Assembly: GCA_965211905.1 (NCBI GenBank)
Contig: CBDBTX010000002.1
Coordinates: forward strand, 820,248 to 884,247
Direction: 5' to 3'
Origin: Longimicrobiales bacterium
GTDB lineage: Bacteria > Gemmatimonadota > Gemmatimonadetes > Longimicrobiales > Gaopeijiaceae
Length of the DNA: 64,000 nt
Shown here: piece after piece, positions 1 through 64,000 of the stretch
Numbering within the stretch: the stretch's first letter is position 1
How the letters are laid out: each line of letters begins with the position of its first letter
Notes under the pieces: generated by a model
Databases searched by the model: none
What the model was told of the DNA's origin: nothing
The model's input: the letters and a program-made list of their open reading frames with translations, nothing else
Translations under genes and position numbers: made by a program

Positions 1-1995
1 AAGGTTCGGGTGCCGGACGGAATGGGCCAACTGGCGACGCGCTACCGGGAGGCCGAGGAGCGGCTCCAGCAGTCCGCCGACACCCTGGCGGCCGCCGACC
101 GGCGCTTGCGCTCTGCCCGATCGGCGAGGGAGGGACTGCCCGAGAAGGCGGCCATCGAAAAGGTGATGGAGAAGCGCGACCAACTCGCGCGCCAGGAAAA
201 GGAGATCGCACAAACCCGGTGCGATCTCGCGGCGGCGGCGCAGACCGCGGCTGAGGCCACGCGGCAGGAGGAATCCGTCCGCAAGGAGTTCGAGCAGGCC
301 AGGCAGCGTTTGAAGGGGATGCCCGAACGGTCGGAGCTGGAGAGCGTTGCCCGCCAGTACGAGCAGCTTCGCAAGCTTGAGGGTGAAGTGGAGCGCGCGC
401 AGAGCCAACTGGCCCGGGCCGAGCAGGCTTACAACGCGGCCGAGGAGCACCGAACTGACGCGGACCGGGAACTGGAAGCCGCAACTCAGCTCTGGGAAGC
501 GCTTCGCACCGCCCACAGCGCGGCCGACATGGCCCATCACCTTCAGGAAGGCGAGCCCTGTCCCGTCTGTCTGCAGACCGTCGCCCGGCTACCCGACCAC
601 GCCGCCCCCGCCGACCTCGACACGGCTCGACAGCGCCGCGCCGCGGCACGGGAAGCGTTCACACAAGCCGCCGCGGCACGGGACCGCTGCGCCTCTGCGC
701 GGACCGCCCGCACCACCACCCTGGACCTGCAGACCCGGTCCGCGCAGTCACTCGCGCAGGCGCTCGCGGAGGCCCCGGACCCAGCCGGGCTCTCCACCAT
801 GATGGCCCAGGTCGACGAAACCGGGACGCGGGTCGACCGCCTCGAGAAGCGCCTGAATGACGCGGCGACCGAGCGGACCGAGCGGGAGCGGGTGGCGAAT
901 CACGCCACCGCGGCGCTGAAACAGCAGGAGAGATTCGCCGCGAGCCTGCGGGAGGACCTGGCGGCGGCACCGTCCCCGGAAGAGACCACCCGGCTGCTGG
1001 AGGAAATCCGCAACGCCGACGAGCAGCTACGGCAGGCCCGCACCGAAGAGGAATCCGCACGACGCGCGCACGATACCGCCATGGAGGCGCAGCAACGGTG
1101 GAAGTCACGTCTCGGCGGCGCCTGGAGCGAATACCATCGCGCTCGTGATACCGTCGCCGAAATGCGGCCGCCGGATGTCGCCGAGGGGGATCTGGCCGGC
1201 TCCTGGGAAGCGCTGTCGCGGTGGGCCGAACGCACCCGTGTGGCCACCGAAGCGATCATGGCCCGGACCGACTCCGAGAGCGCGGCCGCGACTCTCGAGA
1301 AGGGTCGCCTCGACGCACGGGTCCGGGGACGCTGCGCGGACGATGGGCTCGCCCTCGACCGGGACGAAGACCCCAGGCAGAAGGTCTCGGAGGGACTCGG
1401 TGCCGCCCGCAGGGAGCTCGACCATCTCCGCACCGCGGCCGAAGAGCGGAAGCGCGTTTCCGACCAGGCGGATGAGACCCGCTCCCGGGCCCTGGTCGCC
1501 AGGGATCTCGGCAACCATCTCGGAGCCAGGAATTTCGGGGCCTGGATGCAGAACCAGATCCTCACGTGGTTGGTGGAGGGCGCCACGGTGAGGCTGCGGG
1601 AGCTGTCCAGTGGCCAGTACTCGCTCGATCTCTCCGACCGGAACGATTTCCTGGTGATCGACCACCGCAACGCCGACGAGCCGCGGCTGGCGAAGACTCT
1701 GTCAGGCGGAGAGACGTTCCTGGCCTCGCTGGCCCTTGCGCTGTCGCTGGCCGAGCAGGTTGCCAACCTGGCCGCGCACGGAAGCGCGAAGCTGGAGGCC
1801 CTCTTCCTCGACGAGGGCTTCGGCACCCTCGATTCGGAGACGCTGGACGTGGTGGCCGCCACCATCGAACAGCTGGGCACCGAGCGCATGGTGGGCCTCG
1901 TAACGCATGTCCCTGAACTCGCGGACCGTATTCCGGTGCAGTACCGCGTGCGGAAGGTCGACAACTCGTCCGCGGTCGAGAGGGTCGAGACGTGA
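1..1995 (+). CDS. sbcC: SbcC/Rad50-family DNA repair ATPase; the 5' end lies outside the window
   Basis: ORF 10..1995 stays open to the window edge. It has a long Ala/Glu/Arg coiled coil, a CPVC zinc-hook motif, a C-terminal LSGGETFLASLALALSL signature, and an LFLDEGFGTLD Walker B followed by VTHV. Confidence 0.85.
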   Translation, partial: KVRVPDGMGQLATRYREAEERLQQSADTLAAADRRLRSARSAREGLPEKAAIEKVMEKRDQLARQEKEIAQTRCDLAAAAQTAAEATRQEESVRKEFEQARQRLKGMPERSELESVARQYEQLRKLEGEVERAQSQLARAEQAYNAAEEHRTDADRELEAATQLWEALRTAHSAADMAHHLQEGEPCPVCLQTVARLPDHAAPADLDTARQRRAAAREAFTQAAAARDRCASARTARTTTLDLQTRSAQSLAQALAEAPDPAGLSTMMAQVDETGTRVDRLEKRLNDAATERTERERVANHATAALKQQERFAASLREDLAAAPSPEETTRLLEEIRNADEQLRQARTEEESARRAHDTAMEAQQRWKSRLGGAWSEYHRARDTVAEMRPPDVAEGDLAGSWEALSRWAERTRVATEAIMARTDSESAAATLEKGRLDARVRGRCADDGLALDRDEDPRQKVSEGLGAARRELDHLRTAAEERKRVSDQADETRSRALVARDLGNHLGARNFGAWMQNQILTWLVEGATVRLRELSSGQYSLDLSDRNDFLVIDHRNADEPRLAKTLSGGETFLASLALALSLAEQVANLAAHGSAKLEALFLDEGFGTLDSETLDVVAATIEQLGTERMVGLVTHVPELADRIPVQYRVRKVDNSSAVERVET

Positions 1996-2942
1996 ACGCC
2001 CGGCGCATCGAGGGTCTCGCGATCGAGGGGTGGTCGCCCGAGTACGGTGCGCCGATGGAGGGTGACCAGGACGAGGTACCCGCGGCCCAGGTCGACGCTG
2101 GCGCGGAGGTGCCGGAGGGGGAATGGCGTCCCATGGCCCCGGGATCGGACGCGTCGATCCCAGGCAGCGTCGACTTCGTGGACGGAGTGCGGCGGATCGA
2201 AGCCAGGATCTGGATCACCGGCGAAGACGCTGAAGCCCGCCTCGGGATCTGTGCCTCCTACGCGGCGGGTGTGGTCCGATGCGAGCGCAAGGCTGAGATC
2301 CAGGCGGTCAAGGTCGGCCGCGGCTTCTTCGGACTGGCTCCGATTCCGGACCTGGCTACCCGCGCCGGCACCTTCGCAGGGTGTCCCGTGGCGGAGGACG
2401 ACATCCAGCAGCTGGTCAACGGCCTGCAAGAGCGCATGGGGCAGTTGGAGGTCGAAGTGGTCGGTCCGGCAGGCAATCCGGATTCTCTGATCGTCCTGGA
2501 CGGTCCCCTCAGGGGCCGGCAGCGCATCGCCGGAGCGATCGGCTACGTCAAGAGCCATCGGGTCCAGTACCTTCCCGCCGACCCACGCAGTGTCGTGGCC
2601 AGGCTGGCACCCGGTGAGCGCACTCCGGTGTTTCTCATCCAGACGAAATGGACGCGCTATTCGTGGTACATGCGGCTGAGCGATGCACAGGGACACCCCT
2701 GGGCCGGGATCGTGCGCTGCGAAGCATGGCCCGATGGCGGCCTGGAGCATGTAACGTCGATGGCGGATGCGACCGCCGCCGCGCTGCCCCGTTTCGCGTC
2801 CGAGCCGCACAAGGACGACCGTGCGCCGCAGAATCTCTATCCCATCGGGGGCCTGGAGCGTGAGTTGCGCCGCCGCCTCGGAGACCGCGGCATGGTCTTG
2901 CGCGCCCTGCAGCGTGCGGTAGCGGGTTTTCGGCCCTATTAG
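1992..2942 (+). CDS. NurA-like nuclease (putative), translationally coupled to sbcC
   Basis: Its start overlaps the sbcC stop by 4 nt (GTGA). Motifs VDFVDGV, LIVLDGPL, IGYVKSH and LYPIGGLE are arranged as in NurA-type nucleases. The call rests on motifs only. Confidence 0.45.
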   Translation: MNARRIEGLAIEGWSPEYGAPMEGDQDEVPAAQVDAGAEVPEGEWRPMAPGSDASIPGSVDFVDGVRRIEARIWITGEDAEARLGICASYAAGVVRCERKAEIQAVKVGRGFFGLAPIPDLATRAGTFAGCPVAEDDIQQLVNGLQERMGQLEVEVVGPAGNPDSLIVLDGPLRGRQRIAGAIGYVKSHRVQYLPADPRSVVARLAPGERTPVFLIQTKWTRYSWYMRLSDAQGHPWAGIVRCEAWPDGGLEHVTSMADATAAALPRFASEPHKDDRAPQNLYPIGGLERELRRRLGDRGMVLRALQRAVAGFRPY

Positions 2943-3640
2943 TGCTCCAACCGCTCCAGCGCTTCCTTCGCGTCCTCATTCCCGCTAGCTGCCGATCGCG
3001 AATACCATTCCCACGCCGCTTCCAGGTCCTGCGTCACCCCCCGCCCGGCCTCATACGCTTCGCCCAGCCGGAGCTGCGTGATCGCGTCGCCCTTCTCCGC
3101 GGCCCGGGTCCACCACTCGACCGCCAGCGCAGGGTCCACGTCCACGCCCCGGCCCTCGCTGTACTGGTTGCCGATGTTGTGGGCCCCGAGGACATGTCCA
3201 CGCTCGGCTGCCCTGCGGTGCCATAGCGCCGCCCGCTCGTGGTCGATCGGCTTGCCGAGACCCTCGTCGTAGGCCGTCCCCATCAGAAAGATCGCTTCCA
3301 GCACTCCCGATTCGGCCGCGCGCTGCACCTTCCCGATCACCCCGTCGGCGATGTCGCGAGCCTGCTCCTCGTCCTGGGGAAATCCCATCCGTCCGGTCGA
3401 ATGAACGCGCGCCAGCCACATCGTGGCGAGCGGACCTCCGCCGGAAATCGCCTCTTCCAGGAGCTCCCGCGCCCGATCGTTGTCCACGCTACCGGCCACG
3501 CCGGTGTACCAATCGATGGACTCGAGGAGGATGGGATCGGGCTCCTGCGGAGCGCTGACGCAAGCGGTTGCAGTCGGGAGCGTGGCCGCCACGAGTAGTC
3601 GGAGCAGCGTTGGCATGAGAGCGGAAGTGTCTGTTCGCAT
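2939..3640 (-). CDS. Sel1-repeat (SLR/TPR-like) lipoprotein
   Basis: Signal peptide with a lipobox (LPTATAC). Repeated A..W..+AAE.G...A...LG..Y..G.GV..D Sel1 units. Confidence 0.85.
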   Translation of the reverse strand: MRTDTSALMPTLLRLLVAATLPTATACVSAPQEPDPILLESIDWYTGVAGSVDNDRARELLEEAISGGGPLATMWLARVHSTGRMGFPQDEEQARDIADGVIGKVQRAAESGVLEAIFLMGTAYDEGLGKPIDHERAALWHRRAAERGHVLGAHNIGNQYSEGRGVDVDPALAVEWWTRAAEKGDAITQLRLGEAYEAGRGVTQDLEAAWEWYSRSAASGNEDAKEALERLEH

Positions 3641-3732
3641 GTCTTACTCTGACTTGAGGCCCAAAACAGAATAGCGATCCGTACTATTGCGGAAAGCAGA
3701 ATAGGACCATCGGGTGCGATCGTTCGGGACAC

Positions 3733-3777
3733 GTCCCATCCAAACATGGCCATGTCCCGGGTCATTCCCGCGGGACC
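3733..3777. repeat. 45-nt intergenic repeat, copy 1 (REP-like)
   Basis: 38/45 identical to 14003..14047 by manual alignment. It contains the palindrome TCCCGCGGGA and lies just 3' of a minus-strand stop codon. Confidence 0.7.
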
Positions 3778-3780
3778 CCC

Positions 3781-4584
3781 TCAAACCAGATCCTCCCCCG
3801 CCAACCCCAGCTGCTCCAGCACCTCCGGCGGCGGCCCGTCGAAACTCGGCAGCGGGATGTTCCCCACGTAGCCCAGATCGCGCATCCCCTCTTCGGTAGT
3901 CCAGAAACCGGTCGACACCATGTCGCGGAACTGGTCGAAGAAGCGCGCCTGAGGTTTCAGTTCGGCGGGTGCGTCGGGCTCGAAGCAGATCTCGTCGCAG
4001 ATCTCGTGTTGCTGCGCGAGCGTCAGGGCGGGGAAGTCGGCCGCCTCGAACCGCTCCCGCGCGGCGCGGTTGAGCCACGCGAGGCCGCCCCGCAGCGCGA
4101 TCAGGGCCTCCTCGTGACCGGGCGCGGAGACGAACTCGTTGACGTAGTCGGGCACGCCGACCGCACTGGCCGCTGGAGAACGATCGTCGGCCGGGATGAC
4201 TACGTCGGCCAGCGCCGCGACCAGCCGCATCTCCTCGTCGGTGAGCACCATGTCCCAGGGGACGACGGGCGCGAGCATGTCCGGATCGGTCGCCGTCCCC
4301 GCCGCCATGGGGTTGCTGGGGGGCAGGGGATTGAAGCCGGAGAGGGCTTCGTGGGCGGAGTCGGTCGATTGGGCTGCGTCTTCAGGCGCACACGAGCCAG
4401 CCGCGCCAAGCGCCGCGCCTGCGGCGATGACCTTGAGTGCGCCACGCCGGGAGATCGCGCTGGGCTCGGTTGACCGCGCAGGTGTAGCCGAGACGCTCGG
4501 AGGCGCGGCCGAATTGCCGGCACCCGACCCAGCGGCAGCCGCGGCCCCGGACTCCAGCCGTCCGCCCTTCCGATCCTCGCTCAC
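3781..4584 (-). CDS. Gluconate 2-dehydrogenase subunit 3-family protein (Tat-signal small subunit of the GMC enzyme)
   Basis: Inside ORF 3781..5226, a GTG at 4584 overlaps the stop of the upstream GMC gene (GTGA). Tat-like SRRGALKVIAAGAALGAAGSC. Its position directly after a GMC oxidoreductase fits the family. Confidence 0.7.
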   Translation of the reverse strand: MSEDRKGGRLESGAAAAAGSGAGNSAAPPSVSATPARSTEPSAISRRGALKVIAAGAALGAAGSCAPEDAAQSTDSAHEALSGFNPLPPSNPMAAGTATDPDMLAPVVPWDMVLTDEEMRLVAALADVVIPADDRSPAASAVGVPDYVNEFVSAPGHEEALIALRGGLAWLNRAARERFEAADFPALTLAQQHEICDEICFEPDAPAELKPQARFFDQFRDMVSTGFWTTEEGMRDLGYVGNIPLPSFDGPPPEVLEQLGLAGEDLV

Positions 4585-6362
4585 CCGATGCTCCTCTGCC
4601 TCAGCTGCTCGACGATGTAGTCGCTCGCCCGCCACGCGATCGCCATGATCGACAGCGTGGGGTTCTTGTCCGCGTTGGATACGAACGGCGCGCCATCGGT
4701 CACGAACAGGTTGGGCACGTCCCAGGACTGGCAGTACTCGTTGAGCACCGAGGTGCGACGGTCGTCGCCCATGATCGCGCCACCCACCTCGTGGATGATC
4801 TGTCCGCCCTTCGAGATCGCCTGCGCGCCGTCGGTGTGAATGGCCGACAGCACCTGCCCGCCCATCTCGTCCACGATCTCGGCGAAGGTGTGCTGCATAT
4901 GCACCGCCTGGCGCAGCTCGTGGTCCGCCCACTTCCAGTGGAACCTGAGAACCGGAATGCCGTAGCGGTCGACGCGGTCGGGGTCGATTTCGCAGTAGCA
5001 GTCCTCGTTGGGGATCATCTCGCCGCGGCCGTCGAACCCGATGAAGCTGCCGTAGTAGCGTCGGCAGTCGTCCTTGAAGCGCTGGCCGTAGCTGCCGCCG
5101 GTGAGGGGCTCGAGCCCCGAGAAGGCCCCGAAGCCGGGCGCACTGCGACGACCGCCGCCGAATTCGATGTGATAGCCCCGGGGGAAATCGAGCTGGCCCG
5201 CGAGCTGCTCGCCGTACAGCCACCACGGCATGTACATGTGCATCCCCGAGGCGCCGTCCTCGTTGTGCGGGGGAAGGGACTGGAGCGCGGGAATGTGGGC
5301 GGAGACACTCGCGCCGACCGTGTCCATGACGTACTTGCCCACGAGGCCGGAGCTGTTCGCCAGCCCGTCCGGGAAGAGCGAGCTGGTCGAGTTGAGGAGG
5401 ATGCGCGCCGACTCGCAGGCGCTGGCAGCGACCACGACCACGCGCGCCGCCGCGAACTCGTCCAGCAGCGTGGCCTTGTCGACGTAGTGCACTCCCGTGG
5501 CGCGTCCCTGTGAATCCACGGTCACTTCGCGCACCATTGCGCCCGTGCGGATCTCAAGGTTGCCGGTGGCGAGCGCCGGCGGCAGCAGGACCGTCGTGGA
5601 CTGGAAGTTGGCGCGGATCGAGCAGCCGCGTCCGCACGGCGTCGCCCAGTAACAGGCCGCACGGCCGCGCATCGAATCGGCGGTGACCCGCCGGGCCAGC
5701 TCGTTGTCGGGGAACAGCTCGCCGGGGAGCCGGTCGGGATCCTGCGTCTGCGTCATGATGGCGAGGTGCGCCGGGATCACCGGAATCCCGAGCCGCCGGC
5801 ACGCCTTGCGAGTCAGAAGCTCGTAGGCCCGCGGCTTCGGCGGCGGCTGCAACACCCCGGGAGACGAGTTGGGCGTATTCTCCAACCCCTCATTCGAGCC
5901 GTAGACACCGATCAATTGCTCGATTTTGTCGTAATAAGACGCTAAATCGTCGTATGACATGGGCCAGTCGAAGCCCAGCCCGTCCCTGCTGCGGGGTTTG
6001 AAGTCGTACTCACCCATGCGGAGCGAAATCCGCCCCCAGTGGTTGGTGCGACCCCCGAGCATCCGCGAGCGCCACCACATGAACTCCGAGCCCTCGGCGA
6101 CCGAGTACGGCTCGCCGGGCACCTGCCAGCCGCCGTCGACCGTGGCGTCGTAGAAGCCGAAGGGCTTGTCCGCAGTGCCGGCGCCGCGCAGGGGGGCGTC
6201 CTTCGGCAGCTGGAACATCGGTGTCTCGCGGAGCGGGTCGTAATCGCGGCCCGCTTCCAGCAGCAGCACCCGCAGCCCGGAGGTCGCCAGGATGAACGCA
6301 GTGATCCCGCCGCCGGCTCCAGAGCCGACGACGACAGCGTCGTACTGCGTCTGGGGGGTCAA
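4581..6362 (-). CDS. GMC-family FAD-dependent oxidoreductase
   Basis: N-terminal DAVVVGSGAGGG Rossmann motif. Length (593 aa) and the C-terminal HEVGGAIMG / NLFVTDGAPF motifs are typical of GMC enzymes. Confidence 0.9.
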   Translation of the reverse strand: MTPQTQYDAVVVGSGAGGGITAFILATSGLRVLLLEAGRDYDPLRETPMFQLPKDAPLRGAGTADKPFGFYDATVDGGWQVPGEPYSVAEGSEFMWWRSRMLGGRTNHWGRISLRMGEYDFKPRSRDGLGFDWPMSYDDLASYYDKIEQLIGVYGSNEGLENTPNSSPGVLQPPPKPRAYELLTRKACRRLGIPVIPAHLAIMTQTQDPDRLPGELFPDNELARRVTADSMRGRAACYWATPCGRGCSIRANFQSTTVLLPPALATGNLEIRTGAMVREVTVDSQGRATGVHYVDKATLLDEFAAARVVVVAASACESARILLNSTSSLFPDGLANSSGLVGKYVMDTVGASVSAHIPALQSLPPHNEDGASGMHMYMPWWLYGEQLAGQLDFPRGYHIEFGGGRRSAPGFGAFSGLEPLTGGSYGQRFKDDCRRYYGSFIGFDGRGEMIPNEDCYCEIDPDRVDRYGIPVLRFHWKWADHELRQAVHMQHTFAEIVDEMGGQVLSAIHTDGAQAISKGGQIIHEVGGAIMGDDRRTSVLNEYCQSWDVPNLFVTDGAPFVSNADKNPTLSIMAIAWRASDYIVEQLRQRSIG

Positions 6363-6365
6363 GGT

Positions 6366-7256
6366 CTATCCTTCGTCGGGCGGGGCGGGAGCGATACGGT
6401 CGCCGCGGAAGGTCGGCACCTCGAAGATGTACGGGCTTCCCGCCGAGAGCACCAGTATGTTCCCGTCGCCGTCGGCCAGCGTCAGCGACGCGAGTTCGTT
6501 GCCCTCCGTGTCTGTGGCTACCACCGAGCGCTCAGGCTCGACGGGCATCTCGGCATCGTCCGTCGCAAAGCCGCTCGCACGCAGATTCGCGAGCTCCTGC
6601 AGGATGTTACGCACGGTGACCGCGTCCGCCTCGTCGCCGTCGGCCGTCCAGGCCGAGTCCTGCCGTTCATAGACCACGGTGCGCCCGTCGCGCGTGACGC
6701 TTATGCTCGCCACGATGGCGGTGTCCGTCTGCAGGATCACCTTGTTGCGCCAATCCAGCAGAGGCCGCGCCGCGGCCGAGCGCAGATCGCCCTCGACCAG
6801 GCTGACCACGTCGGCGTCCGGCAGGCGGGCATAGGCGGTGCGGAAGCGGTTGCCGGTCTTGCCCAGCAACACCACCGGGCCGTCTCCGGTCCCGAGCGAC
6901 CAGGCGCTGTCGGCGCTGATGCCGAGGCGGCCATGATTGCCCGGGTTGGTCGCGGCCACCGAAGCGATCTCCACCTCCTCGACCGCGCGCAAGAACCGCT
7001 CGACCGCGCCAGAGTCCGCCTCGAAGCCGTTTGCGGTCCAGCCGCCGTCGACCTTGTCCAGCAGGATCGTTTCGCGCGGCCCGGCGATCTCGAAGTGCGT
7101 GTGCGATATCCGGGTCAACGCCGCGAAGGCCTCTTCCAGACCTGGGTCGGCCGCCTGCGACCCGTTGCCGCCGCCGCGCAGCATCGTCACGCCCAGGTAC
7201 AGCACCGTGATCGCCAGCAGGCTGTACAGCGAAATGCGCAGGGTTCTCTCGCTCAT
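6366..7256 (-). CDS. DUF4340-domain protein (accessory to the GldG-type ABC system)
   Basis: An internal ATG at 7256 overlaps the upstream stop (ATGA). It has an N-terminal TM anchor (LYSLLAITVLYLGV). Its position after a GldG-like gene is typical. Confidence 0.65.
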   Translation of the reverse strand: MSERTLRISLYSLLAITVLYLGVTMLRGGGNGSQAADPGLEEAFAALTRISHTHFEIAGPRETILLDKVDGGWTANGFEADSGAVERFLRAVEEVEIASVAATNPGNHGRLGISADSAWSLGTGDGPVVLLGKTGNRFRTAYARLPDADVVSLVEGDLRSAAARPLLDWRNKVILQTDTAIVASISVTRDGRTVVYERQDSAWTADGDEADAVTVRNILQELANLRASGFATDDAEMPVEPERSVVATDTEGNELASLTLADGDGNILVLSAGSPYIFEVPTFRGDRIAPAPPDEG

Positions 7257-9667
7257 GGTCCGCCCTCGCTTCCCGCACCATCGGTCGTAGCCGCGGTCGC
7301 AGCCGCACCCTCGTTCCAACGGCGCTCGGCGCGGGTCGCGCGTCCGCTCACGCGCACGAATCCGAAGAGTATGAACAGCACGGGCACCCCCACGAGCGAC
7401 CCCCACTTCAGCGCGTTCCTGCCGGAATCGGACTCGAAGGCGAGCGCTGGCGGAGTCCTGTCCTTCGACCGGATCCCGATGAGCGCTTCATCCTGCGCCA
7501 GCCAGTCGACGGCGTTGGCCGCGAAGATTACGTTCTGGGAATTGGCCTGTGCGAAGCGGTCCTCGAGGAAATCGCCGTCGCCGACCGCGATGATCCGGCC
7601 GCCCGGGAACGGGCCGGTGGGTGTCGCGCTGTCCTCCGGGGCGTCCTCGTCGGCGCCTTCGGCCGGCGCACCCTCGCCGGCGACGTCATCCTCCTCGTCG
7701 GCTGCATCATCCCCCGCCTGGGCCACATCGTCCTCGCCTCCCCCGTCCCCAGCCCCCGCCGGATCGATCGCGACCGCCAGCGTGTGGACGCCCAGCTCCT
7801 CCACCGACCTCGCGAACTCGTTGCGCGGGTCGATCATCCCCCCGGCCATCTGCGTGCCTCCGCCCTCGGAAGTGCTCCACAGCGGCGTCACCGCGGAGTT
7901 GTCCTCCTCCCAGGTGAAGGGCGCCGCCCATCCGAAGGTGGCGTTGCTGAGGTCGCGGATGGTGGGGTGGTCCTCGCCCGCGAAGGCGATCGGCCAGAGG
8001 GGATAGGGACGGATCACGTTGAAAAAGCCCTGCGGCACCTGCACCCGCTCGGACGACGCCACATCGAAGACCATCTCGTCGGATGCATCGACCCCCCGCG
8101 CGGCCAGCAGGTCCTCGAGGCCGGAGGTCACCGGCATCGACATCGGCGACTGCGGATTGATCGCATGCCGCTCCAGCAGCAGCAGCGCAGCGCCGCCGGC
8201 CTCCAGATAGCGCTCGATCGCCCGCACGGCACCGAACGACAGCGGCTGGGCCGGCGCCGCCACCACCAGCACGTCGACCGTATCCGGCACCACCGGCGGC
8301 CCCACCGAATCGTTGGCCAGGTCCACCGTCGTGATGTTGTAGCGGTCGGCCAGGCTCTCGCGGAAGGCCCGGTACTGGAACGACTCCTTGGCCTCGAACC
8401 CGGACATGAATGCCAGCGTCGGCCGCTCCGTCATCGTCATGTTGGAAATCGACGAGACCAGCCGGAACTCGAGGTCGTCGGCCCGGTCGATCACCGGGAT
8501 GATCTCCTGCTCGTCGGCGTACGTTACCGCCAGCCCGAAATAGCCGCGCCGGACCTGCAGCCCGTCGTCGCGCAGGACGTTGAACTCGATCGGCATGACC
8601 CCCATCGACGACGCCTGGTCCTCCTCCTCCTCACCTTCGTCCGGGTTCACCTCGGCGGTGTTCAGCATACCGTTGGAGGCTCCGCGCAGGTCGGCCACGA
8701 GGTCGCTCACATCCCGCTGGATGAGCTGGATCTCCTGGGGGAGGTCGTCGCTGACGAAGAGCGTCAGGTTCACCACGTCGTCAAGCTCGCCCAGGATCTC
8801 GCGGCTGCCGCCCGAGAGGGTGTAGAGGTCGTCCCGGGTGAGGTCCAGACGCCCCCGCACGTGCCCGCCCACCAGGTTGAGGACCAGCACGGCCGCCGCG
8901 ATCACCGCCGTGCCGAGACGGAGCCGCCGGAAGGCCTCGCTCCTGTGGCTGAGACGCTCCTGGCTGAGCGCCGCCACCGCGAGCAGGAGGAAGAGTCCGC
9001 ACGTTGACCCGAAGTACAGCAGGTCGCGCAGGTCCACCACCCCGCGCGCGACGTTCTCGAAGTGGCTGATGACCGACAACTGGCCGGCCCAGCCCGCGAT
9101 CGTAGGCGGCAGTCCGATCTGCACGATGGGCGTCCCGATCAGCACCAGCGCGAAGCAGATGAAGGCGCCGAGGATGAAGGCGGTGATCTGGTTCCGGGTC
9201 ATCGACGATGCCCAGACCCCGATCGCGACCATCTGCGCGATCAGAAGCGCGGCGCCGAAGTACTGCGCCACCATGATCCCCACGTCCGCCTCCGACACCA
9301 CGAGCACCCCGATCGCCATCGGCAGCGTGCCCGCCAGCGCGATCATCACGAAGAGCCAGTTGCCCAGGAACTTGCCGAGCACGATCTCGATCTCGCTCAG
9401 CGGCTGCGCCACGAGCCACTCGAGCGTACGGCTGCGCCGCTCCTCCGCCAGGCTCTTCATCGCCACCGCGGGAACAAAGACCACCAGCAGCCACGGCATC
9501 AGGTCGAAAAAAGGCCGCAGCGAAGCGACCGACATAGCGTAGAGTGAGCGGAACGCCAGATACAGGCCGAGGCCGAGAAACGCGACTGCCAGGACGTAGG
9601 CGGTCGGCTGATCGAAGAAGCCGCGGAGCTCGCGGCGGGCGACGAGAAGGAGTTGCTTGACGCTCAT
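7253..9667 (-). CDS. Fused ABC-2 permease (GldF-like) and GldG-like auxiliary domain
   Basis: The N-terminal ~240 aa is a multi-TM ABC-2 permease. The large extracytoplasmic GldG-like domain carries an acidic insert and ends in a C-terminal TM. The gene overlaps both neighbours by 4 nt. Confidence 0.75.
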   Translation of the reverse strand: MSVKQLLLVARRELRGFFDQPTAYVLAVAFLGLGLYLAFRSLYAMSVASLRPFFDLMPWLLVVFVPAVAMKSLAEERRSRTLEWLVAQPLSEIEIVLGKFLGNWLFVMIALAGTLPMAIGVLVVSEADVGIMVAQYFGAALLIAQMVAIGVWASSMTRNQITAFILGAFICFALVLIGTPIVQIGLPPTIAGWAGQLSVISHFENVARGVVDLRDLLYFGSTCGLFLLLAVAALSQERLSHRSEAFRRLRLGTAVIAAAVLVLNLVGGHVRGRLDLTRDDLYTLSGGSREILGELDDVVNLTLFVSDDLPQEIQLIQRDVSDLVADLRGASNGMLNTAEVNPDEGEEEEDQASSMGVMPIEFNVLRDDGLQVRRGYFGLAVTYADEQEIIPVIDRADDLEFRLVSSISNMTMTERPTLAFMSGFEAKESFQYRAFRESLADRYNITTVDLANDSVGPPVVPDTVDVLVVAAPAQPLSFGAVRAIERYLEAGGAALLLLERHAINPQSPMSMPVTSGLEDLLAARGVDASDEMVFDVASSERVQVPQGFFNVIRPYPLWPIAFAGEDHPTIRDLSNATFGWAAPFTWEEDNSAVTPLWSTSEGGGTQMAGGMIDPRNEFARSVEELGVHTLAVAIDPAGAGDGGGEDDVAQAGDDAADEEDDVAGEGAPAEGADEDAPEDSATPTGPFPGGRIIAVGDGDFLEDRFAQANSQNVIFAANAVDWLAQDEALIGIRSKDRTPPALAFESDSGRNALKWGSLVGVPVLFILFGFVRVSGRATRAERRWNEGAAATAATTDGAGSEGGP

Positions 9668-10707
9668 TCCGCCACCTCCCTGGCCGCTGCGGCATCGGAT
9701 GCCTCGGACGTGCCGGCCGCCGCACCGCCGGTGTCCCCGTCCGCCGCTGCATCGTCCGCGGCAGAGCCGCCGGAGCCCGCCCCCGGGTCATGCGTCGTCA
9801 GTTCGCGGAACACCTGCTCCAGCGTCGCGCGCTCGCGCCGCAGCTCCCACAGCACCCAGCCCCGCTCGGTCGCCATCCGGAAGATCACGGGGCGCAACTC
9901 CTCATCACCCGTCGCCTCCAGATTCACCCGCACCCGCCCGTTCACCGCCGTGGCCGTGTGGTCGGCGACCCCGGGCAGCCCGCGCAGCGCCTCCGCCACC
10001 CCGTCCCCCGCCGCCTCGACCGTGTACCGCGAAATCCCGCGCCCCGCGTCCATCAGCTCGGCAACCGTGCCGTCCGCCGCAATAGAGCCGCGCGAGATGA
10101 TCAGCAGCCGGTCGCAGACCGCCTCGACCTCCTGCATCACATGCGTGCTGAGGATCACCGTGCGCTCGCTCCCCAGCGAATTCACCAGCTTGCGGATCTC
10201 CACACGCTGGTTGGGGTCCAGTCCCTCGGTGGGCTCGTCGAGCACGAGGATCTCCGGTTGATGAAGGATCGCGCCGGCCATTCCGGTACGCTGCCGGAAC
10301 CCCTTCGAGATCTCGCTGATGGGGCGGAAGAACACCTCCCCCAGCCCCGTCTCGTCCACCGCGTCGGAAATCGCCGGCCGGGCCGCGCCCGGATCCATGC
10401 CCCGCAGCCTTGCCACGTACTGCAGGAACTCGCAGACGAGCATGTCGTCGTAGAGCGGATTCGCCTCGGGCAGATACCCCACCCGCGACTTGGCCTCGGT
10501 GAGGCGGTCCGCGATGGGCGCGCCGTCGAACAGAATGGTGCCCTCGTCGGGCTGGAGCGTTCCGGTGAGCATGCGCATCGTGGTCGTCTTCCCGGCCCCG
10601 TTCGGTCCGAGGAACCCCACAACCTCGCCCCGGCTCACCTCGAAACTGGCGTCGTCGACCGCCACGATGGGACCGTAGCGCTTCGTCACCCCTTCGACCG
10701 AAATCAT
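9664..10707 (-). CDS. ABC transporter ATP-binding protein
   Basis: ATG at 10707 with a GGAGGA RBS. Walker A GPNGAGKTT, LSKGFRQR signature, Walker B LVLDEPTEGLD. The C-terminal tail is Ala/Asp-rich. Confidence 0.9.
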   Translation of the reverse strand: MISVEGVTKRYGPIVAVDDASFEVSRGEVVGFLGPNGAGKTTTMRMLTGTLQPDEGTILFDGAPIADRLTEAKSRVGYLPEANPLYDDMLVCEFLQYVARLRGMDPGAARPAISDAVDETGLGEVFFRPISEISKGFRQRTGMAGAILHQPEILVLDEPTEGLDPNQRVEIRKLVNSLGSERTVILSTHVMQEVEAVCDRLLIISRGSIAADGTVAELMDAGRGISRYTVEAAGDGVAEALRGLPGVADHTATAVNGRVRVNLEATGDEELRPVIFRMATERGWVLWELRRERATLEQVFRELTTHDPGAGSGGSAADDAAADGDTGGAAAGTSEASDAAAAREVAE

Positions 10708-11066
10708 CCGTCCTCCTGCATGGTGCCTGTGGTGTAACCAAAGAACACCGCGCCGCCCGCACCGGGCTGACGCGGTGGATTCCGAGCGCGCCGGGCAACC
10801 GGGAAAGCTCGTCCCGGCCACCGATCGCGAATCGGCCTGCCGCCGGCAGAAATTCTAGAAAGTCGCCCGATTAGTGTCCAGTGTGCCGGGAGGCATCCGC
10901 GGTGTCCCCGTCGCTTGTCCCGGCCCCCGCGAGTCCGTACTTTGGCAGTGTACAAACAGGGGGAATCGCCCCGGTGGCGAGGCGCCATCGCGCCACTCCA
11001 GGCAACGAAAACGTCGCACCGAAGCAAAAGGCTTCCTGCGCAACCAACACGACAGGAGAAGAGCGA

Positions 11067-13817
11067 ATGAAACGACTCTATCCAGCCTTCGCATTGCTGC
11101 TGGCGGCAATGCCCCTGACCGCCCAGGAGAGCGGCACCGTGACCGGAAGCGTCACATCGGAGGGTGCCGGCGTCGCGAGCGCCCAGGTGGTGCTGTCGCA
11201 GGCCGTGACCGGTGCCCAGTACGGTGGCCTCACCAACGACAGCGGGCGCTTCAACATCATCGGCGTTCCGGCCGGCTCCTACGAGGTCATGGTCCAGCTG
11301 ATCGGCTTCACCGCCGAGGCGCAGGATGTAACCGTCGCGGCCGGCGGGACCGCGACCCTCGACTTCTCGCTGACGCCCACCGCGCTGGCGCTGGGCGGCA
11401 TCGAGGTGCTCGCCGAGCGCGCCGAAGAGCGCCGCACCCCCGTGGCCTTCACCGACGTCTCGAAGACCGAGATCCAGGCACAGCTCGGTTCGCGCGACCT
11501 GCCCCTGGTGCTCAACATCACCCCGTCGGTCTACGCGACCGCGCAGGGCGGCGGGGCCGGCGACGCCCGCATCAACGTCCGCGGTTTCAACCAGCGCAAC
11601 ACAGCCGTGATGATGAACGGCGTGCCCGTCAACGACATGGAGAACGGCTGGGTCTACTGGTCCAACTGGGACGGAGTCGGCGACGCCGCCACCAGCATCC
11701 AGCTGCAGCGCGGCCTGAGCGCGGTCAACCTGGCCACGCCCTCCATCGGCGGGACCCTGAACGTCATCACCGACCCCAGCGCCCTCAGCCCCGGCTACAC
11801 CCTCATGCAGGAATTCGGCTCGGGCAATTTCCTGAAGACGACGATGACCGCGTCCACCGGACCGGTCGGGAACTTCTCCATGACGGCTTCGGGGATCCGC
11901 AAGACCGGCGACGGGATCATCGACGGCGTGTGGACCGATGCCTGGGCCTTCTACATCGCTTCGCAGTACAAGCTCGGCGACCGGAACCGGATCGAGCTCT
12001 ACGCCCTGGGGGCGCCCCAGCGCCACGGCCAGCGGCTCTACAGGCTCAACATCGCCACGATCGACCGCGATTTCGCGGCTTCGCTCGACGACTATGATCC
12101 GGCCGGTCTGGATCGCTTTTCGAACGAAGCCGGCCGCTTCTGGAACCCGAACGTCGCCGGCGTCGACCCCAGCTACATAGGACGCCAGTACAACAGCACC
12201 GGCCCGGGCGCCGGCGTCTCCAGCCGCTTCTCCAGCGACTTCCTGAACGAGCGCGAGAACTACTTCCACAAGCCCCAGGTCAACATGAACTGGTACTCGT
12301 ACCTGGGGGACGGCCTGACCGCCAATACCGTGGCCTACTACTCGGGCGGAAACGGCGGCGGCACCGGCACCTACGGGTCGCTACGCTGGGATTACACCTA
12401 CGGCCAGCGCTTCGCCGACTGGAACGCGACGATCGCGCGCAACCGCGGCAGCGACAACGGCGGGTCCTTCGGCATCCTGCGCAACTCGGTGAACAACCAG
12501 GACACCTGGGGCGTCATCAGCAGCCTGCAGAAGGAATTCGACAACGGTCTGAACACGGTCTTCGGCATCGACTGGCGGACCGCGACGATCGAGCACTACC
12601 GCGAAGTCCGCGACCTGCTCGGCGGCGAGTTCTACAACGACTGCTTCCGCGGCTGCAGCTCAGACTTCTGGACCGAGGAGCAGGGCAACCGCAGCCTCGG
12701 CGACAAGATCAACTACCACAACGAGAACGACGTCAATTGGTTCGGCGCCCACCTCCAGGCCGAAAAGTCGTCGCTCGCGGGCTCCTACTACGGCATGGTC
12801 GGGGTTTCCCGCATCTCCTACGACTTCACCGACTTCTTCACCCGGGGCTCGACCGGCGGTTTCCACCAGCTCAGCAGCGGCGGCCTGACCGGCTATCAGC
12901 TGAAGGGCGGGGCGCAGCGCAACCTCAACCCGGAGTGGTCCCTGTACGGCAACGCCGGGCTGGTCTCGAAGGTGCCGATCTTCGACGGCGTCATCGACGA
13001 CAACCGCGGCATCCTCAACCCGGACCCCACCAACGAGACCTTCACGTCGTTCGAGGCGGGCACGCGCTTCCGCTCCCTGAACCGGCAGGTCTCGCTGGAC
13101 GCCAACATCTACTTCACGCAGTGGAACAACCGGACCCGCAACCTGTTCATCCGCAACCTCCTGGGCGACAACCAGGACGGTCTGGTGAACCTGCTCGGCG
13201 TCGACGCGCGCCACATGGGCTTCGAACTCGAAGCCGCCTTCCAGCCCAGCGACTGGATGCGCGTCGACGGCGCGTTCTCCTACGGTGACTGGAAGTACAC
13301 CAACGATCCCACGGGCACCTACAAGCCCGACGACCGGCAGGCGGAGACGGAGGAGTACAGCTTCTTCCTGAACGGTCTGTATGTGGGCGACGCGCCCCAG
13401 GTCCAGTTGGCGTACGCGCTGTCGGTGTTCCCGTCCGGGGGGTTCTACGCGCGCCTGGTGGGCAAGACCTACGGCAAGCACTACGCCGATTTCGATCCGT
13501 TCGGCCGCACCAGCAACGTCGACGCGGGCATCCAGTCCTGGAGGCCGCCCGGGTACACGGTCTTCGACCTCCACACGTCCTACCGGCTGCCCTCCGATCT
13601 GGCGGCGGCCTTCGGCGGGAACGTGCAGATCTTCCTGCACGCCTTCAACGTCCTGGACAGGGTATATGTCCAGGATGCGCGTGACAACTCGCGCTTCAAC
13701 GGCTTTCGGGACGCTGCCGAGCGCGAGCGCGGACACCTGAGCCACAAGGCCGACGACGCCGAGGTGCACCTTGGCTACCCGCGGTCGATCAACTTCGGAT
13801 TCAGGATCGCTCATTAG
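11067..13817 (+). CDS. TonB-dependent receptor with an N-terminal carboxypeptidase-regulatory-like domain
   Basis: ATG at 11067 after GGAGAAGAG. Signal peptide, then GTVTGSVTSEG..A.V CarboxypepD_reg, a plug domain (INVRGFN), and a C-terminal beta-barrel ending in an aromatic-containing strand. Confidence 0.85.
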   Translation: MKRLYPAFALLLAAMPLTAQESGTVTGSVTSEGAGVASAQVVLSQAVTGAQYGGLTNDSGRFNIIGVPAGSYEVMVQLIGFTAEAQDVTVAAGGTATLDFSLTPTALALGGIEVLAERAEERRTPVAFTDVSKTEIQAQLGSRDLPLVLNITPSVYATAQGGGAGDARINVRGFNQRNTAVMMNGVPVNDMENGWVYWSNWDGVGDAATSIQLQRGLSAVNLATPSIGGTLNVITDPSALSPGYTLMQEFGSGNFLKTTMTASTGPVGNFSMTASGIRKTGDGIIDGVWTDAWAFYIASQYKLGDRNRIELYALGAPQRHGQRLYRLNIATIDRDFAASLDDYDPAGLDRFSNEAGRFWNPNVAGVDPSYIGRQYNSTGPGAGVSSRFSSDFLNERENYFHKPQVNMNWYSYLGDGLTANTVAYYSGGNGGGTGTYGSLRWDYTYGQRFADWNATIARNRGSDNGGSFGILRNSVNNQDTWGVISSLQKEFDNGLNTVFGIDWRTATIEHYREVRDLLGGEFYNDCFRGCSSDFWTEEQGNRSLGDKINYHNENDVNWFGAHLQAEKSSLAGSYYGMVGVSRISYDFTDFFTRGSTGGFHQLSSGGLTGYQLKGGAQRNLNPEWSLYGNAGLVSKVPIFDGVIDDNRGILNPDPTNETFTSFEAGTRFRSLNRQVSLDANIYFTQWNNRTRNLFIRNLLGDNQDGLVNLLGVDARHMGFELEAAFQPSDWMRVDGAFSYGDWKYTNDPTGTYKPDDRQAETEEYSFFLNGLYVGDAPQVQLAYALSVFPSGGFYARLVGKTYGKHYADFDPFGRTSNVDAGIQSWRPPGYTVFDLHTSYRLPSDLAAAFGGNVQIFLHAFNVLDRVYVQDARDNSRFNGFRDAAERERGHLSHKADDAEVHLGYPRSINFGFRIAH

Positions 13818-13871
13818 TTGATTGAAGGGCGGTGATGGCCGGGCGGCGGCCCGGTCCTCGCCGGCCCGGAG

Positions 13872-13901
13872 GGCCCCCGCGCCGACGCCGGCGCGGGGGC
13901 C
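13872..13901. terminator. GC-rich perfect hairpin between convergent genes
   Basis: GGCCCCCGCGCCG-acgc-CGGCGCGGGGGCC: a 13-bp perfect stem with a 4-nt loop. It lies between the TonB receptor (+) and the hydrolase (-). No strong U-tract. Confidence 0.5.
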
Positions 13902-13953
13902 TTCGCATTCAGGGAGGGGATTACCTGCGGTGAGAGCGCCGGCCCGAGAGGCG

Positions 13954-14000
13954 CCCACCTCGGGATCTGTACCCACCTCGGGATCTGCACCCACCCCTCG
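13954..14000. repeat. 18-nt tandem repeat, about 2.6 copies
   Basis: CCCACCTCGGGATCTGTA, then CCCACCTCGGGATCTGCA, then the partial CCCACCCCTCG, read directly from the sequence. Confidence 0.8.
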
Positions 14001-14002
14001 CC

Positions 14003-14047
14003 GTCCCATCCGGGCATCGCCGTGTCCCTGGTGATTCCCGCGGGACC
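14003..14047. repeat. 45-nt intergenic repeat, copy 2 (REP-like)
   Basis: 38/45 identical to 3733..3777. It lies 19 nt beyond the stop of the minus-strand hydrolase gene. Confidence 0.7.
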
Positions 14048-14065
14048 ACCGCGCGGGTCAGCTCG

Positions 14066-14986
14066 TCAGGCCAGCCCGGCCACCAGCAGCTCGAGCAGCG
14101 CCTCGGGGTTCTCCGTGTTCACCCAGTGCCCGCCGCTGACCTCGTGCAGGAAGACTTGCCCGGTACCGCGCGCCGCCCCCCGGATGCGGTGCCCCGCCGC
14201 CTCATCCAGCACGCTCGACCCCAGCGCCCGGATGAAGTGGAGATCGGTCCCGGCCGGAGGACTCTCGGCCACGTCCCAGGCATCCGTCCGGAAGTAGTCC
14301 CGCAGATAGGCCTCCATCTCGTCCGGGTCGAGGCGCCACTGCAGTCCGGCGTCGGTTCGCACCGCGTTGATGGCCATCCAGTTCGCCACCAGCGGCGGGA
14401 ACCCCTCCGACGCCACCGCGTCGACCGCCTCGGCGCGGCTCCCGAACGGGCCCGGATGCCGCCGGAGCATTCCCAGCATCCGCCAGGCGCCGCCCCCGGG
14501 CCGGCCCCCGCTCGGTGACGAGTCGACGATCCAGAGCTGAAGGCGCGCGCCGGCGCCTCGCTGGAGCCCGCCCGTCTCGTGCCGGAGCCCGCCCGCCCGC
14601 TGGAGCCCGCCCGTTCGCTGGAGCCCGCCGCCGTCCGGCCCGCCTTCTTCCGGCCCGCCGCCGCCCCCCCGCTGCCGCGCATACACCAGCGCGACCTTCC
14701 CCCCGAACGAATGCCCCAGCACGGCGTCTGCCGGGCGGCCGAGGTGATCCTCCAGACTCAGCAGGTCGGCCGCGCAGCAGTCGATCGTATGCGGCGCCAG
14801 CCTGGGCGACTGCCCGTGCGAGCGCAGATCCACCAGCACGACCCGCCACTCGGGCCGGGCCCGCACCAGGCGGCGCGCGATCGTCCCCCAGTTCCTGCCC
14901 GCGCCGTAGATTCCGTGCAGGAGCAGCATCTGCCGCCTCGGCGCCGAACCGGGTGCCTCAACGATTTCGTGGTGCAAGGTGGCCAT
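14066..14986 (-). CDS. Alpha/beta-fold hydrolase with an internal Gly-rich tandem-repeat insert
   Basis: ATG at 14986. LLLHGIYGAG oxyanion region, nucleophile elbow GHSFGG, C-terminal VSGGHW. The insert GGLQRTGGLQRAGGLRHETGGLQRG follows the elbow. Confidence 0.8.
   Translation of the reverse strand: MATLHHEIVEAPGSAPRRQMLLLHGIYGAGRNWGTIARRLVRARPEWRVVLVDLRSHGQSPRLAPHTIDCCAADLLSLEDHLGRPADAVLGHSFGGKVALVYARQRGGGGGPEEGGPDGGGLQRTGGLQRAGGLRHETGGLQRGAGARLQLWIVDSSPSGGRPGGGAWRMLGMLRRHPGPFGSRAEAVDAVASEGFPPLVANWMAINAVRTDAGLQWRLDPDEMEAYLRDYFRTDAWDVAESPPAGTDLHFIRALGSSVLDEAAGHRIRGAARGTGQVFLHEVSGGHWVNTENPEALLELLVAGLA
14557..14640. repeat. Imperfect 18-21-nt tandem repeat inside the hydrolase coding sequence
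   Basis: There are three GCTGGAGCCCGCC units plus one GCCGGAGCCCGCC variant. On the minus strand they encode GGLQR-type peptide repeats. Confidence 0.75.
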
Positions 14987-15040
14987 GGAGTATGTTATCA
15001 CCGTGCGCGGCATCCTCCGCGCCGGCACGCCACCCATGGG

Positions 15041-17317
15041 ATGACAGACGACGACGTGAAGCGGACGCGAACATCACTCTCTGCCGGAGCCCTGCTGGCC
15101 GCCTCGCTGGCGATACCGGGCGGCCTTCACGGCCAACTCCGCCCTCTGCAATCCTCACCCGACTCCCCGATCACCATCCCCCGCCTTTCGGGCGAGATCG
15201 TGCTGGACGGCGTCGTGGACGAGGCGGCCTGGGACGAACTCGCGCCCTTCGAGATGACCATGTATCAGCCCAACTTCGGCGGCGCGCTCACGGAGCGGAC
15301 CGAGGTTTGGGTGGCGCACGACGACAGCTACCTCTACGTCGCGGGACGGATGTGGGACTCCGACCCCGACGGGATCCGGACGGGGACGTTCTACCGCGAC
15401 CAGTACAGCGGCGACGACATCCTGTCGGTGATCATCGACAGCTACAACGACTACGAGACCGCGGTCTGGTTCACGGTGAATCCGTCGGGAGTGCGCCAGG
15501 ACCGGACGGTCTCGAACGACGCCGAGTTCACCAACGGCATGCCGATGAGCTGGGACTGGAATTCGTACTGGGACGTGGTCACCACGCAGACCGACGAGGG
15601 GTGGTTCGCCGAGTTCCGGATTCCGTTCTCGACGCTGGGCTTTCAGGTCACCGGCAACGAGGTGGAGATGGGGCTGATCCTCTACCGCGCGGTGGCCCGC
15701 AAGAACGAGCGCCAGACCTTTCCGCCGATCGAGCCCAGGTGGGGACGTCTGGGGTTCGCCAAGCCGTCGAGAGCGCAGCGCGTGGTGCTCCGCGACGTTC
15801 AGCAGTCCGCACCGGTGTACCTGACACCGTTTACGCTGGGCGGCTTCAAGCAGAATCCGGTGCTCGCCGAGCCGCCCGAGGTGCCGCGGGCCGAATGGCG
15901 GACTGAGCGGGACCCCACCACCGAACTGGGGCTCGACCTCAAGTACTCGCCCACCTCGAATCTCGCGCTCGACCTCACGCTCAACACCGATTTCGCGCAG
16001 GTCGAGGCGGACGATCAGCAGATCAACCTGACCCGCTTCGCGCTGTTCTTTCCCGAGAAGCGGCAGTTCTTCCAGGAGCGCGCCTCGACCTTCGACTTCA
16101 ACACGGGCGGCATGTTCAACCGGCTCTTCCACAGCCGCCGGATCGGGCTGGACCAGGGCGAGATCGTCCGCATCTACGGGGGCGCTCGGGCGGTGGGGCG
16201 CTGGGCAGGCACCGACTTCGGCTTTCTCAGCATGCAGACCGCCCCGCACGGCGACCTGTCGTCGGAGAACGTCGGCGTGTTTCGGCTGCGCCAGCAGGTC
16301 ATCGACGACTTTTCGAGCGTCGGCGGCATGCTGACCACGCGCCTCGGGTCGTCCGGGCGCAACAACACCGCCTACGGCCTTGACGCGGTCATCCGGTGGT
16401 TCGGCTACGAATACCTGATCTTCCAATGGGCCCACACCTTCGACGAGGCGGCCGATCAGGCGGGCGGACTGGAGTCGGGGCTCGGGAGGGTCCGGCTGGA
16501 GCGCCGCCGCGACGAGGGGTTCTCCTACTACGCCGAGGGGATCCGGGTGGGTGAGGACTACCTGCCGGGCCTCGGTTTCCAGCTGCGGAAGGATTTCACC
16601 TACGGCGGCGCCCAGCTGCGCTACCGGCAGTTGCGGGACGACTCGTCGCCGCTCCTCGCTCGCGCGCTGCAGATCAGCACGGCCCAGTACTTCCGCAACG
16701 CGGACCGGACCGCCGAGTCCCGCGAGATCAAGCCCGAGATCGAGTTCGATTTCCGCGACGGGTCCAACCTGACCGTGGGGGCGCTGTCGAGCTTCGAGAG
16801 CGTGCGCGAAGCGTTCCCGATCTCGGACGTGGTGATTCCGGCGGGCGAGTACTGGTTCCACGAGGCGACGGCCATGCTCAGGTTTCCGCGCAGCGACCTC
16901 CTCCGGGGCGATTTCGAGGCCTCGGTGGGGAGCTTCTACGGCGGCAGCCGGGTCAGGCTGTCGCTGAAGCCCGTGTGGGTCGTTTCGAAATTCCTGGAAC
17001 TGGAGGCGGGCTACGAGGTCAACCGCCTGGACTTCGCCGACCGGGGGGTCGCAACCACCGCCCAGCTGGGAAGCCTGAGAGTCAAGACGGCGCTGAATCC
17101 CAAGGTGTCGATGAGCACCTTCGGCCAGTACAACGGCGCCACCGACCAGACGAGCCTGAACGTGCGCTTCCGCTATCACTTCCGCGAGGGCACCGACCTC
17201 TGGATCGTCTACAACGAGGGCTTCAACAACGTGCGCGACGACGGGCTGGGGCCGCGGCGTCCGCTGTCGTCGGGGCGGGCGCTGCTGGTGAAGTACTCGC
17301 ATACGTTTGCGAGGTGA
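15041..17317 (+). CDS. DUF5916 / carbohydrate-binding family 9-like secreted protein
   Basis: ATG at 15041. Signal peptide, then ITIPRLSGEIVLDGVVDEAAWDE and YLYVAGRMWDSDP, which are typical of CBM9/DUF5916. A long beta-rich C-terminal region follows. Confidence 0.7.
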   Translation: MTDDDVKRTRTSLSAGALLAASLAIPGGLHGQLRPLQSSPDSPITIPRLSGEIVLDGVVDEAAWDELAPFEMTMYQPNFGGALTERTEVWVAHDDSYLYVAGRMWDSDPDGIRTGTFYRDQYSGDDILSVIIDSYNDYETAVWFTVNPSGVRQDRTVSNDAEFTNGMPMSWDWNSYWDVVTTQTDEGWFAEFRIPFSTLGFQVTGNEVEMGLILYRAVARKNERQTFPPIEPRWGRLGFAKPSRAQRVVLRDVQQSAPVYLTPFTLGGFKQNPVLAEPPEVPRAEWRTERDPTTELGLDLKYSPTSNLALDLTLNTDFAQVEADDQQINLTRFALFFPEKRQFFQERASTFDFNTGGMFNRLFHSRRIGLDQGEIVRIYGGARAVGRWAGTDFGFLSMQTAPHGDLSSENVGVFRLRQQVIDDFSSVGGMLTTRLGSSGRNNTAYGLDAVIRWFGYEYLIFQWAHTFDEAADQAGGLESGLGRVRLERRRDEGFSYYAEGIRVGEDYLPGLGFQLRKDFTYGGAQLRYRQLRDDSSPLLARALQISTAQYFRNADRTAESREIKPEIEFDFRDGSNLTVGALSSFESVREAFPISDVVIPAGEYWFHEATAMLRFPRSDLLRGDFEASVGSFYGGSRVRLSLKPVWVVSKFLELEAGYEVNRLDFADRGVATTAQLGSLRVKTALNPKVSMSTFGQYNGATDQTSLNVRFRYHFREGTDLWIVYNEGFNNVRDDGLGPRRPLSSGRALLVKYSHTFAR

Positions 17318-17355
17318 GGGGGGGGCGTGCCGCCACTGGCGCCCGGTTTGTCAGG

Positions 17356-17591
17356 GTTTTCCCGTTCGGGTAAACTTGGTGTCCAACGGCTTGCTCCACG
17401 GCTAGTTTTCCCGTTCGGGTAAATCCGATGCCTTCCGCAACGTCTCAGAGAGTTGTTTTCCCGTTCGGGTAATTCAACGGGTTTGACTGAGGTCGCGTGC
17501 TCTGTCATTTTTCCCGTTCGGGAATGCGCTTTGGATGAGAATTGAGGTCCCAAGGCACAGACCCGGCAGACATTGTTTTCCCGATCGGGAA
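17356..17591. promoter_or_regulatory. Array of five GTTTTCCCG(T/A)TCGGG(T/A)AA palindromic repeats upstream of hipB (putative HipB operators)
   Basis: The repeats start at 17356, 17405, 17455, 17508 and 17575. The core is TTCCCG-NN-CGGGAA and is a perfect palindrome in the last two copies. The last copy ends 6 nt before the hipB ATG. Confidence 0.6.
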
Positions 17592-17597
17592 GGGGCT

Positions 17598-17891
17598 ATG
17601 CAAATGACGCCTGCGGAAATTGGACGCATCGTGCGGGTTGCCCGACGGGCACAGGGTCTCCGCCAGGATCAGTTGGCGGGGGCCGCCGGTGTCGGCGTCC
17701 GTTTTCTGTCGGAACTCGAGAGAGGCAAGCCGACCGTGCGGTTGGAGAAGATGCTTGCGGTGCTCGATACCCTCGGGTGCCGGATCCTCATCGAGATGCC
17801 TCCCGGCGAAGCCGCGCCAGGTGAAGAGGCCGCGGAGCGACCCGATGCTCCGAGCGGCCGCGGCCCGACGCCGGGTTGGTCCTCGGAATGA
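17598..17891 (+). CDS. hipB: HipB-like XRE-family HTH antitoxin
   Basis: The ATG at 17598 is in frame inside ORF 17535..17891. HTH segment RAQGLRQDQLAGAAGVGVRFLSELERGK. Its stop overlaps the hipA start (ATGA). Confidence 0.8.
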   Translation: MQMTPAEIGRIVRVARRAQGLRQDQLAGAAGVGVRFLSELERGKPTVRLEKMLAVLDTLGCRILIEMPPGEAAPGEEAAERPDAPSGRGPTPGWSSE

Positions 17892-19192
17892 CCCGCTCTC
17901 TCATCGTCCGGTGGGGCAGCTCGGTTGTCGGTCGCCTTGCCCTGGATCGACACGGTGCGATGCGCTTCACCTACAACGGCGAGTGGATCGAGGACACCGC
18001 GGCGCCACCGATCTCGTTGTCGCTGCCCAAGCAGCCGCAGAGCTTCAGCCGGCGCCTTTGCCTGCCGTTCTTCGAGGGGTTGTTGCCGGAGGGTGCTCAA
18101 CGCGATGCCGCCGCTGCGGCGCTTGGCGTGTCGGCTTCGAACACCTTCCGTCTACTGGCCGGGCTCGGAGCGGAGTTGGCGGGTGCGCTCACCCTGCTGC
18201 CCGACGACGAAGAACCGGGCGGCACGGCGGCGGGTGGGGCGCCCGAGCCTCTCTCGGATGACGAACTGGTCCTGCTGCTGGAGACGATCCGGACCCGACC
18301 GTTTCTGGCTGGTGCCGCGCGGGGACCCGGGCGCATTCCGGGGGTCCCGGGGCGAGGCCTGCGGATGTCGTTGGCCGGAGGCCAGTCCAAGCTGCCTGTT
18401 GTACTGGTCGATGACCGCGTCGCGCTTCCCGCACCCGGGCAGCCGACCACGCACATTCTCAAGCCGCCGATCCCCGACCTCGACGCCGCTACCGGGAACG
18501 AGACCTTTGCGATGCGCCTTGCGGCGCGCATGGGGTTGGCGGTCGCACCGGTGCGCCCTGCAGTGGTGGCCGGCAGGACGTACCTGCTGGTGGAGCGGTA
18601 CGACCGACGGACTGCCCCGGACGGGTCGGTGGAGCGGCTGCACCAGGAGGACTTCTGCCAGGCGCTCGGGATCGTACCAGACAGGAAGTACGCGTCGGAC
18701 GGAGGTCCCGGGTTTCCACAGTGTTTCGAATTGATCCGCCGGGTCTGCACGCGTCCCGCAGGAGACGTGCTCGGGTTGCTCGATGCCGCGATCGTCCAGG
18801 TGCTGCTCGGCAACGCGGACGCCCACGGAAAGAACTACAGTCTTCTCCGAACCCGGAGTGGCCAACTGGGGCTGGCTCCGCTCTACGACCTTCTGTCGAC
18901 CATTGCCTATCCGCGCTACTCCCCGCGGTTCGCGATGAGCATCGCGGGCCGCAGAACCCTGAAAGAACTGCGGCGCGGTGACTGGGACCGGTTCGCGAGA
19001 CGGTGCGGATTGGGGCCGCGGTTCGTCCGGCAGCGTGTGGCGGAGCTGTGTGCCGCGGCGAGCGAGGCGGGTGGTGCGGTGGCGACGGAACTCACGCTGC
19101 CCGGACTTCGGGAGGAGGCACTTGTGAGCCAGGCCGAGCTGGTCGCGAAGCGGGCGGCACGCCTGGCCAACACGGTGGTGCAAAACCCGTGA
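17888..19192 (+). CDS. hipA: HipA-family serine/threonine kinase toxin
   Basis: N-terminal coupling domain (FFEGLLPEG), LAGGQSKLPV, and a catalytic GNADAHGKNYSLL motif. Confidence 0.9.
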   Translation: MTRSLIVRWGSSVVGRLALDRHGAMRFTYNGEWIEDTAAPPISLSLPKQPQSFSRRLCLPFFEGLLPEGAQRDAAAAALGVSASNTFRLLAGLGAELAGALTLLPDDEEPGGTAAGGAPEPLSDDELVLLLETIRTRPFLAGAARGPGRIPGVPGRGLRMSLAGGQSKLPVVLVDDRVALPAPGQPTTHILKPPIPDLDAATGNETFAMRLAARMGLAVAPVRPAVVAGRTYLLVERYDRRTAPDGSVERLHQEDFCQALGIVPDRKYASDGGPGFPQCFELIRRVCTRPAGDVLGLLDAAIVQVLLGNADAHGKNYSLLRTRSGQLGLAPLYDLLSTIAYPRYSPRFAMSIAGRRTLKELRRGDWDRFARRCGLGPRFVRQRVAELCAAASEAGGAVATELTLPGLREEALVSQAELVAKRAARLANTVVQNP

Positions 19193-19203
19193 TCCGCACG
19201 TCC

Positions 19204-20439
19204 ATGCGACGTTCCCAGGGGCCGCTGTTGGTCGCAGGCTTTGTGGTTCTCTCCGCGCTCTTTGCAGTGCCGGCCCTGCGCGACGCCGCCACCCATCAAC
19301 CCTTCCCCCCCGCCACCCTCCACCACCCGCCCGGCTACCTCCTCGGCGCGCCCCTCTTCGGCCTCTGGGACACGCTGTCCCGTCTCACGGTGAGTCAGCA
19401 CTACGCGGTGCTGGCGACGGTGATCGTGCTGTACCTCGCCCACCGGCTCGTTGCGGCCCGCGCCCCACGCCGCCGCCTCGCCCGGGAAGCCCTCCTCGCC
19501 GTCGGCGCCCTCGCCGCCCTGCTCGCCTTCTACGCGGCCGCCGCCCTCATCCCGCGCCCCATGGCCGCCATCCGGCTGGCCGACCCCGACCTCGTCGCGG
19601 TGGACTTCCATTCGCACACCAACCGCTCCCACGACGGGTGGTCCCTCTTCACGGCGGCCCGCAACCGCGCCTGGCACGAAGCCGGCGGCTTCCACGCGGC
19701 CTACGTCACCGACCACTACACCTGGGCGGGTGTCGACGATGCCCTGCCCGAGAACCCCGCGCGCGCCAGCGACCGCACGGTGATGCTCAGCGGCATGGAG
19801 GTACGGCTGCGCAACCGCCACACCAACATCCTCGGCGACCGCGACCGCTACGTCTTCGCGCTCGACAGCACCTGGCACCACCTCGACCCGGACTCGATCG
19901 CCGCCGCGTACCGCCGCGGCGCGGCTCCCCCGACCATGCTGTACGCGCTCCCCGGCCCGCTCGACCAGATTGTCGCGCTCGGGCCCGGTTCCCCGGCCGG
20001 CGTCATCGGCGTCGAGCTCAGCGACGGCGCGCCGCGCGGCCTCGAGCAGGTCCGTTCGCAACGGCGCGAGATCCTTGCCCTCGCCGACTCGCTCGATCTG
20101 GCGGTGGTGGCAGGCACCAACCTCCACGGATGGGGACGCACCGTCGCGGCCTGGAGCGTGATGCGGCTCCCCGGCTGGCGCGACATGTCGCCGGACGAGC
20201 TCGGCAGCGCGATCGAGGGTGCCCTGCACCGGGAACGGCGCCGGGCGGTCACGGTGGTGGAACGTCCGATGCCGTACCACGAAGGGTCGGCGATCAAGCT
20301 GGTGGCCACCGTGCCGCTGCTGCTATGGTCGCACTTCCTCACCCTGACACCCTGGGAACGCGCGTCCTGGCTGGCCTGGTGCGCGATCTGGGCCGCCGTG
20401 CGGGTTCATCGTGTCGGCGGCCACACCCGAGCCCAGTGA
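19204..20439 (+). CDS. Membrane-anchored PHP/CehA-like metallohydrolase (putative)
   Basis: N-terminal TM segments followed by VAVDFHSHTNRSHDGW, a PHP-type HxH..D motif. A GTG at 19189 is an alternative start. Confidence 0.55.
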   Translation: MRRSQGPLLVAGFVVLSALFAVPALRDAATHQPFPPATLHHPPGYLLGAPLFGLWDTLSRLTVSQHYAVLATVIVLYLAHRLVAARAPRRRLAREALLAVGALAALLAFYAAAALIPRPMAAIRLADPDLVAVDFHSHTNRSHDGWSLFTAARNRAWHEAGGFHAAYVTDHYTWAGVDDALPENPARASDRTVMLSGMEVRLRNRHTNILGDRDRYVFALDSTWHHLDPDSIAAAYRRGAAPPTMLYALPGPLDQIVALGPGSPAGVIGVELSDGAPRGLEQVRSQRREILALADSLDLAVVAGTNLHGWGRTVAAWSVMRLPGWRDMSPDELGSAIEGALHRERRRAVTVVERPMPYHEGSAIKLVATVPLLLWSHFLTLTPWERASWLAWCAIWAAVRVHRVGGHTRAQ

Positions 20440-20442
20440 CCC

Positions 20443-21039
20443 ATGACCACCTTCACCGTCTACCTCCGCCTCGGCTTCGAGCACCTCCTCGACCTCCAGG
20501 GGTACGACCACATCCTCTTTCTCGCGGCGCTGTGCGCGGCCTATTCGCTCACGCGGTGGCGCGAACTGCTCGTGCTTGTGACCGCTTTCACAATCGGCCA
20601 TTCGGTCTCGCTGGCACTGGCCACCCTGCGGCTGGTGCGGGTCGACACCGGACTCGTCGAGTTCCTCATCCCGGTGACGATCGTGGCCACGGCGGTGGTG
20701 AATCTGGTGGCAATGCGGCGCGAGGATCCGTCCGAGCACCGGGTCTCCGCACGCCCCGCCCGCTACGCGCTTGCGCTCGTCTTCGGCATCATCCACGGCC
20801 TCGGCTTCTCCAGCTTCCTCCGCCTGGTGCTGGGCGAGGAGCGCAACATTTTCCTGCCCCTGCTGTCGTTCAACGTCGGGCTCGAAGTCGCGCAGATCGT
20901 GGTCGCGGGGGCGGTGCTGGCGCTGGCGTTTGCGGCCACCCGCGGGCTTCAGCTGTCGGACAAGGCCTGGAATGTCGTGTTGTCGGTCGTGACCGGGGCG
21001 ACGGCGGCCTGGATGGCGGTGCAGCGGCTGCCGGTGTGA
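20443..21039 (+). CDS. HupE/UreJ-family membrane protein
   Basis: 198 aa and multi-TM. N-terminal GFEHLL..GYDHILFLAALC and GIIHGLGFS motifs. Confidence 0.75.
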   Translation: MTTFTVYLRLGFEHLLDLQGYDHILFLAALCAAYSLTRWRELLVLVTAFTIGHSVSLALATLRLVRVDTGLVEFLIPVTIVATAVVNLVAMRREDPSEHRVSARPARYALALVFGIIHGLGFSSFLRLVLGEERNIFLPLLSFNVGLEVAQIVVAGAVLALAFAATRGLQLSDKAWNVVLSVVTGATAAWMAVQRLPV

Positions 21040-21041
21040 GG

Positions 21042-21125
21042 TTGGCGCCAGGAACCTGGAAGAGTATCCTCAAACAGGCGAGACTACGGCCTGCAGGTGG
21101 GACTACGAATGGAGGGATTTCATGA
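21042..21125 (+). pseudogene. hicA toxin remnant (only the C-terminal ~27 codons remain)
   Basis: The frame that ends in a TGA overlapping the hicB ATG (ATGA) reads LAPGTWKSILKQARL. This matches the conserved HicA C-terminus (pGTlrsIlkQAGL). The 5' part is replaced by the end of hupE/ureJ. Confidence 0.55.
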
Positions 21126-21343
21126 CATACGCGATCGTCATTGAGCCAACCGACAACGGTTACTCGGCCTACGCCCCAGACCTTCCAGGATGCGTCGCCG
21201 CCGCGGACTCCTACGAGGACGCAGAGAAGCTGATCCGCGAGGCGGTCGTCTTCCATCTCGATTCCCTGCGCGAGTACGGTGACCCGGTTCCCGAACCCCG
21301 CACTGGTGTCGGGTCGGTGGAGGTGGAAGCAGCCTCACCTTAG
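21122..21343 (+). CDS. hicB: HicB-family antitoxin (short form, no DNA-binding domain)
   Basis: MTYAIVIEPTDNGYSAYAPDLPGCVAAADSYEDAEKLIREAV is the typical HicB N-terminal fold sequence. Confidence 0.85.
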   Translation: MTYAIVIEPTDNGYSAYAPDLPGCVAAADSYEDAEKLIREAVVFHLDSLREYGDPVPEPRTGVGSVEVEAASP

Positions 21344-21527
21344 CACCGCGGTGCGCACCCAATCCCCGTCCTTGACGAAACTCGGCTTCTCGCAGACGGG
21401 TCTACGCGGCTCACGCCCGATTGCCCAACCCGAAACCCCGTTACTACCTTGAATCCCGGCGGCCCCACGCCGCCCGGAACACCCGCCACGGGTCGTCCTG
21501 CCAACCGAGCCACCCAGGGAGTCGTCA

Positions 21528-22868
21528 ATGTCCGTTCGGTTCAAGCCCGCATTCACCGCGGCCGCCATCCTCATCCTCTCCACCCTCGCCGCCCCCGCCC
21601 ACGCCCAGTGGACGGCCTCCAAACCCGGCAGCGACAACATGGATATCCTGGGCCACATCCCGCTGGGCCCCCGCCTCTCCGTTGCCGACCTGGACCTGGA
21701 GCAGGAACTCCACCGCCCCTACGCCTACGTCGCCCGCATGGTCTACGGCGACGTCGGCCCCAAGGGCCTCGACATCATCTCGATCGCCAACCCCGAAAGC
21801 CCCGAGTTGCTCTACGAATGGCGGATCGAGAACCAGGACCTCCACATGCGCACCGGCGGCATGGACGTGAAGCACTTCAAGATCGGCGACCGCTACTACG
21901 TGGTGCAGTCGCTGCAGTTCGGTCAGGGCGGCCCCAACACCGACATGGGCGCGGTTGTGCTCGACGTGACCGGCCTCCCCGATCCCTCCACCGTCCGCGA
22001 GGTGGCCAGGATCCGCGAGCCCGACCTGCCGGGCGGCTTCCACAACATCTTCATCTACAAGCATTCCGACGGTCGCGTGCTTCTCTTCTCGACGGTCAGC
22101 GCGCCATATGCCCACATCTACGACCTGGCCAGGGTGGTCGAGGGCGACCTCGACAACGCGCTGGTCGGCCGCGTGCCGGTCCCCGAGACCGAATTCAGCC
22201 GCGCCGGCCGCGGATACCACGACTTCTACGTCGGCTATCACCCCGACACCGGCGAGGACCGCTTCTACGGCGGCGGCACCGGCGGCTACTTCATCTACGA
22301 CGTCACGGACATCGAGAACCCCGAACTGCGGATCACGCTGGCGGGCGTCCGCGGCGTGCGCGGTGGCCACACCTTCACGCCCAGTCCCGACGGACGGTTC
22401 GTAATCGCCGAGACCGAGTACCAGTACGCACCGATCCGCATCTTCGACCTCCAGCCGGCCCTCGACGGCGAGGTGACCAACATCAACCAGCCCATCTCGG
22501 CCTGGACCGCCGACTGGGAGAACCTCATCCACAACCACGAGGTGCGCTGGCCCTACGTCTTCGCCTCGGGCTACCTCGACGGCCTGCAGATCTTCTCGCT
22601 CATGGACCCCGAAAACCCGGTCACCGTCGGCTACTACGACACCTATGTCGGCCCGCCCAACAAGGACCGCCCGGGGGTCTTCAACGGCGCCTTCGGAGTC
22701 GACATCCGCAACGCCGACGGCCTGATCGTGGTCAGCGACATGACCACCGGTTTCTGGACCTTCCGCATGGACGGATTCAGCGGCTGGAACGGCGAGCAAT
22801 GGGGCGTGCCCAACATTTCGTCCGCGCAGGACTGGGACCGCGGGCCGATCCGGCGGCCGGTGAGCTGA
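21528..22868 (+). CDS. Secreted beta-propeller protein, LVIVD-repeat-like
   Basis: Signal peptide ending AHAQ. Repeated hydrophobic-D motifs such as GLIVVSDMTTGFWTF, similar to LVIVD repeats. Confidence 0.5.
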   Translation: MSVRFKPAFTAAAILILSTLAAPAHAQWTASKPGSDNMDILGHIPLGPRLSVADLDLEQELHRPYAYVARMVYGDVGPKGLDIISIANPESPELLYEWRIENQDLHMRTGGMDVKHFKIGDRYYVVQSLQFGQGGPNTDMGAVVLDVTGLPDPSTVREVARIREPDLPGGFHNIFIYKHSDGRVLLFSTVSAPYAHIYDLARVVEGDLDNALVGRVPVPETEFSRAGRGYHDFYVGYHPDTGEDRFYGGGTGGYFIYDVTDIENPELRITLAGVRGVRGGHTFTPSPDGRFVIAETEYQYAPIRIFDLQPALDGEVTNINQPISAWTADWENLIHNHEVRWPYVFASGYLDGLQIFSLMDPENPVTVGYYDTYVGPPNKDRPGVFNGAFGVDIRNADGLIVVSDMTTGFWTFRMDGFSGWNGEQWGVPNISSAQDWDRGPIRRPVS

Positions 22869-22887
22869 ACGGCGGAGTTCGAGGAGG

Positions 22888-23526
22888 ATGAGGATGAGCG
22901 GATCCGGGGCACCGGGAGGGTTCGCGGCGCTGGCGGCGCTGCTCGTCGTTGCGGCGCCGGTCCGGAACGCCGAGGGGGGCTGGCGGGTGGCCGACTCGCC
23001 GGCCGAGGTGGCCGGGGGCGTGGCCCTCTGCGGCGCGCTCGACGGCGCTGACGCGGCTCTGCGCCCCGGCCTCCGGCCCGGCCCCGAGTACTACCAGTTC
23101 CCCATGGTCTCGACCAGACGGGTTCCCGGCACCGGCAACGCGAGCGGCGTCGGCGAGGTCGCCTTCTCGCCGTCGCCATACGGCATCGCGCTCGGGACGG
23201 ACGGGAGCTACCACTACGACTTCACCGTCCGCTTCGAGCGCCTCAGCCCGGCGCGCGGCGGCACCTACGTCGTGTGGACCACCACCCCCGAACTGGACCA
23301 GGTCGCCCTCGCCGGCGAACTGACCAACCCCGCGAGCTTCAGCGGCCAGGTCGCCTGGAACAAGTTCCTCGTGGTGGTCACGCTGGAACCCGCCTTCGAC
23401 CCCGACGCGACCATGTGGTCGGGCCCCATCGTCATCCGCGGCATGTCCCGCAGCGGCATGATGCACACCATGGCCGGCCACGGCCCCTTCGAGGTGAAGA
23501 ACTGCGCCGCCTACGGGTATGAGTAG
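22888..23526 (+). CDS. Secreted hypothetical protein with a C-terminal Met/His-rich motif
   Basis: Signal-like N-terminus. RGMSRSGMMHTMAGHG near the C-terminus. It overlaps the multicopper oxidase start by 8 nt. Confidence 0.55.
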   Translation: MRMSGSGAPGGFAALAALLVVAAPVRNAEGGWRVADSPAEVAGGVALCGALDGADAALRPGLRPGPEYYQFPMVSTRRVPGTGNASGVGEVAFSPSPYGIALGTDGSYHYDFTVRFERLSPARGGTYVVWTTTPELDQVALAGELTNPASFSGQVAWNKFLVVVTLEPAFDPDATMWSGPIVIRGMSRSGMMHTMAGHGPFEVKNCAAYGYE

Positions 23527-25264
23527 ACGGCGCGCGCTCGCGGCCGCCGCGGCGCGCTTGTCGGTTCGGACCACGGCAGCCCGCCTCACGCCCCCGGCCG
23601 CTGCCCTCCTCGTGCTCGGGGCCGCTCTTCTTCTGCCCGCCCCGCACGCCGCCGCCCAGGAGATGGACCACGCCGCCCACATGATGATGGACGGCGGCTG
23701 GCGCATGCCCCCCATGGACCCGAACATGCCCATGATCCCGGGTCTGGAGATGGCTCTGCCACCGGTTGAGCCCTTCCTCGCGGCGGCCGGAATCGACGTC
23801 ATGACCCTCCCCGAGGCCCGCCCCAGCGAGGTCGTCCACCTCGCGGCGGGCGACACCTTCAACGTCGACGTCACCATCGTGCGGCGCACGCTGCACGGCC
23901 ACACGGCGGCCATGTACGGCTACAACGGCCAGCACCCCGGCCCCCTCATCCAGGCGCCGCAGGGCTCGACCGTCGTGGTGCGCGTCACGAACCGGATCGA
24001 GAGTCCCACGACCGTGCACTGGCATGGCCTCCGCCTCGAGAACCGCTTCGACGGCGTCGAGACGCTGACCCAGGACCCGATCGAGGTCGGCGAGTCGTTC
24101 GTCTACGAGTTGCGCGTGCCCGACGCGGGGATGTTCTGGTACCACCCCCACATGCGCGAGGACGTGCAGCAGGACCTCGGCCTCTACGGCAACCTCCTCG
24201 TCGACTCGCCCGATCCGGACTATTACGGCCCCGCCCACCGCCAGGAGATGCTCGTCCTGGACGACATCCTGATGGACGACCAGGGCTTCATCCCGTGGGG
24301 CAGGGAAGCGCCGACCCACGCGCTCATGGGGCGTTTCGGCAATGTCATGCTCGTGAACGGCGTGACCGGGCACGGGCTGCAGGTTCGCCTTGGCGAGGTG
24401 GTCCGCTTCTTCATGACCAACGTCGCCAACACCCGCACCTTCAACGTGACCTTCGGGTCGGCGCGGGTGAAGCTGGTCGCGTCGGATCTGGGCCGCTTCG
24501 AGCGCGAGAGCCTGGTGTCGAGCGTGGTGATCGCGCCGGCCGAGCGGTACGTGGTGGACGTGGTCTTCCCTGAGGAAGGGGAGGTGGCGATCGCGAACAC
24601 AATCCAGGCCATCAACCACTTCCGCGGCGAGTTCTACCCGCACGTGGACACCCTGGCGCTGGTCACCGTCGCCGGACCGCCCGTCGCCGACGAGGTCACC
24701 GAGGCCTATGCGACGCTGCGTGGCATCGACGAAGTCGCGGTCGAAGCGGCGGCCATGCGCTCACATGCCGGCCGCGCCCCCGACTACACCCTCGAAGCCA
24801 CCGTGCGGGTCCAGGGGCTCCCGCTCCCGATCATCCGCTCGATGGAGATGGACACCCTCTACATCCCTCCAATGGAGTGGAACGACGCGATGCCCATGAT
24901 GAACTGGCTCTCATCGGGGAACCAGGTCACATGGATCCTGCGAGACCTGGCCACCGGCCGCGAGAACGAGGACATCCACTGGACCTTCCGGCGCGGCGAC
25001 CTCGTGAAGATCCGCGTCTTCAACTCGCCCGACTCCTTCCATCCCATGAACCACCCCATCCATGTCCACGGCCAGCGGTTCGTGGTGCTCGCGCGCGACG
25101 ACGTTCCCAACGACAACCTGGTCTGGAAGGACACGGCGATCCTGCCCGTCGGGTCGACCATGGACATCCTCGTCGAGATGTCGAACCCCGGCGACTGGAT
25201 GCTGCACTGTCACATCGCGGAGCACCTCGGCGCAGGGATGATGTTCCACTTTACGGTGGAGTAG
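23519..25264 (+). CDS. Multicopper oxidase (CopA/CueO-like) with a Met-rich N-terminal region
   Basis: Tat-like MSRRRALAAAA. HWHGLRL, HPIHVHGQRF and LHCHIAEHLGAGMM copper-binding motifs. Met-rich stretch HMMMDGGWRMPPMDPNMPMIPGLEM. Confidence 0.9.
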   Translation: MSRRRALAAAAARLSVRTTAARLTPPAAALLVLGAALLLPAPHAAAQEMDHAAHMMMDGGWRMPPMDPNMPMIPGLEMALPPVEPFLAAAGIDVMTLPEARPSEVVHLAAGDTFNVDVTIVRRTLHGHTAAMYGYNGQHPGPLIQAPQGSTVVVRVTNRIESPTTVHWHGLRLENRFDGVETLTQDPIEVGESFVYELRVPDAGMFWYHPHMREDVQQDLGLYGNLLVDSPDPDYYGPAHRQEMLVLDDILMDDQGFIPWGREAPTHALMGRFGNVMLVNGVTGHGLQVRLGEVVRFFMTNVANTRTFNVTFGSARVKLVASDLGRFERESLVSSVVIAPAERYVVDVVFPEEGEVAIANTIQAINHFRGEFYPHVDTLALVTVAGPPVADEVTEAYATLRGIDEVAVEAAAMRSHAGRAPDYTLEATVRVQGLPLPIIRSMEMDTLYIPPMEWNDAMPMMNWLSSGNQVTWILRDLATGRENEDIHWTFRRGDLVKIRVFNSPDSFHPMNHPIHVHGQRFVVLARDDVPNDNLVWKDTAILPVGSTMDILVEMSNPGDWMLHCHIAEHLGAGMMFHFTVE

Positions 25265-25424
25265 CGGGGGGCAGGAACGCTCCATCAAGGGCCGAGGAGG
25301 AGGTGATCCTTGGCTACGCGAAGGTGGCCAAAGGAGCGGAACTCGGCGATCTTGGCGGAACATGGATCCTAGCCGAGGAGGCCCGCATAATCCCCATGGA
25401 AGACATCCTCCGGCCCGTCGGTAC

Positions 25425-25625
25425 GTTACGCTCATATATTGATCTAAATATGATACTATTATGTATGCTAGAGTGTCTATCATATCCTTATCTTAGTATA
25501 CGGCTAAAACTATGGTATATAACGAGTTATCAGTACACCCATTGTCGAGACACCAATATATTATCGACTATCTAATCATATAATATGCGTATATTCTATT
25601 TAATATGAGCATATCAGCCTTGGAT
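25425..25625. other. Strongly AT-rich block marking a compositional break (island boundary)
   Basis: About 200 bp dominated by A/T (tatattgatctaaatatgatactattatg...) in an otherwise GC-rich window. GCTCATAT ... ATATGAGC inverted 8-mers lie near its two ends. Confidence 0.7.
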
Positions 25626-25804
25626 TGCAAATGGATGCCATTGTTCCGCCTTGTCCTAATAGCACGTTGATAGGCCAAAAGATGCCTATATTGGCAACCA
25701 GTTCCATTGTACCGAGCTGGACCCCCCTCATCCCTGCTCCTTGTTGCGACCCTTGTGCGATCACTATATCGTTTTTTCGGATCGTATTGCTATCGTACTG
25801 ACTG

Positions 25805-25832
25805 TTGACATGCGCGATACACATGCTATCAT
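25805..25832 (+). promoter_or_regulatory. Sigma-70-like promoter for the island operon
   Basis: TTGACA (25805-25810), a 16-nt spacer, then TATCAT (25827-25832), about 40 nt upstream of the AAAGGA RBS and the ATG at 25874. Confidence 0.6.
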
Positions 25833-25873
25833 TAGTGGGTAGCATCCACAGACCCTATAGCGAAAGGACAGAC

Positions 25874-26398
25874 ATGGACGTGGAAATGGAAATCCGAGCG
25901 ATGAAGCGAATTGCAGGAATCCTCGACGATTTCGGAGATGCAACCGACAGCGACGCCCTGGCGCGGATTCTCACCTGGGTGACGGCGCGGTACGGGAATC
26001 CTTCTGTTCCTGTTTCCTCGCCGGGAACCTCGGCCGTGACGGAAGCGGAGGAACCTGAAGGAGCGGAGAGATTCGTGAATCTGGCGGAGTTGATTGATGC
26101 CGCCGCCCCGAGGACGGACGCAGATCGGGCGCTGGTTGTCGGCTACTGGCTGACGAGGTCGAACGGGGATGGAGACTTCCGGTCGCGGGAGGTAAACGCA
26201 GAGTTGAGGAACTTCGGTCATCGGGCAGCCAATATCACTTCCGTGTTCACTCGGCTCATGAACCGAAAACCCGCGCTGGTAATGCAGACGGCGAAGACAG
26301 GCACTACGCGACAGGCTCGGAAACGGTACAGACTCACTCGAGCCGGTCGTGATGCGGTAGAGCGAATGATCGACGCCGCGCGGGGATCCGAAGCTTGA
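25874..26398 (+). CDS. Hypothetical protein A: short helical N-domain, acidic/Pro linker, C-terminal winged-helix-like domain
   Basis: ATG at 25874 with an AAAGGA RBS. GC is lower than the flanks. The C-terminus ...RKRYRLTRAGRDAVERM is a wHTH wing-like motif. Paralogous to protein C. Confidence 0.65.
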   Translation: MDVEMEIRAMKRIAGILDDFGDATDSDALARILTWVTARYGNPSVPVSSPGTSAVTEAEEPEGAERFVNLAELIDAAAPRTDADRALVVGYWLTRSNGDGDFRSREVNAELRNFGHRAANITSVFTRLMNRKPALVMQTAKTGTTRQARKRYRLTRAGRDAVERMIDAARGSEA

Positions 26399-27174
26399 GT
26401 AGGGGACACTCCTCGGTAGACGTGCTACGGAACCGGCTGGGGGCGTCTCTCAACGACGGCTTGGTGGACGAGTTGTTGGCAGCCTACCGTGAGGCTAAAA
26501 GAAACCATTACCTCGGTGGGCACCGGCTGAGCGCAGTAGAAGGGGGACGCTTCTGCGAGGCGGCCTATCGCATCCTTCAAGACGTAACTACTGGTGCCTT
26601 CACACCACTGGGCAGCACTCTCAACGCCGAAAGAGTCACCCAACAGCTCGCCAACTACCCGGTCGGGTCCTTCCCGGACTCGGTCCGTTTGCACATACCC
26701 CGAGCCTTGCGGGTGATCTACGATGTCCGCAACAACCGAGACGCTGCCCACTTGGCAGATGGGATTGATGCCAACGTTCAAGACTCCAACTTGGTGGTGG
26801 GCATTCTCGACTGGGTACTGGCTGAGTTCGTGCGGCTCTACCACCACTTAGAGCCACGAGAAGCGCACGAGTTGATAGTCGGGCTGGTGACTCGGAACGC
26901 TCCGGTCATTGAAGACTCCGATGGATTCCTAAAAGTGTTGAATCCCCGCCTTCGGGCCGGTGAACACTGTCTCGTGGTACTCTACCAGAGAGATCGCGCG
27001 GGTGCCACGTACGAAGAACTCCTGAAGTGGGCGCGCCCTCCGATGCGCGGCCACCTGCGGAGGACACTGCGCCGCTTGGAGCACACGCTGGCCCTTGTCC
27101 ACAGTAACAACGAGAGGTATCGAATCACCATCAGCGGAAAACGCGAGGTCGAGCGGAAACGCCTCTTCGCCTAG
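26395..27174 (+). CDS. Hypothetical protein B: HEPN/DUF4145-like N-domain plus a C-terminal winged-helix-like domain
   Basis: The TTG start overlaps the stop of A (TTGA). The motif VRNNRDAAH fits the HEPN Rx4-6H pattern and lies between predicted helices. C-terminal ...NNERYRITISGKREVE. Confidence 0.6.
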   Translation: MSRGHSSVDVLRNRLGASLNDGLVDELLAAYREAKRNHYLGGHRLSAVEGGRFCEAAYRILQDVTTGAFTPLGSTLNAERVTQQLANYPVGSFPDSVRLHIPRALRVIYDVRNNRDAAHLADGIDANVQDSNLVVGILDWVLAEFVRLYHHLEPREAHELIVGLVTRNAPVIEDSDGFLKVLNPRLRAGEHCLVVLYQRDRAGATYEELLKWARPPMRGHLRRTLRRLEHTLALVHSNNERYRITISGKREVERKRLFA

Positions 27175-27248
27175 GCTCACCCCAGTCTGCACTCAACAGA
27201 CGAAGACCCACGAAGAGGAATCCTTGCCCTCCAAATGAGGAGACGGAA

Positions 27249-27755
27249 ATGACTGCACATGAGGCAAAGGTCAGATTCAGGGTTGGTAGTGTAGAGCTTG
27301 AGTATCAGGGTCCGGCCGCTTACATCGAGGATGGCCTGATCGAGTTGTTGGAGAAAGTGCTCAGCTACCGCGACGACGACGTCGACCAAAACGAACGACC
27401 CCGTGAGCCCACTCCCAATCGAGGAGAAGAGTCAGGGCGGAAGCGAGGTAACCACGATATCTCGCTGGCCACAATGATCTCTCGCTTAGGAGGTAAGACG
27501 GGTCCAGATGTGGTGTTCATGTCGGCCGCGCACTTGGCATTGTGCCAAAACAGAGGCTCGTTCTCACGAGCCGAGATACTTGAGAACGCGAAGACGGCGG
27601 TAGGCCACTACAAGAAATCGATCAGCGGTAACCTCACGAGCTACCTGAGACGGTTGCTCGCTGACGGGCGCCTTAGCCAACACTCTGACACCACCTATTC
27701 TTTGCCGGAGAGGCAGAGAAAGATAGTGGAGAATCAACTGGCCAACGCTTCATAA
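27249..27755 (+). CDS. Hypothetical protein C: paralog of protein A
   Basis: GAGGAGACGGAA RBS before the ATG. It has the same N-domain / charged linker / C-domain layout as A. C-terminal ...DTTYSLPERQRKIVE. Confidence 0.65.
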   Translation: MTAHEAKVRFRVGSVELEYQGPAAYIEDGLIELLEKVLSYRDDDVDQNERPREPTPNRGEESGRKRGNHDISLATMISRLGGKTGPDVVFMSAAHLALCQNRGSFSRAEILENAKTAVGHYKKSISGNLTSYLRRLLADGRLSQHSDTTYSLPERQRKIVENQLANAS

Positions 27756-27787
27756 GCCCAGCAAGGGGTGTGCCTGGCCCAGTGCAT

Positions 27788-28226
27788 TCACCCGCCCTCC
27801 GCGATCCCCACCAACTCCCCCGCCGGCAGCGCCCGCACCCGCTCCGCCAGCCGATACCGCTCCGTCCCCGCGTGCACCACGTGAAGCCGGTCCAAGCCCA
27901 GCGTCTCCACCGCCGACCGCATCGACCGCGTCGGCCGCGGTGCCTCCGAGCGCTTGACCTCGAATCCGTAGCGCCTCGATCCCGTCCAGCACCAGAAGGT
28001 CGAGCCCCGCGCCTGTGTGGGTGGACCAGTGGAAGCACTGCTCCAACGGCGCGTGCATCAGCTGGACGATCTGCTGAATCACGAACCCCTCCCACGAAGC
28101 CCCTTCCTTGGGATGCGACATCACATCCGTCCGGTCGGTGAGGTCGAGCAACGCGTGGAGGACGCCCGAGTCCGCGATGTAGACCTTGGGAGAGCGGACC
28201 TGCCGCTTGCTCCAGGTGTTGCTCAC
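27788..28226 (-). pseudogene. 5'-truncated, frameshifted DUF4143-domain ATPase remnant
   Basis: ORF 27750..28226 reads KVYIADSGVLHALL...GASWEGFVIQQI...THTGAGLDLLV. The homologous tail YGFEVKRSEAP...LHVVHAGTERYRLAERVRALP continues in another frame to a stop at 27788. No AAA domain remains upstream. Confidence 0.7.
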
Positions 28227-28497
28227 CGGGCATCAGCATTGTTGAAATATGAACGATCCGCGATCAGGTCTTAATACACCTACACGCAACCCTGCCCCTG
28301 TCTCTCGTTGCGATCACATCACCAAAAATATTGCAATATCATCATTATAGTCATTGCAATCTTATCAATATGAGGTTAGGTTGATTGGTTCCGAGCACCC
28401 ACGAGAGCCCAAGAGCCCCGTCAAAGTGACCTACCATCCCGACATTCCCTCTCGCCACGTCGTGCGCGAACCCCCGGCGCGATGGCCGCTCGCGCCG

Positions 28498-29775
28498 ATG
28501 CGCCGGGAGTATTGGCACCGTGTGGCGGATCGGGAACTGAAGCAACGCCTGGCCCGATCCGGAGCCGTGCTGATCGAGGGGCCGCGGGCATGTGGCAAGA
28601 CGGCTATGGCCAGGCAACTCGCGGCCAGCGGTGTCCGGCTCGACGCCGACAGGTCCGCCCGCAGGGCCGCCAGGGCCGATCCCGAATTCCTTCTCGAGGG
28701 GGCGACGCCCCGCCTGATCGACGAGTGGCAACTGGTGCCCGAAATCTGGAACCATGTGCGCCACGAAGTCGATGACCGCCCGGGCCGGGGACATTTCATC
28801 CTGACCGGTTCGGCTGTTCCGCCCGACGACATCACCCGGCACACCGGAGCTGGGCGAATTGGCCGGCTGCGGCTGCGGCCGATGTCGCTCCTGGAGCTGA
28901 GGCGGTCGACTGGCGAAGTATCGCTCGCACAACTGTTGGCCGGTGATCCGATTCCCGGGGCCGCGGCGAAGCTGACCGTGCGCGAGCTCGCCAAACTGGT
29001 GTGCGTGGGCGGCTGGCCCGGACATCTCGGCTCGTCATTCGATGATCCGCCGCTCTCCGTGGACGACGCCATGGCGGAGAACCGGGACTATCTCGGCGAA
29101 GTCTGCAGGACCGACATCCGGCGCGTGGACGGCTCGGACCGGAATCCGGCGAAGGTCGGACGATTCCTGCAGTCGCTGGGCCGCAACGTCGCCACCTGTG
29201 CGAGCATGGCCACACTGGCCCGGGACGCCCGCGGACCTCACCAGCACCTCACCAACTACACGGCCAACTCCTACATGACCGCGCTCGAACGGCTCATGCT
29301 CGTGGAGGATCAGCCGCCCTGGTCACCCCACCTTCGGTCCAGGTCGCGACTTCGGGCCGCGTCCAGGCGCCATTTCGTGGATCCGTCGCTGGCCGTAGCC
29401 GCCCTGAGCGCCGGCCCCGATCATCTGCTCCACGACTTCGAGTGGTTCGGCTTCCTGTTCGAGTCGATGGTCGTCCGGGATCTGCGCATCTACGCCCAGG
29501 CGAGCGGGGCGAGCGTGTACCATTACCGTGACAACACGGGGCTGGAGGTGGATGCCGTCGTGGATGCAGGGCCGGGGCGATGGGCGGCGTTCGAGATCAA
29601 GCTGGGGGCGACGCGGGTCGACGAGGGTGCGAAGACGCTCCTGAAGTTCGCGGACAGGGTGGATACGGATCGCTGCGGGGAGCCAGCGGCACTCGGCGTG
29701 ATCGTGGGAAGCGGGTACGGCTACGCGAGGCCGGACGGGGTGAGCGTGATCCCGCTGGGGGCGTTGGGCGTGTAG
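28498..29775 (+). CDS. AAA+ ATPase with a DUF4143 domain
   Basis: ATG at 28498. Walker A GPRACGKT and Walker B-like RLIDEW. A C-terminal DUF4143-like region ends in a restriction-endonuclease-like EIK motif. Confidence 0.8.
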   Translation: MRREYWHRVADRELKQRLARSGAVLIEGPRACGKTAMARQLAASGVRLDADRSARRAARADPEFLLEGATPRLIDEWQLVPEIWNHVRHEVDDRPGRGHFILTGSAVPPDDITRHTGAGRIGRLRLRPMSLLELRRSTGEVSLAQLLAGDPIPGAAAKLTVRELAKLVCVGGWPGHLGSSFDDPPLSVDDAMAENRDYLGEVCRTDIRRVDGSDRNPAKVGRFLQSLGRNVATCASMATLARDARGPHQHLTNYTANSYMTALERLMLVEDQPPWSPHLRSRSRLRAASRRHFVDPSLAVAALSAGPDHLLHDFEWFGFLFESMVVRDLRIYAQASGASVYHYRDNTGLEVDAVVDAGPGRWAAFEIKLGATRVDEGAKTLLKFADRVDTDRCGEPAALGVIVGSGYGYARPDGVSVIPLGALGV

Positions 29776-29850
29776 GGAGGGCGGTTGTCCAGCTTCAGCC
29801 CGATGAAGAGCAGGGTCAGGAGCGAGAGGAAACCCGGACCACTGCAGCCC

Positions 29851-29888
29851 GTTTGTCCGCCAAAAAACACCTGTTTTGGCGGACAAAC
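29851..29888 (+). terminator. 15-bp perfect hairpin downstream of the ATPase gene
   Basis: GTTTGTCCGCCAAAA-aacacctg-TTTTGGCGGACAAAC, followed by atcagtttt. Confidence 0.55.
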
Positions 29889-30030
29889 ATCAGTTTTCCC
29901 CGGCGCACCCTTGAAACTGCGCCCGCACCCTTACAGCTTCCCAATAGCATTGCGTTTTTTCAAGATTCTGCCGGGCCGAAAGGCCGGGCTCCTTTGAGCA
30001 CTCACACGCCCACCAAAGGACTGTCCAACA

Positions 30031-32211
30031 ATGAGCACCCAGAGACGTTTCGATTCCGTCAGCGCCGCCAAGACCTGGAGCCGCACGCCGGAATCCAGAT
30101 CAGGCGACCGGGACTTCCTTCCCCGCGTTTTCGGGGAGGACACCTTCGGGATGAAGGAGATGCAGTCCCGGCTGCCGGAGAACGTCTTCAAGCAGCTGAT
30201 GAGAACGGTCGCCCACGGCGAGGAGCTCGATTCCGGCGTTGCGGACACCGTCGCGGCGGCGATGAAGGACTGGGCGCTCTCACGGGGCGCGACCCACTAC
30301 ACGCACTGGTTCCAGCCGCTCACGGGGAGCACGGCCGAAAAGCACGACTCGTTCCTCAAGGTCGGGCGGGACGGCCGCGCCATCACCGACTTCGGAGGCG
30401 ACGAACTCGTGCAGGGCGAGCCCGACGCGTCCTCGTTTCCGTCGGGAGGACTGCGGGCGACCTTCGAGGCGCGCGGCTACACGGCCTGGGATCCGACCTC
30501 GCCGGCGTTTGTGCTCGGCGGCGAGTCGGCGACCTACCTCTGCATTCCGACCGCATTCTCCAGCTGGGCCGGCGAGAGCCTCGACGCGAAGATCCCGCTG
30601 CTGAAGTCGATTGCCGCGCTCGATCGCGTCACGCGCCGCGCGCTGAAGCTCTTCGGCGAGGAGCCGAGCCGCGTCACGGCCAGTCTGGGACCGGAGCAGG
30701 AGTTCTTCCTCGTCGACCGCGAGTTCTACTACCGCCGTCCGGACCTGATGACCTCCGGCCGCACCCTCTTCGGGGCGAAGCCGCCGAGGGGACAGGAACT
30801 CGACGATCACTACTTCGGGACGATGCACGAGCGCGTGCTTGCGTACATCCAGTCCGTCGAAATGGACCTGTATCGCCTTGGCGTTCCGATGAAGACGCGC
30901 CACAACGAGGTGGCGCCGGGGCAGTACGAGATGGCGCCGGTCTACGAGGACGCCAACGTGGCGTCGGACCACCAGCAGCTGACGATGCGCGTGCTGGAGC
31001 GCAACGCCCGCCGCTACGGCCTCGTGTGCCTCCTGCACGAGAAGCCCTTCATGGGGATCAACGGGAGCGGCAAGCACGTCAACTGGTCGTTCGGCACGGC
31101 GAGCCGCAACCTGATGGACCCCGGCGACACGCCCCATGACAACCTGATGTTCCTCTTCTTCTGCACTGCGGTGATGAGCGCGGTGGAGAAGCACCAGGAC
31201 CTGTTGCTGGCCTGCGTCTCGACCGCCGGCAACGACCACCGTCTGGGCGCCAACGAGGCCCCGCCCTCGATCATCTCGGTGTTCCTGGGCAGCCAGCTGG
31301 GAGACATCTTCGACCAGCTGGAAGAATCCGGCCAGGCGAAGGAAAGAGAGCGCGAGGGCCTGCTCGGGCTGGGCGTGAACGTGCTCCCCGACCTGCCGCG
31401 CCATTCGGGGGACCGCAACCGCACCTCACCCTTCGCCTTCACGGGGAACAAGTTCGAGTTCCGCGCGGTGGGCTCGGCGGCCAGCATCTCGCTGCCGGCC
31501 ACCGTGCTCAACACGATCGTCGCCGAGTCCATAGACGAGTGGACCGACGTGCTCGAGCCGATCGTCGCAGCGGGCACCTCCATCGAGGACGCGCTGTGGA
31601 CGCTGCTCGCGAACGAGATCCCGTCCTTCAAGCGGATCATCTTCAACGGCGACAACTACTCCCAGGAGTGGGTGGACGAGGCGGAGCGCCGCGGCCTGCT
31701 CAACACCGGAAACACGGTCACGGCGCTGCCGGCGCTCGCGTCCCACAAGAACGAGGAACTCTTCAACCGCTACGGCGTCATGACGCCGCGCGAGCTGGAT
31801 GCGCGGCTGGAGGTGCTGACCGAACAGTACTTCATCAGGATCAACATCGAGGGAGAGACGGCGGCGCGAATTGCCCGCTGCATGATCCTGCCGGCTGCCG
31901 TGACCTATCTGAACCGGCTCGGGTCGGCGCGGAGCGGGACGCAGGGGGCGGGCGGTTCCACGGCGGGCCTGGACAGCAACATCGCCCGGGTCTCCGGCCT
32001 CATCGACGAGCTGAGCGCCGCGCTCGACGAGCTCGATGCGCAGAACGAGGAACTCGGCGGCGACGAGGTGTCGTCGAAGGTGGTCCACATGCGCAACAAC
32101 GTGATCCCCGCGATGAATGCGGTGCGCGAGGTGGCGGACCGGATGGAGAAGGTGATTCCGGAGGAGCTGTGGCCGCTGCCGACCTACCGTGACATTCTCT
32201 TCGTGAAGTAG
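30031..32211 (+). CDS. glnN: Glutamine synthetase type III
   Basis: 726 aa. N-terminal FGEDTFGMKEMQSRLPENVFKQL and THYTHWFQPLTG, and the central NGSGKHVNWS motif, are characteristic of GSIII. Confidence 0.9.
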   Translation: MSTQRRFDSVSAAKTWSRTPESRSGDRDFLPRVFGEDTFGMKEMQSRLPENVFKQLMRTVAHGEELDSGVADTVAAAMKDWALSRGATHYTHWFQPLTGSTAEKHDSFLKVGRDGRAITDFGGDELVQGEPDASSFPSGGLRATFEARGYTAWDPTSPAFVLGGESATYLCIPTAFSSWAGESLDAKIPLLKSIAALDRVTRRALKLFGEEPSRVTASLGPEQEFFLVDREFYYRRPDLMTSGRTLFGAKPPRGQELDDHYFGTMHERVLAYIQSVEMDLYRLGVPMKTRHNEVAPGQYEMAPVYEDANVASDHQQLTMRVLERNARRYGLVCLLHEKPFMGINGSGKHVNWSFGTASRNLMDPGDTPHDNLMFLFFCTAVMSAVEKHQDLLLACVSTAGNDHRLGANEAPPSIISVFLGSQLGDIFDQLEESGQAKEREREGLLGLGVNVLPDLPRHSGDRNRTSPFAFTGNKFEFRAVGSAASISLPATVLNTIVAESIDEWTDVLEPIVAAGTSIEDALWTLLANEIPSFKRIIFNGDNYSQEWVDEAERRGLLNTGNTVTALPALASHKNEELFNRYGVMTPRELDARLEVLTEQYFIRINIEGETAARIARCMILPAAVTYLNRLGSARSGTQGAGGSTAGLDSNIARVSGLIDELSAALDELDAQNEELGGDEVSSKVVHMRNNVIPAMNAVREVADRMEKVIPEELWPLPTYRDILFVK

Positions 32212-32230
32212 TCGCGACGCGGCTCGACCG

Positions 32231-33433
32231 ATGCGCGGCAGGATTCTGGCGGGGGTGGCCGGTGCGGTGGTGCTGGGCGGCGGCACGTGGCTGATCGTGC
32301 AGGGAGGCGGAGGACCGGGCGCGGAAGCCGACGCGGTCGAGGTCGTAGCGCTGGCGGAGGCGGAGGCGGTCTACGGGGAGCCGTTCTCGGTCGTCTCCAC
32401 GGTGCGCGAGCTTCCCGGAGGCGACGTGCTGGTGGCCGATCCGCTCGGCCAGGTCGTGGTGCGGCTGGATCTGGACGCCGGCACGGCCGACACCATCGGC
32501 GGCGTGGGCGAAGGCCCGAACGAGTACCGCCAGCCCGATGCGGTGTGGCCCCTGCCCGGAGGCAGGACGCTGCTCGTGGACCTGGGCAACGGGCGCCTGA
32601 CCGAGCTGGGCCCGAATCTCGAGTTCGGCGAGACGCGGCCCTACAGCCTCGGCGACATGTCGATGGGCCAGATCGTGATTGCGATTCCACAAGCCGTCGA
32701 CGGCCGGGGCAGGCTCTACTTCCGGGGCCTCGGCGGAATGGGGGGGATGCGATCCGATTCGGCCAGGGTTCTCCGGCTCGACCTGGAAACCGGGATGATC
32801 GACACGGCCGCGACCTTCAAGCGACCCGCGACCATCGTCGAAACCAGCGGCGGCCCGGGGGAGCGGAACGAGAGGGTCAGCCAGGTGCCGCTTTCGCCCG
32901 CCGATGCCTGGGGCGTGGCTCCGGACGGACGCGTGGTGGTTGTCCGCGCCGGCGACTATCACGTCGACTGGGTGAGCGACGACGGTTCGATTGCCAGCGG
33001 CCAGCCGGTTCCCTGGGAGCCGATCGGCCTGGGGCGCGCCGAGAGGGAGGAGTGGGCGCGGGAACGGATGGAGACGGGCGGCCCGCTCAGCATCTCGGTG
33101 GAGGTCGAGAACGGCTCCATGAGCATGCAGGCCGTCCGCGGCGGCTCGACGGACGACGACGACAACCTGGACGACCGCCCGTGGCCCGAGGTCAAGCCCG
33201 CCTTCTACGACCGGCCCGTGCCTGTCGACGGACTGGGGCGGGCGTGGGTGCGGCGACACCGCGAGGCTGGCGAGGAACCCGGCTACGACGTCTTCGGCTC
33301 GCACGGCGAACTGGCGATGTCGGTCGAGCTGCCGATGAACCGCCGGGTCGCGGGCTTCGGCGACGGCGTGCTGTACGCGGTCCACATGGACGACTTCGGG
33401 CTGCAGACGCTGGAGCGTTATTCGCTGCCCTGA
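32231..33433 (+). CDS. Hypothetical secreted protein (beta-propeller-like)
   Basis: N-terminal TM/signal. Its codon usage matches the host. No family was recognised with confidence. Confidence 0.55.
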   Translation: MRGRILAGVAGAVVLGGGTWLIVQGGGGPGAEADAVEVVALAEAEAVYGEPFSVVSTVRELPGGDVLVADPLGQVVVRLDLDAGTADTIGGVGEGPNEYRQPDAVWPLPGGRTLLVDLGNGRLTELGPNLEFGETRPYSLGDMSMGQIVIAIPQAVDGRGRLYFRGLGGMGGMRSDSARVLRLDLETGMIDTAATFKRPATIVETSGGPGERNERVSQVPLSPADAWGVAPDGRVVVVRAGDYHVDWVSDDGSIASGQPVPWEPIGLGRAEREEWARERMETGGPLSISVEVENGSMSMQAVRGGSTDDDDNLDDRPWPEVKPAFYDRPVPVDGLGRAWVRRHREAGEEPGYDVFGSHGELAMSVELPMNRRVAGFGDGVLYAVHMDDFGLQTLERYSLP

Positions 33434-33957
33434 GCGCTGGCGGACCCCTTTCCCGGTCGGCGCTCGATCCGGAGCGTTCCCCCGGCGATCGTCGCGTTGG
33501 CCCCGTCGGCCTCGGTGAGGCGGGCGATGCCGCGTTGACCCAGCTGCACAACCGGGATCGTTCTGTAGCCCAGCTCCTGCGCTACGAGGATGCCGAGCAC
33601 GAGGATCGCGTCCGTGTGGCCCACGACGATCGCCGCCGGAGCCACACGGTTGCGAAGGAGCTCCAGCATGACGGCGCTGGAGGAGCTCGACCCGATCGTG
33701 CGCTCCATGACGAGGACGCGTCCGCCCAGCCGCTCGCCGTGGCGCGGGTGGCGCGGATCCATGATAGCGCCCGTGAGGGGATCGACCCCGCCCCAGAAGC
33801 TGATGGGCTTCTCGAGGACGAGGAGCCGCCCTTCGACGGGCCAACGCCGCTCCGTGTCAGCGCGGCCTTCGGTTGGCGAGGGCCGGTGGTCGGGCGCTCG
33901 CTGCGCGTCGGGCCTCTCATCCGGGCCCGGGTGGACGATGGTGCCCTTCAGCTCCAC
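33418..33957 (-). CDS. Aconitase X swivel-domain protein (DUF126)
   Basis: ISFWGGVDPLTGAIMD..H...G and GSSSSSAVMLELLRNRVAPAAIV motifs. Its GTG start overlaps the upstream AcnX catalytic gene. Confidence 0.8.
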   Translation of the reverse strand: MELKGTIVHPGPDERPDAQRAPDHRPSPTEGRADTERRWPVEGRLLVLEKPISFWGGVDPLTGAIMDPRHPRHGERLGGRVLVMERTIGSSSSSAVMLELLRNRVAPAAIVVGHTDAILVLGILVAQELGYRTIPVVQLGQRGIARLTEADGANATIAGGTLRIERRPGKGSASAQGSE

Positions 33958-35240
33958 AGCACTTCGTCCCGCGTGACCCGCGCACGGGAGGCCGACCGGA
34001 CGCAGTCCTCGAGGCTGCCGTACACCACCCCGTACCCGGTGTTGGAGGGAGTGTAGTGCGCGAACTTGCCGGAATTCGTCATCAGCACGCCATCCCGTGG
34101 CGGGAGGATCGGGGTGACCACGACGCAGGTGTCGACCACGATCTCGACGCCGGCGTCCTGGAAGCGGTGCAGGCGCCCCGCTTCCTCCAGGCGGCGGTGT
34201 TCCGAGCGGCCGGTGCAGACGTAGAACGGGACTGCGAACGGGGCAGCGGGCAGGAGCGCCTCGAGACGGGCGAACTCGGCCAGCGAAAAGTGCGGGCTGC
34301 CCACGGCCACCGCGTCTATCCGGCCTGTTCCCGCCGTGCTGAGCGTGTCACGGGTGGCGCGCAGCTCGTCCGGGGCGGGCGCGATCACGCGGTCGGCGTC
34401 CAGGCCGCCGAGTGCGGTGCGCAGGTCGGGCGCCTCCGGGGTCACGCCCTCGACGTGGAAGAGTCCCACGGCGCCGGAGGACGCCGCCGCGGCCCCCATC
34501 GCCTTGAGCTGGTCTTCCGTAACGGTTCCGGGGAGCCCCGTCACCACCGCCACGCGGTCGTCCACGGTCGCGCCCAGCCACGTCCCCAGCACCGGGTAGA
34601 AGACATCCCGCCGCCTCAGTTCGGGATCGATGCGGCCCGTGTCGACCACGACGGTCGCGCGGCGGCGCTCGCCCAGGTGGAGACCCGTGCGCGGCGCCCG
34701 TCCCGCGATCGCGCAGCAGATGTCCATGAAGTCGCCGTAGCGGTTCGTGCGTGCGCCCAGCACCGAGTTGGCGAAACACACCGCGTTGCTCTCGCCCCAG
34801 GCGACGTGCTCTCCCAGTGCGGGGCGGTGCCCGGCCTGGTAGGGCGCGCAGGTCCAGGTAGGTCGGCACCCCAGTGCTTCGTAGGCCCGCATCTGGCGCA
34901 GCGCCATCTCGCGGCGGTGCCCATGCGAGCGCACGCGTGCCGGGTTGAGGAGGTCGAGCGCTCCCACGTTGAGCGTCGCCGGGACCGTGACCGCGCCGCC
35001 GAGCTCCACCAGCCGTTCGCCGAACTCGACGCCGCCGTCGCCGTGGTAGAGACATCCGTCGATGTGTGCGGAGGTGATTTCGACGAGCTCGCCGGCACCC
35101 AGGATTTCGCCCATTTGGACCACGATGCGCATCGCGAGTTGTACGGCGGGACCGGCCTCACCCTCGATAAGGGCGGTCCCGCGCGGGCTGAGTCGGACAG
35201 CGTTCATTCGGATCGCACAGACCTCGTTCATGGTTTCCAT
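33948..35240 (-). CDS. Aconitase X catalytic-domain protein (DUF521)
   Basis: LIEGEAGPAVQLAMRIVVQMGE...ITSAHIDGC is typical of DUF521. An internal ATG at 35207 is an alternative start. Confidence 0.8.
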   Translation of the reverse strand: METMNEVCAIRMNAVRLSPRGTALIEGEAGPAVQLAMRIVVQMGEILGAGELVEITSAHIDGCLYHGDGGVEFGERLVELGGAVTVPATLNVGALDLLNPARVRSHGHRREMALRQMRAYEALGCRPTWTCAPYQAGHRPALGEHVAWGESNAVCFANSVLGARTNRYGDFMDICCAIAGRAPRTGLHLGERRRATVVVDTGRIDPELRRRDVFYPVLGTWLGATVDDRVAVVTGLPGTVTEDQLKAMGAAAASSGAVGLFHVEGVTPEAPDLRTALGGLDADRVIAPAPDELRATRDTLSTAGTGRIDAVAVGSPHFSLAEFARLEALLPAAPFAVPFYVCTGRSEHRRLEEAGRLHRFQDAGVEIVVDTCVVVTPILPPRDGVLMTNSGKFAHYTPSNTGYGVVYGSLEDCVRSASRARVTRDEVLWS

Positions 35241-35408
35241 GGGGCACCGGCCAGGACTACGCTACACGGGACAGGGGGTGTCCAACAGGCAAGCCGGATC
35301 CGCGCCCCTGCGAACCGTATCCGGCAAACCGTGTAGAATTAGTCAGCCGGGCGCGCATTCAAGAGCGAATGGCAGACCAACGCCGCATCAATCGAGGGAG
35401 GCTCCGCA

Positions 35409-35996
35409 ATGACAGGCTTCAGGAAGCTATCACTGTTCACGGCCGTGCTCGCCGCTGTCTCGGGTGCCTGTAGCGACAGCACGACCGATCCCGCTGAACC
35501 GCTCAGCATGGACGAGACCGAGGCACTCTATCTCGGCATGCAGCAGGTGGCGGGTGACACGACCCCCGAGATCATTTCTGCGACGCCGGATGGCGCGGTA
35601 GTCGCGTGTCCGCTCGGTGGACAGGCCACGATGGTGATCGAGGTCAACGAGGAGATGGCGGCAGACACGGCTCGCCTCGATACCAGGACCACGATCGATC
35701 CGGAGGGATGCGTGCTGTCGAGCCAGGGCTACGAGTTCACGGTGGACGGAAATCCGGATGTACAGTTGGAGGTGAACATTGCGATTGTGGGCTCCACCTT
35801 CGAGTTCCTCCTCGATGGGTCGCTCGCCGGCGGATTGGACTGGCAGCTCGACGACCGCTCCGGAACGTGCATGATCGACCTGACGCTCAGTGTCGAAATC
35901 GCAGAGCCGCCGACCGGGAGCTTCTCCGGGACGATGTGCGGACACGAGGTCGAATTCGACGCAGGGGGGGTGGTGCCGACCGGCGGCGGCAGCTAG
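35409..35996 (+). CDS. Hypothetical lipoprotein
   Basis: GGGAGG RBS and a signal peptide with lipobox AVSGAC. Confidence 0.6.
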   Translation: MTGFRKLSLFTAVLAAVSGACSDSTTDPAEPLSMDETEALYLGMQQVAGDTTPEIISATPDGAVVACPLGGQATMVIEVNEEMAADTARLDTRTTIDPEGCVLSSQGYEFTVDGNPDVQLEVNIAIVGSTFEFLLDGSLAGGLDWQLDDRSGTCMIDLTLSVEIAEPPTGSFSGTMCGHEVEFDAGGVVPTGGGS

Positions 35997-36140
35997 GCGT
36001 CTGCGCCGCAGAAAGCCGCAGCGGCTATCTTTGGTTCCGCCGCCGCCATGTCGACGATTTCGGGGCGGTGTTCGCTGACGCTTGGAACCTGAAGGGTATC
36101 GGAGGGGTGGGCGGGTCTGCTTCCCAGTGGTCATGCAGAT

Positions 36141-36183
36141 TATCGTTGAATATCGTCCCGGCACGGCACGATATTCAACGATA
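36141..36183. repeat. AT-rich 16-bp perfect inverted repeat (hairpin) followed by a T-tract
   Basis: TATCGTTGAATATCGT-cccggcacggc-ACGATATTCAACGATA, then TTTTG. It could be the terminator of the lipoprotein gene or a structure at the left flank of the IS. Confidence 0.6.
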
Positions 36184-36261
36184 TTTTGTCGGACTGGTCG
36201 GCTGGGGTCACTGATCGAGACACCGTCAACGAACAGAATCCGCCGGTTTGCAGTCCCGTGT

Positions 36262-37894
36262 GGAAATGTAAAGTGCGATTACCTTTATGTAACTCTCATG
36301 GCCGACTGGGCTGGCCACCCCCCGGAGCTGAAACTATAAGTCAGGCACGGCGGGGGCAGAGGTCGATAGACATAATGGTGCCGGAGAGCCCGGTATGTAA
36401 CATGATCCAGGGCGCTACGGGGAACCCCACAGTGCTGAGGCGGCCCCTTGAGGGTCGTCATCGCGGACGGAAAAGTCGCAATCGAAGAGCGCCCGCTCCC
36501 GCCCGGAGACCATCAGCCCGGGAGGGGAGACATGAAGGTAGTGATCGAACGGTGCGCGGGCCTCGACGTGCACAAGAAGACAGTGGTGGCGTGTGTCCGC
36601 ACGCCGGAGGTGGGCCGGGGGAAGCTCGGGAGCAAGGAGATCCGGACGTTCGGGACCTCGATGAGGGGACTGGAGGCGTTGCGGGCGTGGCTGGCTTCGT
36701 TCGGCGTGACCGAAGTCGCTATGGAGTCCACCGGCGTGTACTGGCGCCCGGTGTATGCGGTGCTCGAGGCCGACTTCCGCCTGCTTCTGGTCAACGCGCG
36801 GCATGTGAAGCACGTTCCCGGCCGCAAGACCGATGTCCGGGATTGCGAGTGGCTTGCTCAGCTACTGGAGTGCGGGCTACTCAGGGGAAGCTTCGTGCCG
36901 CCGCCTGAGATCCGCGATCTGCGTGATCTGACCCGGTTCCGCAAGACCCTGATTGAGGACCGGAGTTCCCTGGTCAACCGGGTGGGCAAGACCCTGGAGC
37001 TGGCGAACGTCAAGCTGGCGTCCGTGGTGTCGAACATCATGGGTGTGACGGGGCGGAGGATCCTGGAGGCCATGATCAAGGGTGAGGACGATCCGAAGGT
37101 CCTCGCGGATCTGGCGCGCGGCAGCCTCAAGGGGAAGCGCAGGGAGCTCGCCGAGGTCGTTCCCGGCCTGATGCGGGACCACCACCGGTTCGTGCTGCGC
37201 CGGCAACTGGACCTGATCGACGAGTTGTCGCGCCAGATCGAGAAGCTGGACATGCGGATCGCCGCGGTGACGGATGTCCCTTTCGGGGCGGCGCTCGACC
37301 TCCTGCAGAGCATTCCGGGGGTCGGGCGCCGGTCGGCCGAGGTGATCCTGGCGGAGATCGGTGACGACATGTCCAAGTTCCCGACGCCCGGGCGCTTCGC
37401 CTCCTGGGCCCGGGTCTGTCCGGGCAACCATGAGAGTGCCGGGAAGCGCAAGCCCGCATCGATCGGAAAGGGCAACGCCTGGCTGCGAAGGGCATTGTCC
37501 CAGGTGGCGTGGGGCGCCGTGCGGACCAAGGGGTGCTACTACGGCGCCCTGTACCACCGCAAGAAGGCAAAGGGCGGCTCGAAGAAGGCCATCGTGGCCG
37601 TCCAGCACGCGATCATGGTCGCAATCTGGCACATGTTCTCGACAGGCTCCACCCACGAGGACCTCGGGCCGGACCACTTCCAGCGCCACGACAAGGAACG
37701 ACGGCTCCGATACCTGAAAGCGCAGATGGAGAGGTTGGGCGTTAGTGTCCAGATACACGACGAAGCCGCCTGAACTCCCCGGTCGGCTTCCCCACCCCGC
37801 TCGGATGACCGCGCGACAAGGGCCCTCCTGTCACCCTCGACTTCAGTGCATCACGCCAGAGCACCGACACCACCCCCGAGTTTCACGGAAATGT
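36262..37894 (+). mobile_element. IS110-family insertion sequence (boundaries tentative)
   Basis: It contains the DEDD transposase gene with a ~260-nt non-coding, lower-GC left end. GGAAATGT occurs at both 36262-36269 and 37887-37894. The boundaries are not proven. Confidence 0.45.
36532..37773 (+). CDS. IS110-family DEDD transposase/recombinase
   Basis: GGGAGGGGAG RBS before the ATG. N-terminal GLDVHKKT, ESTGVYW and VNARHVKHVPGRKTDVRDCEWLA. C-terminal SIPGVGRRSAEVILAEIGDDMSKF and CPGNHESAGKRK (Transposase_20). Confidence 0.92.
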   Translation: MKVVIERCAGLDVHKKTVVACVRTPEVGRGKLGSKEIRTFGTSMRGLEALRAWLASFGVTEVAMESTGVYWRPVYAVLEADFRLLLVNARHVKHVPGRKTDVRDCEWLAQLLECGLLRGSFVPPPEIRDLRDLTRFRKTLIEDRSSLVNRVGKTLELANVKLASVVSNIMGVTGRRILEAMIKGEDDPKVLADLARGSLKGKRRELAEVVPGLMRDHHRFVLRRQLDLIDELSRQIEKLDMRIAAVTDVPFGAALDLLQSIPGVGRRSAEVILAEIGDDMSKFPTPGRFASWARVCPGNHESAGKRKPASIGKGNAWLRRALSQVAWGAVRTKGCYYGALYHRKKAKGGSKKAIVAVQHAIMVAIWHMFSTGSTHEDLGPDHFQRHDKERRLRYLKAQMERLGVSVQIHDEAA

Positions 37895-38943
37895 TTGCTT
37901 TACGTTTCGACCGAATCGCCGCCTGCAGGGACGCTGCCCCACCCGGTGAGGAGATCGGCCGTTCCCGCATGGGGCGGCCGATTGTCGCGCACACGATCGG
38001 CGAGGGGCCGTTGCGCGTGAGCCTGGTGGCCGGTTGCCACGCGGACGAGCCCGTGGGGCCGCGCTTCCTGCAGCGTCTGGTGCGCTTTCTGTCGAGTGGG
38101 GATGGGGCCGGGATGCGGCGCGCCGCCACCTGGTCGATCATCCCCCACATCAACCCCGACGGTGCGGAGGCCAACGCCGCGTGGCAGACCCCGAAGGCGC
38201 CGCGCTACGACATCGCGGCCTATCTGCGCCACCGGGTCCGTGAACTCCCCGGCGACGACATCGAATTCGGCTTCCCGCGCGGCGAGGGGGATCGCGGCGC
38301 CCGCCCCGAAAACCGCGCCGCGTGGGAGTTCTGGCGAGCGGGCGCGCCGTACGATCTGCACGTCAGCATGCACGGAATGGGGGTCGCGGCCGGGCCGTAC
38401 TTCCTGGTCGACCGCTCGTGGTGGCCCCGGTGCGGCGAGATGGCCGCCGCCCTCGTCCGCGAGGTCGAGGCGGCCGGCTACGCGCTGCACGACGTGGAAC
38501 GGCACGGCGAAAAGGGGTTCCACCGCCTCGACCGCGGCTTCTGCAGCCGTCCCGACAGCCGCGCGATGCGGCGGCACTTCCTCGATCTTGGCGACCCCGA
38601 GACGGCCGCGCGATTCCGCCCCAGCTCGATGGAGGCGGTGCGGGCGCTCAGCGGCGACACTTTGACGCTCGTTACCGAGATGCCGCTCTTCATCACCCCG
38701 GGCGTGGGGGTCGAGCTCGGGCCGCCCGATCCCGTGTTGATGCGCTGGCGCGAGCGGATCGCGGAATGGGAGAGGCGGATCGGAAGCGTGGGCGATGGAT
38801 CCGATTCCGCCCGCGTCCGGGCGGCCGTGCTCGACGGAGCCCGAAAGGCCGGCCTCGCCGCAATGCCGGTCCGGGACCAGATGCGGTTCCAGTGGGCATT
38901 CATCCAGGCCGGATTGCGGGCAGTGGGGGCGGCGGCAGTCTGA
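37891..38943 (+). CDS. M14-family zinc carboxypeptidase / succinylglutamate desuccinylase-like protein
   Basis: ATG at 37891. GCHADEP (an HxxE zinc motif), IPHINPDG, and a later HMHG histidine. Confidence 0.6.
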   Translation: MFALRFDRIAACRDAAPPGEEIGRSRMGRPIVAHTIGEGPLRVSLVAGCHADEPVGPRFLQRLVRFLSSGDGAGMRRAATWSIIPHINPDGAEANAAWQTPKAPRYDIAAYLRHRVRELPGDDIEFGFPRGEGDRGARPENRAAWEFWRAGAPYDLHVSMHGMGVAAGPYFLVDRSWWPRCGEMAAALVREVEAAGYALHDVERHGEKGFHRLDRGFCSRPDSRAMRRHFLDLGDPETAARFRPSSMEAVRALSGDTLTLVTEMPLFITPGVGVELGPPDPVLMRWRERIAEWERRIGSVGDGSDSARVRAAVLDGARKAGLAAMPVRDQMRFQWAFIQAGLRAVGAAAV

Positions 38944-39056
38944 GCCGTGGCCTGGTGGCCCTCGTCACCCTATCTTTCCCGACAGTCGCCGGGGGCATCC
39001 CGCATCGTCAGGGTCGTGCACGCCGCGGGCACCGCACATGTCGTGGGGCCGCGCAC

Positions 39057-40961
<1,905 letters not shown>

Positions 40962-40966
40962 CCCTC

Positions 40967-42472
40967 TTGCGAGCCGTCGTCCCTCTGCTCGCGACCCCCG
41001 GGGCTTGCGTCTGCGTGGTCTGGCTGGCCGGATGCGCGGACGGCGCAACGGGCCCGACCGACCAAAGGGCGGAGCCGGTTCTGCCGGCCACCCCCACAGT
41101 CGCGTTCTCGAGCGGGTTTACAGGCGCGGCGGAGGGTGGCACTGCAGTGCTGAGGCTCGCGGTCGCCCCTTCGTCGGAAGCACCCATCGCTCTCGGCTAC
41201 TCGATCGGTGTGGACGGAGATAGCGGAACTGACGACGCGGACAGCGCGGACTACGTCGGTGAACCCCACGACACGGTGCGAATCAGCGCCGGCGACACGA
41301 CCGGCACCATCGCAATCGAGATCAGGGACGACAACGACATCGAGCCGGCGCGCGAGGTGCTGACCGTCACGCTGCACGCGCCCGCCGCAGGGGCCGGATT
41401 CGTTCTCGGTCCGCGCGACACGGCGGTCGTCCTGATCGAGGAGGGTGTGTGCGACCGCACACCCCGGATACAGGAGGAAATCCTGCGGGTAGCCGGCTTC
41501 GCCGACTGTCTGGAACCGAGTGGGGAGAACCTGGCCGCGATAGTCGACCTGGAGCTGTGCAATCGCGAGGAATGGCCCCGTTGCCAGCGCCAGGACGCGG
41601 TCATCCCCGAACTTCGTCAAGGCGATTTTCAGGGACTCTCCGGGCTTGAGCGGCTCACGCTGGCCGGTGTCGGGCTGGCGGACGTCCCCGACGGTGTCTT
41701 TTCGGACCTGGCCGGGCTGCAGACCCTGCGGCTGGAGAACAACCGGCTGGCCCTGCTCCCCGAACGTGTGTTCTCCGGATTGTCGAGCCTGGGCAGCCTG
41801 AGCCTTGCAGGCAACCGACTCACCGAATTGCCCGCGGGTGTGTTTTCACCTCTGTCCAGCCTCTGGTGGCTGGAATTGAGCCGGAATCCGATCAGGGAGC
41901 TTCCAGCCGGAGCTTTCAGCGGCCTCTTCAATCTCTCCGGCCTGGAGATCGTGAACAGCGAACTCGGGGAACTCCCGGCGGGGATGTTCATCGGCCTGTC
42001 GAAACTGCGCTCGCTGGACCTGCGGGCCAACCCCGGAACTCCCTTCGATCTGTCCCTGCAACTTGTACGCATTGACAATGAGGACCTCATGGCTACCGGC
42101 CCCGCGGAGATCGCCGCCCGCGCGGAGCAGGGCACACCTTTCCCGACGGAAGTCATCCTGTTCATCGAGGGAGCCGGCTCGTTGCGTGACACGCTCGACA
42201 TCGAGACCGGCCATGCAAGGAGCACGACGGTCACCGTCACGCGTGATTCGGCGCGCACGGAGGGTACGCGCATCACCGTGCGGTCCGTGTCGCGGGCGCC
42301 GGAGGATATCCTCGGCGTAGAGTTCAGGGTGGCGGATCCGATCGTGCTCTTCGCAGCGCCGTCCCCGGCGCGGTCGGTGAGTCCGGCGTCAGGTGCGGGA
42401 TCGCGCCACCGGGCTACATTGTCACCCCGGCCTTCGGAAAGCCGCTTGCCGCGTCTCCCGCCCGCGGGGTGA
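40967..42472 (+). CDS. Lipoprotein with a Calx-beta-like domain and leucine-rich repeats
   Basis: Putative TTG start and lipobox WLAGC. A Calx-beta-like segment (DYVGEPHDTVRISAGDTTGTIAIEIRDDNDIEPAREVLTVTL) is followed by L..L.L..N.L..LP.G.F LRR units. Confidence 0.65.
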   Translation: MRAVVPLLATPGACVCVVWLAGCADGATGPTDQRAEPVLPATPTVAFSSGFTGAAEGGTAVLRLAVAPSSEAPIALGYSIGVDGDSGTDDADSADYVGEPHDTVRISAGDTTGTIAIEIRDDNDIEPAREVLTVTLHAPAAGAGFVLGPRDTAVVLIEEGVCDRTPRIQEEILRVAGFADCLEPSGENLAAIVDLELCNREEWPRCQRQDAVIPELRQGDFQGLSGLERLTLAGVGLADVPDGVFSDLAGLQTLRLENNRLALLPERVFSGLSSLGSLSLAGNRLTELPAGVFSPLSSLWWLELSRNPIRELPAGAFSGLFNLSGLEIVNSELGELPAGMFIGLSKLRSLDLRANPGTPFDLSLQLVRIDNEDLMATGPAEIAARAEQGTPFPTEVILFIEGAGSLRDTLDIETGHARSTTVTVTRDSARTEGTRITVRSVSRAPEDILGVEFRVADPIVLFAAPSPARSVSPASGAGSRHRATLSPRPSESRLPRLPPAG

Positions 42473-42500
42473 GGATGCGGCTCATGGATTGGAGAAAGCG

Positions 42501-43841
42501 ATGAGCGAGCGTTCGAGAGTTCCGATGTCCATGCGAGTTGCCTGGCCTGCGTGGGCAGTGCTGCTGACATGTCTGTCGGCGTGCGGGCCCACGGGCATCG
42601 ATCCGGACGCCGACCTGGTGATCCACGGCGCCCGCCTCTGGGACGGGACCGGGGCGCCGATGAGCGAACCCATGGTCGTGCAGATCGCCGCCGGCCGGAT
42701 TCTGTCCACGGAACCCTTGTCGGCAGGCACCGATGTCGCGGAGCTGGCGGCGGCGGCCGGCGTCGCGGCGGTCGACGCGAGCGGGTTGTACATCATCCCC
42801 GGCCTGATCAACGCCCACGGACATGTGGGCGGCACCTGGAGCGTGGAGAGGGCCGGCACCTACGCCGAGTTTGCGGAGATGGAGCTGGCCCGCTACTCCC
42901 GCTTCGGGGTCACGAGCGTCAACAGCCTGGGAGGGGACCGCGAGCCTTCCTTCGCCCTGCGTGATGCGAGTTGGGGCGACGAGGGCCCGGCGCATGCACG
43001 GGTCCTGGTCGCGGGGCCGGTGGTGACGGGGACGACCCCGGAGGAGCTGACCCTGACGGTCGACGCCGTCGCCAGCACGGGTCCGGACTGGATCAAGATC
43101 CGCGTCGACGACAACCTCGGCACCTCCACCAAGATGGACCCCGCGTCGTACCGGGCCGTGATCGACAGGGCGCGCGCGCACGGCCTGCGCGTGGCCACGC
43201 ACCTCTTCTACCAGGAGGATGCGAAGGGCCTGCTGCGCGCCGGCACCGGGCTCGTCGCCCACAGCATCCGCGATGAAATGGTGGACGACGAGACGATCGG
43301 GCTGTTCCACGAGACCGGCGTCTGCTACGTGCCGACGCTGACGCGCGAGGTGTCCACGTTCGCCTACGGAGAGCGGCCCGGCTTCTTCGACGACCTGTTC
43401 CTCACCTCGGACGTGGACTCGGTGCAGGTGGAGGTCGTCAGCGACCCCGCGCGCCAGGCCCTGATCGCGGCGTCGGGAGCCGCCGAAGCCTATGGCCGCG
43501 CGCTCGAGATCGCGCTGGCCAATCTGGCGCGGCTCGTCGAGGCGGGCGTCCCGATCGCATTCGGCACCGATTCGGGCCCGATGGGACGCTTCCAGGGCTA
43601 CTTCGAGCACATGGAGGCCGAGCTGATGGCCGAGGCGGGACTCTCGGCAGAGCAGATCCTTCGTTCGGCGACCGCGGTGGCGGCGGATTGTCTCGGGCGG
43701 GACGACATCGGGACGCTGGAGGAGGGCCGCCGCGCGGACCTGGTCCTGCTGCGGGCCAATCCGCTGGACGATGTCCGGAATCTGCGGGAGATCGAGGGCG
43801 TGTGGATCGGCGGCGAGAGGGTCGAGGGATCGAGGAAGTAG
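42501..43841 (+). CDS. Amidohydrolase-family lipoprotein
   Basis: Lipobox LSAC. INAHGHVGG metal-binding HxH, and a C-terminal FGTDSG and ADLVLL motif. Confidence 0.8.
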   Translation: MSERSRVPMSMRVAWPAWAVLLTCLSACGPTGIDPDADLVIHGARLWDGTGAPMSEPMVVQIAAGRILSTEPLSAGTDVAELAAAAGVAAVDASGLYIIPGLINAHGHVGGTWSVERAGTYAEFAEMELARYSRFGVTSVNSLGGDREPSFALRDASWGDEGPAHARVLVAGPVVTGTTPEELTLTVDAVASTGPDWIKIRVDDNLGTSTKMDPASYRAVIDRARAHGLRVATHLFYQEDAKGLLRAGTGLVAHSIRDEMVDDETIGLFHETGVCYVPTLTREVSTFAYGERPGFFDDLFLTSDVDSVQVEVVSDPARQALIAASGAAEAYGRALEIALANLARLVEAGVPIAFGTDSGPMGRFQGYFEHMEAELMAEAGLSAEQILRSATAVAADCLGRDDIGTLEEGRRADLVLLRANPLDDVRNLREIEGVWIGGERVEGSRK

Positions 43842-44698
43842 TGTTGGGAACGGCCCGCCACGGCCAGCGGGACGGAGAGGCGCAGGCCCCTGCGGTCCTT
43901 CGGCTGCACGATCTCACCCTCCGCTTCGGCGGAGTCACCGCGCTGGCGGGCCTGTCCATGGAGGTGCGGCGCGGCGAGCTCCTCGCCCTGATCGGCCCGA
44001 ACGGAGCGGGGAAGACGAGCGTTCTGAACTGCGTGTCGGGGCTGTACCGGGCGCAGGAGGGCACGATCACGCTCACCGCGCGCGACGGCGCCGGCCACGC
44101 CATCCACCGCCTGCCGCCGCATCGGATCGCGGCGCTGGGCGTGGCGCGCACCTTCCAGAACATCGAGCTCTTCAAGCACATGACCGTGCTGGAGAACCTC
44201 ATGCTGGGCCGCCATGTGCACATGCGCGGAGGCGTGCTGAGCGGAGGTCTCTACCTGGGCCGCCAGCGCCGCCGCGAGATCGAGCACCGGCGCCATGTCG
44301 AGGAGGTCATCGACTTCATGAATCTCGAGCCGCTGCGAGGTGCCGAGGTCGGCAACCTCGCGTACGGGAACCAGCGGCTCGTGGAGATGGCCCGCGCGCT
44401 CGCTCTCGACCCCGCAATCCTCCTGCTTGACGAGCCCACCGCCGGGATGAACGCGGAAGAGAAGGAGTCGATGGCGCGCTTCATCCTCGATGTGCACGAA
44501 GAGCGCGGTATCACGGTCGTGGTGATCGACCACGACATCGACGTGATCATGGACATCTCGGACCGGGTGGTGGTCCTCGACTTCGGGCGCAGGATCGCGG
44601 AGGGGACGCCGGACGAGGTGAGGAGCGATCCCGCCGTGATCGACGCGTACCTGGGGCATGCACGCGAGGAGGGCGCGGCGGTGGGGGCCGGGACGTGA
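43841..44698 (+). CDS. livG: Branched-chain-type ABC transporter ATP-binding protein (LivG-like)
   Basis: GTG at 43841. Walker A GPNGAGKTS, LAYGNQRLVEMARAL signature, Walker B LLLDEPTAGMN, and a LivG-type C-terminal motif. Confidence 0.85.
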   Translation: MLGTARHGQRDGEAQAPAVLRLHDLTLRFGGVTALAGLSMEVRRGELLALIGPNGAGKTSVLNCVSGLYRAQEGTITLTARDGAGHAIHRLPPHRIAALGVARTFQNIELFKHMTVLENLMLGRHVHMRGGVLSGGLYLGRQRRREIEHRRHVEEVIDFMNLEPLRGAEVGNLAYGNQRLVEMARALALDPAILLLDEPTAGMNAEEKESMARFILDVHEERGITVVVIDHDIDVIMDISDRVVVLDFGRRIAEGTPDEVRSDPAVIDAYLGHAREEGAAVGAGT

Positions 44699-44732
44699 GC
44701 AGCCGGCCGGAGCCGACCACGGGAGCCGGGGC

Positions 44733-46664
44733 GTGAGTGCCGGGCACGAGGCCGCGCCCGGCGCCCGCCACCCGGCGGCCACCCTGCCGGGCCTGCTCGC
44801 CCGGCGGGCAGCGGACACCCCGGACAGCGTCGCCCTCCGGGAGAAGGAGTTCGGAATCTGGCAGGAGATGACCTGGGCCGAGTACATGGCCCGGGTACGG
44901 GTGTTTGCGCTCGGGCTGCTCGAACTCGGGATGGAGGAAGGCGACCGCATCGCAATCATCGGGGACAATCGACCCGAGTGGGTGATCGCCGAACTCGCGG
45001 CCCAGTCGATCGGAGCGCTCCCGCTGGGGCTGTACCAGGACTCGATCTCCGAAGAGCTGGCGAAGATGCTCGAGGCTGCCGACGCGCGAGTGATCGTTGC
45101 CGAGGACCAGGAGCAGGTGGACAAGGTGCTCGAAGTGCGCGACCGGGTGCCGGAGCTGCGGGTCACCGTCTACTACGACCCGCGTGGAATGTACGGCTAC
45201 GAAGCGCCCGGGCTGATGGCATTCGAGGAGGTCGAAGCCCTTGGCGCCGGTCGCGGTGAGAGATTCCCGGCAGAATTTGACCAACGACTCGCCGAAGTCC
45301 GCCCCGGCGACACCGCGCTCCTCTGCACGACCTCGGGGACGACCAGCATCCCCAAGCTCGCCATGCTCTCGCACGCCAACCTCCTCGCCATGGCGGCGCA
45401 GCTGGCCGAGGTGGACCCGATGGACCCCTGCGACGAGTTCGTCTCGTTCCTGCCGATGGCGTGGATCGGGGAGCAGATGGTCGGTGTGGCGAGCGCGCTG
45501 CTGGCCGGCTTCACGGTGAACTTCCCCGAAGAGACCGCCACCGTGCGCCAGGACATGCGCGAGATCGGCCCGGCCTTCCTGATGTCGCCGCCGCGCATCT
45601 GGGAGAACATGGTGTCGGACGTGCAGGTCATGGCCGAGGACACCACGCCGCTCAAGCGCTGGATCTACCGCTGGGCGATGAAGGCGGGCACGGTCGCCGC
45701 CGACCGACGGTCCAACGGCAAGCGCCCGGGGCTGCTCGTCCGCCTTCGCCACCGCCTCGCCGACTGGACCGTCCTCCACCCGATCCGCGATCAGCTCGGC
45801 CTCGACAGGGTGCGGCGCGCCTACACCGGCGGTGCGGCCCTCGGCCCCGACGTCTTCCGCTTCTTTCACGCCATCGGCGTCAACCTGAAGCAGCTGTACG
45901 GCCAGACCGAGGTCTCGGGGATCTCGGTGGTCCACCGTGACGGCGACATCCGCTTCCACACCGTGGGCACCCCGTTTCCGCAGACCGAGATCCGCATCTC
46001 CGACGAGGGCGAGATCCTCTGCCGCAGCCCCGCCGTCTTCCAGGGCTACTTCAGCAACCCCGAGGCGACGGCCGAGACGCTCGAGGACGGCTGGCTGCAC
46101 TCGGGCGACGCCGGCTACTTCGAGGAGGACGGCCACCTGGTCGTCATCGACCGGCTTGCCGACGTGATGAAGCTGGCCGACGGGACCGCCTTCTCGCCCC
46201 AGTTCGTCGAGAACAAGCTCAAGTTCAGCCCGTACGTCCGCGAGGCCGTGGTCTTCGGGGGCGGCGGCGCCCCGTTCGTCACCACAATGATCGCGATCGA
46301 CATGGAGAACGCGGGCCAGTGGGCCGAGCGCCACCGCATTCCGTACACCACCTTCACCGACCTTGCCCGCCGCGCCGAGGTCTACCGCCTCATTCGCAGC
46401 CATGTCGGCACCGTCAACCAGGACCTGCCCCCGGCCGCCCGCATCCGCCGCTTCCTCCTCCTCCACAAGGAGCTGCACGCCGACGACGCCGAGCTGACGC
46501 GCACGCGCAAGGTCCGCCGCCGCTACATCGCCGACCGCTTCGCCGACATTATCGCGGCGCTTCAGGGAGACGGCGATTCGGTCACCGTAGAAACCGAGAT
46601 CACCTACCAGGACGGGCGCACGGCCGAAGTGGCGCACGAACTCCGCATCGAGACGCTGGACTGA
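44733..46664 (+). CDS. AMP-dependent synthetase / long-chain acyl-CoA ligase embedded in the ABC operon
   Basis: LCTTSGTTSIPKLAML AMP-binding motif, YGQTE, and GWLHSGDAGYFEEDGHLVVIDRLAD. Confidence 0.85.
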   Translation: MSAGHEAAPGARHPAATLPGLLARRAADTPDSVALREKEFGIWQEMTWAEYMARVRVFALGLLELGMEEGDRIAIIGDNRPEWVIAELAAQSIGALPLGLYQDSISEELAKMLEAADARVIVAEDQEQVDKVLEVRDRVPELRVTVYYDPRGMYGYEAPGLMAFEEVEALGAGRGERFPAEFDQRLAEVRPGDTALLCTTSGTTSIPKLAMLSHANLLAMAAQLAEVDPMDPCDEFVSFLPMAWIGEQMVGVASALLAGFTVNFPEETATVRQDMREIGPAFLMSPPRIWENMVSDVQVMAEDTTPLKRWIYRWAMKAGTVAADRRSNGKRPGLLVRLRHRLADWTVLHPIRDQLGLDRVRRAYTGGAALGPDVFRFFHAIGVNLKQLYGQTEVSGISVVHRDGDIRFHTVGTPFPQTEIRISDEGEILCRSPAVFQGYFSNPEATAETLEDGWLHSGDAGYFEEDGHLVVIDRLADVMKLADGTAFSPQFVENKLKFSPYVREAVVFGGGGAPFVTTMIAIDMENAGQWAERHRIPYTTFTDLARRAEVYRLIRSHVGTVNQDLPPAARIRRFLLLHKELHADDAELTRTRKVRRRYIADRFADIIAALQGDGDSVTVETEITYQDGRTAEVAHELRIETLD

Positions 46665-46728
46665 GCCCATGGCAGCACCGAGCCCGCAGCGCGACCGGCG
46701 ACGCCGGGCGACACCGAGCCGCTAGCCC

Positions 46729-47601
46729 ATGGACGTCTTCCTCCAGCTCACGGTCTCCGGCCTCAGTACCGGCATGATCTATGCCCTGGCCGCCGCGGGC
46801 TTCGTCGTCATCTACAAGGCGAGCGATGTAATAAACTTCGCTCAGGGCGACTTTCTGCTCTTCGGCACCTATCTCATCTTTTTCGCGGTCGTTCAGATTG
46901 GGCTGCCGTGGAGCCTCGGGGTGCTCGTTACGGTGCTGCTGGCGGTCGTCCTGGCGCTCGCCGTCGAACGCCTGGTGCTGCGCCCGCTGATCGGCGAGCC
47001 CATCATCTCGATGATCATGGTCACGATCGGGCTTTCGTCGATCCTCCGCGCGGCCGTCAACGCGATCTGGGGTCCACAGCCGCGTTCCTTCGAGTCGTTC
47101 CTGCCCACGGGAGACTTCGTGATCGGGCCGGCGGTGCTGTCGTCCGGGCGGTTACTGTCGATCCCGATAGCCCTCGCGGTACTGGCCGCGCTGTGGCTCT
47201 TCTTCCGCCACACCCGCGACGGGATTGCGATGCGGGCCATCGCCGACGACCAGCAGGCGGCCCTGAGCATGGGCATCAGCATCCCCCGCGTCTTCGGAGT
47301 GGCCTGGGGACTAGCGGCGGCGTCGGCAGCGATCGCAGGGATCATGCTCGCGGGCATCGTGGGCGTCAGTCCGAACGTGGCGGCGATCGGACTCAGGGTC
47401 TTCCCGGTCGTCATCCTGGGGGGACTCGATTCGATCCGGGGGGCGGTGATCGGCGGCGCGATCATCGGTCTGCTGGAGGTCTACACCGGCGGGTACGCGG
47501 GTCACGGGCTCAGCCTCGTGGTGCCGTACGTCGTCCTCGTTCTGGTGCTGATGGTCCGCCCCTACGGCCTCTTCGGCAAGGAGATCATCGAACGCGTATG
47601 A
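46729..47601 (+). CDS. livH: Branched-chain-type ABC permease (LivH-like)
   Basis: 290 aa and multi-TM. N-terminal QLTVSGLSTGMIYALAAAGFVVIY is typical of LivH. Confidence 0.88.
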   Translation: MDVFLQLTVSGLSTGMIYALAAAGFVVIYKASDVINFAQGDFLLFGTYLIFFAVVQIGLPWSLGVLVTVLLAVVLALAVERLVLRPLIGEPIISMIMVTIGLSSILRAAVNAIWGPQPRSFESFLPTGDFVIGPAVLSSGRLLSIPIALAVLAALWLFFRHTRDGIAMRAIADDQQAALSMGISIPRVFGVAWGLAAASAAIAGIMLAGIVGVSPNVAAIGLRVFPVVILGGLDSIRGAVIGGAIIGLLEVYTGGYAGHGLSLVVPYVVLVLVLMVRPYGLFGKEIIERV

Positions 47602-47608
47602 GCGAGTC

Positions 47609-48667
47609 ATGAGCCTCGAGTGCGGCGTCTTCCACACCCGCTACGAGTCCGATATGGGACTGCGGCCGTGGCCCATGCAGCGGATCCGGCTGGCTCTGTT
47701 CGCCGTCTTCGTGCTCGTCTTCCCGTTCGTGGCCGGCCCGTACTGGCTCGACCTGGCCAACCAGATCGCCATCGCGACCGTGGGCGCGATCGGCCTGAAC
47801 ATCCTGGTGGGCTACACCGGCCAGATCTCGCTGGGACAGGGCGCCTTCATGGCCATCGGGGCGTACACCGCGGGGCTTCTCACGCTCAACTTCGGCCTGC
47901 CGTGGGGTGTGAGCATCGCGGCGGCGTGCGTGGTGACCTCTCTGGCGGGCACCTTCTTCGGGCTGCCCTCGCTGCGGCTCAAGGGACTGTACCTCGCGAT
48001 CGCCACGCTGGCCGCGCAGGAGATCGTGGAGTGGGGGATGACCCACTGGACGGCGGTGACCGGGGGCACCGAAGCGATCATCCTCCCGGCACCGACCCTC
48101 TTCGGCGTGCGCCTCAACAGCACCTTCGCCTTCTACTGGTTCGGTGTGCTGATGGCGGCGGGCACGGCGCTCTTCGCGGCCAACCTCTTCCGCACGCGCA
48201 TGGGGCGCGCCTTCGTGGCGGTGCGCGACCAGGACATCGCGGCCAGCGTGATCGGCGTGAACCTCTTCCGCACCAAGCTGCTCGCGTTCGCCACCTCGTC
48301 GTTCTTCGTCGGCCTGGCGGGCGCGATGATCGCGTACTATCGCACCATCATCACCTGGGAGCGCTTCACGCTGGACACGAGCATCGTCTACCTGGCCATG
48401 ATCATCGTCGGTGGACTCGGCTCGATCCGCGGGTCGTTCTTCGGCGCGATGCTGATCACGCTGCTGCCGGCGCTGATCACCAACGCGGGGCGCGCTCTGC
48501 AGGACACCGCCCCGGTGGTCGCCAACCTGCTCCCGTACGCGCAACAGGCCGTCTTCGGCCTCGTAATCATCCTCTTCCTGATCTTTGAGCCCAAGGGCCT
48601 GTCAAAGCTGTGGGGCAACGTGAAGGACTATTTTCACGTGTGGCCGTTCGCGTACCGGCGGGGGTGA
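47609..48667 (+). CDS. livM: Branched-chain-type ABC permease (LivM-like)
   Basis: 352 aa and multi-TM. GYTGQISLGQGAFMAIGAY motif. Confidence 0.88.
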   Translation: MSLECGVFHTRYESDMGLRPWPMQRIRLALFAVFVLVFPFVAGPYWLDLANQIAIATVGAIGLNILVGYTGQISLGQGAFMAIGAYTAGLLTLNFGLPWGVSIAAACVVTSLAGTFFGLPSLRLKGLYLAIATLAAQEIVEWGMTHWTAVTGGTEAIILPAPTLFGVRLNSTFAFYWFGVLMAAGTALFAANLFRTRMGRAFVAVRDQDIAASVIGVNLFRTKLLAFATSSFFVGLAGAMIAYYRTIITWERFTLDTSIVYLAMIIVGGLGSIRGSFFGAMLITLLPALITNAGRALQDTAPVVANLLPYAQQAVFGLVIILFLIFEPKGLSKLWGNVKDYFHVWPFAYRRG

Positions 48668-49109
48668 ACGCCGAGCGCCCGTGAACGGTGCTGGCGCGGG
48701 AGCGCTGTCTGCTTGACACGACTCCAGCGGAAATTCATACTTTACGGCCACGCGCATCTGCGCAATCAAGTGGGCTTATCCGCGGGGAACCTTCCCGCCT
48801 CCCATGACCGCTCCACTCGGAGCGAGGACAATCGTTCCGGCTCGGTCATGTGGGGAGAATCCGATCCATGTCCGGGCATTGCCCACACCCTCAAGAGGGC
48901 CCCGCTGTGGCGGGGCACATGGATTCTTGATCCGGTCAGTCACTGGGTCTGGGATCGCACTGCAGGACGTCTCGACGAATCCAGGCGACAATGGTGCCAG
49001 GGCGCTGGACGGATTGTTGGCAGGTGCGGTCATCTCGTTGGGGGAGGTGAGGCGATAGAACCGCCGATCGGCGAAGAACCCACTTCCAGAAGAAAGGAAC
49101 GCGAGTCCG

Positions 49110-49406
49110 ATGAAATACATTCGTCCATGGAGAACGGTGCTCATCCCCACTCTCACCCTCGTCGTCGCCGCGTGCGGCGACCTTACCGGAGAGTCCGGGT
49201 GGCGCTGCGACGTGACCCTCACGATGGACAACCGGACCGGGTCCGGCTCAGGGACGGGTTCCACGCAACAGGAGGCGCTTGACCAGGCGCGTTCTGCGGC
49301 CTGCGCCCAACTCGGGCTCACCGGAGAGGCGCTTAGCCGCTGCCAGGCTGGGCAGAATCCGGGTGCGTTGTCGTGGTCGATGGACATCGATTGCGAGACG
49401 ACGTAG
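49110..49406 (+). CDS. Small Cys-containing lipoprotein, hypothetical
   Basis: AAGGAA RBS, signal peptide with lipobox VVAAC, 98 aa. Confidence 0.55.
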   Translation: MKYIRPWRTVLIPTLTLVVAACGDLTGESGWRCDVTLTMDNRTGSGSGTGSTQQEALDQARSAACAQLGLTGEALSRCQAGQNPGALSWSMDIDCETT

Positions 49407-49420
49407 CGGCAGGCGCTAAC

Positions 49421-50827
49421 ATGGCCTCGGCCGGCCCTTGCGGCGTTGCTGTTCCCGACCTTCCGCCGCGCTTCGCGCACAGAGCTTGCCGGCCCGTGGC
49501 GCTTGCGGCCTTGTTCCTCGTGCTCCTGGCGCTCGCCTGCGAGAGCCCCGTGGCCCCGGCGGCCTGCGGCTCGATCCCGCCGGTAACGATCAACGTCGGC
49601 GGGACCGTGATGGTTGCCGCCTGCTTCAACGACCTGAATGGCGATGTGCTGAGCTACACGGCCGCGTCGTCGAACCCTTCGGTGGCGACCGCATCGATCG
49701 CCGGCACCTCGATCACGGTCAGGGGCGTTTCTCCGGGCAACGTCACGGTCACGGTTACGGCCAGCGACCCCGAAGGGCTCCAGGGCCAGCAGAGTTTCGC
49801 GGTCATGGTCCCGAACCGCCCACCGCGGCCCCGCGGCACGATGCCGAGCGTCACGGTAGGGGTGGGCCGAACCGCCACGATTGATGCGTCCCAGTACTTC
49901 ACCGAGCCGGACGGCGAGGTGCTGACCTACTTGGCGACCCCCTCGGATGCCGCAGTGGCCCGTGTGAGTACAGAGGGTTCGATGATCAGGGTCGCGGCGC
50001 AGACCAAGGGCAGTTCCAGCGTCACCGTTACGGCGAGCGATCCGGGCGGACTTTCGGCCACCCAGTCCTTCCGGTTTACGGCACCCAACCGGCCGCCGGC
50101 ACCAGTGGGAACGATCGGGGCCCGGAAGATCGAGTCGGGTCAGTCGGCCACTCTTGACGTCGCCGCTTCGTTCAGCGATCCGGACGACGATCCGCTCACC
50201 TACACCGCGGTCTCCTCGGTCCCCACGGTCGCCCGCACAATGGTGTCGGGCAGCACGGTGACTATCACCGCTGCCGGGCCGGGAGCGGCCACCATCACCA
50301 TCACGGCCAGAGACGATGAGCAAGCGGCCGCAACCCAACAGGTGAGCGTGACCGTCGTGTCGCCTGCGCCGGACTTGGCGTTCACGGACGTGTCGCCGGC
50401 TTCCGCCACGCTGGCGCCGGGCGATTCGGTAGCGTTCTCGTTCCGTGTCCGCAATAGAGGCACCGTCGCGTCCGGCGCGACCACGATCCGGGCGATGAGG
50501 TCACCGAACCCCATCATCAGCGCCCGGGACACGGAACTCAGGTCGTGGTCATTCTCGTCCCTGGCCCCATCCCGGGAACGCACGTTCGAGATTACGATCT
50601 CGGCCGACCCGAAGAGCGCGCCGGGAACGATTTACATCGGCATGTGCGTTGATCCGGTGGCGGACGAGTTCGACGCCCGCAACAACTGTTCGGAGGGTGC
50701 TCGGCTGACGATCGCCGGGGCGTCCGGTGCGGACGAGTCGGCCCACAGCGGGCCCGGCGTCCAGGTCCGGGCCGTATCGCCCGCGCCCTCGAGCCGTCCG
50801 CTGCGGCCGCAAGGAAGCGCGAGTTGA
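49421..50827 (+). CDS. Surface lipoprotein with three tandem Ig-like (Big/cadherin-like) domains and a C-terminal CARDB-like domain
   Basis: Lipobox LLALAC. Three ~95-aa repeats (D..L.Y.A.SS.P.VA...V.G...T+.....G.A.VTVTA.DP.GL.A) precede PDLAFTDVSPASATLAPGDSVAFSFRVRNRG, which is CARDB-like. Confidence 0.7.
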   Translation: MASAGPCGVAVPDLPPRFAHRACRPVALAALFLVLLALACESPVAPAACGSIPPVTINVGGTVMVAACFNDLNGDVLSYTAASSNPSVATASIAGTSITVRGVSPGNVTVTVTASDPEGLQGQQSFAVMVPNRPPRPRGTMPSVTVGVGRTATIDASQYFTEPDGEVLTYLATPSDAAVARVSTEGSMIRVAAQTKGSSSVTVTASDPGGLSATQSFRFTAPNRPPAPVGTIGARKIESGQSATLDVAASFSDPDDDPLTYTAVSSVPTVARTMVSGSTVTITAAGPGAATITITARDDEQAAATQQVSVTVVSPAPDLAFTDVSPASATLAPGDSVAFSFRVRNRGTVASGATTIRAMRSPNPIISARDTELRSWSFSSLAPSRERTFEITISADPKSAPGTIYIGMCVDPVADEFDARNNCSEGARLTIAGASGADESAHSGPGVQVRAVSPAPSSRPLRPQGSAS

Positions 50828-50841
50828 GATTGGAAAAGCAA

Positions 50842-53800
50842 ATGAGAAGCCAATGCCGTCTGCGCAGCCGAACAGCCACGGTTGCGCGAACACACGCGCC
50901 CGGGCAAGCCGCCGTGCTGACGATTGCGCTCCTTGCAGCGTGTGGCGACGAGTCTGTGGTCGATCCCCCGGCGGCCCTCGTGTCCGCTTCCGAATGGAGC
51001 GCGGCGGCGGCGGCGACGAGCGACCGGGACATCCTCATTGCGCTCTATGAGGCGACGGACGGGCCGAACTGGGTCAACAACGAGAACTGGCTGAGCAACG
51101 CGCCGCTGGGAGAGTGGTACGGGGTCGACACCGACGCTTCCGGACGGGTCGTCCAGCTTGATCTCTCCGGTACGTGGGATGACGAGGCGAGACGCGAGGT
51201 GGCGCATGGGCTTCGGGGTGCAATTCCTTCCGAGATCGGCAAGCTCATAAGGCTGGAGAGGTTGGAACTCGGAATGAACAGCCTCACCGGCCCAATCCCG
51301 GTCGAACTCGGCGAACTTGCCAGCCTGGAGCGGCTGATTCTCAACTCAAACGACCTTTCAGGCCCGATTCCGGCCGAACTCGGTGCCGCCACCAGTCTGA
51401 CAACCCTGGATCTCGGCTACAATAGTCTCTCCGGTCCGATCCCATCCGAGATCGGCGACCTGCCCAACTTGCGGCGGTTGATGCTCATCTACAACGACCT
51501 CACCGGCCCCATTCCACCGGAACTCGGGAACCTCGCCAGCCTGTCAGCGCTGTGGCTTCGCGACAATGAGCTGTCGGGCATGGTCCCGCCGGAACTTGGA
51601 GGCATGGTCGGCCTGACTGAACTCAGTCTCCAAAACAACGACCTCTCGGGTCCGATCCCGCAGAGTCTCGTGCAACTCAACGGGCTTCGCCAGTTCTTCA
51701 TTGCGGGAAATGAAAGTCTCTGCGTACCGGGAACTTCTTCCTTCGTCGCGTGGCTGCAAGGGGTCCAACACAATGGAGCATCCTGTAACGCGGGCGATGT
51801 CGCCGTGCTAGAGACGCTGTACGAGTTGACGGACGGTGCGGATTGGACCGAATCCGGCGGCTGGCTCGGGGCCGGTGCGGTGGAGGAGTGGTTCGGCGTC
51901 ACGGCAGACTCCCTTGGGCGCGTGACGGCGCTTGATCTAACCCGCAACGGACTGGTTGGAAAGCTTCCAGCGAGGTTGGGAGACCTGAGCCAAATGAACG
52001 TACTGCGGATCGGTGGCAATGCGTTGATGGGTCGGCTCCCCGCGTTGCTGGCGCAAGTTGCCTTGGAGGTACTTGACTACAGTGGCACCGAGCTATGCAC
52101 TCCCGCCGACGAAGCATTCCGAGAATGGCTGAAGGCCATCGTGTCGCACGAGGGCACTGGCGTCGAGTGCGCTCCCCTGTCGGACCGTGAGATCCTCGAG
52201 ATCTTGTACGAAACAACCGGTGGGAGAGACTGGGAGGAATCACACAACTGGCTCACCGAAGCTCCGCTCGGAGAGTGGTATGGGGTGGAGACGGATGCGG
52301 ACGGGATGGTCGTTTCCCTGGATCTCCGGCGGAACGGGCTGGAGGGGCCGATCCCTCCAGCGTTGGGTGCGTTGACCGAACTGGAAACCCTGATCCTCTT
52401 CAGAAACCAGCTGGCCGGGCCGATCCCTCCTGCGTTGGGCGCGCTGGCCGGGGCCAAGCTCATCGTTCTCGCGGCAAACGAACTCTCGGGGCCGATCCCG
52501 CCGGAGTTGGCCGGGTTGGCCAGCGTGGAAGAACTCTTCCTGAACTCGAACCGGTTGACGTCCGTCCCCGCGGAGTTGGGCGAACTGGGCAACCTTCAGG
52601 CGTTGAGTCTCAACTTCAACCGGTTGAACTCCATCCCCGCGCAACTCGGTGGCCTGGCCGAACTGGAATACCTGGGGCTCCGGTCCAACGAACTGACGTC
52701 CGTCCCGCCGGAGTTGGGCGAATTGGGCAACCTGGTAGAGCTGGATCTCGATGACAATCGGCTGACCGCGCTTCCCGTTGGACCTGACAGCTACCCAAGC
52801 CTGAGGCTCCTGTTTCTCTCGTCCAACGAATTCACGTCTTTCCCGTGGGAGTTGAGCGAACTCGACCGCCTTTGGTTGCTCATCCTCGAGAGGAACCGGC
52901 TGACCGACGTTCCGCCCGGATCGGGCGGCTTCGCAGATCTGCGCGTCCTGGATCTCTCGTCCAACGAGCTGACGTCCTTCCCCCGGGAGCTGGGCACGCT
53001 GGGCAATCTCAGGCAGCTGGAACTCGACGGAAACCGACTGACCGACATTCCGCCTGGACTCCGAGAGATGGCCGGTGGCGAACGGCCTCCCCGCTATGCC
53101 GACGAGTCGCCGCCCTTCGCCCGGAGTCTGACCGAGCCGGGCCGTCCATGGCGGCTGGATCGTGCCGGAGACCGCTTGACGTCGATTGGCAAGAGGCTGA
53201 GCACGCTGGACGCTTCACGGACCCACGGAGAATTCGACAGGAGCCGGTCGACGAACGGAGGTTCGCGCGTTGGCGGCTTTGCAAGCATCGAGGTTCTGGA
53301 TCTCTCGTCCAACCAGCTGAGCGGCTCGCTGCCGGCGGGGCTGGTCGAGCTCACGGGTCTTGCGAGTCTGGGCCTGGCCGACAACGTGGGGCTAACCGGC
53401 GCCCTGCCTTTGGACTTGACGGCGATGGAGGGCCTCGAGGATCTACACACGACCGGGACGGAGCTCTGTGCGCCGGCGGACCCGACGTTTCTGGATTGGC
53501 TCGGCGGCGTGACGCGGCAGCGGGTCGCGCTTTGCGACCGTGACGCCGATGCAGCCGCCTATCTCACGCAGTCTGTCCAGTCCCGCGAGTTCCCGGTGCC
53601 GCTGGTCGCGGGCAAGCCGGCTCTGTTGCGGGTATTCGTCACGGCGAAGCGGGCAACCGACGTGGCCCTGCCCCCCGTCCGCGCCACCTTCTACCAGGAC
53701 GGGGCCGTGGCGTACGAACTGGACATCCCGACGAACCAGGACCCCATTCCGGCAGCGATCGATGAGAGTTCGCTGTCGAAGTCGGTGAATGCGGAGATCC

Positions 53801-55026
53801 CGGGGTTGGTCATCCAGCCGGGGCTGGAGGTCGTGATCGAACCGGATCCGGAGGGCATGCTGGACCCCGCACTGGGCGTGGCCAGGCGCATCCCCGCGAC
53901 GGGCCGGATGGCGGTCGACGTCCGGGCGATGCCGGTGTTCGAGGTGACGCTCGTGCCCTTCATCTGGGAGGAGAACCCGGATTCCTCCATTGTGGACATC
54001 ACCGCGGCCATGGCCGCCGACCCGGGCGGGCACGAACTGTTTGAACGGACGCACCTGCTGCTGCCGGTCGCGGAGCTGGACGTCACGGCGCACCCGGCAG
54101 TCGCTTCGCCGACGAACAACGGCTTCGAAATCCTGGCGCTTACGGAGATGATCCGGGTCGCCGAGGGCGGGCGCGGCCATTACCTGGGTGTAATGGCTGG
54201 AACCACGGGACCGGGAGGTCTCCTCGGCGTGGCGAACGGCATCGGAAGCTGGTCGAGCTTCTCGGTCCTCGATTCCGAAACAATCGCGCATGAATTCGGC
54301 CACAACCGCAATCTGTATCACGCGCCGTGCGGCGGAGCCGGCGGACCGGACCGGTACTACCCCTACGGCCGCGGCAGCATCGGTGCCTGGGGCTACGACT
54401 TCCGAACAGGCGAACTCGTGCCGCCCGGCCGACCGGACTTCATGTCCTACTGCGAGCCGACATGGACCAGCGACTACCAGTTCACGAACGCGGTGCGATA
54501 CCGCCTGGAGACAGAGACCAACTCGATCCTGGTCGCGGCTGCGGGCGCCCGTGCTGCGGCTTCCTCCAGCCGGACGCTTCTCGTATGGGGCGGTCTGGAT
54601 GGCGACGGCGCCCCGTACCTCAGGCCGGCTTTCTTCATCGGCGCCCCGCCGTACCGGCCATCGGCCGATGGCGCGTGGTCGCTCACGGGGCGGGATCCCG
54701 GCGGCGCGGAACTCTTCGCAGTGTCCTTCGCAATGTCGGAGTTCACGGACACGGAAGACGACCACGCCGGGTTCACCTTCGGCCTGCCGGTGACGTGGAG
54801 CGGGGAGCTGGCGAGCATGACGCTGCAAGGCCCGGGAGGCTCTGCCAGCCTCGATCGCGACAGCCAGGATCCCCTCACGATCCTGCGCGAGGCCGCGACG
54901 GGCCGAATCCGCGGCATCGTCGACGACCCGGCGACGATGGCGGTCCGCTCAGCTTCCGCTACGGCGGGGGGCCAGGAGTTCGAGGCCCTCTTCAGCCGCG
55001 GAATTCCCGATCCGCCGGAATCGTGA
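50842..55026 (+). CDS. Giant lipoprotein: plant-type LRR arrays plus a C-terminal M66-like zinc metalloprotease domain
   Basis: Lipobox ALLAAC. Several blocks of 24-aa L.G.IP.ELG.L..L..L.L..N.LSG units, each preceded by a DR.IL.ALY.AT.G..W cap. The C-terminus has HEFGHNRNLYH (HExxHxxxxxH) in an M66-like context. Confidence 0.8.
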   Translation: MRSQCRLRSRTATVARTHAPGQAAVLTIALLAACGDESVVDPPAALVSASEWSAAAAATSDRDILIALYEATDGPNWVNNENWLSNAPLGEWYGVDTDASGRVVQLDLSGTWDDEARREVAHGLRGAIPSEIGKLIRLERLELGMNSLTGPIPVELGELASLERLILNSNDLSGPIPAELGAATSLTTLDLGYNSLSGPIPSEIGDLPNLRRLMLIYNDLTGPIPPELGNLASLSALWLRDNELSGMVPPELGGMVGLTELSLQNNDLSGPIPQSLVQLNGLRQFFIAGNESLCVPGTSSFVAWLQGVQHNGASCNAGDVAVLETLYELTDGADWTESGGWLGAGAVEEWFGVTADSLGRVTALDLTRNGLVGKLPARLGDLSQMNVLRIGGNALMGRLPALLAQVALEVLDYSGTELCTPADEAFREWLKAIVSHEGTGVECAPLSDREILEILYETTGGRDWEESHNWLTEAPLGEWYGVETDADGMVVSLDLRRNGLEGPIPPALGALTELETLILFRNQLAGPIPPALGALAGAKLIVLAANELSGPIPPELAGLASVEELFLNSNRLTSVPAELGELGNLQALSLNFNRLNSIPAQLGGLAELEYLGLRSNELTSVPPELGELGNLVELDLDDNRLTALPVGPDSYPSLRLLFLSSNEFTSFPWELSELDRLWLLILERNRLTDVPPGSGGFADLRVLDLSSNELTSFPRELGTLGNLRQLELDGNRLTDIPPGLREMAGGERPPRYADESPPFARSLTEPGRPWRLDRAGDRLTSIGKRLSTLDASRTHGEFDRSRSTNGGSRVGGFASIEVLDLSSNQLSGSLPAGLVELTGLASLGLADNVGLTGALPLDLTAMEGLEDLHTTGTELCAPADPTFLDWLGGVTRQRVALCDRDADAAAYLTQSVQSREFPVPLVAGKPALLRVFVTAKRATDVALPPVRATFYQDGAVAYELDIPTNQDPIPAAIDESSLSKSVNAEIPGLVIQPGLEVVIEPDPEGMLDPALGVARRIPATGRMAVDVRAMPVFEVTLVPFIWEENPDSSIVDITAAMAADPGGHELFERTHLLLPVAELDVTAHPAVASPTNNGFEILALTEMIRVAEGGRGHYLGVMAGTTGPGGLLGVANGIGSWSSFSVLDSETIAHEFGHNRNLYHAPCGGAGGPDRYYPYGRGSIGAWGYDFRTGELVPPGRPDFMSYCEPTWTSDYQFTNAVRYRLETETNSILVAAAGARAAASSSRTLLVWGGLDGDGAPYLRPAFFIGAPPYRPSADGAWSLTGRDPGGAELFAVSFAMSEFTDTEDDHAGFTFGLPVTWSGELASMTLQGPGGSASLDRDSQDPLTILREAATGRIRGIVDDPATMAVRSASATAGGQEFEALFSRGIPDPPES

Positions 55027-55153
55027 TTGCAGGTAGTTGATCTCGGTGGCCAATCCGCGCTCTTCGCTGCCCAGCTCCCGCTGGATGGCGGTTGCGAGGT
55101 GATTTCGTTTTCGTCCCACTCGGGGAGTCCAGCGTCCTGATATGTTGGCTTAG

Positions 55154-55988
55154 GTCGCCTCGGCCACCGGTCGGTTCAAGCGCTGGATCTACCACTGGGC
55201 GATGAAGGTGGGAACGGCCGCCGCCGACCGCCGATCCAACGGCAAGCCCCCCGGCCCGCTCGCCCGCCTCCGCCGCCGCCTCGCCGACTGGACCGTCTTT
55301 CACCCGATCCGGGATCAACTGGGCCTCAACCAGGTGCGGCGCGCCTACACCGGTGGCGCGGCCCTCGGCCCCGATGTCTTCCGGTTCTTTCATGCCATCG
55401 GCGTCAACCTGAAGCAGCTGTACGGGCAGACCGAGGTGTCGGGCATCTCGGTGGTCCACCGCGACGGCGACATCCGCTTCCATACCGTGGGCACCCCGTT
55501 TCCGCAGACCGAGATCCGCATCTCCGGCGACGGCGAGATCCTCTGCCGCAGCCCCGCCGTCTTCCAGGGCTACTTCCGCAACCCCAAGGCGACGGCCGAG
55601 ACGCACCACCATGATCGCGATCGACATGGAGAACGCGGGACAGTGGGCCGAGCGCCACCGCATTCCGTACACCACCTTCACGGACCTGGCGCGCCGCGCC
55701 GAGGTGTACCGCCTCGTTCGCAGCCATGTCGGCACCGTCAACCAGGATCTCCCCAAGGCCGCCCGCATCCGCCGCTTCCTCCTCCTCCACAAGGAGCTGC
55801 ACGCCGACGACGCGGAGCTCACGCGTACGCGAAAGGTGCGCCGCCGCTACATCGCCGACCGCTTCGCCGACATTATCGCGGCGCTTCAGGGAGACGGCGA
55901 TTCGGTCACCGTAGAAACCGAGATCACCTACCAGGACGGGCGCACGGCCGAAGTGGCGCACGAACTCCGCATCGAGACGCTGGACTGA
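55154..55988 (+). pseudogene. Decayed second copy of the 3' part of the acyl-CoA synthetase gene
   Basis: Collinear with 45652..46664, but with an in-frame TAG at 55151 upstream and a 200-nt internal deletion (junction 55604/55605) that shifts the frame. Confidence 0.85.
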
Positions 55989-55989
55989 G

Positions 55990-56550
55990 ATGGATATTTT
56001 CCTCCAGCTCACGGTGTCCGGCCTCAGCACCGGCATGATCTACTCGTTCCTGCCCGCGGGCGATGTCGTCCTCGGCCCGGTGATCCTGTCGGCCGACCGC
56101 CTCCTGTCGATTCCGATCGCGCTGGTGGTGCTGGCCGCGCTGTGGCTCTTCTTCCGGCATACGCGCGACGGGATCGCGATGCGGGCCATCGCCGACGACC
56201 AGCAGGCCGCGCTGAGCATGGGGATCAGCATCCCGCGCGTCTTCGGGATCGCCTGGGGGCTCGCGGCGGCGTCCGCGGCGATCGGCGGCATCATGCTGGC
56301 GGGCATCGTGGGGGTGAGCCCCAACGTGGCGTCGATCGGGCTGCGGGTCTTTCCGGTGGTGATCCTGGGCGGACTCGACTCGATCCGCGGGGCCGTGATC
56401 GGGGGCGCGATCATCGGCCTGCTCGAGGTCTACACCGGCGGCTATGTCGGCCACGGGCTGAGCCTGGTGGTGCCGTACGTGGTGCTCATCCTGGTGCTGA
56501 TGGTCCGTCCCTACGGGCTCTTCGGCAGGGAGATCATCGAAAGGGTATGA
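55990..56550 (+). pseudogene. livH copy with a 312-nt in-frame internal deletion
   Basis: 186 aa against 290 aa. Residues equivalent to 19-122 of the intact copy are missing (junction 56043/56044). The remainder is highly similar. Confidence 0.75.
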
Positions 56551-56614
56551 GCGCGTCGCGGCGGGGGAGCGGGCGGGACCGGCCCAGGCGCGCGGCGCGA
56601 AAGGGGAGCGCACG

Positions 56615-57393
56615 ATGAGCCTCGAGTGCGGCGTCTTCCATACCCGCTGGCATGTGTGATGACGTCCGTGGCGGGCACCTTCTTCGGCCTTCCCTCGCTG
56701 CGCCTGAAGGGGCTGTACCTCGCGATCGCCACGCTTGCCGCGCAGGAGATCGTGGAGTGGGGGATGACCCACTGGACGGCGGTAACCGGCGGCACCGAGG
56801 CGATCGTCCTGCCGGCACCCACCCTCTTCGGCGTCCGGCTCAACAGCGGCTTCAACTTCTACTGGTTCGGCGTGCTGATGGCCGCCGGCACGGCGCTCTT
56901 CGCCGCCAACCTCTTCCGCACGCGCATGGGACGCGCCTTCGTGGCCGTCCGCGACCAGGACATCGCGGCCAGCGTGATCGGCGTGAACCTCTTCCGCACC
57001 AAGCTGCTCGCCTTCGCCACCTCGTCGTTCTTCGTCGGCCTGGCGGGCGCGATGATCGCCTACTACCGCACCATCATCACCTGGGAGCGCTTCACGCTGG
57101 AGACGAGCATCGTCTACCTGGCCATGATCATCGTGGGCGGACTGGGCTCGATCCGCGGCTCGTTCTTCGGCGCGCTGCTGATCACGCTGCTGCCGGCGCT
57201 CATCGCCAACGCGGGGCGGGCCGTGCAGGAGACGGCGCCGGCGGTGGCCGGACTCCTTCCCTACGCGCAGCAGGCGGTCTTCGGCCTCGTGATCATCCTC
57301 TTTCTGATCTTCGAGCCCAAGGGCCTGTCCAAGCTGTGGGGCAACGTGAAGGACTACTTCCACGTGTGGCCGTTTGCGTATCGGCGGGGGTGA
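56615..57393 (+). pseudogene. livM copy with a 280-nt frameshifting internal deletion
   Basis: The original ATG at 56615 reads MSLECGVFHTRWHV and then stops. The conserved C-terminal ~240 aa continues in the frame of ORF 56626..57393. Confidence 0.8.
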
Positions 57394-57428
57394 CCACGCG
57401 GGGCTCGAACAATCCGAAATGTAAAGTA

Positions 57429-57449
57429 AACATTACATAATGTAATGTT
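57429..57449. repeat. AT-rich perfect palindrome AACATTACAT-A-ATGTAATGTT
   Basis: Read directly from the sequence. It lies between the livM' remnant and the stop of the convergent ATPase gene. Confidence 0.8.
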
Positions 57450-57460
57450 AAACATACTTT

Positions 57461-58744
57461 CTATGGCATGGGCAGCGGCAGGGCCCAGAAGTGCGTGGGC
57501 CCCCGATGGAACGGCAGCACCTCGGATCCAGTGTACAAGAGCACACCATGCTCGAAGGCATCTCCCGCGAGTTCGGCCAAGGCGGCCAGACCGTTGAAGT
57601 CCTCGCGGCGGACGGTGGTCGAGGCCTTGGTCTCGACGCCGACGATGCGCCCGTCGGGCCGTTCCAGCACGATGTCGACCTCGCGCTTCCGCTTGTCCCG
57701 AAAGTGGTAGAGCCCAACCTCTTCATCCGCCCACTCGGCGTGCTTGGCACATTCCATGAAGACCAGCGTCTCAAGAAGCGCGCCATAGTGCGGGCTCAGG
57801 AGAAGCCGGGTCTCGTTGCGCAGGCCGAGAAGGTGGGACGCGAGGCCGGTATCGACGAAGTGCAGCTTCGGCATGCTGACGGCCAGACGCCGGGCGAGAT
57901 TCTTCCGATATGAGGGCACCCGGCGGATCAGGAACATCAGTTCGAGGATCTCCGCGTAGCTCTTGGCGAGCTTGTCGTTGAGTTCGAGGTCGTTGGCGAG
58001 GCTGGCGTACTTGAGCAGGTTGCCGCTCCGGCCGGCGAGGTACGGCGCCAGCGCCCGCAGCCTCGAGTGGTAGTCGCCGCGGGCGGTGTAGAGTGTCTCG
58101 AAGTCCTTGAAGAATCGCCCCTCGGTGTAGGATCTGAACCAGATGGTGCGCGCGCGGCGGCCCATGCGCTGAACCTCGGGATAGCCGCCGAGCAGGATCA
58201 GCCGCGCAATCTCCTCACGGGTTGGGGCGTGCCGCCCCGGACCCATCGACGAGAAGTCTCCCTCGAGCAGGTAGTCGATCAGATTGTCGCGTCGGTCTCG
58301 AAGCTCGGCGGTCGACAGGGGCAGGAGTTCGAGGCGGGCCATGTGCCCGGGCAGGGCCTCCTGGGCCCGCGCTGAACGGAAGATGTCGGCGGAGCCGGTC
58401 AGGAGGAAAAGCCCCTTGCGCGGCGCTCCGGACGGCCCGCCGGCGGGGGCTACACTGGCGTGCCGGTCCGACGCCTCCTTGATGGCGGGAACCAGCTCGG
58501 GCACCTGTTGGAATTCGTCGAGGACGACCGGCCGGCCGCCGAATGACCTGACAAGGCCGTAGGGATCGGACGCGGCCGCGGCCTGCACGGCGGGGTCGTC
58601 CAGGGTCAGATAACGCAAACCCACCTCGGCGGCTACACCGCGGACCAGGGTGGTCTTGCCCGACTGCCTGGGACCCGTGAGGTAGACGATCCGGAACTCG
58701 GCGAGCATGTCACGCACGAGTGGATAGAGGTGTCTGGCGTACAT
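57461..58744 (-). CDS. AAA+ ATPase with a DUF4143 domain
   Basis: Walker A GPRQSGKTT and Walker B-like VVLDEFQ. C-terminal KLHFVDTGLASHLL and EVDIVLE...VGVETKAS motifs. Confidence 0.85.
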   Translation of the reverse strand: MYARHLYPLVRDMLAEFRIVYLTGPRQSGKTTLVRGVAAEVGLRYLTLDDPAVQAAAASDPYGLVRSFGGRPVVLDEFQQVPELVPAIKEASDRHASVAPAGGPSGAPRKGLFLLTGSADIFRSARAQEALPGHMARLELLPLSTAELRDRRDNLIDYLLEGDFSSMGPGRHAPTREEIARLILLGGYPEVQRMGRRARTIWFRSYTEGRFFKDFETLYTARGDYHSRLRALAPYLAGRSGNLLKYASLANDLELNDKLAKSYAEILELMFLIRRVPSYRKNLARRLAVSMPKLHFVDTGLASHLLGLRNETRLLLSPHYGALLETLVFMECAKHAEWADEEVGLYHFRDKRKREVDIVLERPDGRIVGVETKASTTVRREDFNGLAALAELAGDAFEHGVLLYTGSEVLPFHRGPTHFWALPLPMP

Positions 58745-58773
58745 CGCTTCGTCGCCGATGGGCAGACCGATCC

Positions 58774-58831
58774 TTATGACGAGAAATCCAACGTCTTATT
58801 ACGAGAAATATGATTGCTTATTACGAGAAAT
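58774..58831. promoter_or_regulatory. Three direct repeats TTAT(G/T)ACGAGAAAT at an exact 22-bp period
   Basis: The repeats lie at 58774-58787, 58796-58809 and 58818-58831, in the divergent intergenic region between the ATPase (-) and the M20 gene (+). Confidence 0.6.
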
Positions 58832-58937
58832 CAAGACCTGCGCGGGGGAAGCGCATGGCAAGCTCTTTCCGCTTCGGGCGGGCAGTCCCTATCTTCCAGA
58901 GTCCCTGATTCTCACGCTTTCCCATCCAGGTCCGTCA

Positions 58938-60527
58938 ATGGCTAACCGAACGATCACAGCGACGCTGGTCGCCCTCCTAATCACCCCCGCTGTCACGGCC
59001 GCGCAGAGCCTCGACGACGAGCAGCTCGCGCCTCTCGTGGAACGTGTGGAAGAGGGCGTGCTCGAGCGTGCCAAGCTGGCCCAGGTGATGGTCGACAAGA
59101 TCTTCTCCTTCTCCGAACTGGGGCAGCAGGAGATCGAGACGTCCGCCTATATCACGGGCATTCTGGAAGAGAACGGCTTCGACGTCGAGCGCGAAGCCGC
59201 GGGCATCCCCACGGCGTGGTTCGCGCGCTGGGGAAGCGGCAGTCCGGTGATTTCCTTCGGCTCGGACATCGACGGGATTCCGAAGGCGAACCAGAAGCCG
59301 GGCGTGGCCTACCACGACCCGCTGATCCCGGGCGCGCCCGGACACGGCGAGGGCCACAACTCGGGGCAGGCGGTGAACGTGGTCGCGGCGCTCGCGCTCA
59401 AGGAGGTCATGGAGGCCGAAGGGATCCAGGGCACGCTGGTGCTCTGGCCGGGCGTCGCCGAGGAGCAGCTGGCGTCAAAGGCGTGGTACGTGCGCGACGG
59501 CTACATGGAGGACATCGACATCACGATCTTCACCCATGTCAGCAGCAACCTGTCGGTCAACTGGGGACAGGGCGGCGGCACCGGACTCGTTTCGGTGGAG
59601 TTCACCTTCGCGGGCGAGGCGGCGCACGGCGCGGGCGCTCCCTGGCGGGGCCGCAGCGCCCTGGACGCCGTCGAGCTGATGAACGTCGCGTGGAACTTCC
59701 GCCGCGAGCACCTCAGGCCCGACCAGCGATCGCACTACGTGATCAGCGACGGGGGCGACCAGCCCAACGTGGTGCCGCCGAGCGCCTCGGTGTGGTACTT
59801 CATCCGCGAGATGGACTACGAGGACATCCAGCGCAACTTCGACACGGCCGTGCGCATCGCCGAGGGCGCGGCCATGATGACCGACACCGAGATGTCGTAC
59901 CGGATCATCGGCGCGGCGTGGCCGCGGCACTTCAACAAGGTCGTGGCCGAGACCATGTACGAGCACATCGAGGAGGTGGGGCTCCCCGAGTGGACCGAGG
60001 ACGACCACGACTTCGCCAGCGCGGTGCAGGAGTCGGTGGGAAGCGTGCCTTCGGGGATGCCGGTCGCGCTGTCGCCGCTGGGCACGCCGGGACCGCGCCG
60101 AAGCGGGGGATCGGACGACATCGGCGACATCTCGTGGAACGTGCCCACGGTCACACTGCGCTTCCCGTCGAACGTGCCGGGACTGCCGGGCCACCACTGG
60201 TCGAGCGCCATGGCGATGGCGACCCCCATCGCGCACAAGGGCGCCGTCGCGGGCGCGCGGGTGATGGCCCGCACCGCCCTGCAGCTCTTCGCGCAGCCGG
60301 AGCTCGTCGATCAGGCGTGGACCTACTTCAACGACGAGCAGAGCGTCGGCATGGAGTACGTCCCCTTCATCGGGCCCGACGATCCGCCGCCCATCGATCT
60401 CAACCGGGAGATCATGGAGGCGTTTCGTCCCCTGCTGAGACAGTATTACTATGATGAGACCCGCTTCGAGACCTATCTTGAGCAGTTGGGGATCAAGTAT
60501 CCTACGCTCACGCGGCCGATTTCGTAG
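58938..60527 (+). CDS. M20-family amidohydrolase (AbgB-like), secreted
   Basis: ATG at 58938 with a signal peptide. FSELGQQEIETS, GSDIDGIP and GHGEGHNSGQ motifs. Confidence 0.8.
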   Translation: MANRTITATLVALLITPAVTAAQSLDDEQLAPLVERVEEGVLERAKLAQVMVDKIFSFSELGQQEIETSAYITGILEENGFDVEREAAGIPTAWFARWGSGSPVISFGSDIDGIPKANQKPGVAYHDPLIPGAPGHGEGHNSGQAVNVVAALALKEVMEAEGIQGTLVLWPGVAEEQLASKAWYVRDGYMEDIDITIFTHVSSNLSVNWGQGGGTGLVSVEFTFAGEAAHGAGAPWRGRSALDAVELMNVAWNFRREHLRPDQRSHYVISDGGDQPNVVPPSASVWYFIREMDYEDIQRNFDTAVRIAEGAAMMTDTEMSYRIIGAAWPRHFNKVVAETMYEHIEEVGLPEWTEDDHDFASAVQESVGSVPSGMPVALSPLGTPGPRRSGGSDDIGDISWNVPTVTLRFPSNVPGLPGHHWSSAMAMATPIAHKGAVAGARVMARTALQLFAQPELVDQAWTYFNDEQSVGMEYVPFIGPDDPPPIDLNREIMEAFRPLLRQYYYDETRFETYLEQLGIKYPTLTRPIS

Positions 60528-60573
60528 GACGACTACGCGTCGCGCTGAGGATTCTGACAATCGGAGGATTCTG

Positions 60574-61092
60574 ATGAGAAAAGCCAGCCGCAGATTTCTT
60601 TCGGTGGCAGCCGCCATGCTCCTGGTGGCGATCCCGGTCGGCGCGGGCGGCCAGCCCGAGCCCGTCGCGGGGTCCCCGACCGCTTCATTCCCGGTCGCCT
60701 TGCTCGACGTCGCGTCGCTCGACGATCCCACCGTAGTGGGCTGGCGGCTCCTGGCCAAGCTCAACTACCGGACCGGCGAGAAGACCGAAGAGTTGGCCGA
60801 GCTGGAAGGCAAGCTCGTCAAGGTCCCCGGCTTCACGGTGCCACTCGAGGATTTTGCGTCTTCGGCGACGGAATTCCTCCTCGTGCCGTACGTTGGCGCC
60901 TGCATCCACACGCCGCCGCCACCGCCCAACCAGCTCGTCTACATCCAGATGGACGATGGGAAGCGCGCGAAGATGGACGGCTGGAACCCCGTGTGGGTCG
61001 AGGGCGTGCTCAGCATCGAGATGACGGAGAGCGTGTACGGCTACGTGGGCTTCACCATCACCGGCGAACGGGTGTATCCGTACGAGGCATGA
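60574..61092 (+). CDS. DUF3299-domain protein
   Basis: GGAGG RBS and a signal peptide. LLVPYVGACIHTPPPPPNQLVYI is the characteristic DUF3299 motif. Confidence 0.7.
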   Translation: MRKASRRFLSVAAAMLLVAIPVGAGGQPEPVAGSPTASFPVALLDVASLDDPTVVGWRLLAKLNYRTGEKTEELAELEGKLVKVPGFTVPLEDFASSATEFLLVPYVGACIHTPPPPPNQLVYIQMDDGKRAKMDGWNPVWVEGVLSIEMTESVYGYVGFTITGERVYPYEA

Positions 61093-61157
61093 GCCGCGAT
61101 TGGGCCGCGCGCTTGCACCGGTTGCGGCATGAGGCCTCTCCGAGCCGAGGGCCATAG

Positions 61158-61838
61158 GTGAGCCTGGCCATCGATGTCCGCGGTCTGCGATTCCGCTACG
61201 GACGCGGCCCTTGGGTGCTGGACATCCCCGAACTGACCCTCGAGCGGGGAGCGCGCGCGTTTCTCTTTGGTCCGAGCGGCAGCGGCAAGACCACGCTCCT
61301 CGGCGTGCTGGCGGGTGTGCTGAAGCCCGAAGAGGGCGAGGTCAACGTGCTCGGAAGGGATCTGGCATCGCTCTCCGGCGCCCGGCGGGACGACTTCCGG
61401 GCGGAGCACATCGGCTACGTCTTCCAGATGTTCAACCTCATCCCCTATCTGTCGGTTCTCGACAATATCGCGCTGCCGGTGCGCATGAACGCCGCACGCC
61501 GGGCCCGGCTGGACGGCGCGCGCGTGAAGGAGACCGCCGCGCTGCTCGCCGATCACCTTCACATCGGCGACCTGCTGAAAAAGCGGGTGACCGAGCTCTC
61601 GGTGGGCCAGCAGCAGCGTGTGGCGGCCTGCCGGGCGCTCATCGGCGCGCCGGAGATCATCGTGGCCGACGAACCGACCTCGTCCCTCGACTTCGACCGC
61701 CGGGAGGCCTTCCTCGAGCTGCTGTTTGCGGAGTGCGAGCTCGCCGGCGCCACGCTGGTGTTCGTCAGCCACGACCGCACCCTTGAAGGCATGTTCTCCC
61801 GCAAGATCTCGCTCCCCGACGTCAACAGGGCGGTCTGA
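61158..61838 (+). CDS. ABC transporter ATP-binding protein (MacB/LolD-like)
   Basis: GTG start. Walker A GPSGSGKTT, LSVGQQQRVAACRAL signature, Walker B IIVADEPTSSLD. Confidence 0.88.
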   Translation: MSLAIDVRGLRFRYGRGPWVLDIPELTLERGARAFLFGPSGSGKTTLLGVLAGVLKPEEGEVNVLGRDLASLSGARRDDFRAEHIGYVFQMFNLIPYLSVLDNIALPVRMNAARRARLDGARVKETAALLADHLHIGDLLKKRVTELSVGQQQRVAACRALIGAPEIIVADEPTSSLDFDRREAFLELLFAECELAGATLVFVSHDRTLEGMFSRKISLPDVNRAV

Positions 61839-63103
61839 TGCTCGTTCTCGACCTCGCGCTCAAGTCGCTTCGCAACCGCGCCTTCAGCACCTCGCTCACC
61901 GTGGGCTCGATCGCGCTCAGCGTTGCGCTGCTGATCGGCGTCGAGAACGTGCGCGTGGGCATGCGCGAGAGCTTTTCCAACACCATCAGCCAGACCGACC
62001 TGATCGTGGGCGTCAAGGGCGGCACCATCCAGCTGCTGCTGTACTCGGTCTTCGGCATGGGGTCGCCGACGAGCAACCTCTCCTGGGACACCTACCGCGA
62101 ATGGGCGGAGCACCCCGCGATCGAGTGGACCATCCCCTACGGCCTCGGCGACAGCCACCGGGGATTCCGCGTCATCGGCACCAACGAGGACTTCTATCGC
62201 CACTATCGCTACCGGGGCGGGCAGGAGATCGCGCTGGCGGAGGGCCGCGCCGGCTCCGGGGTCTTCGACGTCACCCTGGGCGCGGATGTGGCGGGCGAAC
62301 TGGGCTACGGGCTCGGCGACCAGGTCGCGGTGACCCACGGGATCGGCGAGGTGGGCTTCCTGAACCACGACGAGATGCCGTTCACGGTGGTGGGCATCCT
62401 CGACAAGACGTTTACGCCGGTCGACCGCGCGGTCTACGTCACCCTCGAGGGCATCGAGGCCATCCACTTCGGGTGGGAGGACGGCGCGCCGCCCATGCCC
62501 GGCGAAGAGCGTACGCGCGAGGACGTGCTCGCCATGGATGAGATCGAGATCACCCAGGTGACGTCGTTCTTCGTGGGGACCACCAACCGCCGCGACGTGC
62601 TCCGGCTTCAGCGCGAGATCAACGACTATGTGGACGAGCCGATGATGGCGGTCATCCCCGGTCTGGCGCTGAACGAGATGTGGCAGGGGATCGGCTACGC
62701 CGAGACCGGGCTCCGGGTGGTGACGATCTTCGTCGTGCTGGTGGGACTGCTGGGCATGCTGGTCTCGCTCTACACCTCGCTCAACGAGCGGCGGCGCGAG
62801 ATGGCGATCCTGCGCGCCGTCGGCGCGGGCCCGAAGCGGATCCTCTCGCTGCTGGTGCTCGAGTCCGTCTGCCTGGCCGCGGCGGGCGCGATCGCCGGAC
62901 TGGCGCTGGTGTACGTGCTGCTGTCGGCCGGCCAGCCGATCGTCGAGGCGCAGGTGGGGCTCTTCATCCCGATCCGGCCACCCGGCTCGATCGAACTGCT
63001 CTTCCTGGGCGCCGTGGTGACCGCCGGATTCCTCATGGGCTTCGTGCCCGCGCTCAAGGCCTACCGCACCGCCCTCCACGACGGACTTGCGGTGCGCGTC
63101 TAG
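61838..63103 (+). CDS. FtsX/MacB-type ABC permease
   Basis: N-terminal TM, a large periplasmic domain, and a C-terminal FtsX-like 3-TM bundle (RRREMAILRAVGAGPKRI). Confidence 0.85.
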   Translation: MLVLDLALKSLRNRAFSTSLTVGSIALSVALLIGVENVRVGMRESFSNTISQTDLIVGVKGGTIQLLLYSVFGMGSPTSNLSWDTYREWAEHPAIEWTIPYGLGDSHRGFRVIGTNEDFYRHYRYRGGQEIALAEGRAGSGVFDVTLGADVAGELGYGLGDQVAVTHGIGEVGFLNHDEMPFTVVGILDKTFTPVDRAVYVTLEGIEAIHFGWEDGAPPMPGEERTREDVLAMDEIEITQVTSFFVGTTNRRDVLRLQREINDYVDEPMMAVIPGLALNEMWQGIGYAETGLRVVTIFVVLVGLLGMLVSLYTSLNERRREMAILRAVGAGPKRILSLLVLESVCLAAAGAIAGLALVYVLLSAGQPIVEAQVGLFIPIRPPGSIELLFLGAVVTAGFLMGFVPALKAYRTALHDGLAVRV

Positions 63104-63156
63104 GGGGCGCCGGTTTGGTGCGGGCGCGGGATCGAGTATCGAACAGGAGCAGCGTC

Positions 63157-64000
63157 ATGACCAGACACCGACATGGGCGGCCGGGCCGCACGCTCGCAAC
63201 CGCCGGCCTGCTCGCGTTCACCGCGGCCTGTGGCGGCGGCGGGGGAGACGGGGCGGCCGACAACGCCATCAAGGTGGGCGCCATCTTCGACCTCACCGGG
63301 CCCACGGCCGATGTCGGCACCGACTACGCCGACGGCATGCGCGGCTACGCCGACTGGGTGAACATGCAGGGCGGGATCGAGGGGCGGCCGATCGACCTGA
63401 TCTACCAGGACTACGCCTACCAGATCGACCGCGCCGAGCAGCTCTACAGCCAGTTCGTGGCCGAGGGCGCGGTGGTCTTCATGGGATGGGGCACCGGCGA
63501 CACCGAGGCGCTGCGCCTCCGCGTCACCGAAGACCAGATCCCGTTCAGCTCGGCCTCGCTCTCCCACGTTCTCGGCGACCCGGCCGACGCGCCCTACAAC
63601 TTCCTGGTCGCCCCCACCTACACCGACCAGTTCCGCATCGCGCTGGACTGGATCGCGGCGAACCACGGAGACGGGACGCCGGTTGTCGCGCTCATGCACA
63701 ACGCGAGCCCCTTTGGGCTGTCGCCGTCGCGCTATGGCGGCGTCGAGTACGCCGAGGCGATCGGCGTCGACCTGAGCCTCTACGAAATGCCGCGCGCGGC
63801 CGTCGACTACACAGGAGAGTTTTCGCGAATCCGCCAGAGCGGCGCCCAGTACGTCATCTTCCAGAACACCTCGGGGCCAGCCGCAGTGGCGATCCAGAAC
63901 GCGGGCAGCCTGGGGCTGGACCTGAGCTTCATCTGCCTGAACTGGTGCGCCAACGCGCAGCTGGTGGACCTGGCGGGCGAGGAGGCAGAAGGCGTGATGG
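63157..64000 (+). CDS. LivK-like ABC substrate-binding lipoprotein; the 3' end lies outside the window
   Basis: This gene is not in the ORF track because it has no stop inside the window. AGGAG RBS, ATG at 63157, lipobox FTAAC, then IKVGAIFDLTGPTADVG and GIEGRPIDLIYQDY, typical of Peripla_BP_6 proteins. Confidence 0.8.
   Translation, partial: MTRHRHGRPGRTLATAGLLAFTAACGGGGGDGAADNAIKVGAIFDLTGPTADVGTDYADGMRGYADWVNMQGGIEGRPIDLIYQDYAYQIDRAEQLYSQFVAEGAVVFMGWGTGDTEALRLRVTEDQIPFSSASLSHVLGDPADAPYNFLVAPTYTDQFRIALDWIAANHGDGTPVVALMHNASPFGLSPSRYGGVEYAEAIGVDLSLYEMPRAAVDYTGEFSRIRQSGAQYVIFQNTSGPAAVAIQNAGSLGLDLSFICLNWCANAQLVDLAGEEAEGVM

Follow-up and report, generated by a model that had tools for sequence, protein, structure and literature searches.

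Which protein reads the five copies of a single palindrome that lie upstream of the hipBA genes of a Longimicrobiales bacterium, and why are there five of them? HipBA is the founding persistence module, and to our knowledge its promoter architecture has been dissected in three systems only, each of them with a different operator. We addressed these questions in a stretch of 64,000 nucleotides (GCA_965211905.1, CBDBTX010000002.1:820248-884247; hereafter the window, in which all positions are counted from the first letter) and in related loci from genomes and metagenomes.

The repeat search returned one family: a 21-nt unit in five copies, starting at 17356, 17405, 17455, 17508 and 17575, which make up the array region 17356-17595. 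The unit contains a 14-bp palindromic core, TTCCCGNNCGGGWA, and all five sites conform to TTCCCGNNCGGG(A/T)A, i.e., TTCCCG-NN-CGGG(A/T)A. The sites, given by the coordinates of their cores, are as follows.

17359..17372, no strand: putative operator site 1, TTCCCGTTCGGGTA; additional site at the distal end, 49 bp upstream of site 2
17408..17421, no strand: putative operator site 2, TTCCCGTTCGGGTA; counterpart of the distal site in the canonical triplet described below
17458..17471, no strand: putative operator site 3, TTCCCGTTCGGGTA; counterpart of the middle site in that triplet
17511..17524, no strand: putative operator site 4, TTCCCGTTCGGGAA; overlaps the putative promoter, counterpart of the proximal site in that triplet
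17578..17591, no strand: putative operator site 5, TTCCCGATCGGGAA; extra site in the putative 5' leader

The first-pass annotation of the window had described five copies of an 18-nt motif upstream of hipBA, and the array is real: in addition to the repeat search, a scan for the core with at most one mismatch gave 10 strand-matches in the 64 kb, namely the five sites on both strands (0.94 are expected from shuffled sequence, and 0 of 100 shuffles reached 10), and no further copy was found outside the array in the whole window. Several details had to be corrected. The start-to-start spacings are 49, 50, 53 and 67 bp, of which the first two had been given correctly and the last two as 52 and 68 bp. 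The 18-mer GTTTTCCCGTTCGGGTAA occurs exactly three times, at sites 1-3, and sites 4 and 5 have 3 mismatches to it each. The last two copies had both been called perfect 14-bp palindromes, which holds for site 5, the sole perfect one of the five; site 4 has perfect 6-bp arms but a TT centre that is not self-complementary, and the palindromes of sites 1-3 have one arm mismatch (GGGTAA).

Only the motif recurs in the window array: the spacers are mutually unrelated, and Tandem Repeats Finder reported no tandem repeat on the array. An origin by tandem duplication of 50-bp units was rejected on these grounds, and any duplication would therefore be ancient. The array is not an assembly artefact, because 17295-17687 is covered by unitigs from three independent public runs, which show 0 differences. 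In a minor strain variant (runs X1 and X2), 17318 is joined to 17405 and site 1 is missing; the depth of this variant is ~10, compared to ~130-220 for the main form. The even depth suggests that the runs matching the array are metagenomic DNA (their library type is unrecorded).

The Shine-Dalgarno-like sequence at the end of the array and the genes that follow it are:

17588..17595, + strand: Shine-Dalgarno-like GGAAGGGG, 8 nt before ATG 17604 (read from the sequence)
17604..17891, + strand: hipB, 95 aa, XRE-type helix-turn-helix antitoxin of the Y4mF family
17888..19192, + strand: hipA, 434 aa, full-length HipA serine/threonine kinase toxin
19204..20439, + strand: co-directional gene for a membrane protein with no assigned function, starting 12 nt after hipA
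20443-21039, + strand: HupE/UreJ, after the 19204..20439 gene

The final copy of the motif had been said to abut both the ribosome-binding site and the ATG of hipB. The former was confirmed, the right arm of site 5 overlapping the Shine-Dalgarno sequence, while the start codon had to be moved: ATG 17604 is a likelier hipB start than the alternative ATG 17598, because the homologues begin MTPAEIG. HipB, which ends in a WSSE tail, matches the Pfam families HTH_3 and HTH_31 and scores 72.2 bits against NCBIfam TIGR03070 (couple_hipB; cut-off 71.65). Among solved structures, that of Legionella HipB(Lp) is closest (8EZT, E = 8e-10), and the HipBs of E. coli and Shewanella gave no phmmer match to the window HipB at E <= 0.01. 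HipA comprises the domains Couple_hipA (PF13657, 1.5e-23) and HipA_C (PF07804, 1.8e-50), and among PDB entries it is closest to E. coli HipA (2WIU, E = 1e-36). The alignment with 2WIU (SLAGGQSK/SVAGAQEK, DAHGKN/DGHAKN and PLYD/PFYD) contains the P-loop Ser, the catalytic Asp (DxHxKN) and the Mg-binding Asp (YD) of the kinase, and the Gly at the position of E. coli G22 (hipA7) is also kept. The ATG of hipA overlaps the stop codon of hipB (ATGA, 17888-17891), the antitoxin gene lying directly upstream and being translationally coupled. The domains, the kinase motifs and the coupled XRE antitoxin identify the pair, as far as can be judged from sequence, as a HipBA type II toxin-antitoxin module. 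The genes around the array are, in order, an alpha/beta hydrolase (on the opposite strand), DUF5916, hipB, hipA, the 19204..20439 gene and HupE/UreJ, all of them co-directional from DUF5916 through HupE/UreJ; the 19204..20439 gene may be co-transcribed with hipBA in the same transcription unit. A PADLOC scan returned weak generic matches only and no link to a defence system.

Two surveys, one starting from the motif and the other from the protein, place the array among its relatives. In the first, an exact scan of 185,579 species genomes (596 Gb) for TTTTCCCGWTCGGGWA gave at least 120 loci, mostly single chance matches (by our estimate, ~1000 chance matches to the exact motif are expected in 596 Gb). 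Among the at least 120 matches listed, hipB and/or hipA lay right beside the motif in 16, and across the matches listed, every array of at least two sites 45-50 bp apart was directly upstream of hipB-hipA. Multi-site arrays among the matches listed came from Alpha-, Beta- and Gammaproteobacteria, Spirochaetes, Actinobacteria, Acidobacteria and Gemmatimonadota. The loci linked to hipBA belong to Sinorhizobium, Bradyrhizobium, Endobacterium, Brevundimonas, Sphingomonas, Burkholderiaceae, a gammaproteobacterium, Treponema, Solirubrobacterales, another actinomycete, Bryobacteraceae, Palauibacter and Longimicrobiales, and they typically have three sites at a spacing of 49-50 bp, of which the last one stands just before hipB. 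In one Brevundimonas locus, two sites are 97 bp apart.

In the second survey, metagenomes were scanned with an alignment of HipB homologues, which gave 80 loci whose selection made no use of the DNA motif; the counts were taken from the 69 loci with at least 250 bp upstream. The sample was drawn with two HTH peptide patterns and therefore represents HipBs with this recognition helix, and since it also includes near-duplicate loci (45 triplets are unique), its counts are not phylogenetically independent. With this proviso, three sites were found in 53 of the 69 loci, four in 6, two in 3, one in 6, none in 1 and five in 0, and of the 140 intervals between sites 75 measured 49 bp, 60 measured 50 bp and 5 had another length (135/140 at 49 or 50 bp). 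The proximal site stands ~6-10 nt before the start codon, and in most of the 69 loci its core begins 13-23 nt upstream of the aligned HipB start. Downstream of the scanned hipB upstream regions, only 6 motif matches, all weak, were found in 149 kb of locus sequence. The spacers of the unique triplets are fixed in length, but their columns contain almost no information, which is the signature of a constraint on geometry and not on sequence; fourth sites fall on the same lattice in L128, L185 and L123. The palindrome array upstream of hipB is conserved in more than 60 related loci, and its ground plan is a TTCCCG-NN-CGGGAA triplet on a 49-50 bp lattice with a putative -35 hexamer in the last spacer.

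Such a comparison of upstream regions in related genomes had been proposed in the first-pass annotation as a check on its reading of the repeats as operators, and it found the motif and the 49-50 bp period before nearly every hipB of the family. The same counts bear out the claim that the array is unusually long, five sites having been found only here and in two close orthologs. The canonical form, i.e., three sites 49-50 bp apart with the proximal one 6-10 nt from the start codon, is not that of the window array, which contains the triplet (sites 2-4) but departs from it by its five sites, a stretched interval and the position of site 4 at ~80 nt from the start codon. With the same palindrome and the same period found before hipB across many phyla and nearly absent elsewhere in the window and in the related loci, the comparative evidence strongly supports the reading of the repeats as targets of HipB or HipAB, and we consider it very probable that the five palindromes are HipB operators through which hipBA is autoregulated.

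Where the promoter lies relative to these sites is suggested by the canonical triplets. In these, a TGGACA/TTGACA-like hexamer follows the middle site by ~6-8 nt, and an A/T-rich -10-like hexamer (TATATT, CATAAT or similar) abuts the left edge of the proximal core, so that transcription would start inside the proximal operator; the GGGAA arm of that operator sits at the expected position of the ribosome-binding site. The window contains the following candidate elements.

17483..17488, + strand: TTGACT, putative -35; TTGAC is invariant in 7/7 aligned Gemmatimonadota orthologs
17506..17511, + strand: CATTTT, putative -10; overlaps the left edge of site 4, with a 17-nt spacer from the -35
17348..17376, + strand: TTGTCA-17-TAAACT, promoter-like; encloses site 1 and matches the consensus at 9/12 positions

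The putative -35 starts 11 nt after the end of site 3, and the spacer around TTGAC diverges among the 7 aligned orthologs. CATTTT is a weak -10 (3/6) and was not flagged by a stricter sigma-70-like scan, in a phylum (Gemmatimonadota) for which promoter rules are not established. In a geometry test, the best -35/-10 pair abutting a site was scored out of 12, the middle sites serving as a control of the same geometry; the mean over the 45 unique triplets was 8.3 at proximal and 6.0 at middle sites. In the window, site 4 alone reached the canonical proximal level (8/12, TTGACT-17-CATTTT), and sites 1, 2, 3 and 5 scored 5-6 (6/12 at site 5). Because of the invariant TTGAC and because only site 4 scores like a proximal site, we favour, with some reservation, a promoter at site 4, with a predicted transcription start inside this operator (~17518). 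Sites 2-4 would then be the canonical triplet with its last interval stretched to 53 bp, site 1 would be an added distal position, and site 5 would be an added operator in a leader of ~85 nt. A promoter in the spacer between sites 4 and 5 was rejected, there being no acceptable -10 at 16-18 nt from TTGGAT or TTGAGG. TTGTCA-17-TAAACT, the only sigma-70-like match in 17200-17700, is by its consensus match a possible second, upstream promoter; its TTGTC is present in L201 and L121 and deleted in L203.

Syntenic orthologs were retrieved via their HipB proteins and scanned for sites and for hipA. The loci, with the identity of their HipB to that of the window, the number of sites, the start-to-start intervals and the state of hipA, are:

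Window: five sites; 49, 50, 53, 67 bp; hipA intact
L201 (98%): five sites; 50, 50, 53, 67 bp; hipA intact
L202/L203 (88%): five sites; 52, 50, 51, 66 bp; hipA intact
L208 (80%): four sites; 49, 50, 66 bp; hipA largely intact
L204/L205 (80%): four sites; 50, 50, 65 bp; hipA cut to 80 aa
L121 (75%): four sites; 50, 45, 51 bp; hipA intact, no leader site
L209 (76%): three sites; 50, 50 bp; hipA remnant
L210, L122, L068 (74-76%): three sites; 50, 64-65 bp; hipA cleanly deleted
L206 (77%): one site, no interval; hipA remnant

In the three loci with a clean deletion of hipA, hipB is followed directly by the homologue of the 19204..20439 gene. A leader site 64-67 bp downstream of the promoter operator was found in 9 related loci but not in L121 or L209; to judge from these sequences, this site and its interval characterise the clade. 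Only the two closest lineages have the fifth, distal site (site 1 was found in L201 and L203). The number of sites is 4-5 where hipA is intact and 1-4 where it is not, in a sample that is small and phylogenetically non-independent; within it, relatives without hipA tend to have fewer sites. As reconstructed from this series, the array grew from three to five sites in this lineage of Gemmatimonadota.

How might five operators work? It is established that hipBA is repressed when HipB dimers, on their own or within HipA2HipB2, bind to palindromic operators (PMC4150777; PMC8262856), and HipA dimerises within HipA/HipB/operator complexes according to the summary given in PMC7029023. In the window, dimeric HipB, probably as HipA2HipB2, would occupy the five palindromes and autorepress hipBA. 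With the promoter at site 4, HipB bound there would occlude RNA polymerase; site 1 would extend the lattice one step upstream, and a repressor on site 5, in the leader and over the ribosome-binding site, could act as a roadblock. Bulky HipA-HipB complexes might pack side by side on the DNA with neighbours in contact, and the extra sites would bind more complexes, resulting in tighter repression or tighter sequestration of HipA. The spacing is strictly conserved while the sequence of the spacers is not, and such packing is the explanation that fits this best, although we hold it to be rather less likely than not; judged from the general size of a HipA-HipB-HipB-HipA unit, 49-50 bp would be close to its packing distance. 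The spacing had previously been equated with roughly five helical turns, and the array had been taken to imply looping or higher-order HipA-HipB-DNA assemblies. At 10.5 bp per turn, 49-50 bp amount to ~4.7 turns, a non-integral number, so that successive sites are not on one face of the helix, which argues against simple same-face looping; a higher-order assembly is plausible. Furthermore, the intervals of 53 and 67 bp break the lattice and the interval between sites 4 and 5 varies (64-67 bp), for which reason we argue that site 5 would lie outside any rigid assembly.

The alternative that survives best also takes the palindromes as HipB operators and holds that they are bound independently, with no higher-order assembly, sites 1 and 5 being near-neutral products of turnover or roadblocks. 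Site 1 would then insulate hipBA from read-through of the DUF5916 gene, which ends 40 nt upstream (no intrinsic terminator was predicted in 17200-17700), and site 5 would block elongation or the access of ribosomes. In its favour, Shewanella HipB is non-cooperative on double-operator DNA: at the same period of 50 bp, neighbouring operators gave no sign of cooperativity in ITC with HipB alone (PMC4150777), so that conservation of spacing need not mean cooperative binding. The variable number of sites among the syntenic orthologs (1 to 5), the co-occurring strain variant without site 1 and the drift of the distance between sites 4 and 5 point in the same direction. However, independent binding leaves unexplained why 135 of the 140 intervals across phyla are 49 or 50 bp when the spacers are free to change, and why the fourth sites of L128, L185 and L123 fall on the same lattice, and we regard it as unlikely. 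If binding were simply independent, the region would be an ordinary autoregulatory region with two extra sites.

Side-by-side packing can be taken one step further. HipA-HipA dimerisation at the E. coli promoter holds the kinase inactive. The lattice could accordingly be imagined as a continuous filament of HipA2HipB2, with one heterotetramer on each operator, in which neighbouring HipA touch, the kinase is held inactive, and the number of operators sets the threshold for toxin release; we consider this improbable, and mention it for what it would entail. The number of operators would correspond to the number of toxin molecules that can be sequestered and would thereby set that threshold, Gemmatimonadota would have tuned it by going from three to five sites, arrays would shrink after the loss of hipA, and operator copy number would be an evolvable dial for the frequency of dormancy in the pan-bacterial HipBA family.

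All of these models take HipB as the binder; the motif alone does not name its protein. Another regulator, e.g., a global transcription factor, might bind the palindromes, the co-occurrence with hipBA being incidental. This is very improbable: the arrays travel with hipB across at least 6 phyla, on plasmids as well as on chromosomes, which a host-specific factor could not do; orphan hipB genes keep their sites after hipA has been deleted; the 64-kb window holds 0 other copies; and the residues of the HipB recognition helix covary with the type of operator. Every HipB with the shared motif (35-75% identity) has retained the dipeptide RF in its recognition helix, where Legionella HipB has TV. 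Because the array accompanies hipB across phyla and plasmids and stays with orphan hipB genes, and because RF covaries with it, HipB appears by far the most economical candidate.

The repeats might instead act in the RNA, as leader hairpins that form an attenuator, a structure sequestering the ribosome-binding site or a small RNA. Site 5 is probably transcribed and can form a 6-bp hairpin beside the Shine-Dalgarno sequence. Against this, the leader folds no better than chance (z = 0.20; 106/200 shuffles fold at least as well), no Rfam match was obtained even at E <= 1, two of the three sites of canonical loci are upstream of the -35 and would not be transcribed, and what is conserved is a palindrome with a fixed spacing in the DNA, not compensatory pairs; we therefore give action in the RNA very little credence. 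That the repeats are mobile or belong to a defence system (a REP/MITE-like element, plasmid-type iterons or a degenerate mini CRISPR array, the last of which the first-pass annotation had noted as a superficial likeness because of the repeats with unique spacers) has a negligible probability, since the motif is not dispersed as a REP element would be (0 other copies in the 64 kb and the 6 weak matches in the 149 kb of related-locus sequence), the conserved unit of 14-21 nt with its period of 49-50 bp is shorter than CRISPR repeats (~23-55 nt), neither cas nor rep genes were found among the neighbours of the array, and the sites keep a fixed distance from the start of hipB in unrelated phyla.

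The five-site array is the largest natural departure from the three-site plan, and the syntenic series with 1, 3, 4 and 5 sites, with and without hipA, is a natural experiment on the number and spacing of operators that bears on repression, HipA sequestration and persister frequency. Autoregulation by HipB through multiple operators is already known, as are evenly spaced, widely separated arrays (in Shewanella and Legionella). Strings of the TTCCCG-type motif were found in no paper of the literature searched by text, and TTCCCG-NN-CGGGAA appears to be a fourth type of hip operator, undescribed in text, and from our surveys also appears to be the most widespread of the four.

The E. coli K-12 hipBA operon, with its operators O1-O4, had been invoked as a precedent in the first-pass annotation, and the comparison is apt in principle and not in motif. 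The E. coli operon is autorepressed by HipB/HipAB through several palindromes that overlap the promoter, as would be the case in the window, and shares with it a full-length HipA, which is the closest solved HipA and has the same Gly at the hipA7 position. In contrast, the E. coli HipB is dissimilar to that of the window (at the E-value threshold given above), and its operators, stated in PMC4150777 to be TATCC-N8-GGATA sites 10, 21 and 10 bp apart, are closer together; no match to TATCC-N8-GGATA with at most 2 mismatches was found in 17300-17600, and matches across the window are at chance level. Shewanella oneidensis MR-1 is closer in geometry: its four 16-bp operators GTGTA-N6-TACAC, with 34 bp between them, have a period of 50 bp (Wen et al. 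2014, PMC4150777), which equals the lattice constant of the window, and they are likewise multiple, identical and evenly spaced HipB palindromes. One of them is located downstream, inside hipB, which loosely resembles the position of site 5 downstream of the promoter, and Shewanella has a full-length HipA that forms HipA2HipB2-DNA complexes (PMC4150777), the HipA of the window likewise being full-length. It differs in its motif and half-site spacing (no match to GTGTA-N6-TACAC with at most 2 mismatches was found in the upstream region of the window), in a HipB without detectable similarity and in having four sites instead of five; furthermore, the Shewanella array has been studied by ITC and crystallography, whereas that of the window is predicted from sequence.

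The HipBST system of Legionella pneumophila has three evenly spaced operators (O1-O3), bound in EMSA and separated by gaps of 53 bp, with the motif TTACTG-N6-CAGTAA in the oligonucleotides of the supplement (PMC10653801). As in the window, the arms are 6 nt long, the distal sites are imperfect palindromes (here sites 1-3), and one operator overlaps the predicted promoter (O1 in Legionella, and site 4 in the window if the promoter is placed correctly). The motif, the 53-bp gaps, the split toxin (HipS and HipT) and the TV of the recognition helix in place of RF set it apart. For Caulobacter crescentus hipBA1 and hipBA2, which are full-length hipBA modules, the authors mention 'identical inverted repeats at intervals' and 'three operator sites' (PMC7029023 Fig. 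S8; PMC8545095 Fig. S2G); the repeats are probably the same canonical triplet, with three sites as against five in the window. A relative among the Caulobacterales, the Brevundimonas locus L061, carries the TTCCCG motif, and a protein search with its HipB returned no named Caulobacter entry among the best 120.

Another member of the HipB family of the window is encoded by y4mF-hipA on plasmid pNGR234a of Sinorhizobium fredii NGR234, the namesake of TIGR03070, whose HipB is 61% identical over the HTH. In the literature searched, we found no annotation or description of its operators, which have the same motif as the window and start at 1862, 1911 and 1960 (49 and 49 bp apart), the last one ending 9 nt before the annotated ATG. 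The plasmid-borne y4mF locus has three sites, without a leader site and without an extra distal site, and it is this ground plan that, by our reading of the sequences, has been expanded from three sites to five in the window, which is what is new here.

The gene upstream of hipB and the operators was listed mechanically as a DUF5916 ORF that runs into a gene on the other strand:

14579-17317, DUF5916 ORF, 912 aa as mechanically listed
14066-15037, alpha/beta hydrolase gene, on the strand opposite to the DUF5916 ORF

The two overlap by about 460 nt, and only an 80-residue stretch of the ORF matches the DUF5916 model (572 positions). Because the orthologs of this ORF measure 700-778 aa, its true start probably lies well 3' of 14579. 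Right after its stop codon there are eight consecutive G residues (17319-17326), about 35 nt before operator site 1, the first of the five predicted HipB palindromes; G-runs were found at the equivalent point in four related Gemmatimonadota loci (L201, L203, L204 and L121; alignment A2 of ortholog upstream regions). No intrinsic terminator was predicted between the co-directional DUF5916 gene and hipB.

The number of operators is polymorphic in the sampled community, because a variant without site 1 co-occurs with the main form. In unitigs from two public sequencing runs that match the window (X1 and X2), 17318 is joined to 17405 via ACGTG, with a depth of about 10 for this junction compared to about 130-220 for the main form; the junction form belongs to a strain or close relative without site 1 that is present alongside the main form.

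Among the hipB loci from a metagenome protein-similarity scan, a leader of 40-60 nt between the last operator and hipB was also observed in a few unrelated lineages (L162-L164, with operator sites at -174, -124 and -74, and L123/L124, with four sites, the last at -51). Having a leader is thus no exclusive trait of the Gemmatimonadota clade. In these lineages it carries no extra operator, and the leader operator may be unique to that clade.

In related Gemmatimonadota genomes, hipA has repeatedly gone from the same syntenic slot, with hipB and the operators retained:

L122, 2501-3975, clean deletion of hipA
L068, 7078-8000, clean deletion of hipA
L210, 3001-4412, clean deletion of hipA
L204, 3285-3527, N-terminal remnant of hipA
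L209, 3357-3737, N-terminal remnant of hipA
L206, 3273-3570, N-terminal remnant of hipA

After the loss, the orphan hipB stands directly 5' of the uncharacterised membrane-protein gene and HupE/UreJ, of which orphan HipB may be a new regulator. At a further related locus (L208, 3285-5231), hipA was called as a 648-aa product extending into the region of the downstream gene, the result of either a gene fusion or a frameshift. About 80 nt 3' of HupE/UreJ in the window, a small ORF was found, and L210 has a HicB-like gene at the equivalent place:

21122-21343, HicB-like antitoxin ORF, 73 aa (PF15919, 2.7e-12)

In the long-form HipBs (~92-105 aa) of the window's clade, a variable Pro/Ala/Gly-rich linker leads into a conserved C-terminal tail, W-S-(S/Y)-E (HipB alignment A1):

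17874-17888, C-terminus of HipB in the window

The short-form HipBs of other lineages (67-76 aa) are without this tail, which may be the counterpart of the C-terminal segment of E. coli HipB that inserts into HipA.

Follow-up and report, generated by a model that had tools for sequence, protein, structure and literature searches.

Three co-directional open reading frames were found on the forward strand of the window (the whole stretch of DNA that was analyzed, 64,000 nucleotides from a Longimicrobiales bacterium): gene A (25874-26398, 174 aa), the predicted partner, repressor or neutralizer of B; gene B (26395-27174, 259 aa), a predicted RNase effector in which an N-terminal HEPN domain is followed by a winged helix; and gene C (27249-27755, 168 aa), composed of an N-terminal beta/alpha element, a linker and a winged-helix-like C-terminus. 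A sigma-70-type promoter with an extended -10 element (TTGACA-16-TATCAT with TG; 25805-25832, forward strand) matched the consensus at 11 of 12 positions, and four promoter-like sites were detected in the promoter region, against 1.5 expected from shuffled sequences. The longest open reading frame for A spans 25805-26398 (197 aa, TTG start); this TTG is the -35 hexamer itself, so that the true start is most likely the ATG at 25874, which is preceded by AAAGGA 5 nt upstream and gives a product of 174 aa, the length of the closest homologues. Between a multicopper oxidase gene and the promoter lies an AT-rich non-coding stretch (25400-25800, GC approximately 0.40), which showed no conservation beyond the promoter area in L091, L094 and L001, other loci with the three genes. 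When the upstream non-coding DNA of four such loci was compared, no conserved block was found except for the -35 area, which was partly kept. An Rfam search of the locus, including the AT-rich leader, gave no match, and a k-mer search upstream of A for a universal operator detected no motif conserved across lineages, the sole shared motif, GCGACATAAGCGCGAC, being confined to actinobacterial loci.

The stop codon of A and the start codon of B overlap as TTGA (26395-26398), with GGGGA 8 nt upstream, and the 4-nt overlap was kept in relatives (TTGA in L091 and L001, ATGA in L094); the NCBI gene call for B starts nine codons later (P0001, 250 aa). Gene C follows B after 74 nt, a gap that a previous sequence-only reading of this DNA had put at 73 nt, and is preceded by the strong ribosome-binding site that the same reading had described (GAGGAG, 27237-27242, forward strand, 6 nt before the ATG, as read from the sequence). 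In the composition profile, the GC content of the operon was 0.55-0.61 with respect to 0.64-0.72 in its flanks, and GC3 values of A, B and C (0.64, 0.70 and 0.64, respectively) were low compared with those of neighboring host genes (0.85-0.94). The sequence-only reading, which had described three co-directional low-GC genes placed after an AT-rich break, behind a near-consensus promoter, and with a TTGA overlap between A and B, was thus confirmed on each of these points.

The three genes have been recently acquired and are foreign in composition. The block 25860-27732 (forward strand) aligned by blastn at 76% identity with the same trio at L091 and L093, which lie in a different genomic context, while at the syntenic locus L094 the cassette was 69% identical and the flanks were 88-90% identical. 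Flanking direct or inverted repeats were limited to short, chance-level ones, and no tRNA genes marking an integrative element were found at the locus.

Scans of A, B and C against Pfam, NCBIfam, PADLOC and PHROGs gave no match above threshold, in agreement with the earlier statement that none of the three could be confidently assigned to a named family. Matches to PADLOC-DB v2.0.0 were at chance level only (LmuC, 0.015; PD-T4-6, 0.0064), and A and B from locus L077 had no PADLOC match either. In gene A, an N-terminal helix (approximately residues 1-40) and a linker of low conservation (41-66) precede the C-terminal winged helix, which is PadR-like and has a basic wing (SRQARKRYRLT). The PadR model PF03551 aligned with residues 129-186 of the 197-aa reading frame (E = 7e-4) at 20 bits, below its gathering threshold of 27 bits; among the 93 homologues of A, one truncated protein carried a precomputed PF03551 match. 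Most relatives of A have a lysine/arginine-rich tail, and identity varied among segments (25% in the N-terminus, 11% in the linker, and 41% in the winged helix). Mean identity was 31% for A and 55% for B, indicating that A evolves faster, a pattern typical of antitoxins with respect to their toxins.

C is, by profile comparison, a lineage-specific distant paralog of A, in line with its initial description as a winged-helix paralog. The two proteins were related in hhalign (E = 5.9e-4, probability 29%), and an iterative search started from the A-like protein of L026 reached the C homologue of L001 (E = 4.8e-4). The N-terminal beta/alpha element of C is conserved (VRFRVG-ELEYQG). Only 13 homologues of C were detected, all of them on contigs that carry the closest relatives of A and B. 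Neither A nor C matched a nucleotidyltransferase in Pfam, NCBIfam or PADLOC.

The B family is large (1841 homologues; clustering at 50% identity gave at least 1118 clusters) and uniform, with proteins of approximately 250-265 aa (about 255) and no domain fusions. An AlphaFold model of the N-terminal domain, obtained with an input of 83 more diverse sequences, reached a pLDDT of 91.7 and a pTM of 0.88, while the full-length model, based on 30 close homologues, had a pLDDT of 81 and an indistinct Foldseek result. The modeled HEPN core (residues 21-150; 26455-26844, forward strand) comprises four helices (21-39, 43-66, 95-114 and 127-149), and an insert (67-94) that contains a further helix (78-86) lies between the second and the third. 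The top Foldseek matches of this domain in the PDB were HEPN domains (1ufb, probability 0.99; 1o3u, 0.98; 2hsb, 0.96; 1wol, 0.96; 3o10, 0.93), with target-normalized TM values of 0.43-0.66 and E values of 0.07-1, so that no match reached E = 1e-3 and the best stood at 0.07; Csm6 and AbiV were also among the matches. Foldseek comparison with viral structures gave no match. Neither single sequences nor profiles retrieved a relevant match in sequence searches of the PDB, and none of the HEPN models of Pfam, NCBIfam or PADLOC, at E values up to 1-5, matched B or 30 of its homologues.

HEPN domains are recognized by three features (PMC3710099): helix 2 carries E-x3-[KR], an insert separates helices 2 and 3, and R-N-x5-H is located where helix 3 ends. 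All of these features, together with the fold, were found in B. The helix-2 motif is E55-A-A-Y-R59 (26557-26571, forward strand), with E55 invariant in the 83 sequences and R59 invariant in the alignment of 30; at the end of helix 3 lies R112-N-N-R-D-A-A-H119 (26728-26751, forward strand), with R112 and H119 invariant in the 83-sequence alignment, which reaches down to 26% identity, and N113 and R115 invariant or nearly so. Mean identity in the core formed by helices 3 and 4 was 77% across phyla. As judged from the alignments and the predicted structure, the N-terminal domain of B is a HEPN domain, and the HEPN-type motif initially noticed in the middle protein was thereby substantiated.

The C-terminal region of B (approximately residues 186-255; 26950-27159, forward strand) was assigned to a winged helix by Foldseek, with MarR-family structures as matches (3eco, probability 0.99; 5hsm, 0.97), and by hhalign against the winged helix of A (probability 72%, E = 3.4e-5); TubR appeared as a weak profile match. 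The winged-helix C-terminus predicted for all three proteins was recovered, and the wing motifs pointed out in them (YRLT in A, YRIT in B and YSLP in C) were each conserved within their own family. B was conserved over its whole length, unusually well for a toxin.

In order of frequency, the gene directly upstream of B and on the same strand was a member of the A superfamily in 72 of 80 loci (median gap, 23 nt), a different small gene in a further six, and absent as a partner in two, which were interrupted by an IS element or by the contig end. Gene A itself matched an HMM built from the genes upstream of B (E = 5.5e-30), and the number of A-like paralogs per locus varied from one to four. The conserved unit is thus the A-B pair and not the A-B-C trio: conserved synteny, which the sequence-only reading had proposed as a check for all three genes, held across many phyla for A-B and was restricted to the closest subclade for A-B-C. 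C was rejected as a universal third component, as L001 was the only one of the 80 genomes that contained it, with 13 database matches in total. The pair shows the layout of type II toxin-antitoxin operons, in which adjacent co-directional genes are found together, with the partner first and tight spacing or overlap. Among 185,579 species genomes, at least 132 carried the module, patchily and across phyla and domains (including Gemmatimonadota, Acidobacteriota, Planctomycetota, Actinomycetota, Proteobacteria, Bacteroidota, CPR and archaea). No match to B was found by tblastn in 50,697 phage records, and 72,556 plasmids yielded one distant archaeal match (Natronomonas PL131).

In addition to the pair with B, genes of the A family head a second operon type, in which the A-like gene is followed by a ParA-like ATPase and a RelA/SpoT-like enzyme (order kept in 77 of 78 loci with room downstream). 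Since A-family genes head two operon types, A would seem to be a partner that interchangeable effectors have in common. A literature search found no description of an operon combining ParA and RelA/SpoT proteins.

Taken together, the reading that we favor, and to which we grant about an even chance, is that A and B make up a conflict module of two genes, toxin-antitoxin-like, self-contained and mobile by horizontal transfer, with C as an extra A-type partner confined to one subclade. According to the fold and the invariant motifs, B would be the effector, an active metal-independent HEPN ribonuclease working in dimeric form, which the winged helix at its C-terminus may bring into place on its partner or on nucleic acid. 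The gene order, the overlapping stop and start codons, and the faster evolution of A point to A as the cognate partner that would hold B inactive, probably by means of its N-terminal helix and flexible linker, while its predicted winged helix would bind DNA, probably at the promoter of its own operon; the direction of control, A inhibiting B, is proposed by analogy. Weighing against this reading are the lack of a profile match between B and any HEPN family, the large size of both proteins, the strong conservation of B, the mostly housekeeping neighbors, the absence of the family from the phage records and its near absence from the plasmids, and the failure to detect an operator conserved across lineages. 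Loss, titration or degradation of A, for example upon infection, stress or loss of the cassette, would release B, which might then cleave cellular or invader RNA and stop growth. A could moreover be a control or adaptor element that is reused with different toxic outputs. A more speculative extension, which we regard as possible though doubtful, is that the A-family proteins define a new modular class of conflict systems in soil and sediment bacteria and in archaea, in which a single control or adaptor protein, bound to DNA, is combined with toxic outputs that can be exchanged, and both operon types serve anti-phage or anti-plasmid immunity. The outputs in that case would be a HEPN RNase with its own winged helix on the one hand, and a ParA-like ATPase with a RelA/SpoT-like nucleotide pyrophosphokinase on the other.

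The genomic neighborhood was also analyzed. A decayed DUF4143 fragment (27750-28226, reverse strand) is convergent to C, and an intact AAA_14/DUF4143 ATPase gene (28354-29775) and an IS110 transposase gene (36448-37773) are present in the window, all three having been correctly recognized from the sequence; the window also contains an HTH_3 gene (17535-17891) and one HipA_C match, probably from the reading frame 17876-19192, which was scanned in a batch with others. The hypothesis that the trio belongs to a larger system with the adjacent DUF4143/AAA_14 ATPase genes was considered highly implausible. Such a gene is convergent to C in the window (decayed) and in L094 (intact), and the second, intact copy further along in the window matches PADLOC PDC-S01 (4.7e-67); nevertheless, the window copy adjoining C is a deletion remnant beside intact A, B and C genes, no such ATPase accompanies the trio in L001 and L091-093, and the neighbors of A-B in the 80 genomes include no recurrent ATPase family. 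The DUF4143 ATPase was rejected as a system member on these grounds.

The cassettes of the window, L094 and L091-093 are set among toxin-antitoxin genes, transposases and DUF4143/PDC-S01 ATPases, the context genes of the trio loci including RelB/YafQ, HicAB, DUF433/DUF5615 and an AbiEi-like gene. The accessory context suggested by the initial reading as typical of defence systems was therefore observed locally but did not extend to the 80 genomes, in which flanking genes were mostly housekeeping, no neighbor family recurred beside A-B, and only a few of the 131 nearest neighbors matched known defence models (JetC, methyltransferases, HsdS, MADS, PD-T4-6 and MzaC). These islands, and the defence genes found next to some pairs elsewhere, are among the observations that would suit a dedicated anti-phage sensor-effector system, in which A (and C) would serve for sensing or activation and not as an antitoxin, and in which A and B would be bound to DNA by their winged helices, the RNase of B being switched on only by a phage component or foreign DNA and leading to abortive infection. 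HEPN effectors are common in defence systems (PMC3710099), the divergence between cassette alleles at one locus far exceeds that of their flanks, one to four A-like paralogs per locus would suit diversified sensing, and the A family also occurs with a RelA/SpoT-like effector. We nonetheless hold this explanation to be rather unlikely, given the predominance of housekeeping genes in the flanks, the lack of PADLOC matches, and the failure to find the family in phages or satellites.

The same housekeeping neighbors, the presence of winged helices in both proteins, and the whole-length conservation of B, unusual for toxins, could be accommodated by a non-toxic pair controlling an accessory trait with neither killing nor arrest, in which the role of B would be that of a transcription factor, or of an enzyme that processes RNA at specific sites and has a narrow target, with A as co-regulator. 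HEPN-fold proteins such as those of the MtlR family do act in regulation, yet regulatory HEPN families have lost the R-x4-6-H motif (PMC3710099), which is invariant in B. Moreover, no conserved target gene or neighbor was detected, relatives of A are coupled to a RelA/SpoT-like enzyme, and the patchy distribution, horizontal transfer and foreign composition suit a selfish or accessory module better, so that a purely regulatory role appears improbable, more so than phage sensing.

If the pair is toxic and regulated as proposed in the favored toxin-antitoxin reading, it would represent a new toxin-antitoxin or defence family for environmental phyla that are experimentally poorly covered. HEPN RNases constitute the killing or arresting part of many immune and toxin-antitoxin systems, such as Cas13, Csm6, RnlA, HepT and PrrC. 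The B family is large, is unnamed in the domain and defence libraries searched, and spans bacterial phyla and archaea; its predicted catalytic core is unusually conserved, and no description of its architecture, a HEPN domain followed by a winged helix, was found in the literature. The partner family of B, to which A belongs, is common to a second unannotated operon ending in a RelA/SpoT-like enzyme, which, if the proposal holds, would provide an example of effector swapping on a common control protein, and the pair would supply a compact RNase (approximately 1.3 kb) with a built-in nucleic-acid-binding domain, easy to test.

Regarding known systems, a literature search found no description of a two-gene system combining HEPN and winged-helix proteins. 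The pair was compared with the HEPN-toxin modules known from toxin-antitoxin and abortive-infection systems (HepT/MntA, RnlA/RnlB, AbiV, AbiD/F and ApeA), with which it shares the intact R-x4-6-H and the acidic motif of helix 2, as well as a compact operon with a partner gene and a patchy, horizontally transferred distribution. B had no sequence-profile match to any of these families, however, and differs from them in its own C-terminal winged helix, in the larger size of the proteins, and in an R-to-H spacer of six residues. The partner in HepT/MntA and RnlA/RnlB is an MNT nucleotidyltransferase or RnlB, whereas that of B is a winged-helix protein, and no nucleotidyltransferase recurred beside A-B in the 80 genomes, which places the pair outside the HEPN-MNT modules. 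Csx1/Csm6-type CARF-HTH-HEPN effectors likewise combine HEPN with a helix-turn-helix-type domain; B is much smaller, has another domain order, and lacks a CARF domain and a CRISPR context. A winged helix fused to a HEPN RNase is also known from a predicted conflict system, in the CnuE protein of CoCoNuT, where an elongated N-terminal winged helix precedes a C-terminal HEPN domain and the CnuH helicase and McrBC homologues are always encoded alongside (PMC11090510); the domain order of B is the reverse, and no helicase or McrBC neighbors were found.

The A family may also resemble the ParG, omega and TubR-like centromere binders, in that its members join a flexible N-terminus to a small DNA-binding domain and, in the sister operon, immediately precede a ParA-like ATPase gene. 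ParG, omega and TubR-like proteins are small DNA-binding partners of ParA. No partition context or centromere repeats were found, and the A-family operons end in a RelA/SpoT-like enzyme or, in the window, in a HEPN RNase. With regard to PadR/MarR-type repressors and DNA-binding antitoxins, A is weakly PadR-like and the C-terminus of B MarR-like, A being set apart by its sub-threshold Pfam score, its additional N-terminal helix and its disordered linker. Autoregulation by the first gene is the usual logic of toxin-antitoxin systems. Compared with classical type II systems, both A and B are larger, and the pair shows the same gene order, with the partner first and an overlapping effector.

The three co-directional genes were located on the + strand of the window: A (open reading frame 25805-26398), B (26395-27174; 259 aa, with a TTG start) and C (27249-27755; 168 aa). 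They lie behind a promoter of the form TTGACA-16-TATCAT (25805-25832, + strand), in which 11 of 12 positions agree with the consensus and the -10 hexamer is preceded by TG. Since the TTG at 25805 doubles as the -35 hexamer, gene A most likely starts at the ATG at 25874, with AAAGGA 5 nt upstream, giving a product of 174 aa, the length found in its closest homologues. The B start and the A stop overlap by 4 nt (TTGA), an overlap that three related loci retain (ATGA in L094, TTGA in L091 and L001), and C follows B after 74 nt, with GAGGAG 6 nt before its ATG. The operon had a GC content of 0.55-0.61 and the 400 nt preceding it one of 0.40, vs. 0.64-0.72 in the surroundings, while GC3 values of A, B and C (0.64, 0.70 and 0.64, respectively) were lower than those of host genes (0.85-0.94). 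The three genes are compositionally foreign; they are real genes, horizontally acquired. The near-consensus promoter, the low GC content and the A-B coupling described in a sequence-only reading of this DNA were thus confirmed, as was the strong RBS of C, its spacing being corrected from 73 to 74 nt.

No match above threshold was obtained for A, B or C in Pfam, NCBIfam, PADLOC or PHROGs, in agreement with that reading, which could assign none of them to a named family. The sole library signal was a sub-threshold PadR match at the C-terminus of A (20 bits vs. a 27-bit cut-off); PDB sequence searches were negative, and 30 homologues of B scanned singly yielded no HEPN or other informative family. 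B is a large, uniform and widely transferred family. There were 1841 matches in a collection of 5.8 billion proteins (the best 120 being 56-80% identical, and any named among them hypothetical), and an exhaustive profile search at E ≤ 1e-3 gave 1118 clusters (50% identity), 208 of them with E ≤ 1e-30. All full-length members had about 250-265 aa, indicating no domain fusions. Relatives 46-77% identical to the window protein were confirmed in at least 132 genomes (one genome per species searched), from Gemmatimonadota, Acidobacteriota, Planctomycetota, Verrucomicrobiota, Actinomycetota (Streptomyces, Amycolatopsis), Alpha-, Gamma- and Deltaproteobacteria, Bacteroidota, Nitrospirota, CPR and archaea (Nitrososphaera and an uncultured archaeon). 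The family was absent from 50,697 phage records, and a single distant match was found among 72,556 plasmids: a 290-aa hypothetical protein of Natronomonas pharaonis plasmid PL131 (L096, 5971-6843), 31% identical across the HEPN half and adjoining an ISH6-family transposase. In a Longimicrobiales MAG, two B copies on the same 1.29-Mb contig (L002 and L003) were truncated at residue 27 by an identical IS element encoding a 473-aa DDE transposase, with an A gene 3.2 kb upstream in L002; here the module is disrupted, and duplicated together with the IS.

Structure prediction and Foldseek, which had been proposed as a check on the three proteins, indicated for B an all-helical N-terminal domain and a C-terminal winged helix in the first full-length model (pLDDT 81), the latter matching MarR-family repressors (Foldseek probability 0.97-0.99). 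Residues 1-169 were remodelled with 83 diverse sequences (pLDDT 91.7, pTM 0.88). No match to this N-domain model reached E 1e-3 in the PDB, but the top of the list was dominated by HEPN domains, namely AF_0298 (2hsb, probability 0.96), TT1696 (1ufb, 0.99), ST0689 (1wol, 0.96), TM0613 (1o3u, 0.98) and sacsin HEPN (3o10, 0.93), and the list also included Csm6, 4nqf, 2q00, AbiV and a HEPN-MNT toxin. When B was compared with four published diagnostic features of HEPN domains, which include a polar residue after the motif arginine, an acidic E-x3-[KR] motif in helix 2 and an insert between helices 2 and 3 (PMC3710099), all four were found: the motif R112...H119, with helix 3 spanning residues 95-114; N113 as the polar residue; E55-AAY-R59 in helix 2 (43-66); and an insert at residues 67-94. 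E55, R112, H119, D130 and W140 were invariant in the 83 sequences, down to 26% identity, and over 62 loci from many phyla mean identity was 77% in the helix 3-4 segment and 66% in helices 1-2. The HEPN-type motif noticed earlier was thereby borne out, and B is predicted, by fold and motifs and without a profile match, to be a HEPN protein with intact, invariant catalytic motifs joined to a winged helix.

Eighty genome loci anchored on B were surveyed by all-against-all clustering of flanking ORFs. Exactly one recurrent neighbour was found, a same-strand gene of ~190 aa that immediately precedes B in 71 loci (median gap 23 nt), and window A matched the HMM of this cluster (E 5.5e-30). Iterative searches raised the count to 72 of 80; of the rest, two had lost their continuity to an IS element or to the end of the contig, and six alphaproteobacterial loci had other small genes upstream of B. 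In these six (L033, L040, L052, L054, L056 and L057) two unannotated genes of ~185 and ~120 aa precede B, apparently as alternative partners; in L049 and L055 a gene of the 120-aa type adjoins A as well. Downstream of B no gene recurred among the 80 loci. C was present in only one of them (L001, a Gemmatimonadetes MAG) and had only 13 database matches, all on contigs carrying the closest relatives of A and B, so that the trio is conserved only in the nearest subclade (B ≥74% identical). A and B are obligately paired, and the conserved unit is A-B, not A-B-C; synteny, which the earlier reading wished to see checked for the trio, is broad for the pair and confined to the nearest subclade for all three genes.

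C, previously suggested to be a paralog of A, is a lineage-specific, weakly related relative of that gene, given an hhalign match over the C-terminal domains (E 5.9e-4) and a divergent A-like protein (L026) that reaches the C homologue of L001 (E 4.8e-4). Two to four A-like paralogs per locus also occurred in other lineages (L070, L077, L079). A has a winged helix, similar to that of B (hhalign probability 72%, E 3.4e-5). Mean pairwise identities (31% for A vs. 55% for B, the linker of A being essentially unconserved at 11%) show that A evolves faster than B. In Streptomyces, Allokutzneria and Amycolatopsis (L058, L060, L062, L064, L080), the motif GCGACATAAGCGCGAC is conserved ~155-180 nt upstream of A, in the stretch that separates A from a divergent ~310-aa gene conserved in those loci, and may represent a lineage-specific operator.

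At least two contexts of the trio were seen: it lies downstream of a multicopper oxidase in the window and L094, and downstream of dctPQM in L001 and L091-093. The upstream flanks of the window and L094 had identities of 88-90% at the DNA level and 85-90% at the protein level, whereas their cassettes were only 69% identical in DNA (protein A 55%, B 75%, C 55%), and the window cassette was nearer (76%) to the L091 copy, which sits in the other context. This mismatch implies that the cassette either had its alleles replaced at a hotspot or diverged fast. Local islands carried RelB/YafQ, HicAB, DUF433/DUF5615, an AbiEi-like gene, transposases and DUF4143/AAA_14 ATPases matching PADLOC candidate PDC-S01 (4.7e-67), and the window also held an IS110 element (36448-37773) and, near 17.5-19.2 kb, an HTH_3/HipA-like pair. 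Across the 80 genomes, by contrast, the two nearest genes on each side were mostly housekeeping (e.g. IMPDH, CTP synthase, RNR, PEPCK, transporters), a few being transposases, methyltransferases, Z1 or TrwC, and only a handful of 131 nearest neighbours strongly matched known defence models (JetC, MTase, HsdS, MADS, PD-T4-6, MzaC). The defence-type accessory context suggested earlier is hence found in the local islands and not across genomes. These flanks indicate that A-B acts as a self-contained cassette landing anywhere, and it behaves more as TA modules do than as systems confined to defence islands. That the module depends on the neighbouring ATPase is extremely improbable.

The decayed ATPase and the intact DUF4143 ATPase noticed near the operon were recovered, as was the IS110 element noticed elsewhere in the window. 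The DUF4143/AAA_14 gene convergent to C (27750-28226, - strand) is a remnant, aligning with both ends of an intact 387-aa gene of L094 (8566-9729; 82% and 77% identity) with ~700 bp missing between them, and the intact AAA_14/DUF4143 gene, the one matching PDC-S01, lies at 28354-29775 (+ strand). Further ATPase copies and four unannotated genes (479, 252, 474 and 412 aa, one coiled-coil) occupy the same variable island in L094, between the Cu-oxidase and type III glutamine synthetase. A 56-bp segment, 89% identical, follows the intact ATPase in the window (29790-29845) and lies upstream of the cassette in L094 (5784-5839); either a short repeat element or a scar left by recombination is conceivable. 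The leader of the type III glutamine synthetase gene (30031-32211) contains a perfect inverted repeat of 15 bp, GTTTGTCCGCCAAAA-N8-TTTTGGCGGACAAAC (29850-29888), which may function as a terminator or regulatory hairpin. Low GC3 (0.49-0.74 vs. about 0.9) at 17535-18981, 36082-36339, 41005-42214, 48713-49282, 54992-55822, 60685-61155 and 63100-63699 points to several further acquisitions; the genes concerned include the HTH_3 gene beside the HipA-like ORF and a small ORF immediately preceding IS110.

Genes of the A family are linked with ParA and RelA/SpoT as well, in a second unannotated operon. In L077 (2145-4512) a second A-family gene, A', is followed by a ParA-like ATPase (AAA_31, 1.9e-30; also CbiA) and a RelA_SpoT-domain protein (PF04607, 1.5e-16). 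A peptide-pattern scan of metagenomes retrieved 425 A-family relatives; among loci of the 80 most similar to the L077 gene (L097-L176), 77 of the 78 with room downstream had the order A'-ParA-RelA/SpoT. An A-B pair comes directly after this operon in both L077 and L099. Identity of A proteins was 31% between operon types and 30% among B-type loci, and the nearest neighbour belonged to the same operon type in 147 of 147 cases, so that the proteins form separate groups. PADLOC contained neither operon, apart from a P-loop-level match for ParA, and no description of A-B or A'-ParA-RelA/SpoT was found in the literature. One control protein common to two different, potentially toxic effectors is a pattern of conflict systems. 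For A-B, a toxin-antitoxin-like mechanism has about an even chance of being correct: B would be an RNase, toxic when free; A would repress the operon promoter and, by means of its N-terminal helix and linker, keep B inactive; and loss of A, or infection, would release B and arrest growth. A dedicated phage-sensing version of the module, in which A would act as the sensor, seems unlikely, and a non-toxic regulatory or RNA-processing pair is quite unlikely.

Of the systems already described, HEPN-toxin TA and Abi modules are the ones that A-B would most resemble in its action, yet it belongs to no named family tested: it has no MNT partner (in contrast to HEPN-MNT toxins), and neither PADLOC nor the HEPN models of Pfam gave a match. 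Csx1 and Csm6 require CARF domains. In the CoCoNuT effector CnuE (PMC11090510) HEPN is likewise combined with a winged helix, but in the opposite domain order to B and always together with a helicase and McrBC. Given its likeness to HEPN TA and Abi modules and the lack of a fitting named family, A-B was classed as a candidate two-component conflict module built on HEPN, in which both the effector architecture and the partner family are new.

Follow-up and report, generated by a model that had tools for sequence, protein, structure and literature searches.

A stretch of 64,000 nucleotides from a Longimicrobiales genome (the window) carries an intact acs-livH-livM operon segment (copy 1, 45652-48667) and, about 9.5 kb further on, a broken version of the same three genes (copy 2, 55176-57393; its remnants are written acs', livH' and livM'). 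The locus raises the question of where copy 2 comes from and whether its shortened reading frames still serve a purpose. A sequence-only reading had taken it for a degraded duplicate of copy 1. The comparisons below suggest that copy 2 is probably the leftover resident acs-livH-livM, displaced when foreign livH-livM genes, together with a 6.5-kb island of surface-protein genes (island X), recombined into the operon.

Architecture of the locus

Self-BLASTN aligns copy 2 with copy 1 in six collinear blocks without gaps, at 85-97% identity and with E-values of 1e-9 to 0 (Table 1), which bears out the collinearity proposed in the sequence-only reading. The copies are direct, and a search of the whole 4.43-Mb genome yields these two and no others. 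The sizes given in that reading also hold: relative to copy 1, copy 2 is missing 200 nt in acs, 63 nt of the acs-livH spacer, 312 nt in livH (in frame, leaving an ORF of 186 aa) and 280 nt in livM, in which a 255-aa ORF remains, and 57 additional nt lie between its livH' and livM'. Its description of copy 2 as degraded was equally sound, acs' being frameshifted and devoid of the first 994 nt, livH' shortened in frame, and livM' frameshifted. The longest run shared by the two copies is a tract of 151 nt without a mismatch (46515-46665 = 55839-55989), the runner-up measuring 62 nt.

The homology of copy 1 to its relatives ends at the livM stop codon, where island X starts, and the borders of the island are the operon repeats themselves. 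No integrase, transposase or att repeat was found at these borders, and the coding content of the island, in this genome (G000) as in a second carrier described below (G063), consists only of Big/CARDB/PKD and LRR/M66-like proteins.

Table 1. Coordinates of the features of the locus and of the aligned blocks, in positions of the window
Feature	Position	Strand	Remarks
livG-type ABC ATPase	43688-44698	+	Ancestral upstream flank; Pfam ABC_tran and BCA_ABC_TP_C; 93-97% to L034
acs copy 1, AMP-binding acyl-CoA synthetase-like	44658-46664	+	Intact; Pfam AMP-binding 2-384/384 and AMP-binding_C_3
151-nt identical tract, copy-1 side	46515-46665	+	Probable homologous crossover site
livH copy 1	46729-47601	+	Intact, xenologous type; BPD_transp_2 2-269
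livM copy 1	47609-48667	+	Intact, xenologous type; BPD_transp_2 3-269
Island X	48668-55175	+	6.5 kb; 189-aa ORF, 484-aa Big_9/CARDB protein, 1400-aa LRR + M66-like protein (Pfam)
Novel (illegitimate) joint, X end to acs nt 995	55175-55176	+	acs homology begins abruptly at 55176 = 45652
acs' remnant	55176-55988	+	Without nt 1-994; 200-nt frameshifting deletion at 55604/55605
151-nt identical tract, copy-2 side	55839-55989	+	
livH'	55990-56550	+	186 aa, resident-type; exact in-frame 312-nt deletion (aa 19-122) at 56043/56044
livH-livM spacer of copy 2	56558-56614	+	57 nt; native resident-type, no insertion
livM' remnant	56615-57393	+	280-nt frameshifting deletion at 56648/56649
DUF4143 ATPase	57461-58744	-	Ancestral downstream flank (57461-60527)
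M20-like peptidase	58758-60527	+	Ancestral downstream flank (57461-60527)
Block 1	55176-55604 = 45652-46080		91.8% (self-BLASTN)
Block 2	55604-55989 = 46280-46665		95.9% (self-BLASTN)
Block 3	55990-56042 = 46729-46781		90.6% (self-BLASTN)
Block 4	56044-56557 = 47095-47608		85.2% (self-BLASTN)
Block 5	56615-56648 = 47609-47642		97.1% (self-BLASTN)
Block 6	56649-57393 = 47923-48667		91.1% (self-BLASTN)

Resident and foreign copies

All other members of the genus with a match hold one copy, in the ancestral layout of a single acs-livH-livM operon followed by an M20 or DUF4143 gene; the M20-like gene is found directly after livM or 1.3-1.9 kb off. The intact contigs L034, L035 and L036 share this single-operon layout, with DUF4143 following livM in L034, an intact single-copy relative known from a metagenome contig. 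The relatives have no island X, and their livM borders on the M20 or DUF4143 gene.

Over livH and livM, copy 2 is 95.1% identical to L034, versus 89.2% for copy 1, and the corresponding values for L035 are 94.3% and 88.4%. The chromosomal flanks match L034 at 93-97% upstream and 93% downstream, and a single BLAST HSP at 93% extends from livM' of copy 2 through into the downstream flank. As judged from these identities, the livH-livM of copy 2 is shown to be of the resident type and that of copy 1 to be foreign. The 3' half of acs in copy 1 (45652-46514) is resident-like, with 93.8% identity to L034 as against 92.2% for acs'. This is the direction predicted for a reciprocal chimera, although the difference is weak; over this half, eight of eight references are nearer to copy 1 than to copy 2. 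Copy 1 turns from resident-like to foreign at the 151-nt tract, at the acs/livH boundary.

An intragenomic tandem duplication of acs'-livH-livM, followed by decay, would leave two collinear direct copies at such a distance. The copies differ, however, by 4-15%. Their 199 substitutions fall 28/20/150 at codon positions 1/2/3, with one outside ORFs, and the excess at third positions extends even to acs, of which copy 2 has at no time had more than a fragment. With 150 of the 199 differences at third positions, the copies have therefore diverged in separate lineages while both were functional. Moreover, the livH-livM of copy 2 has 95% identity to the intact operon of another organism and only about 89-91% to copy 1, and the spacers are of differing natural types. 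A tandem duplication is thus very improbable, and the codon-position pattern and the nearness of copy 2 to L034 tell against the decayed-duplicate account of the sequence-only reading. A diversity-generating or template-variable-repeat arrangement was also considered and rejected, the substitution spectrum being third-position-biased and not base-specific.

The two spacer differences, read earlier as a deletion and an insertion, are by alignment natural intergenic variants common in the genus. The 63 nt of the acs-livH spacer are also missing in several relatives and in G063's own copy 1, which leaves three of the four internal deletions first proposed (200, 312 and 280 nt) as real. The supposed 57-nt gain is a native spacer homologous to those of G019, G007 and L034; it aligns without gaps to L034 (in a 605-nt block at 93.4%) and to G019 and G007.

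A second carrier

The same structure is present in G063 (OZ242947.1), a second Longimicrobiales MAG that belongs to a different species and was assembled independently as a single contig. Its junctions are base-identical to those of this genome at the truncation point, the X joint and all three deletions, while its flanks differ by 3-10%. Island X is at least 99.3% identical between G000 and G063, bar one LRR patch and a 4.1-kb indel.

The exact junction patterns were found elsewhere only in G063 among species genomes and in none of the metagenome contigs, and no other occurrence of the exact LivH' sequence was found. The short LivH fragments in the LivH' protein cluster are N-terminal truncations, and the one checked in its context (L039) is an assembly frameshift.

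Both carriers of the remnant are MAGs, in which a strain-variant contig might have been collapsed or chimerically joined. Because identical junctions, in the same order, recur in the independently assembled genome of another species, the structure is not a mis-assembly: G063 argues strongly against one, and an artefact is hardly credible.

From the middle of livH in copy 1 through island X, the mosaic pattern points to a recent exchange between the G000 and G063 lineages. The whole neighbourhood reads as a recombination mosaic, in which subsequent exchanges may have obscured breakpoints or produced apparent ones.

Copy 2 as a gene remnant

Copy 2 is a truncated, frame-disrupted gene remnant, a case of real but ordinary decay rather than a new kind of system. 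acs' is unable to function: its Pfam AMP-binding match (PF00501) covers only model positions 284-384 of 384, so that the N-terminal adenylation domain is incomplete, and the single frame is broken into ORFs at 55202-56038 (278 aa, running past the junction out of frame) and 55611-55988 (125 aa, native frame). livH' is readable in frame from its native ATG. Its BPD_transp_2 match (PF02653) is incomplete, being limited to positions 135-269 of 269, and about four N-terminal hydrophobic segments are gone from the protein. In livM', the original ATG (56615) now opens a 14-codon ORF closing in a TGA that overlaps the ATG at 56659 (TGATG); the native frame gives 244 aa from this ATG or 255 aa from the GTG at 56626 (56626-57393). 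Here also the BPD_transp_2 domain is incomplete (model 59-269 only), and the first three or four hydrophobic segments are missing.

The missing 200, 312 and 280 nt, as well as the 5' part of acs, are present in every relative examined. Scored against resident-type alleles, as copy 1 is a misleading reference, the deletions show microhomology of 1 nt in acs, 0 nt in livH and 4 nt (CGCT) in livM, and no filler. A livH deletion of the 313+1 type proved to be an artefact of the copy-1 reference, the loss amounting to exactly 312 nt against resident-type alleles. Ku is encoded in this genome.

One clean deletion in each unit had been regarded as unusual. It has lost this character, since in the unrelated contig L038 this operon is disrupted, in an independent case, by three other discrete deletions. 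A breakpoint of L038 lies ~10 nt from the truncation point of copy 2, which is compatible with chance, and a shared hotspot at this point was rejected.

Substitution pattern and constraint

The two shortened ORFs, livH' (186 aa) and livM' (244-255 aa), might still yield products, new and shorter membrane proteins maintained by purifying selection, perhaps as modulators or alternative subunits of a LIV-type transporter; the deletions would in that case be adaptive remodelling and no sign of decay. Between G000 and G063, livH' differs in 31 synonymous versus 5 nonsynonymous codons and livM' in 24 versus 1, and no small indel or stop codon separates the 2.2 kb of copy 2 in the two genomes. The divergence at codon positions 1+2 (1.6% in livH' and 0.4% in livM') is as low as or below that of the functional flanking genes (1.1-5.5%). 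The private GC->AT mutations in livH' and livM' fall 1/1/11 by codon position (p=0.02 with a neutral expectation weighted for GC as the reference), the livH deletion is precisely in frame, and the TGATG overlap after the 14-codon ORF has a geometry compatible with reinitiation. The mutations private to one copy-2 sequence, which are mostly GC->AT, stay enriched at third positions once GC3 = 0.93 is corrected for (p = 0.013-0.022); with the lack of small indels and stop codons, this leaves some probability of constraint on livH' and livM'. In a more specific form, read-through from the island genes would express livH' and the 244-aa livM', the latter by reinitiation after the 14-codon leader ORF, and both would be selected as shortened subunits or modulators. 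If true, this would account for the identical junctions and for the intact frames kept in two species, but such a scheme seems improbable.

Several observations stand against a function. The 5'-truncated, frameshifted acs' has a third-position bias of the same kind (2/5/16, p=8e-4), indistinguishable from that of functional acs comparisons (p about 0.6); because acs' is necessarily dead, the bias needs no selection on the remnant. Wherever the divergence between the two copy-2 sequences is highest, one allele matches an intact allele of the L034 or L035 type at 96-97% identity, and the variation has therefore been imported from functional genes. Only 4 substitutions in about 2150 nt are private to the copy-2 stem, and private mutations are altogether so few that they give little power. 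In G063, livM' has a private F->C change at 57359, where every other sequence compared has T. The loss of hydrophobic segments from both proteins also argues against a function, as does the decay of L038 in the same style with no conserved product.

The signal of purifying selection on the truncated ORFs appeared strong at first and was downgraded in view of inconsistent trees, the imported alleles, the few private mutations and the acs' control. A function of livH' and livM' is unlikely, and the ORFs of copy 2 are most likely non-functional. The evidence attributes both the scant point decay and the third-position bias to a remnant that would be young and still recombining with intact alleles.

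Proposed origin

The origin that we favour for copy 2, as displaced resident genes, would start from donor DNA of another lineage of the same Longimicrobiales genus, carrying acs from nt 995 to its 3' end, livH, livM and, downstream, island X. One homologous crossover would have occurred in the 151-nt identical tract at the end of acs, while the other end of the foreign piece would be the illegitimate joint between X and acs nt 995 (55175/55176). The products would be a working chimeric operon of resident livG-acs and foreign livH-livM (copy 1), island X in between, and a promoter-less partial copy 2, with truncated acs and resident livH-livM still joined to the native downstream genes. Afterwards, the redundant copy 2 would have lost its 200, 312 and 280 nt by three ordinary illegitimate-recombination or end-joining deletions. 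Being young and recombining with intact resident-type alleles of the population, it would have escaped point decay and acquired synonymous-biased variation. The 151-nt tract could also be a later gene-conversion tract. No donor lineage with X natively 3' of livM was found, and the Big_9 protein of the island, used as a query, has no close homologue except in G063.

At its simplest, a circularised fragment would have integrated by a Campbell-type single crossover (insertion-duplication). In Campbell-type integration, a circular molecule with an internal gene fragment enters the chromosomal homologue. As in such integrations, direct repeats of the target segment lie on either side of X, one of them begins abruptly at the fragment end (acs nt 995), and the crossover would lie in the longest identical stretch, the 151-nt run being located where copy 1 changes type. 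The reciprocal chimera expected from such a crossover is seen on the right side, in the identities of livH-livM to L034, and weakly on the left, in those of acs. Unlike the classical case, this would be a natural event between orthologous operons diverged by ~10%, no plasmid or integrase genes are present, and the circle is one that we infer.

A different route would be homology-facilitated illegitimate recombination (HFIR) of a linear donor fragment or a sister-chromatid duplication-insertion, by which copy 2, including acs', would be wholly resident and either acs-livH-livM or only livH-livM of copy 1 foreign. HFIR has been described both for bacteria capable of natural transformation and for conjugation in E. 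coli (PMC3240628). In HFIR, as here, foreign DNA enters by homology at one end and by an illegitimate joint at the other; acs' is about as near to the resident-type L034 as the chromosomal flanks are, and Ku is present. However, linear-fragment HFIR replaces resident DNA and leaves no displaced partial copy downstream, and simple replacement is not open to a linear fragment that has its illegitimate end upstream of the homologous one. As the acs 3' half of copy 1 is resident-like and its livH-livM foreign, pure HFIR would also call for a further recombination step. Had acs' arisen by duplication of the resident acs, the two should be nearly identical, whereas they differ by 8% in acs_a and by about 4% in acs_b (overall, identical tract included), mostly at third positions. 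This route is unlikely.

Relation to gene displacement and gene erosion

Xenologous gene displacement in situ within operons is a concept that reportedly goes back to Omelchenko et al. 2003. PMC9425974 and PMC1274311 use the term. In keeping with the concept, orthologues gained by horizontal transfer from a related lineage appear to have taken over the function of livH-livM in place. In contrast to it, the displaced resident genes persist here as a remnant, so that the intermediate is visible, and a 6.5-kb cargo island came along.

The later fate of copy 2 resembles pseudogene erosion by deletional bias, as bacteria are said to undergo according to Mira, Ochman and Moran in 2001. Redundant, promoter-less genes would have been lost by deletions with little or no microhomology, and L038 offers an independent example in the same lineage. 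Unlike in such erosion, point decay is nearly absent, which is attributed to youth and ongoing recombination with intact alleles, and not to selection.

Significance

The locus calls for methodological caution: where a population recombines strongly, variation imported from intact alleles can give a dead gene the look of constraint, with synonymous-biased differences and an absence of indels, for which acs' serves as a control. As reconstructed here, the locus would capture, in nature, the in situ displacement of operon genes by orthologues of a related lineage at a stage when the displaced residents are still there. It suggests that a cargo island without mobility genes can enter a conserved operon, homologous recombination and one illegitimate joint being sufficient. 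Island X now lies between conserved operon stretches, and these can act as homology arms for exchange between species.

Structure of the two copies

The locus combines xenologous in situ displacement of operon genes, an insertion-duplication of the Campbell or HFIR (homology-facilitated illegitimate recombination) type and, in the redundant copy, erosion by deletion. All three processes are of known kinds, and the locus is a clean example of them. Self-comparison of the window resolves copy 2 (acs'-livH'-livM') and the corresponding part of copy 1 (acs-livH-livM) into six ungapped collinear blocks of 85.2-97.1% identity, exactly matching the manual alignment of the sequence-only reading. The gaps reported there within acs, livH and livM, the missing 63-nt acs-livH spacer and the extra 57 nt between livH' and livM' were all recovered, and the listed ORFs are present, with partial Pfam domains only. 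No third copy of the segment exists in the whole genome (4.43 Mb, 3 contigs, 67% G+C).

Features of the locus, with deletion sizes and microhomology scored against resident-type alleles
Feature	Coordinates	Description
Upstream variable slot	40947-42390	LRR 717-aa gene, upstream of amidohydrolase gene
Copy 1	44658-48667	intact
Part of copy 1 collinear with copy 2	45652-48667	
Run identical in both copies	46515-46665 = 55839-55989	151 nt; next longest run 62 nt
Island X	48668-55175	between the copies
ORF in X	48713-49282	189 aa
Extra segment in G063	48899/48927	4.1 kb
LRR-repeat part	52227-53726	within 1400-aa LRR/M66-like gene
Copy 2	55176-57393	degraded
acs' deletion		200 nt; microhomology 1 nt
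livH' deletion		exactly 312 nt; no microhomology, no filler
livM' deletion		280 nt; microhomology 4 nt, CGCT
Palindrome	57416-57449	AT-rich, shortly 3' of livM' stop codon

A genus-wide search found the two-copy state in one further species, the single-contig MAG OZ242947.1 ("Longimicrobiales bacterium", G063). Its copy 2 is base-identical to that of the present genome (G000) at the X|acs joint, the 5' truncation point, the three internal junctions and the spacers, with equal ORF sizes, and the chromosomal flanks differ by 3-10%. Because two independent assemblies agree, mis-assembly is very unlikely and copy 2 is a real structure.

The two spacer differences each run exactly from a stop codon to the next start codon. 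The acs-livH spacer is also absent in relatives G015, G001, G003 and G018, in the intact metagenome contig L034 and in copy 1 of G063. The long livH-livM spacer occurs in G019, G007, G021, G011 and L034, and that of copy 2 aligns without gaps to those of G019, G007 and L034. Both differences thus represent natural spacer types rather than events in copy 2, so that the four deletions originally proposed reduce to three and the 57-nt gain disappears.

These three deletions are ordinary products of illegitimate recombination or end-joining; the genome encodes Ku. On an unrelated 1-Mb contig (L038, ENA ERZ25766663 contig_37), livG-acs-livH-livM lies at its native site (about 7227-10380), interrupted by three discrete deletions, other than those of copy 2, that remove about 556, 860 and 294 nt; the remaining blocks are almost gap-free. 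Toxin-antitoxin modules, an ISL3 transposase and a methyltransferase surround it. Loss of a few hundred bases at a time therefore appears to be the usual course of decay in this lineage.

Origin of the insertion

In all other genus members with a match, the segment is single-copy. The M20-like gene found 3' of copy 2 follows livM directly or 1.3-1.9 kb away in these relatives, and three intact metagenome contigs carry livG-acs-livH-livM, then DUF4143 or M20, without X. The native flanks therefore lie upstream of copy 1 and downstream of copy 2, and the insertion comprises X and a single copy of the segment. The proteins encoded by X are all surface proteins of Big/CARDB/PKD and LRR/M66-like types, and mobility genes are absent.

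The copies differ at 199 positions, of which 28, 20 and 150 fall at first, second and third codon positions and one outside ORFs. This third-position bias is present even in acs', a fragment never complete in copy 2, so the differences accumulated while the genes were functional, in separate lineages, rather than following a duplication. The nearest intact relative, L034 (upstream flank 93-97% identical, downstream flank 93%), matches livH and livM of copy 2 at 95.1% and those of copy 1 at 89.2%; for contig L035, the values are 94.3% and 88.4%. A single HSP with L034 spans livM' and the downstream flank, whereas homology of copy 1 ends at the livM stop codon. Hence livH-livM of copy 2 are resident, and those of copy 1 foreign, having entered with X.

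Copy 1 is itself a chimera when compared with L034: livG and the acs 3' half are of resident character (about 94%), and sequence from the livH start onwards is foreign (79-92%). This switch coincides with the longest run identical in both copies. A donor fragment ('acs-livH-livM-X) may have circularised and integrated in Campbell fashion; one crossover in this tract, together with an illegitimate joint between X and acs nt 995, would produce exactly the architecture seen. The reciprocal chimera predicted by this route is clear to the right of the tract and weak to its left, where acs identity to L034 is 93.8% for copy 1 and 92.2% for copy 2; acs of copy 1 is nearer than acs' to all eight references. 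An HFIR-type or sister-chromatid route (PMC3240628) is possible instead of Campbell integration. A search for a donor lineage carrying X found none.

Variation in and around the island

The LRR-repeat part of X is just 75-86% identical between G000 and G063, as against 99.3-100% for the rest of the island. Dozens of paralogous LRR genes are present in each genome, and the pattern points to conversion of the repeat array by paralogues or to diversifying exchange within it. The extra segment of G063 (locus L032, about 1900-6250) encodes two more Big_2/Big_9/CARDB proteins of 401 and 898 aa. Its breakpoint lies inside the 189-aa ORF of G000, which has no Pfam match and may for these reasons be a deletion remnant.

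In copy 1 of G063, 47128-47227 is 96% identical to copy 2 of G000 and 85% to its copy 1, so resident-type sequence has replaced part of copy 1 in G063 as well, as far as about 47227. In L035 (ENA ERZ24894577 ctg521491l, 1103-2900), the operon is intact apart from a Peptidase_M78 and DUF4411 pair, with a 43-aa ORF ahead of it, inserted between livG and acs; insertion at the livG/acs junction seems to recur. The palindrome is kept in G000 and G063, the 20 nt ahead of it being scrambled. The upstream LRR gene has no megablast match of at least 150 nt between these genomes, although the sequence on either side aligns at 91-93%; the operon thus has a further variable slot for surface proteins beside it.

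Selection on the remnant

Copy 2 of G000 and of G063 differ at 87 coding-derived sites, with zero indels. Synonymous and nonsynonymous codon differences number 31 and 5 in livH' and 24 and 1 in livM'. Third positions diverge by 17% and 10%, respectively (7-18% in functional flanking genes), and first and second positions are nearly unchanged. This apparent selection is, however, undercut by four observations. Tree topology is inconsistent along copy 2, and where the two sequences diverge most, one of them matches an intact allele of L034 or L035 type at 96-97%; functional genes therefore supplied variation to copy 2 once the deletions were in place. Private substitutions number only 4 on the shared copy 2 stem and 22 in one genome only. 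Furthermore, acs' cannot specify an enzyme but is biased in the same way (2/5/16, p=8e-4), and comparisons between functional acs genes give an indistinguishable pattern. Finally, G000 and G063 form a mosaic throughout this region. Identity is 99.3% or more between about 47228 and about 55230, a stretch comprising the 3' part of copy 1, X and roughly 50 nt at the start of copy 2; it is 93-98% over the remainder of copy 2 and 80-99% in the flanks. A plausible reason for patchiness in copy 2 alone is distance from the local pool of intact alleles, which is about 5% for copy 2 and 10-15% for the foreign livH-livM of copy 1, while X lacks homologues with which to recombine.

Private GC->AT mutations leave a weak residual signal (codon positions 2/2/15, p = 0.013 vs GC-weighted expectation), the reading frames are unbroken, and a TGATG stop/start overlap results from the livM deletion. 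Because of these features, a functional livH'/livM' is retained as an improbable reading. The locus stands as a warning that inferring constraint in recombining populations is risky.
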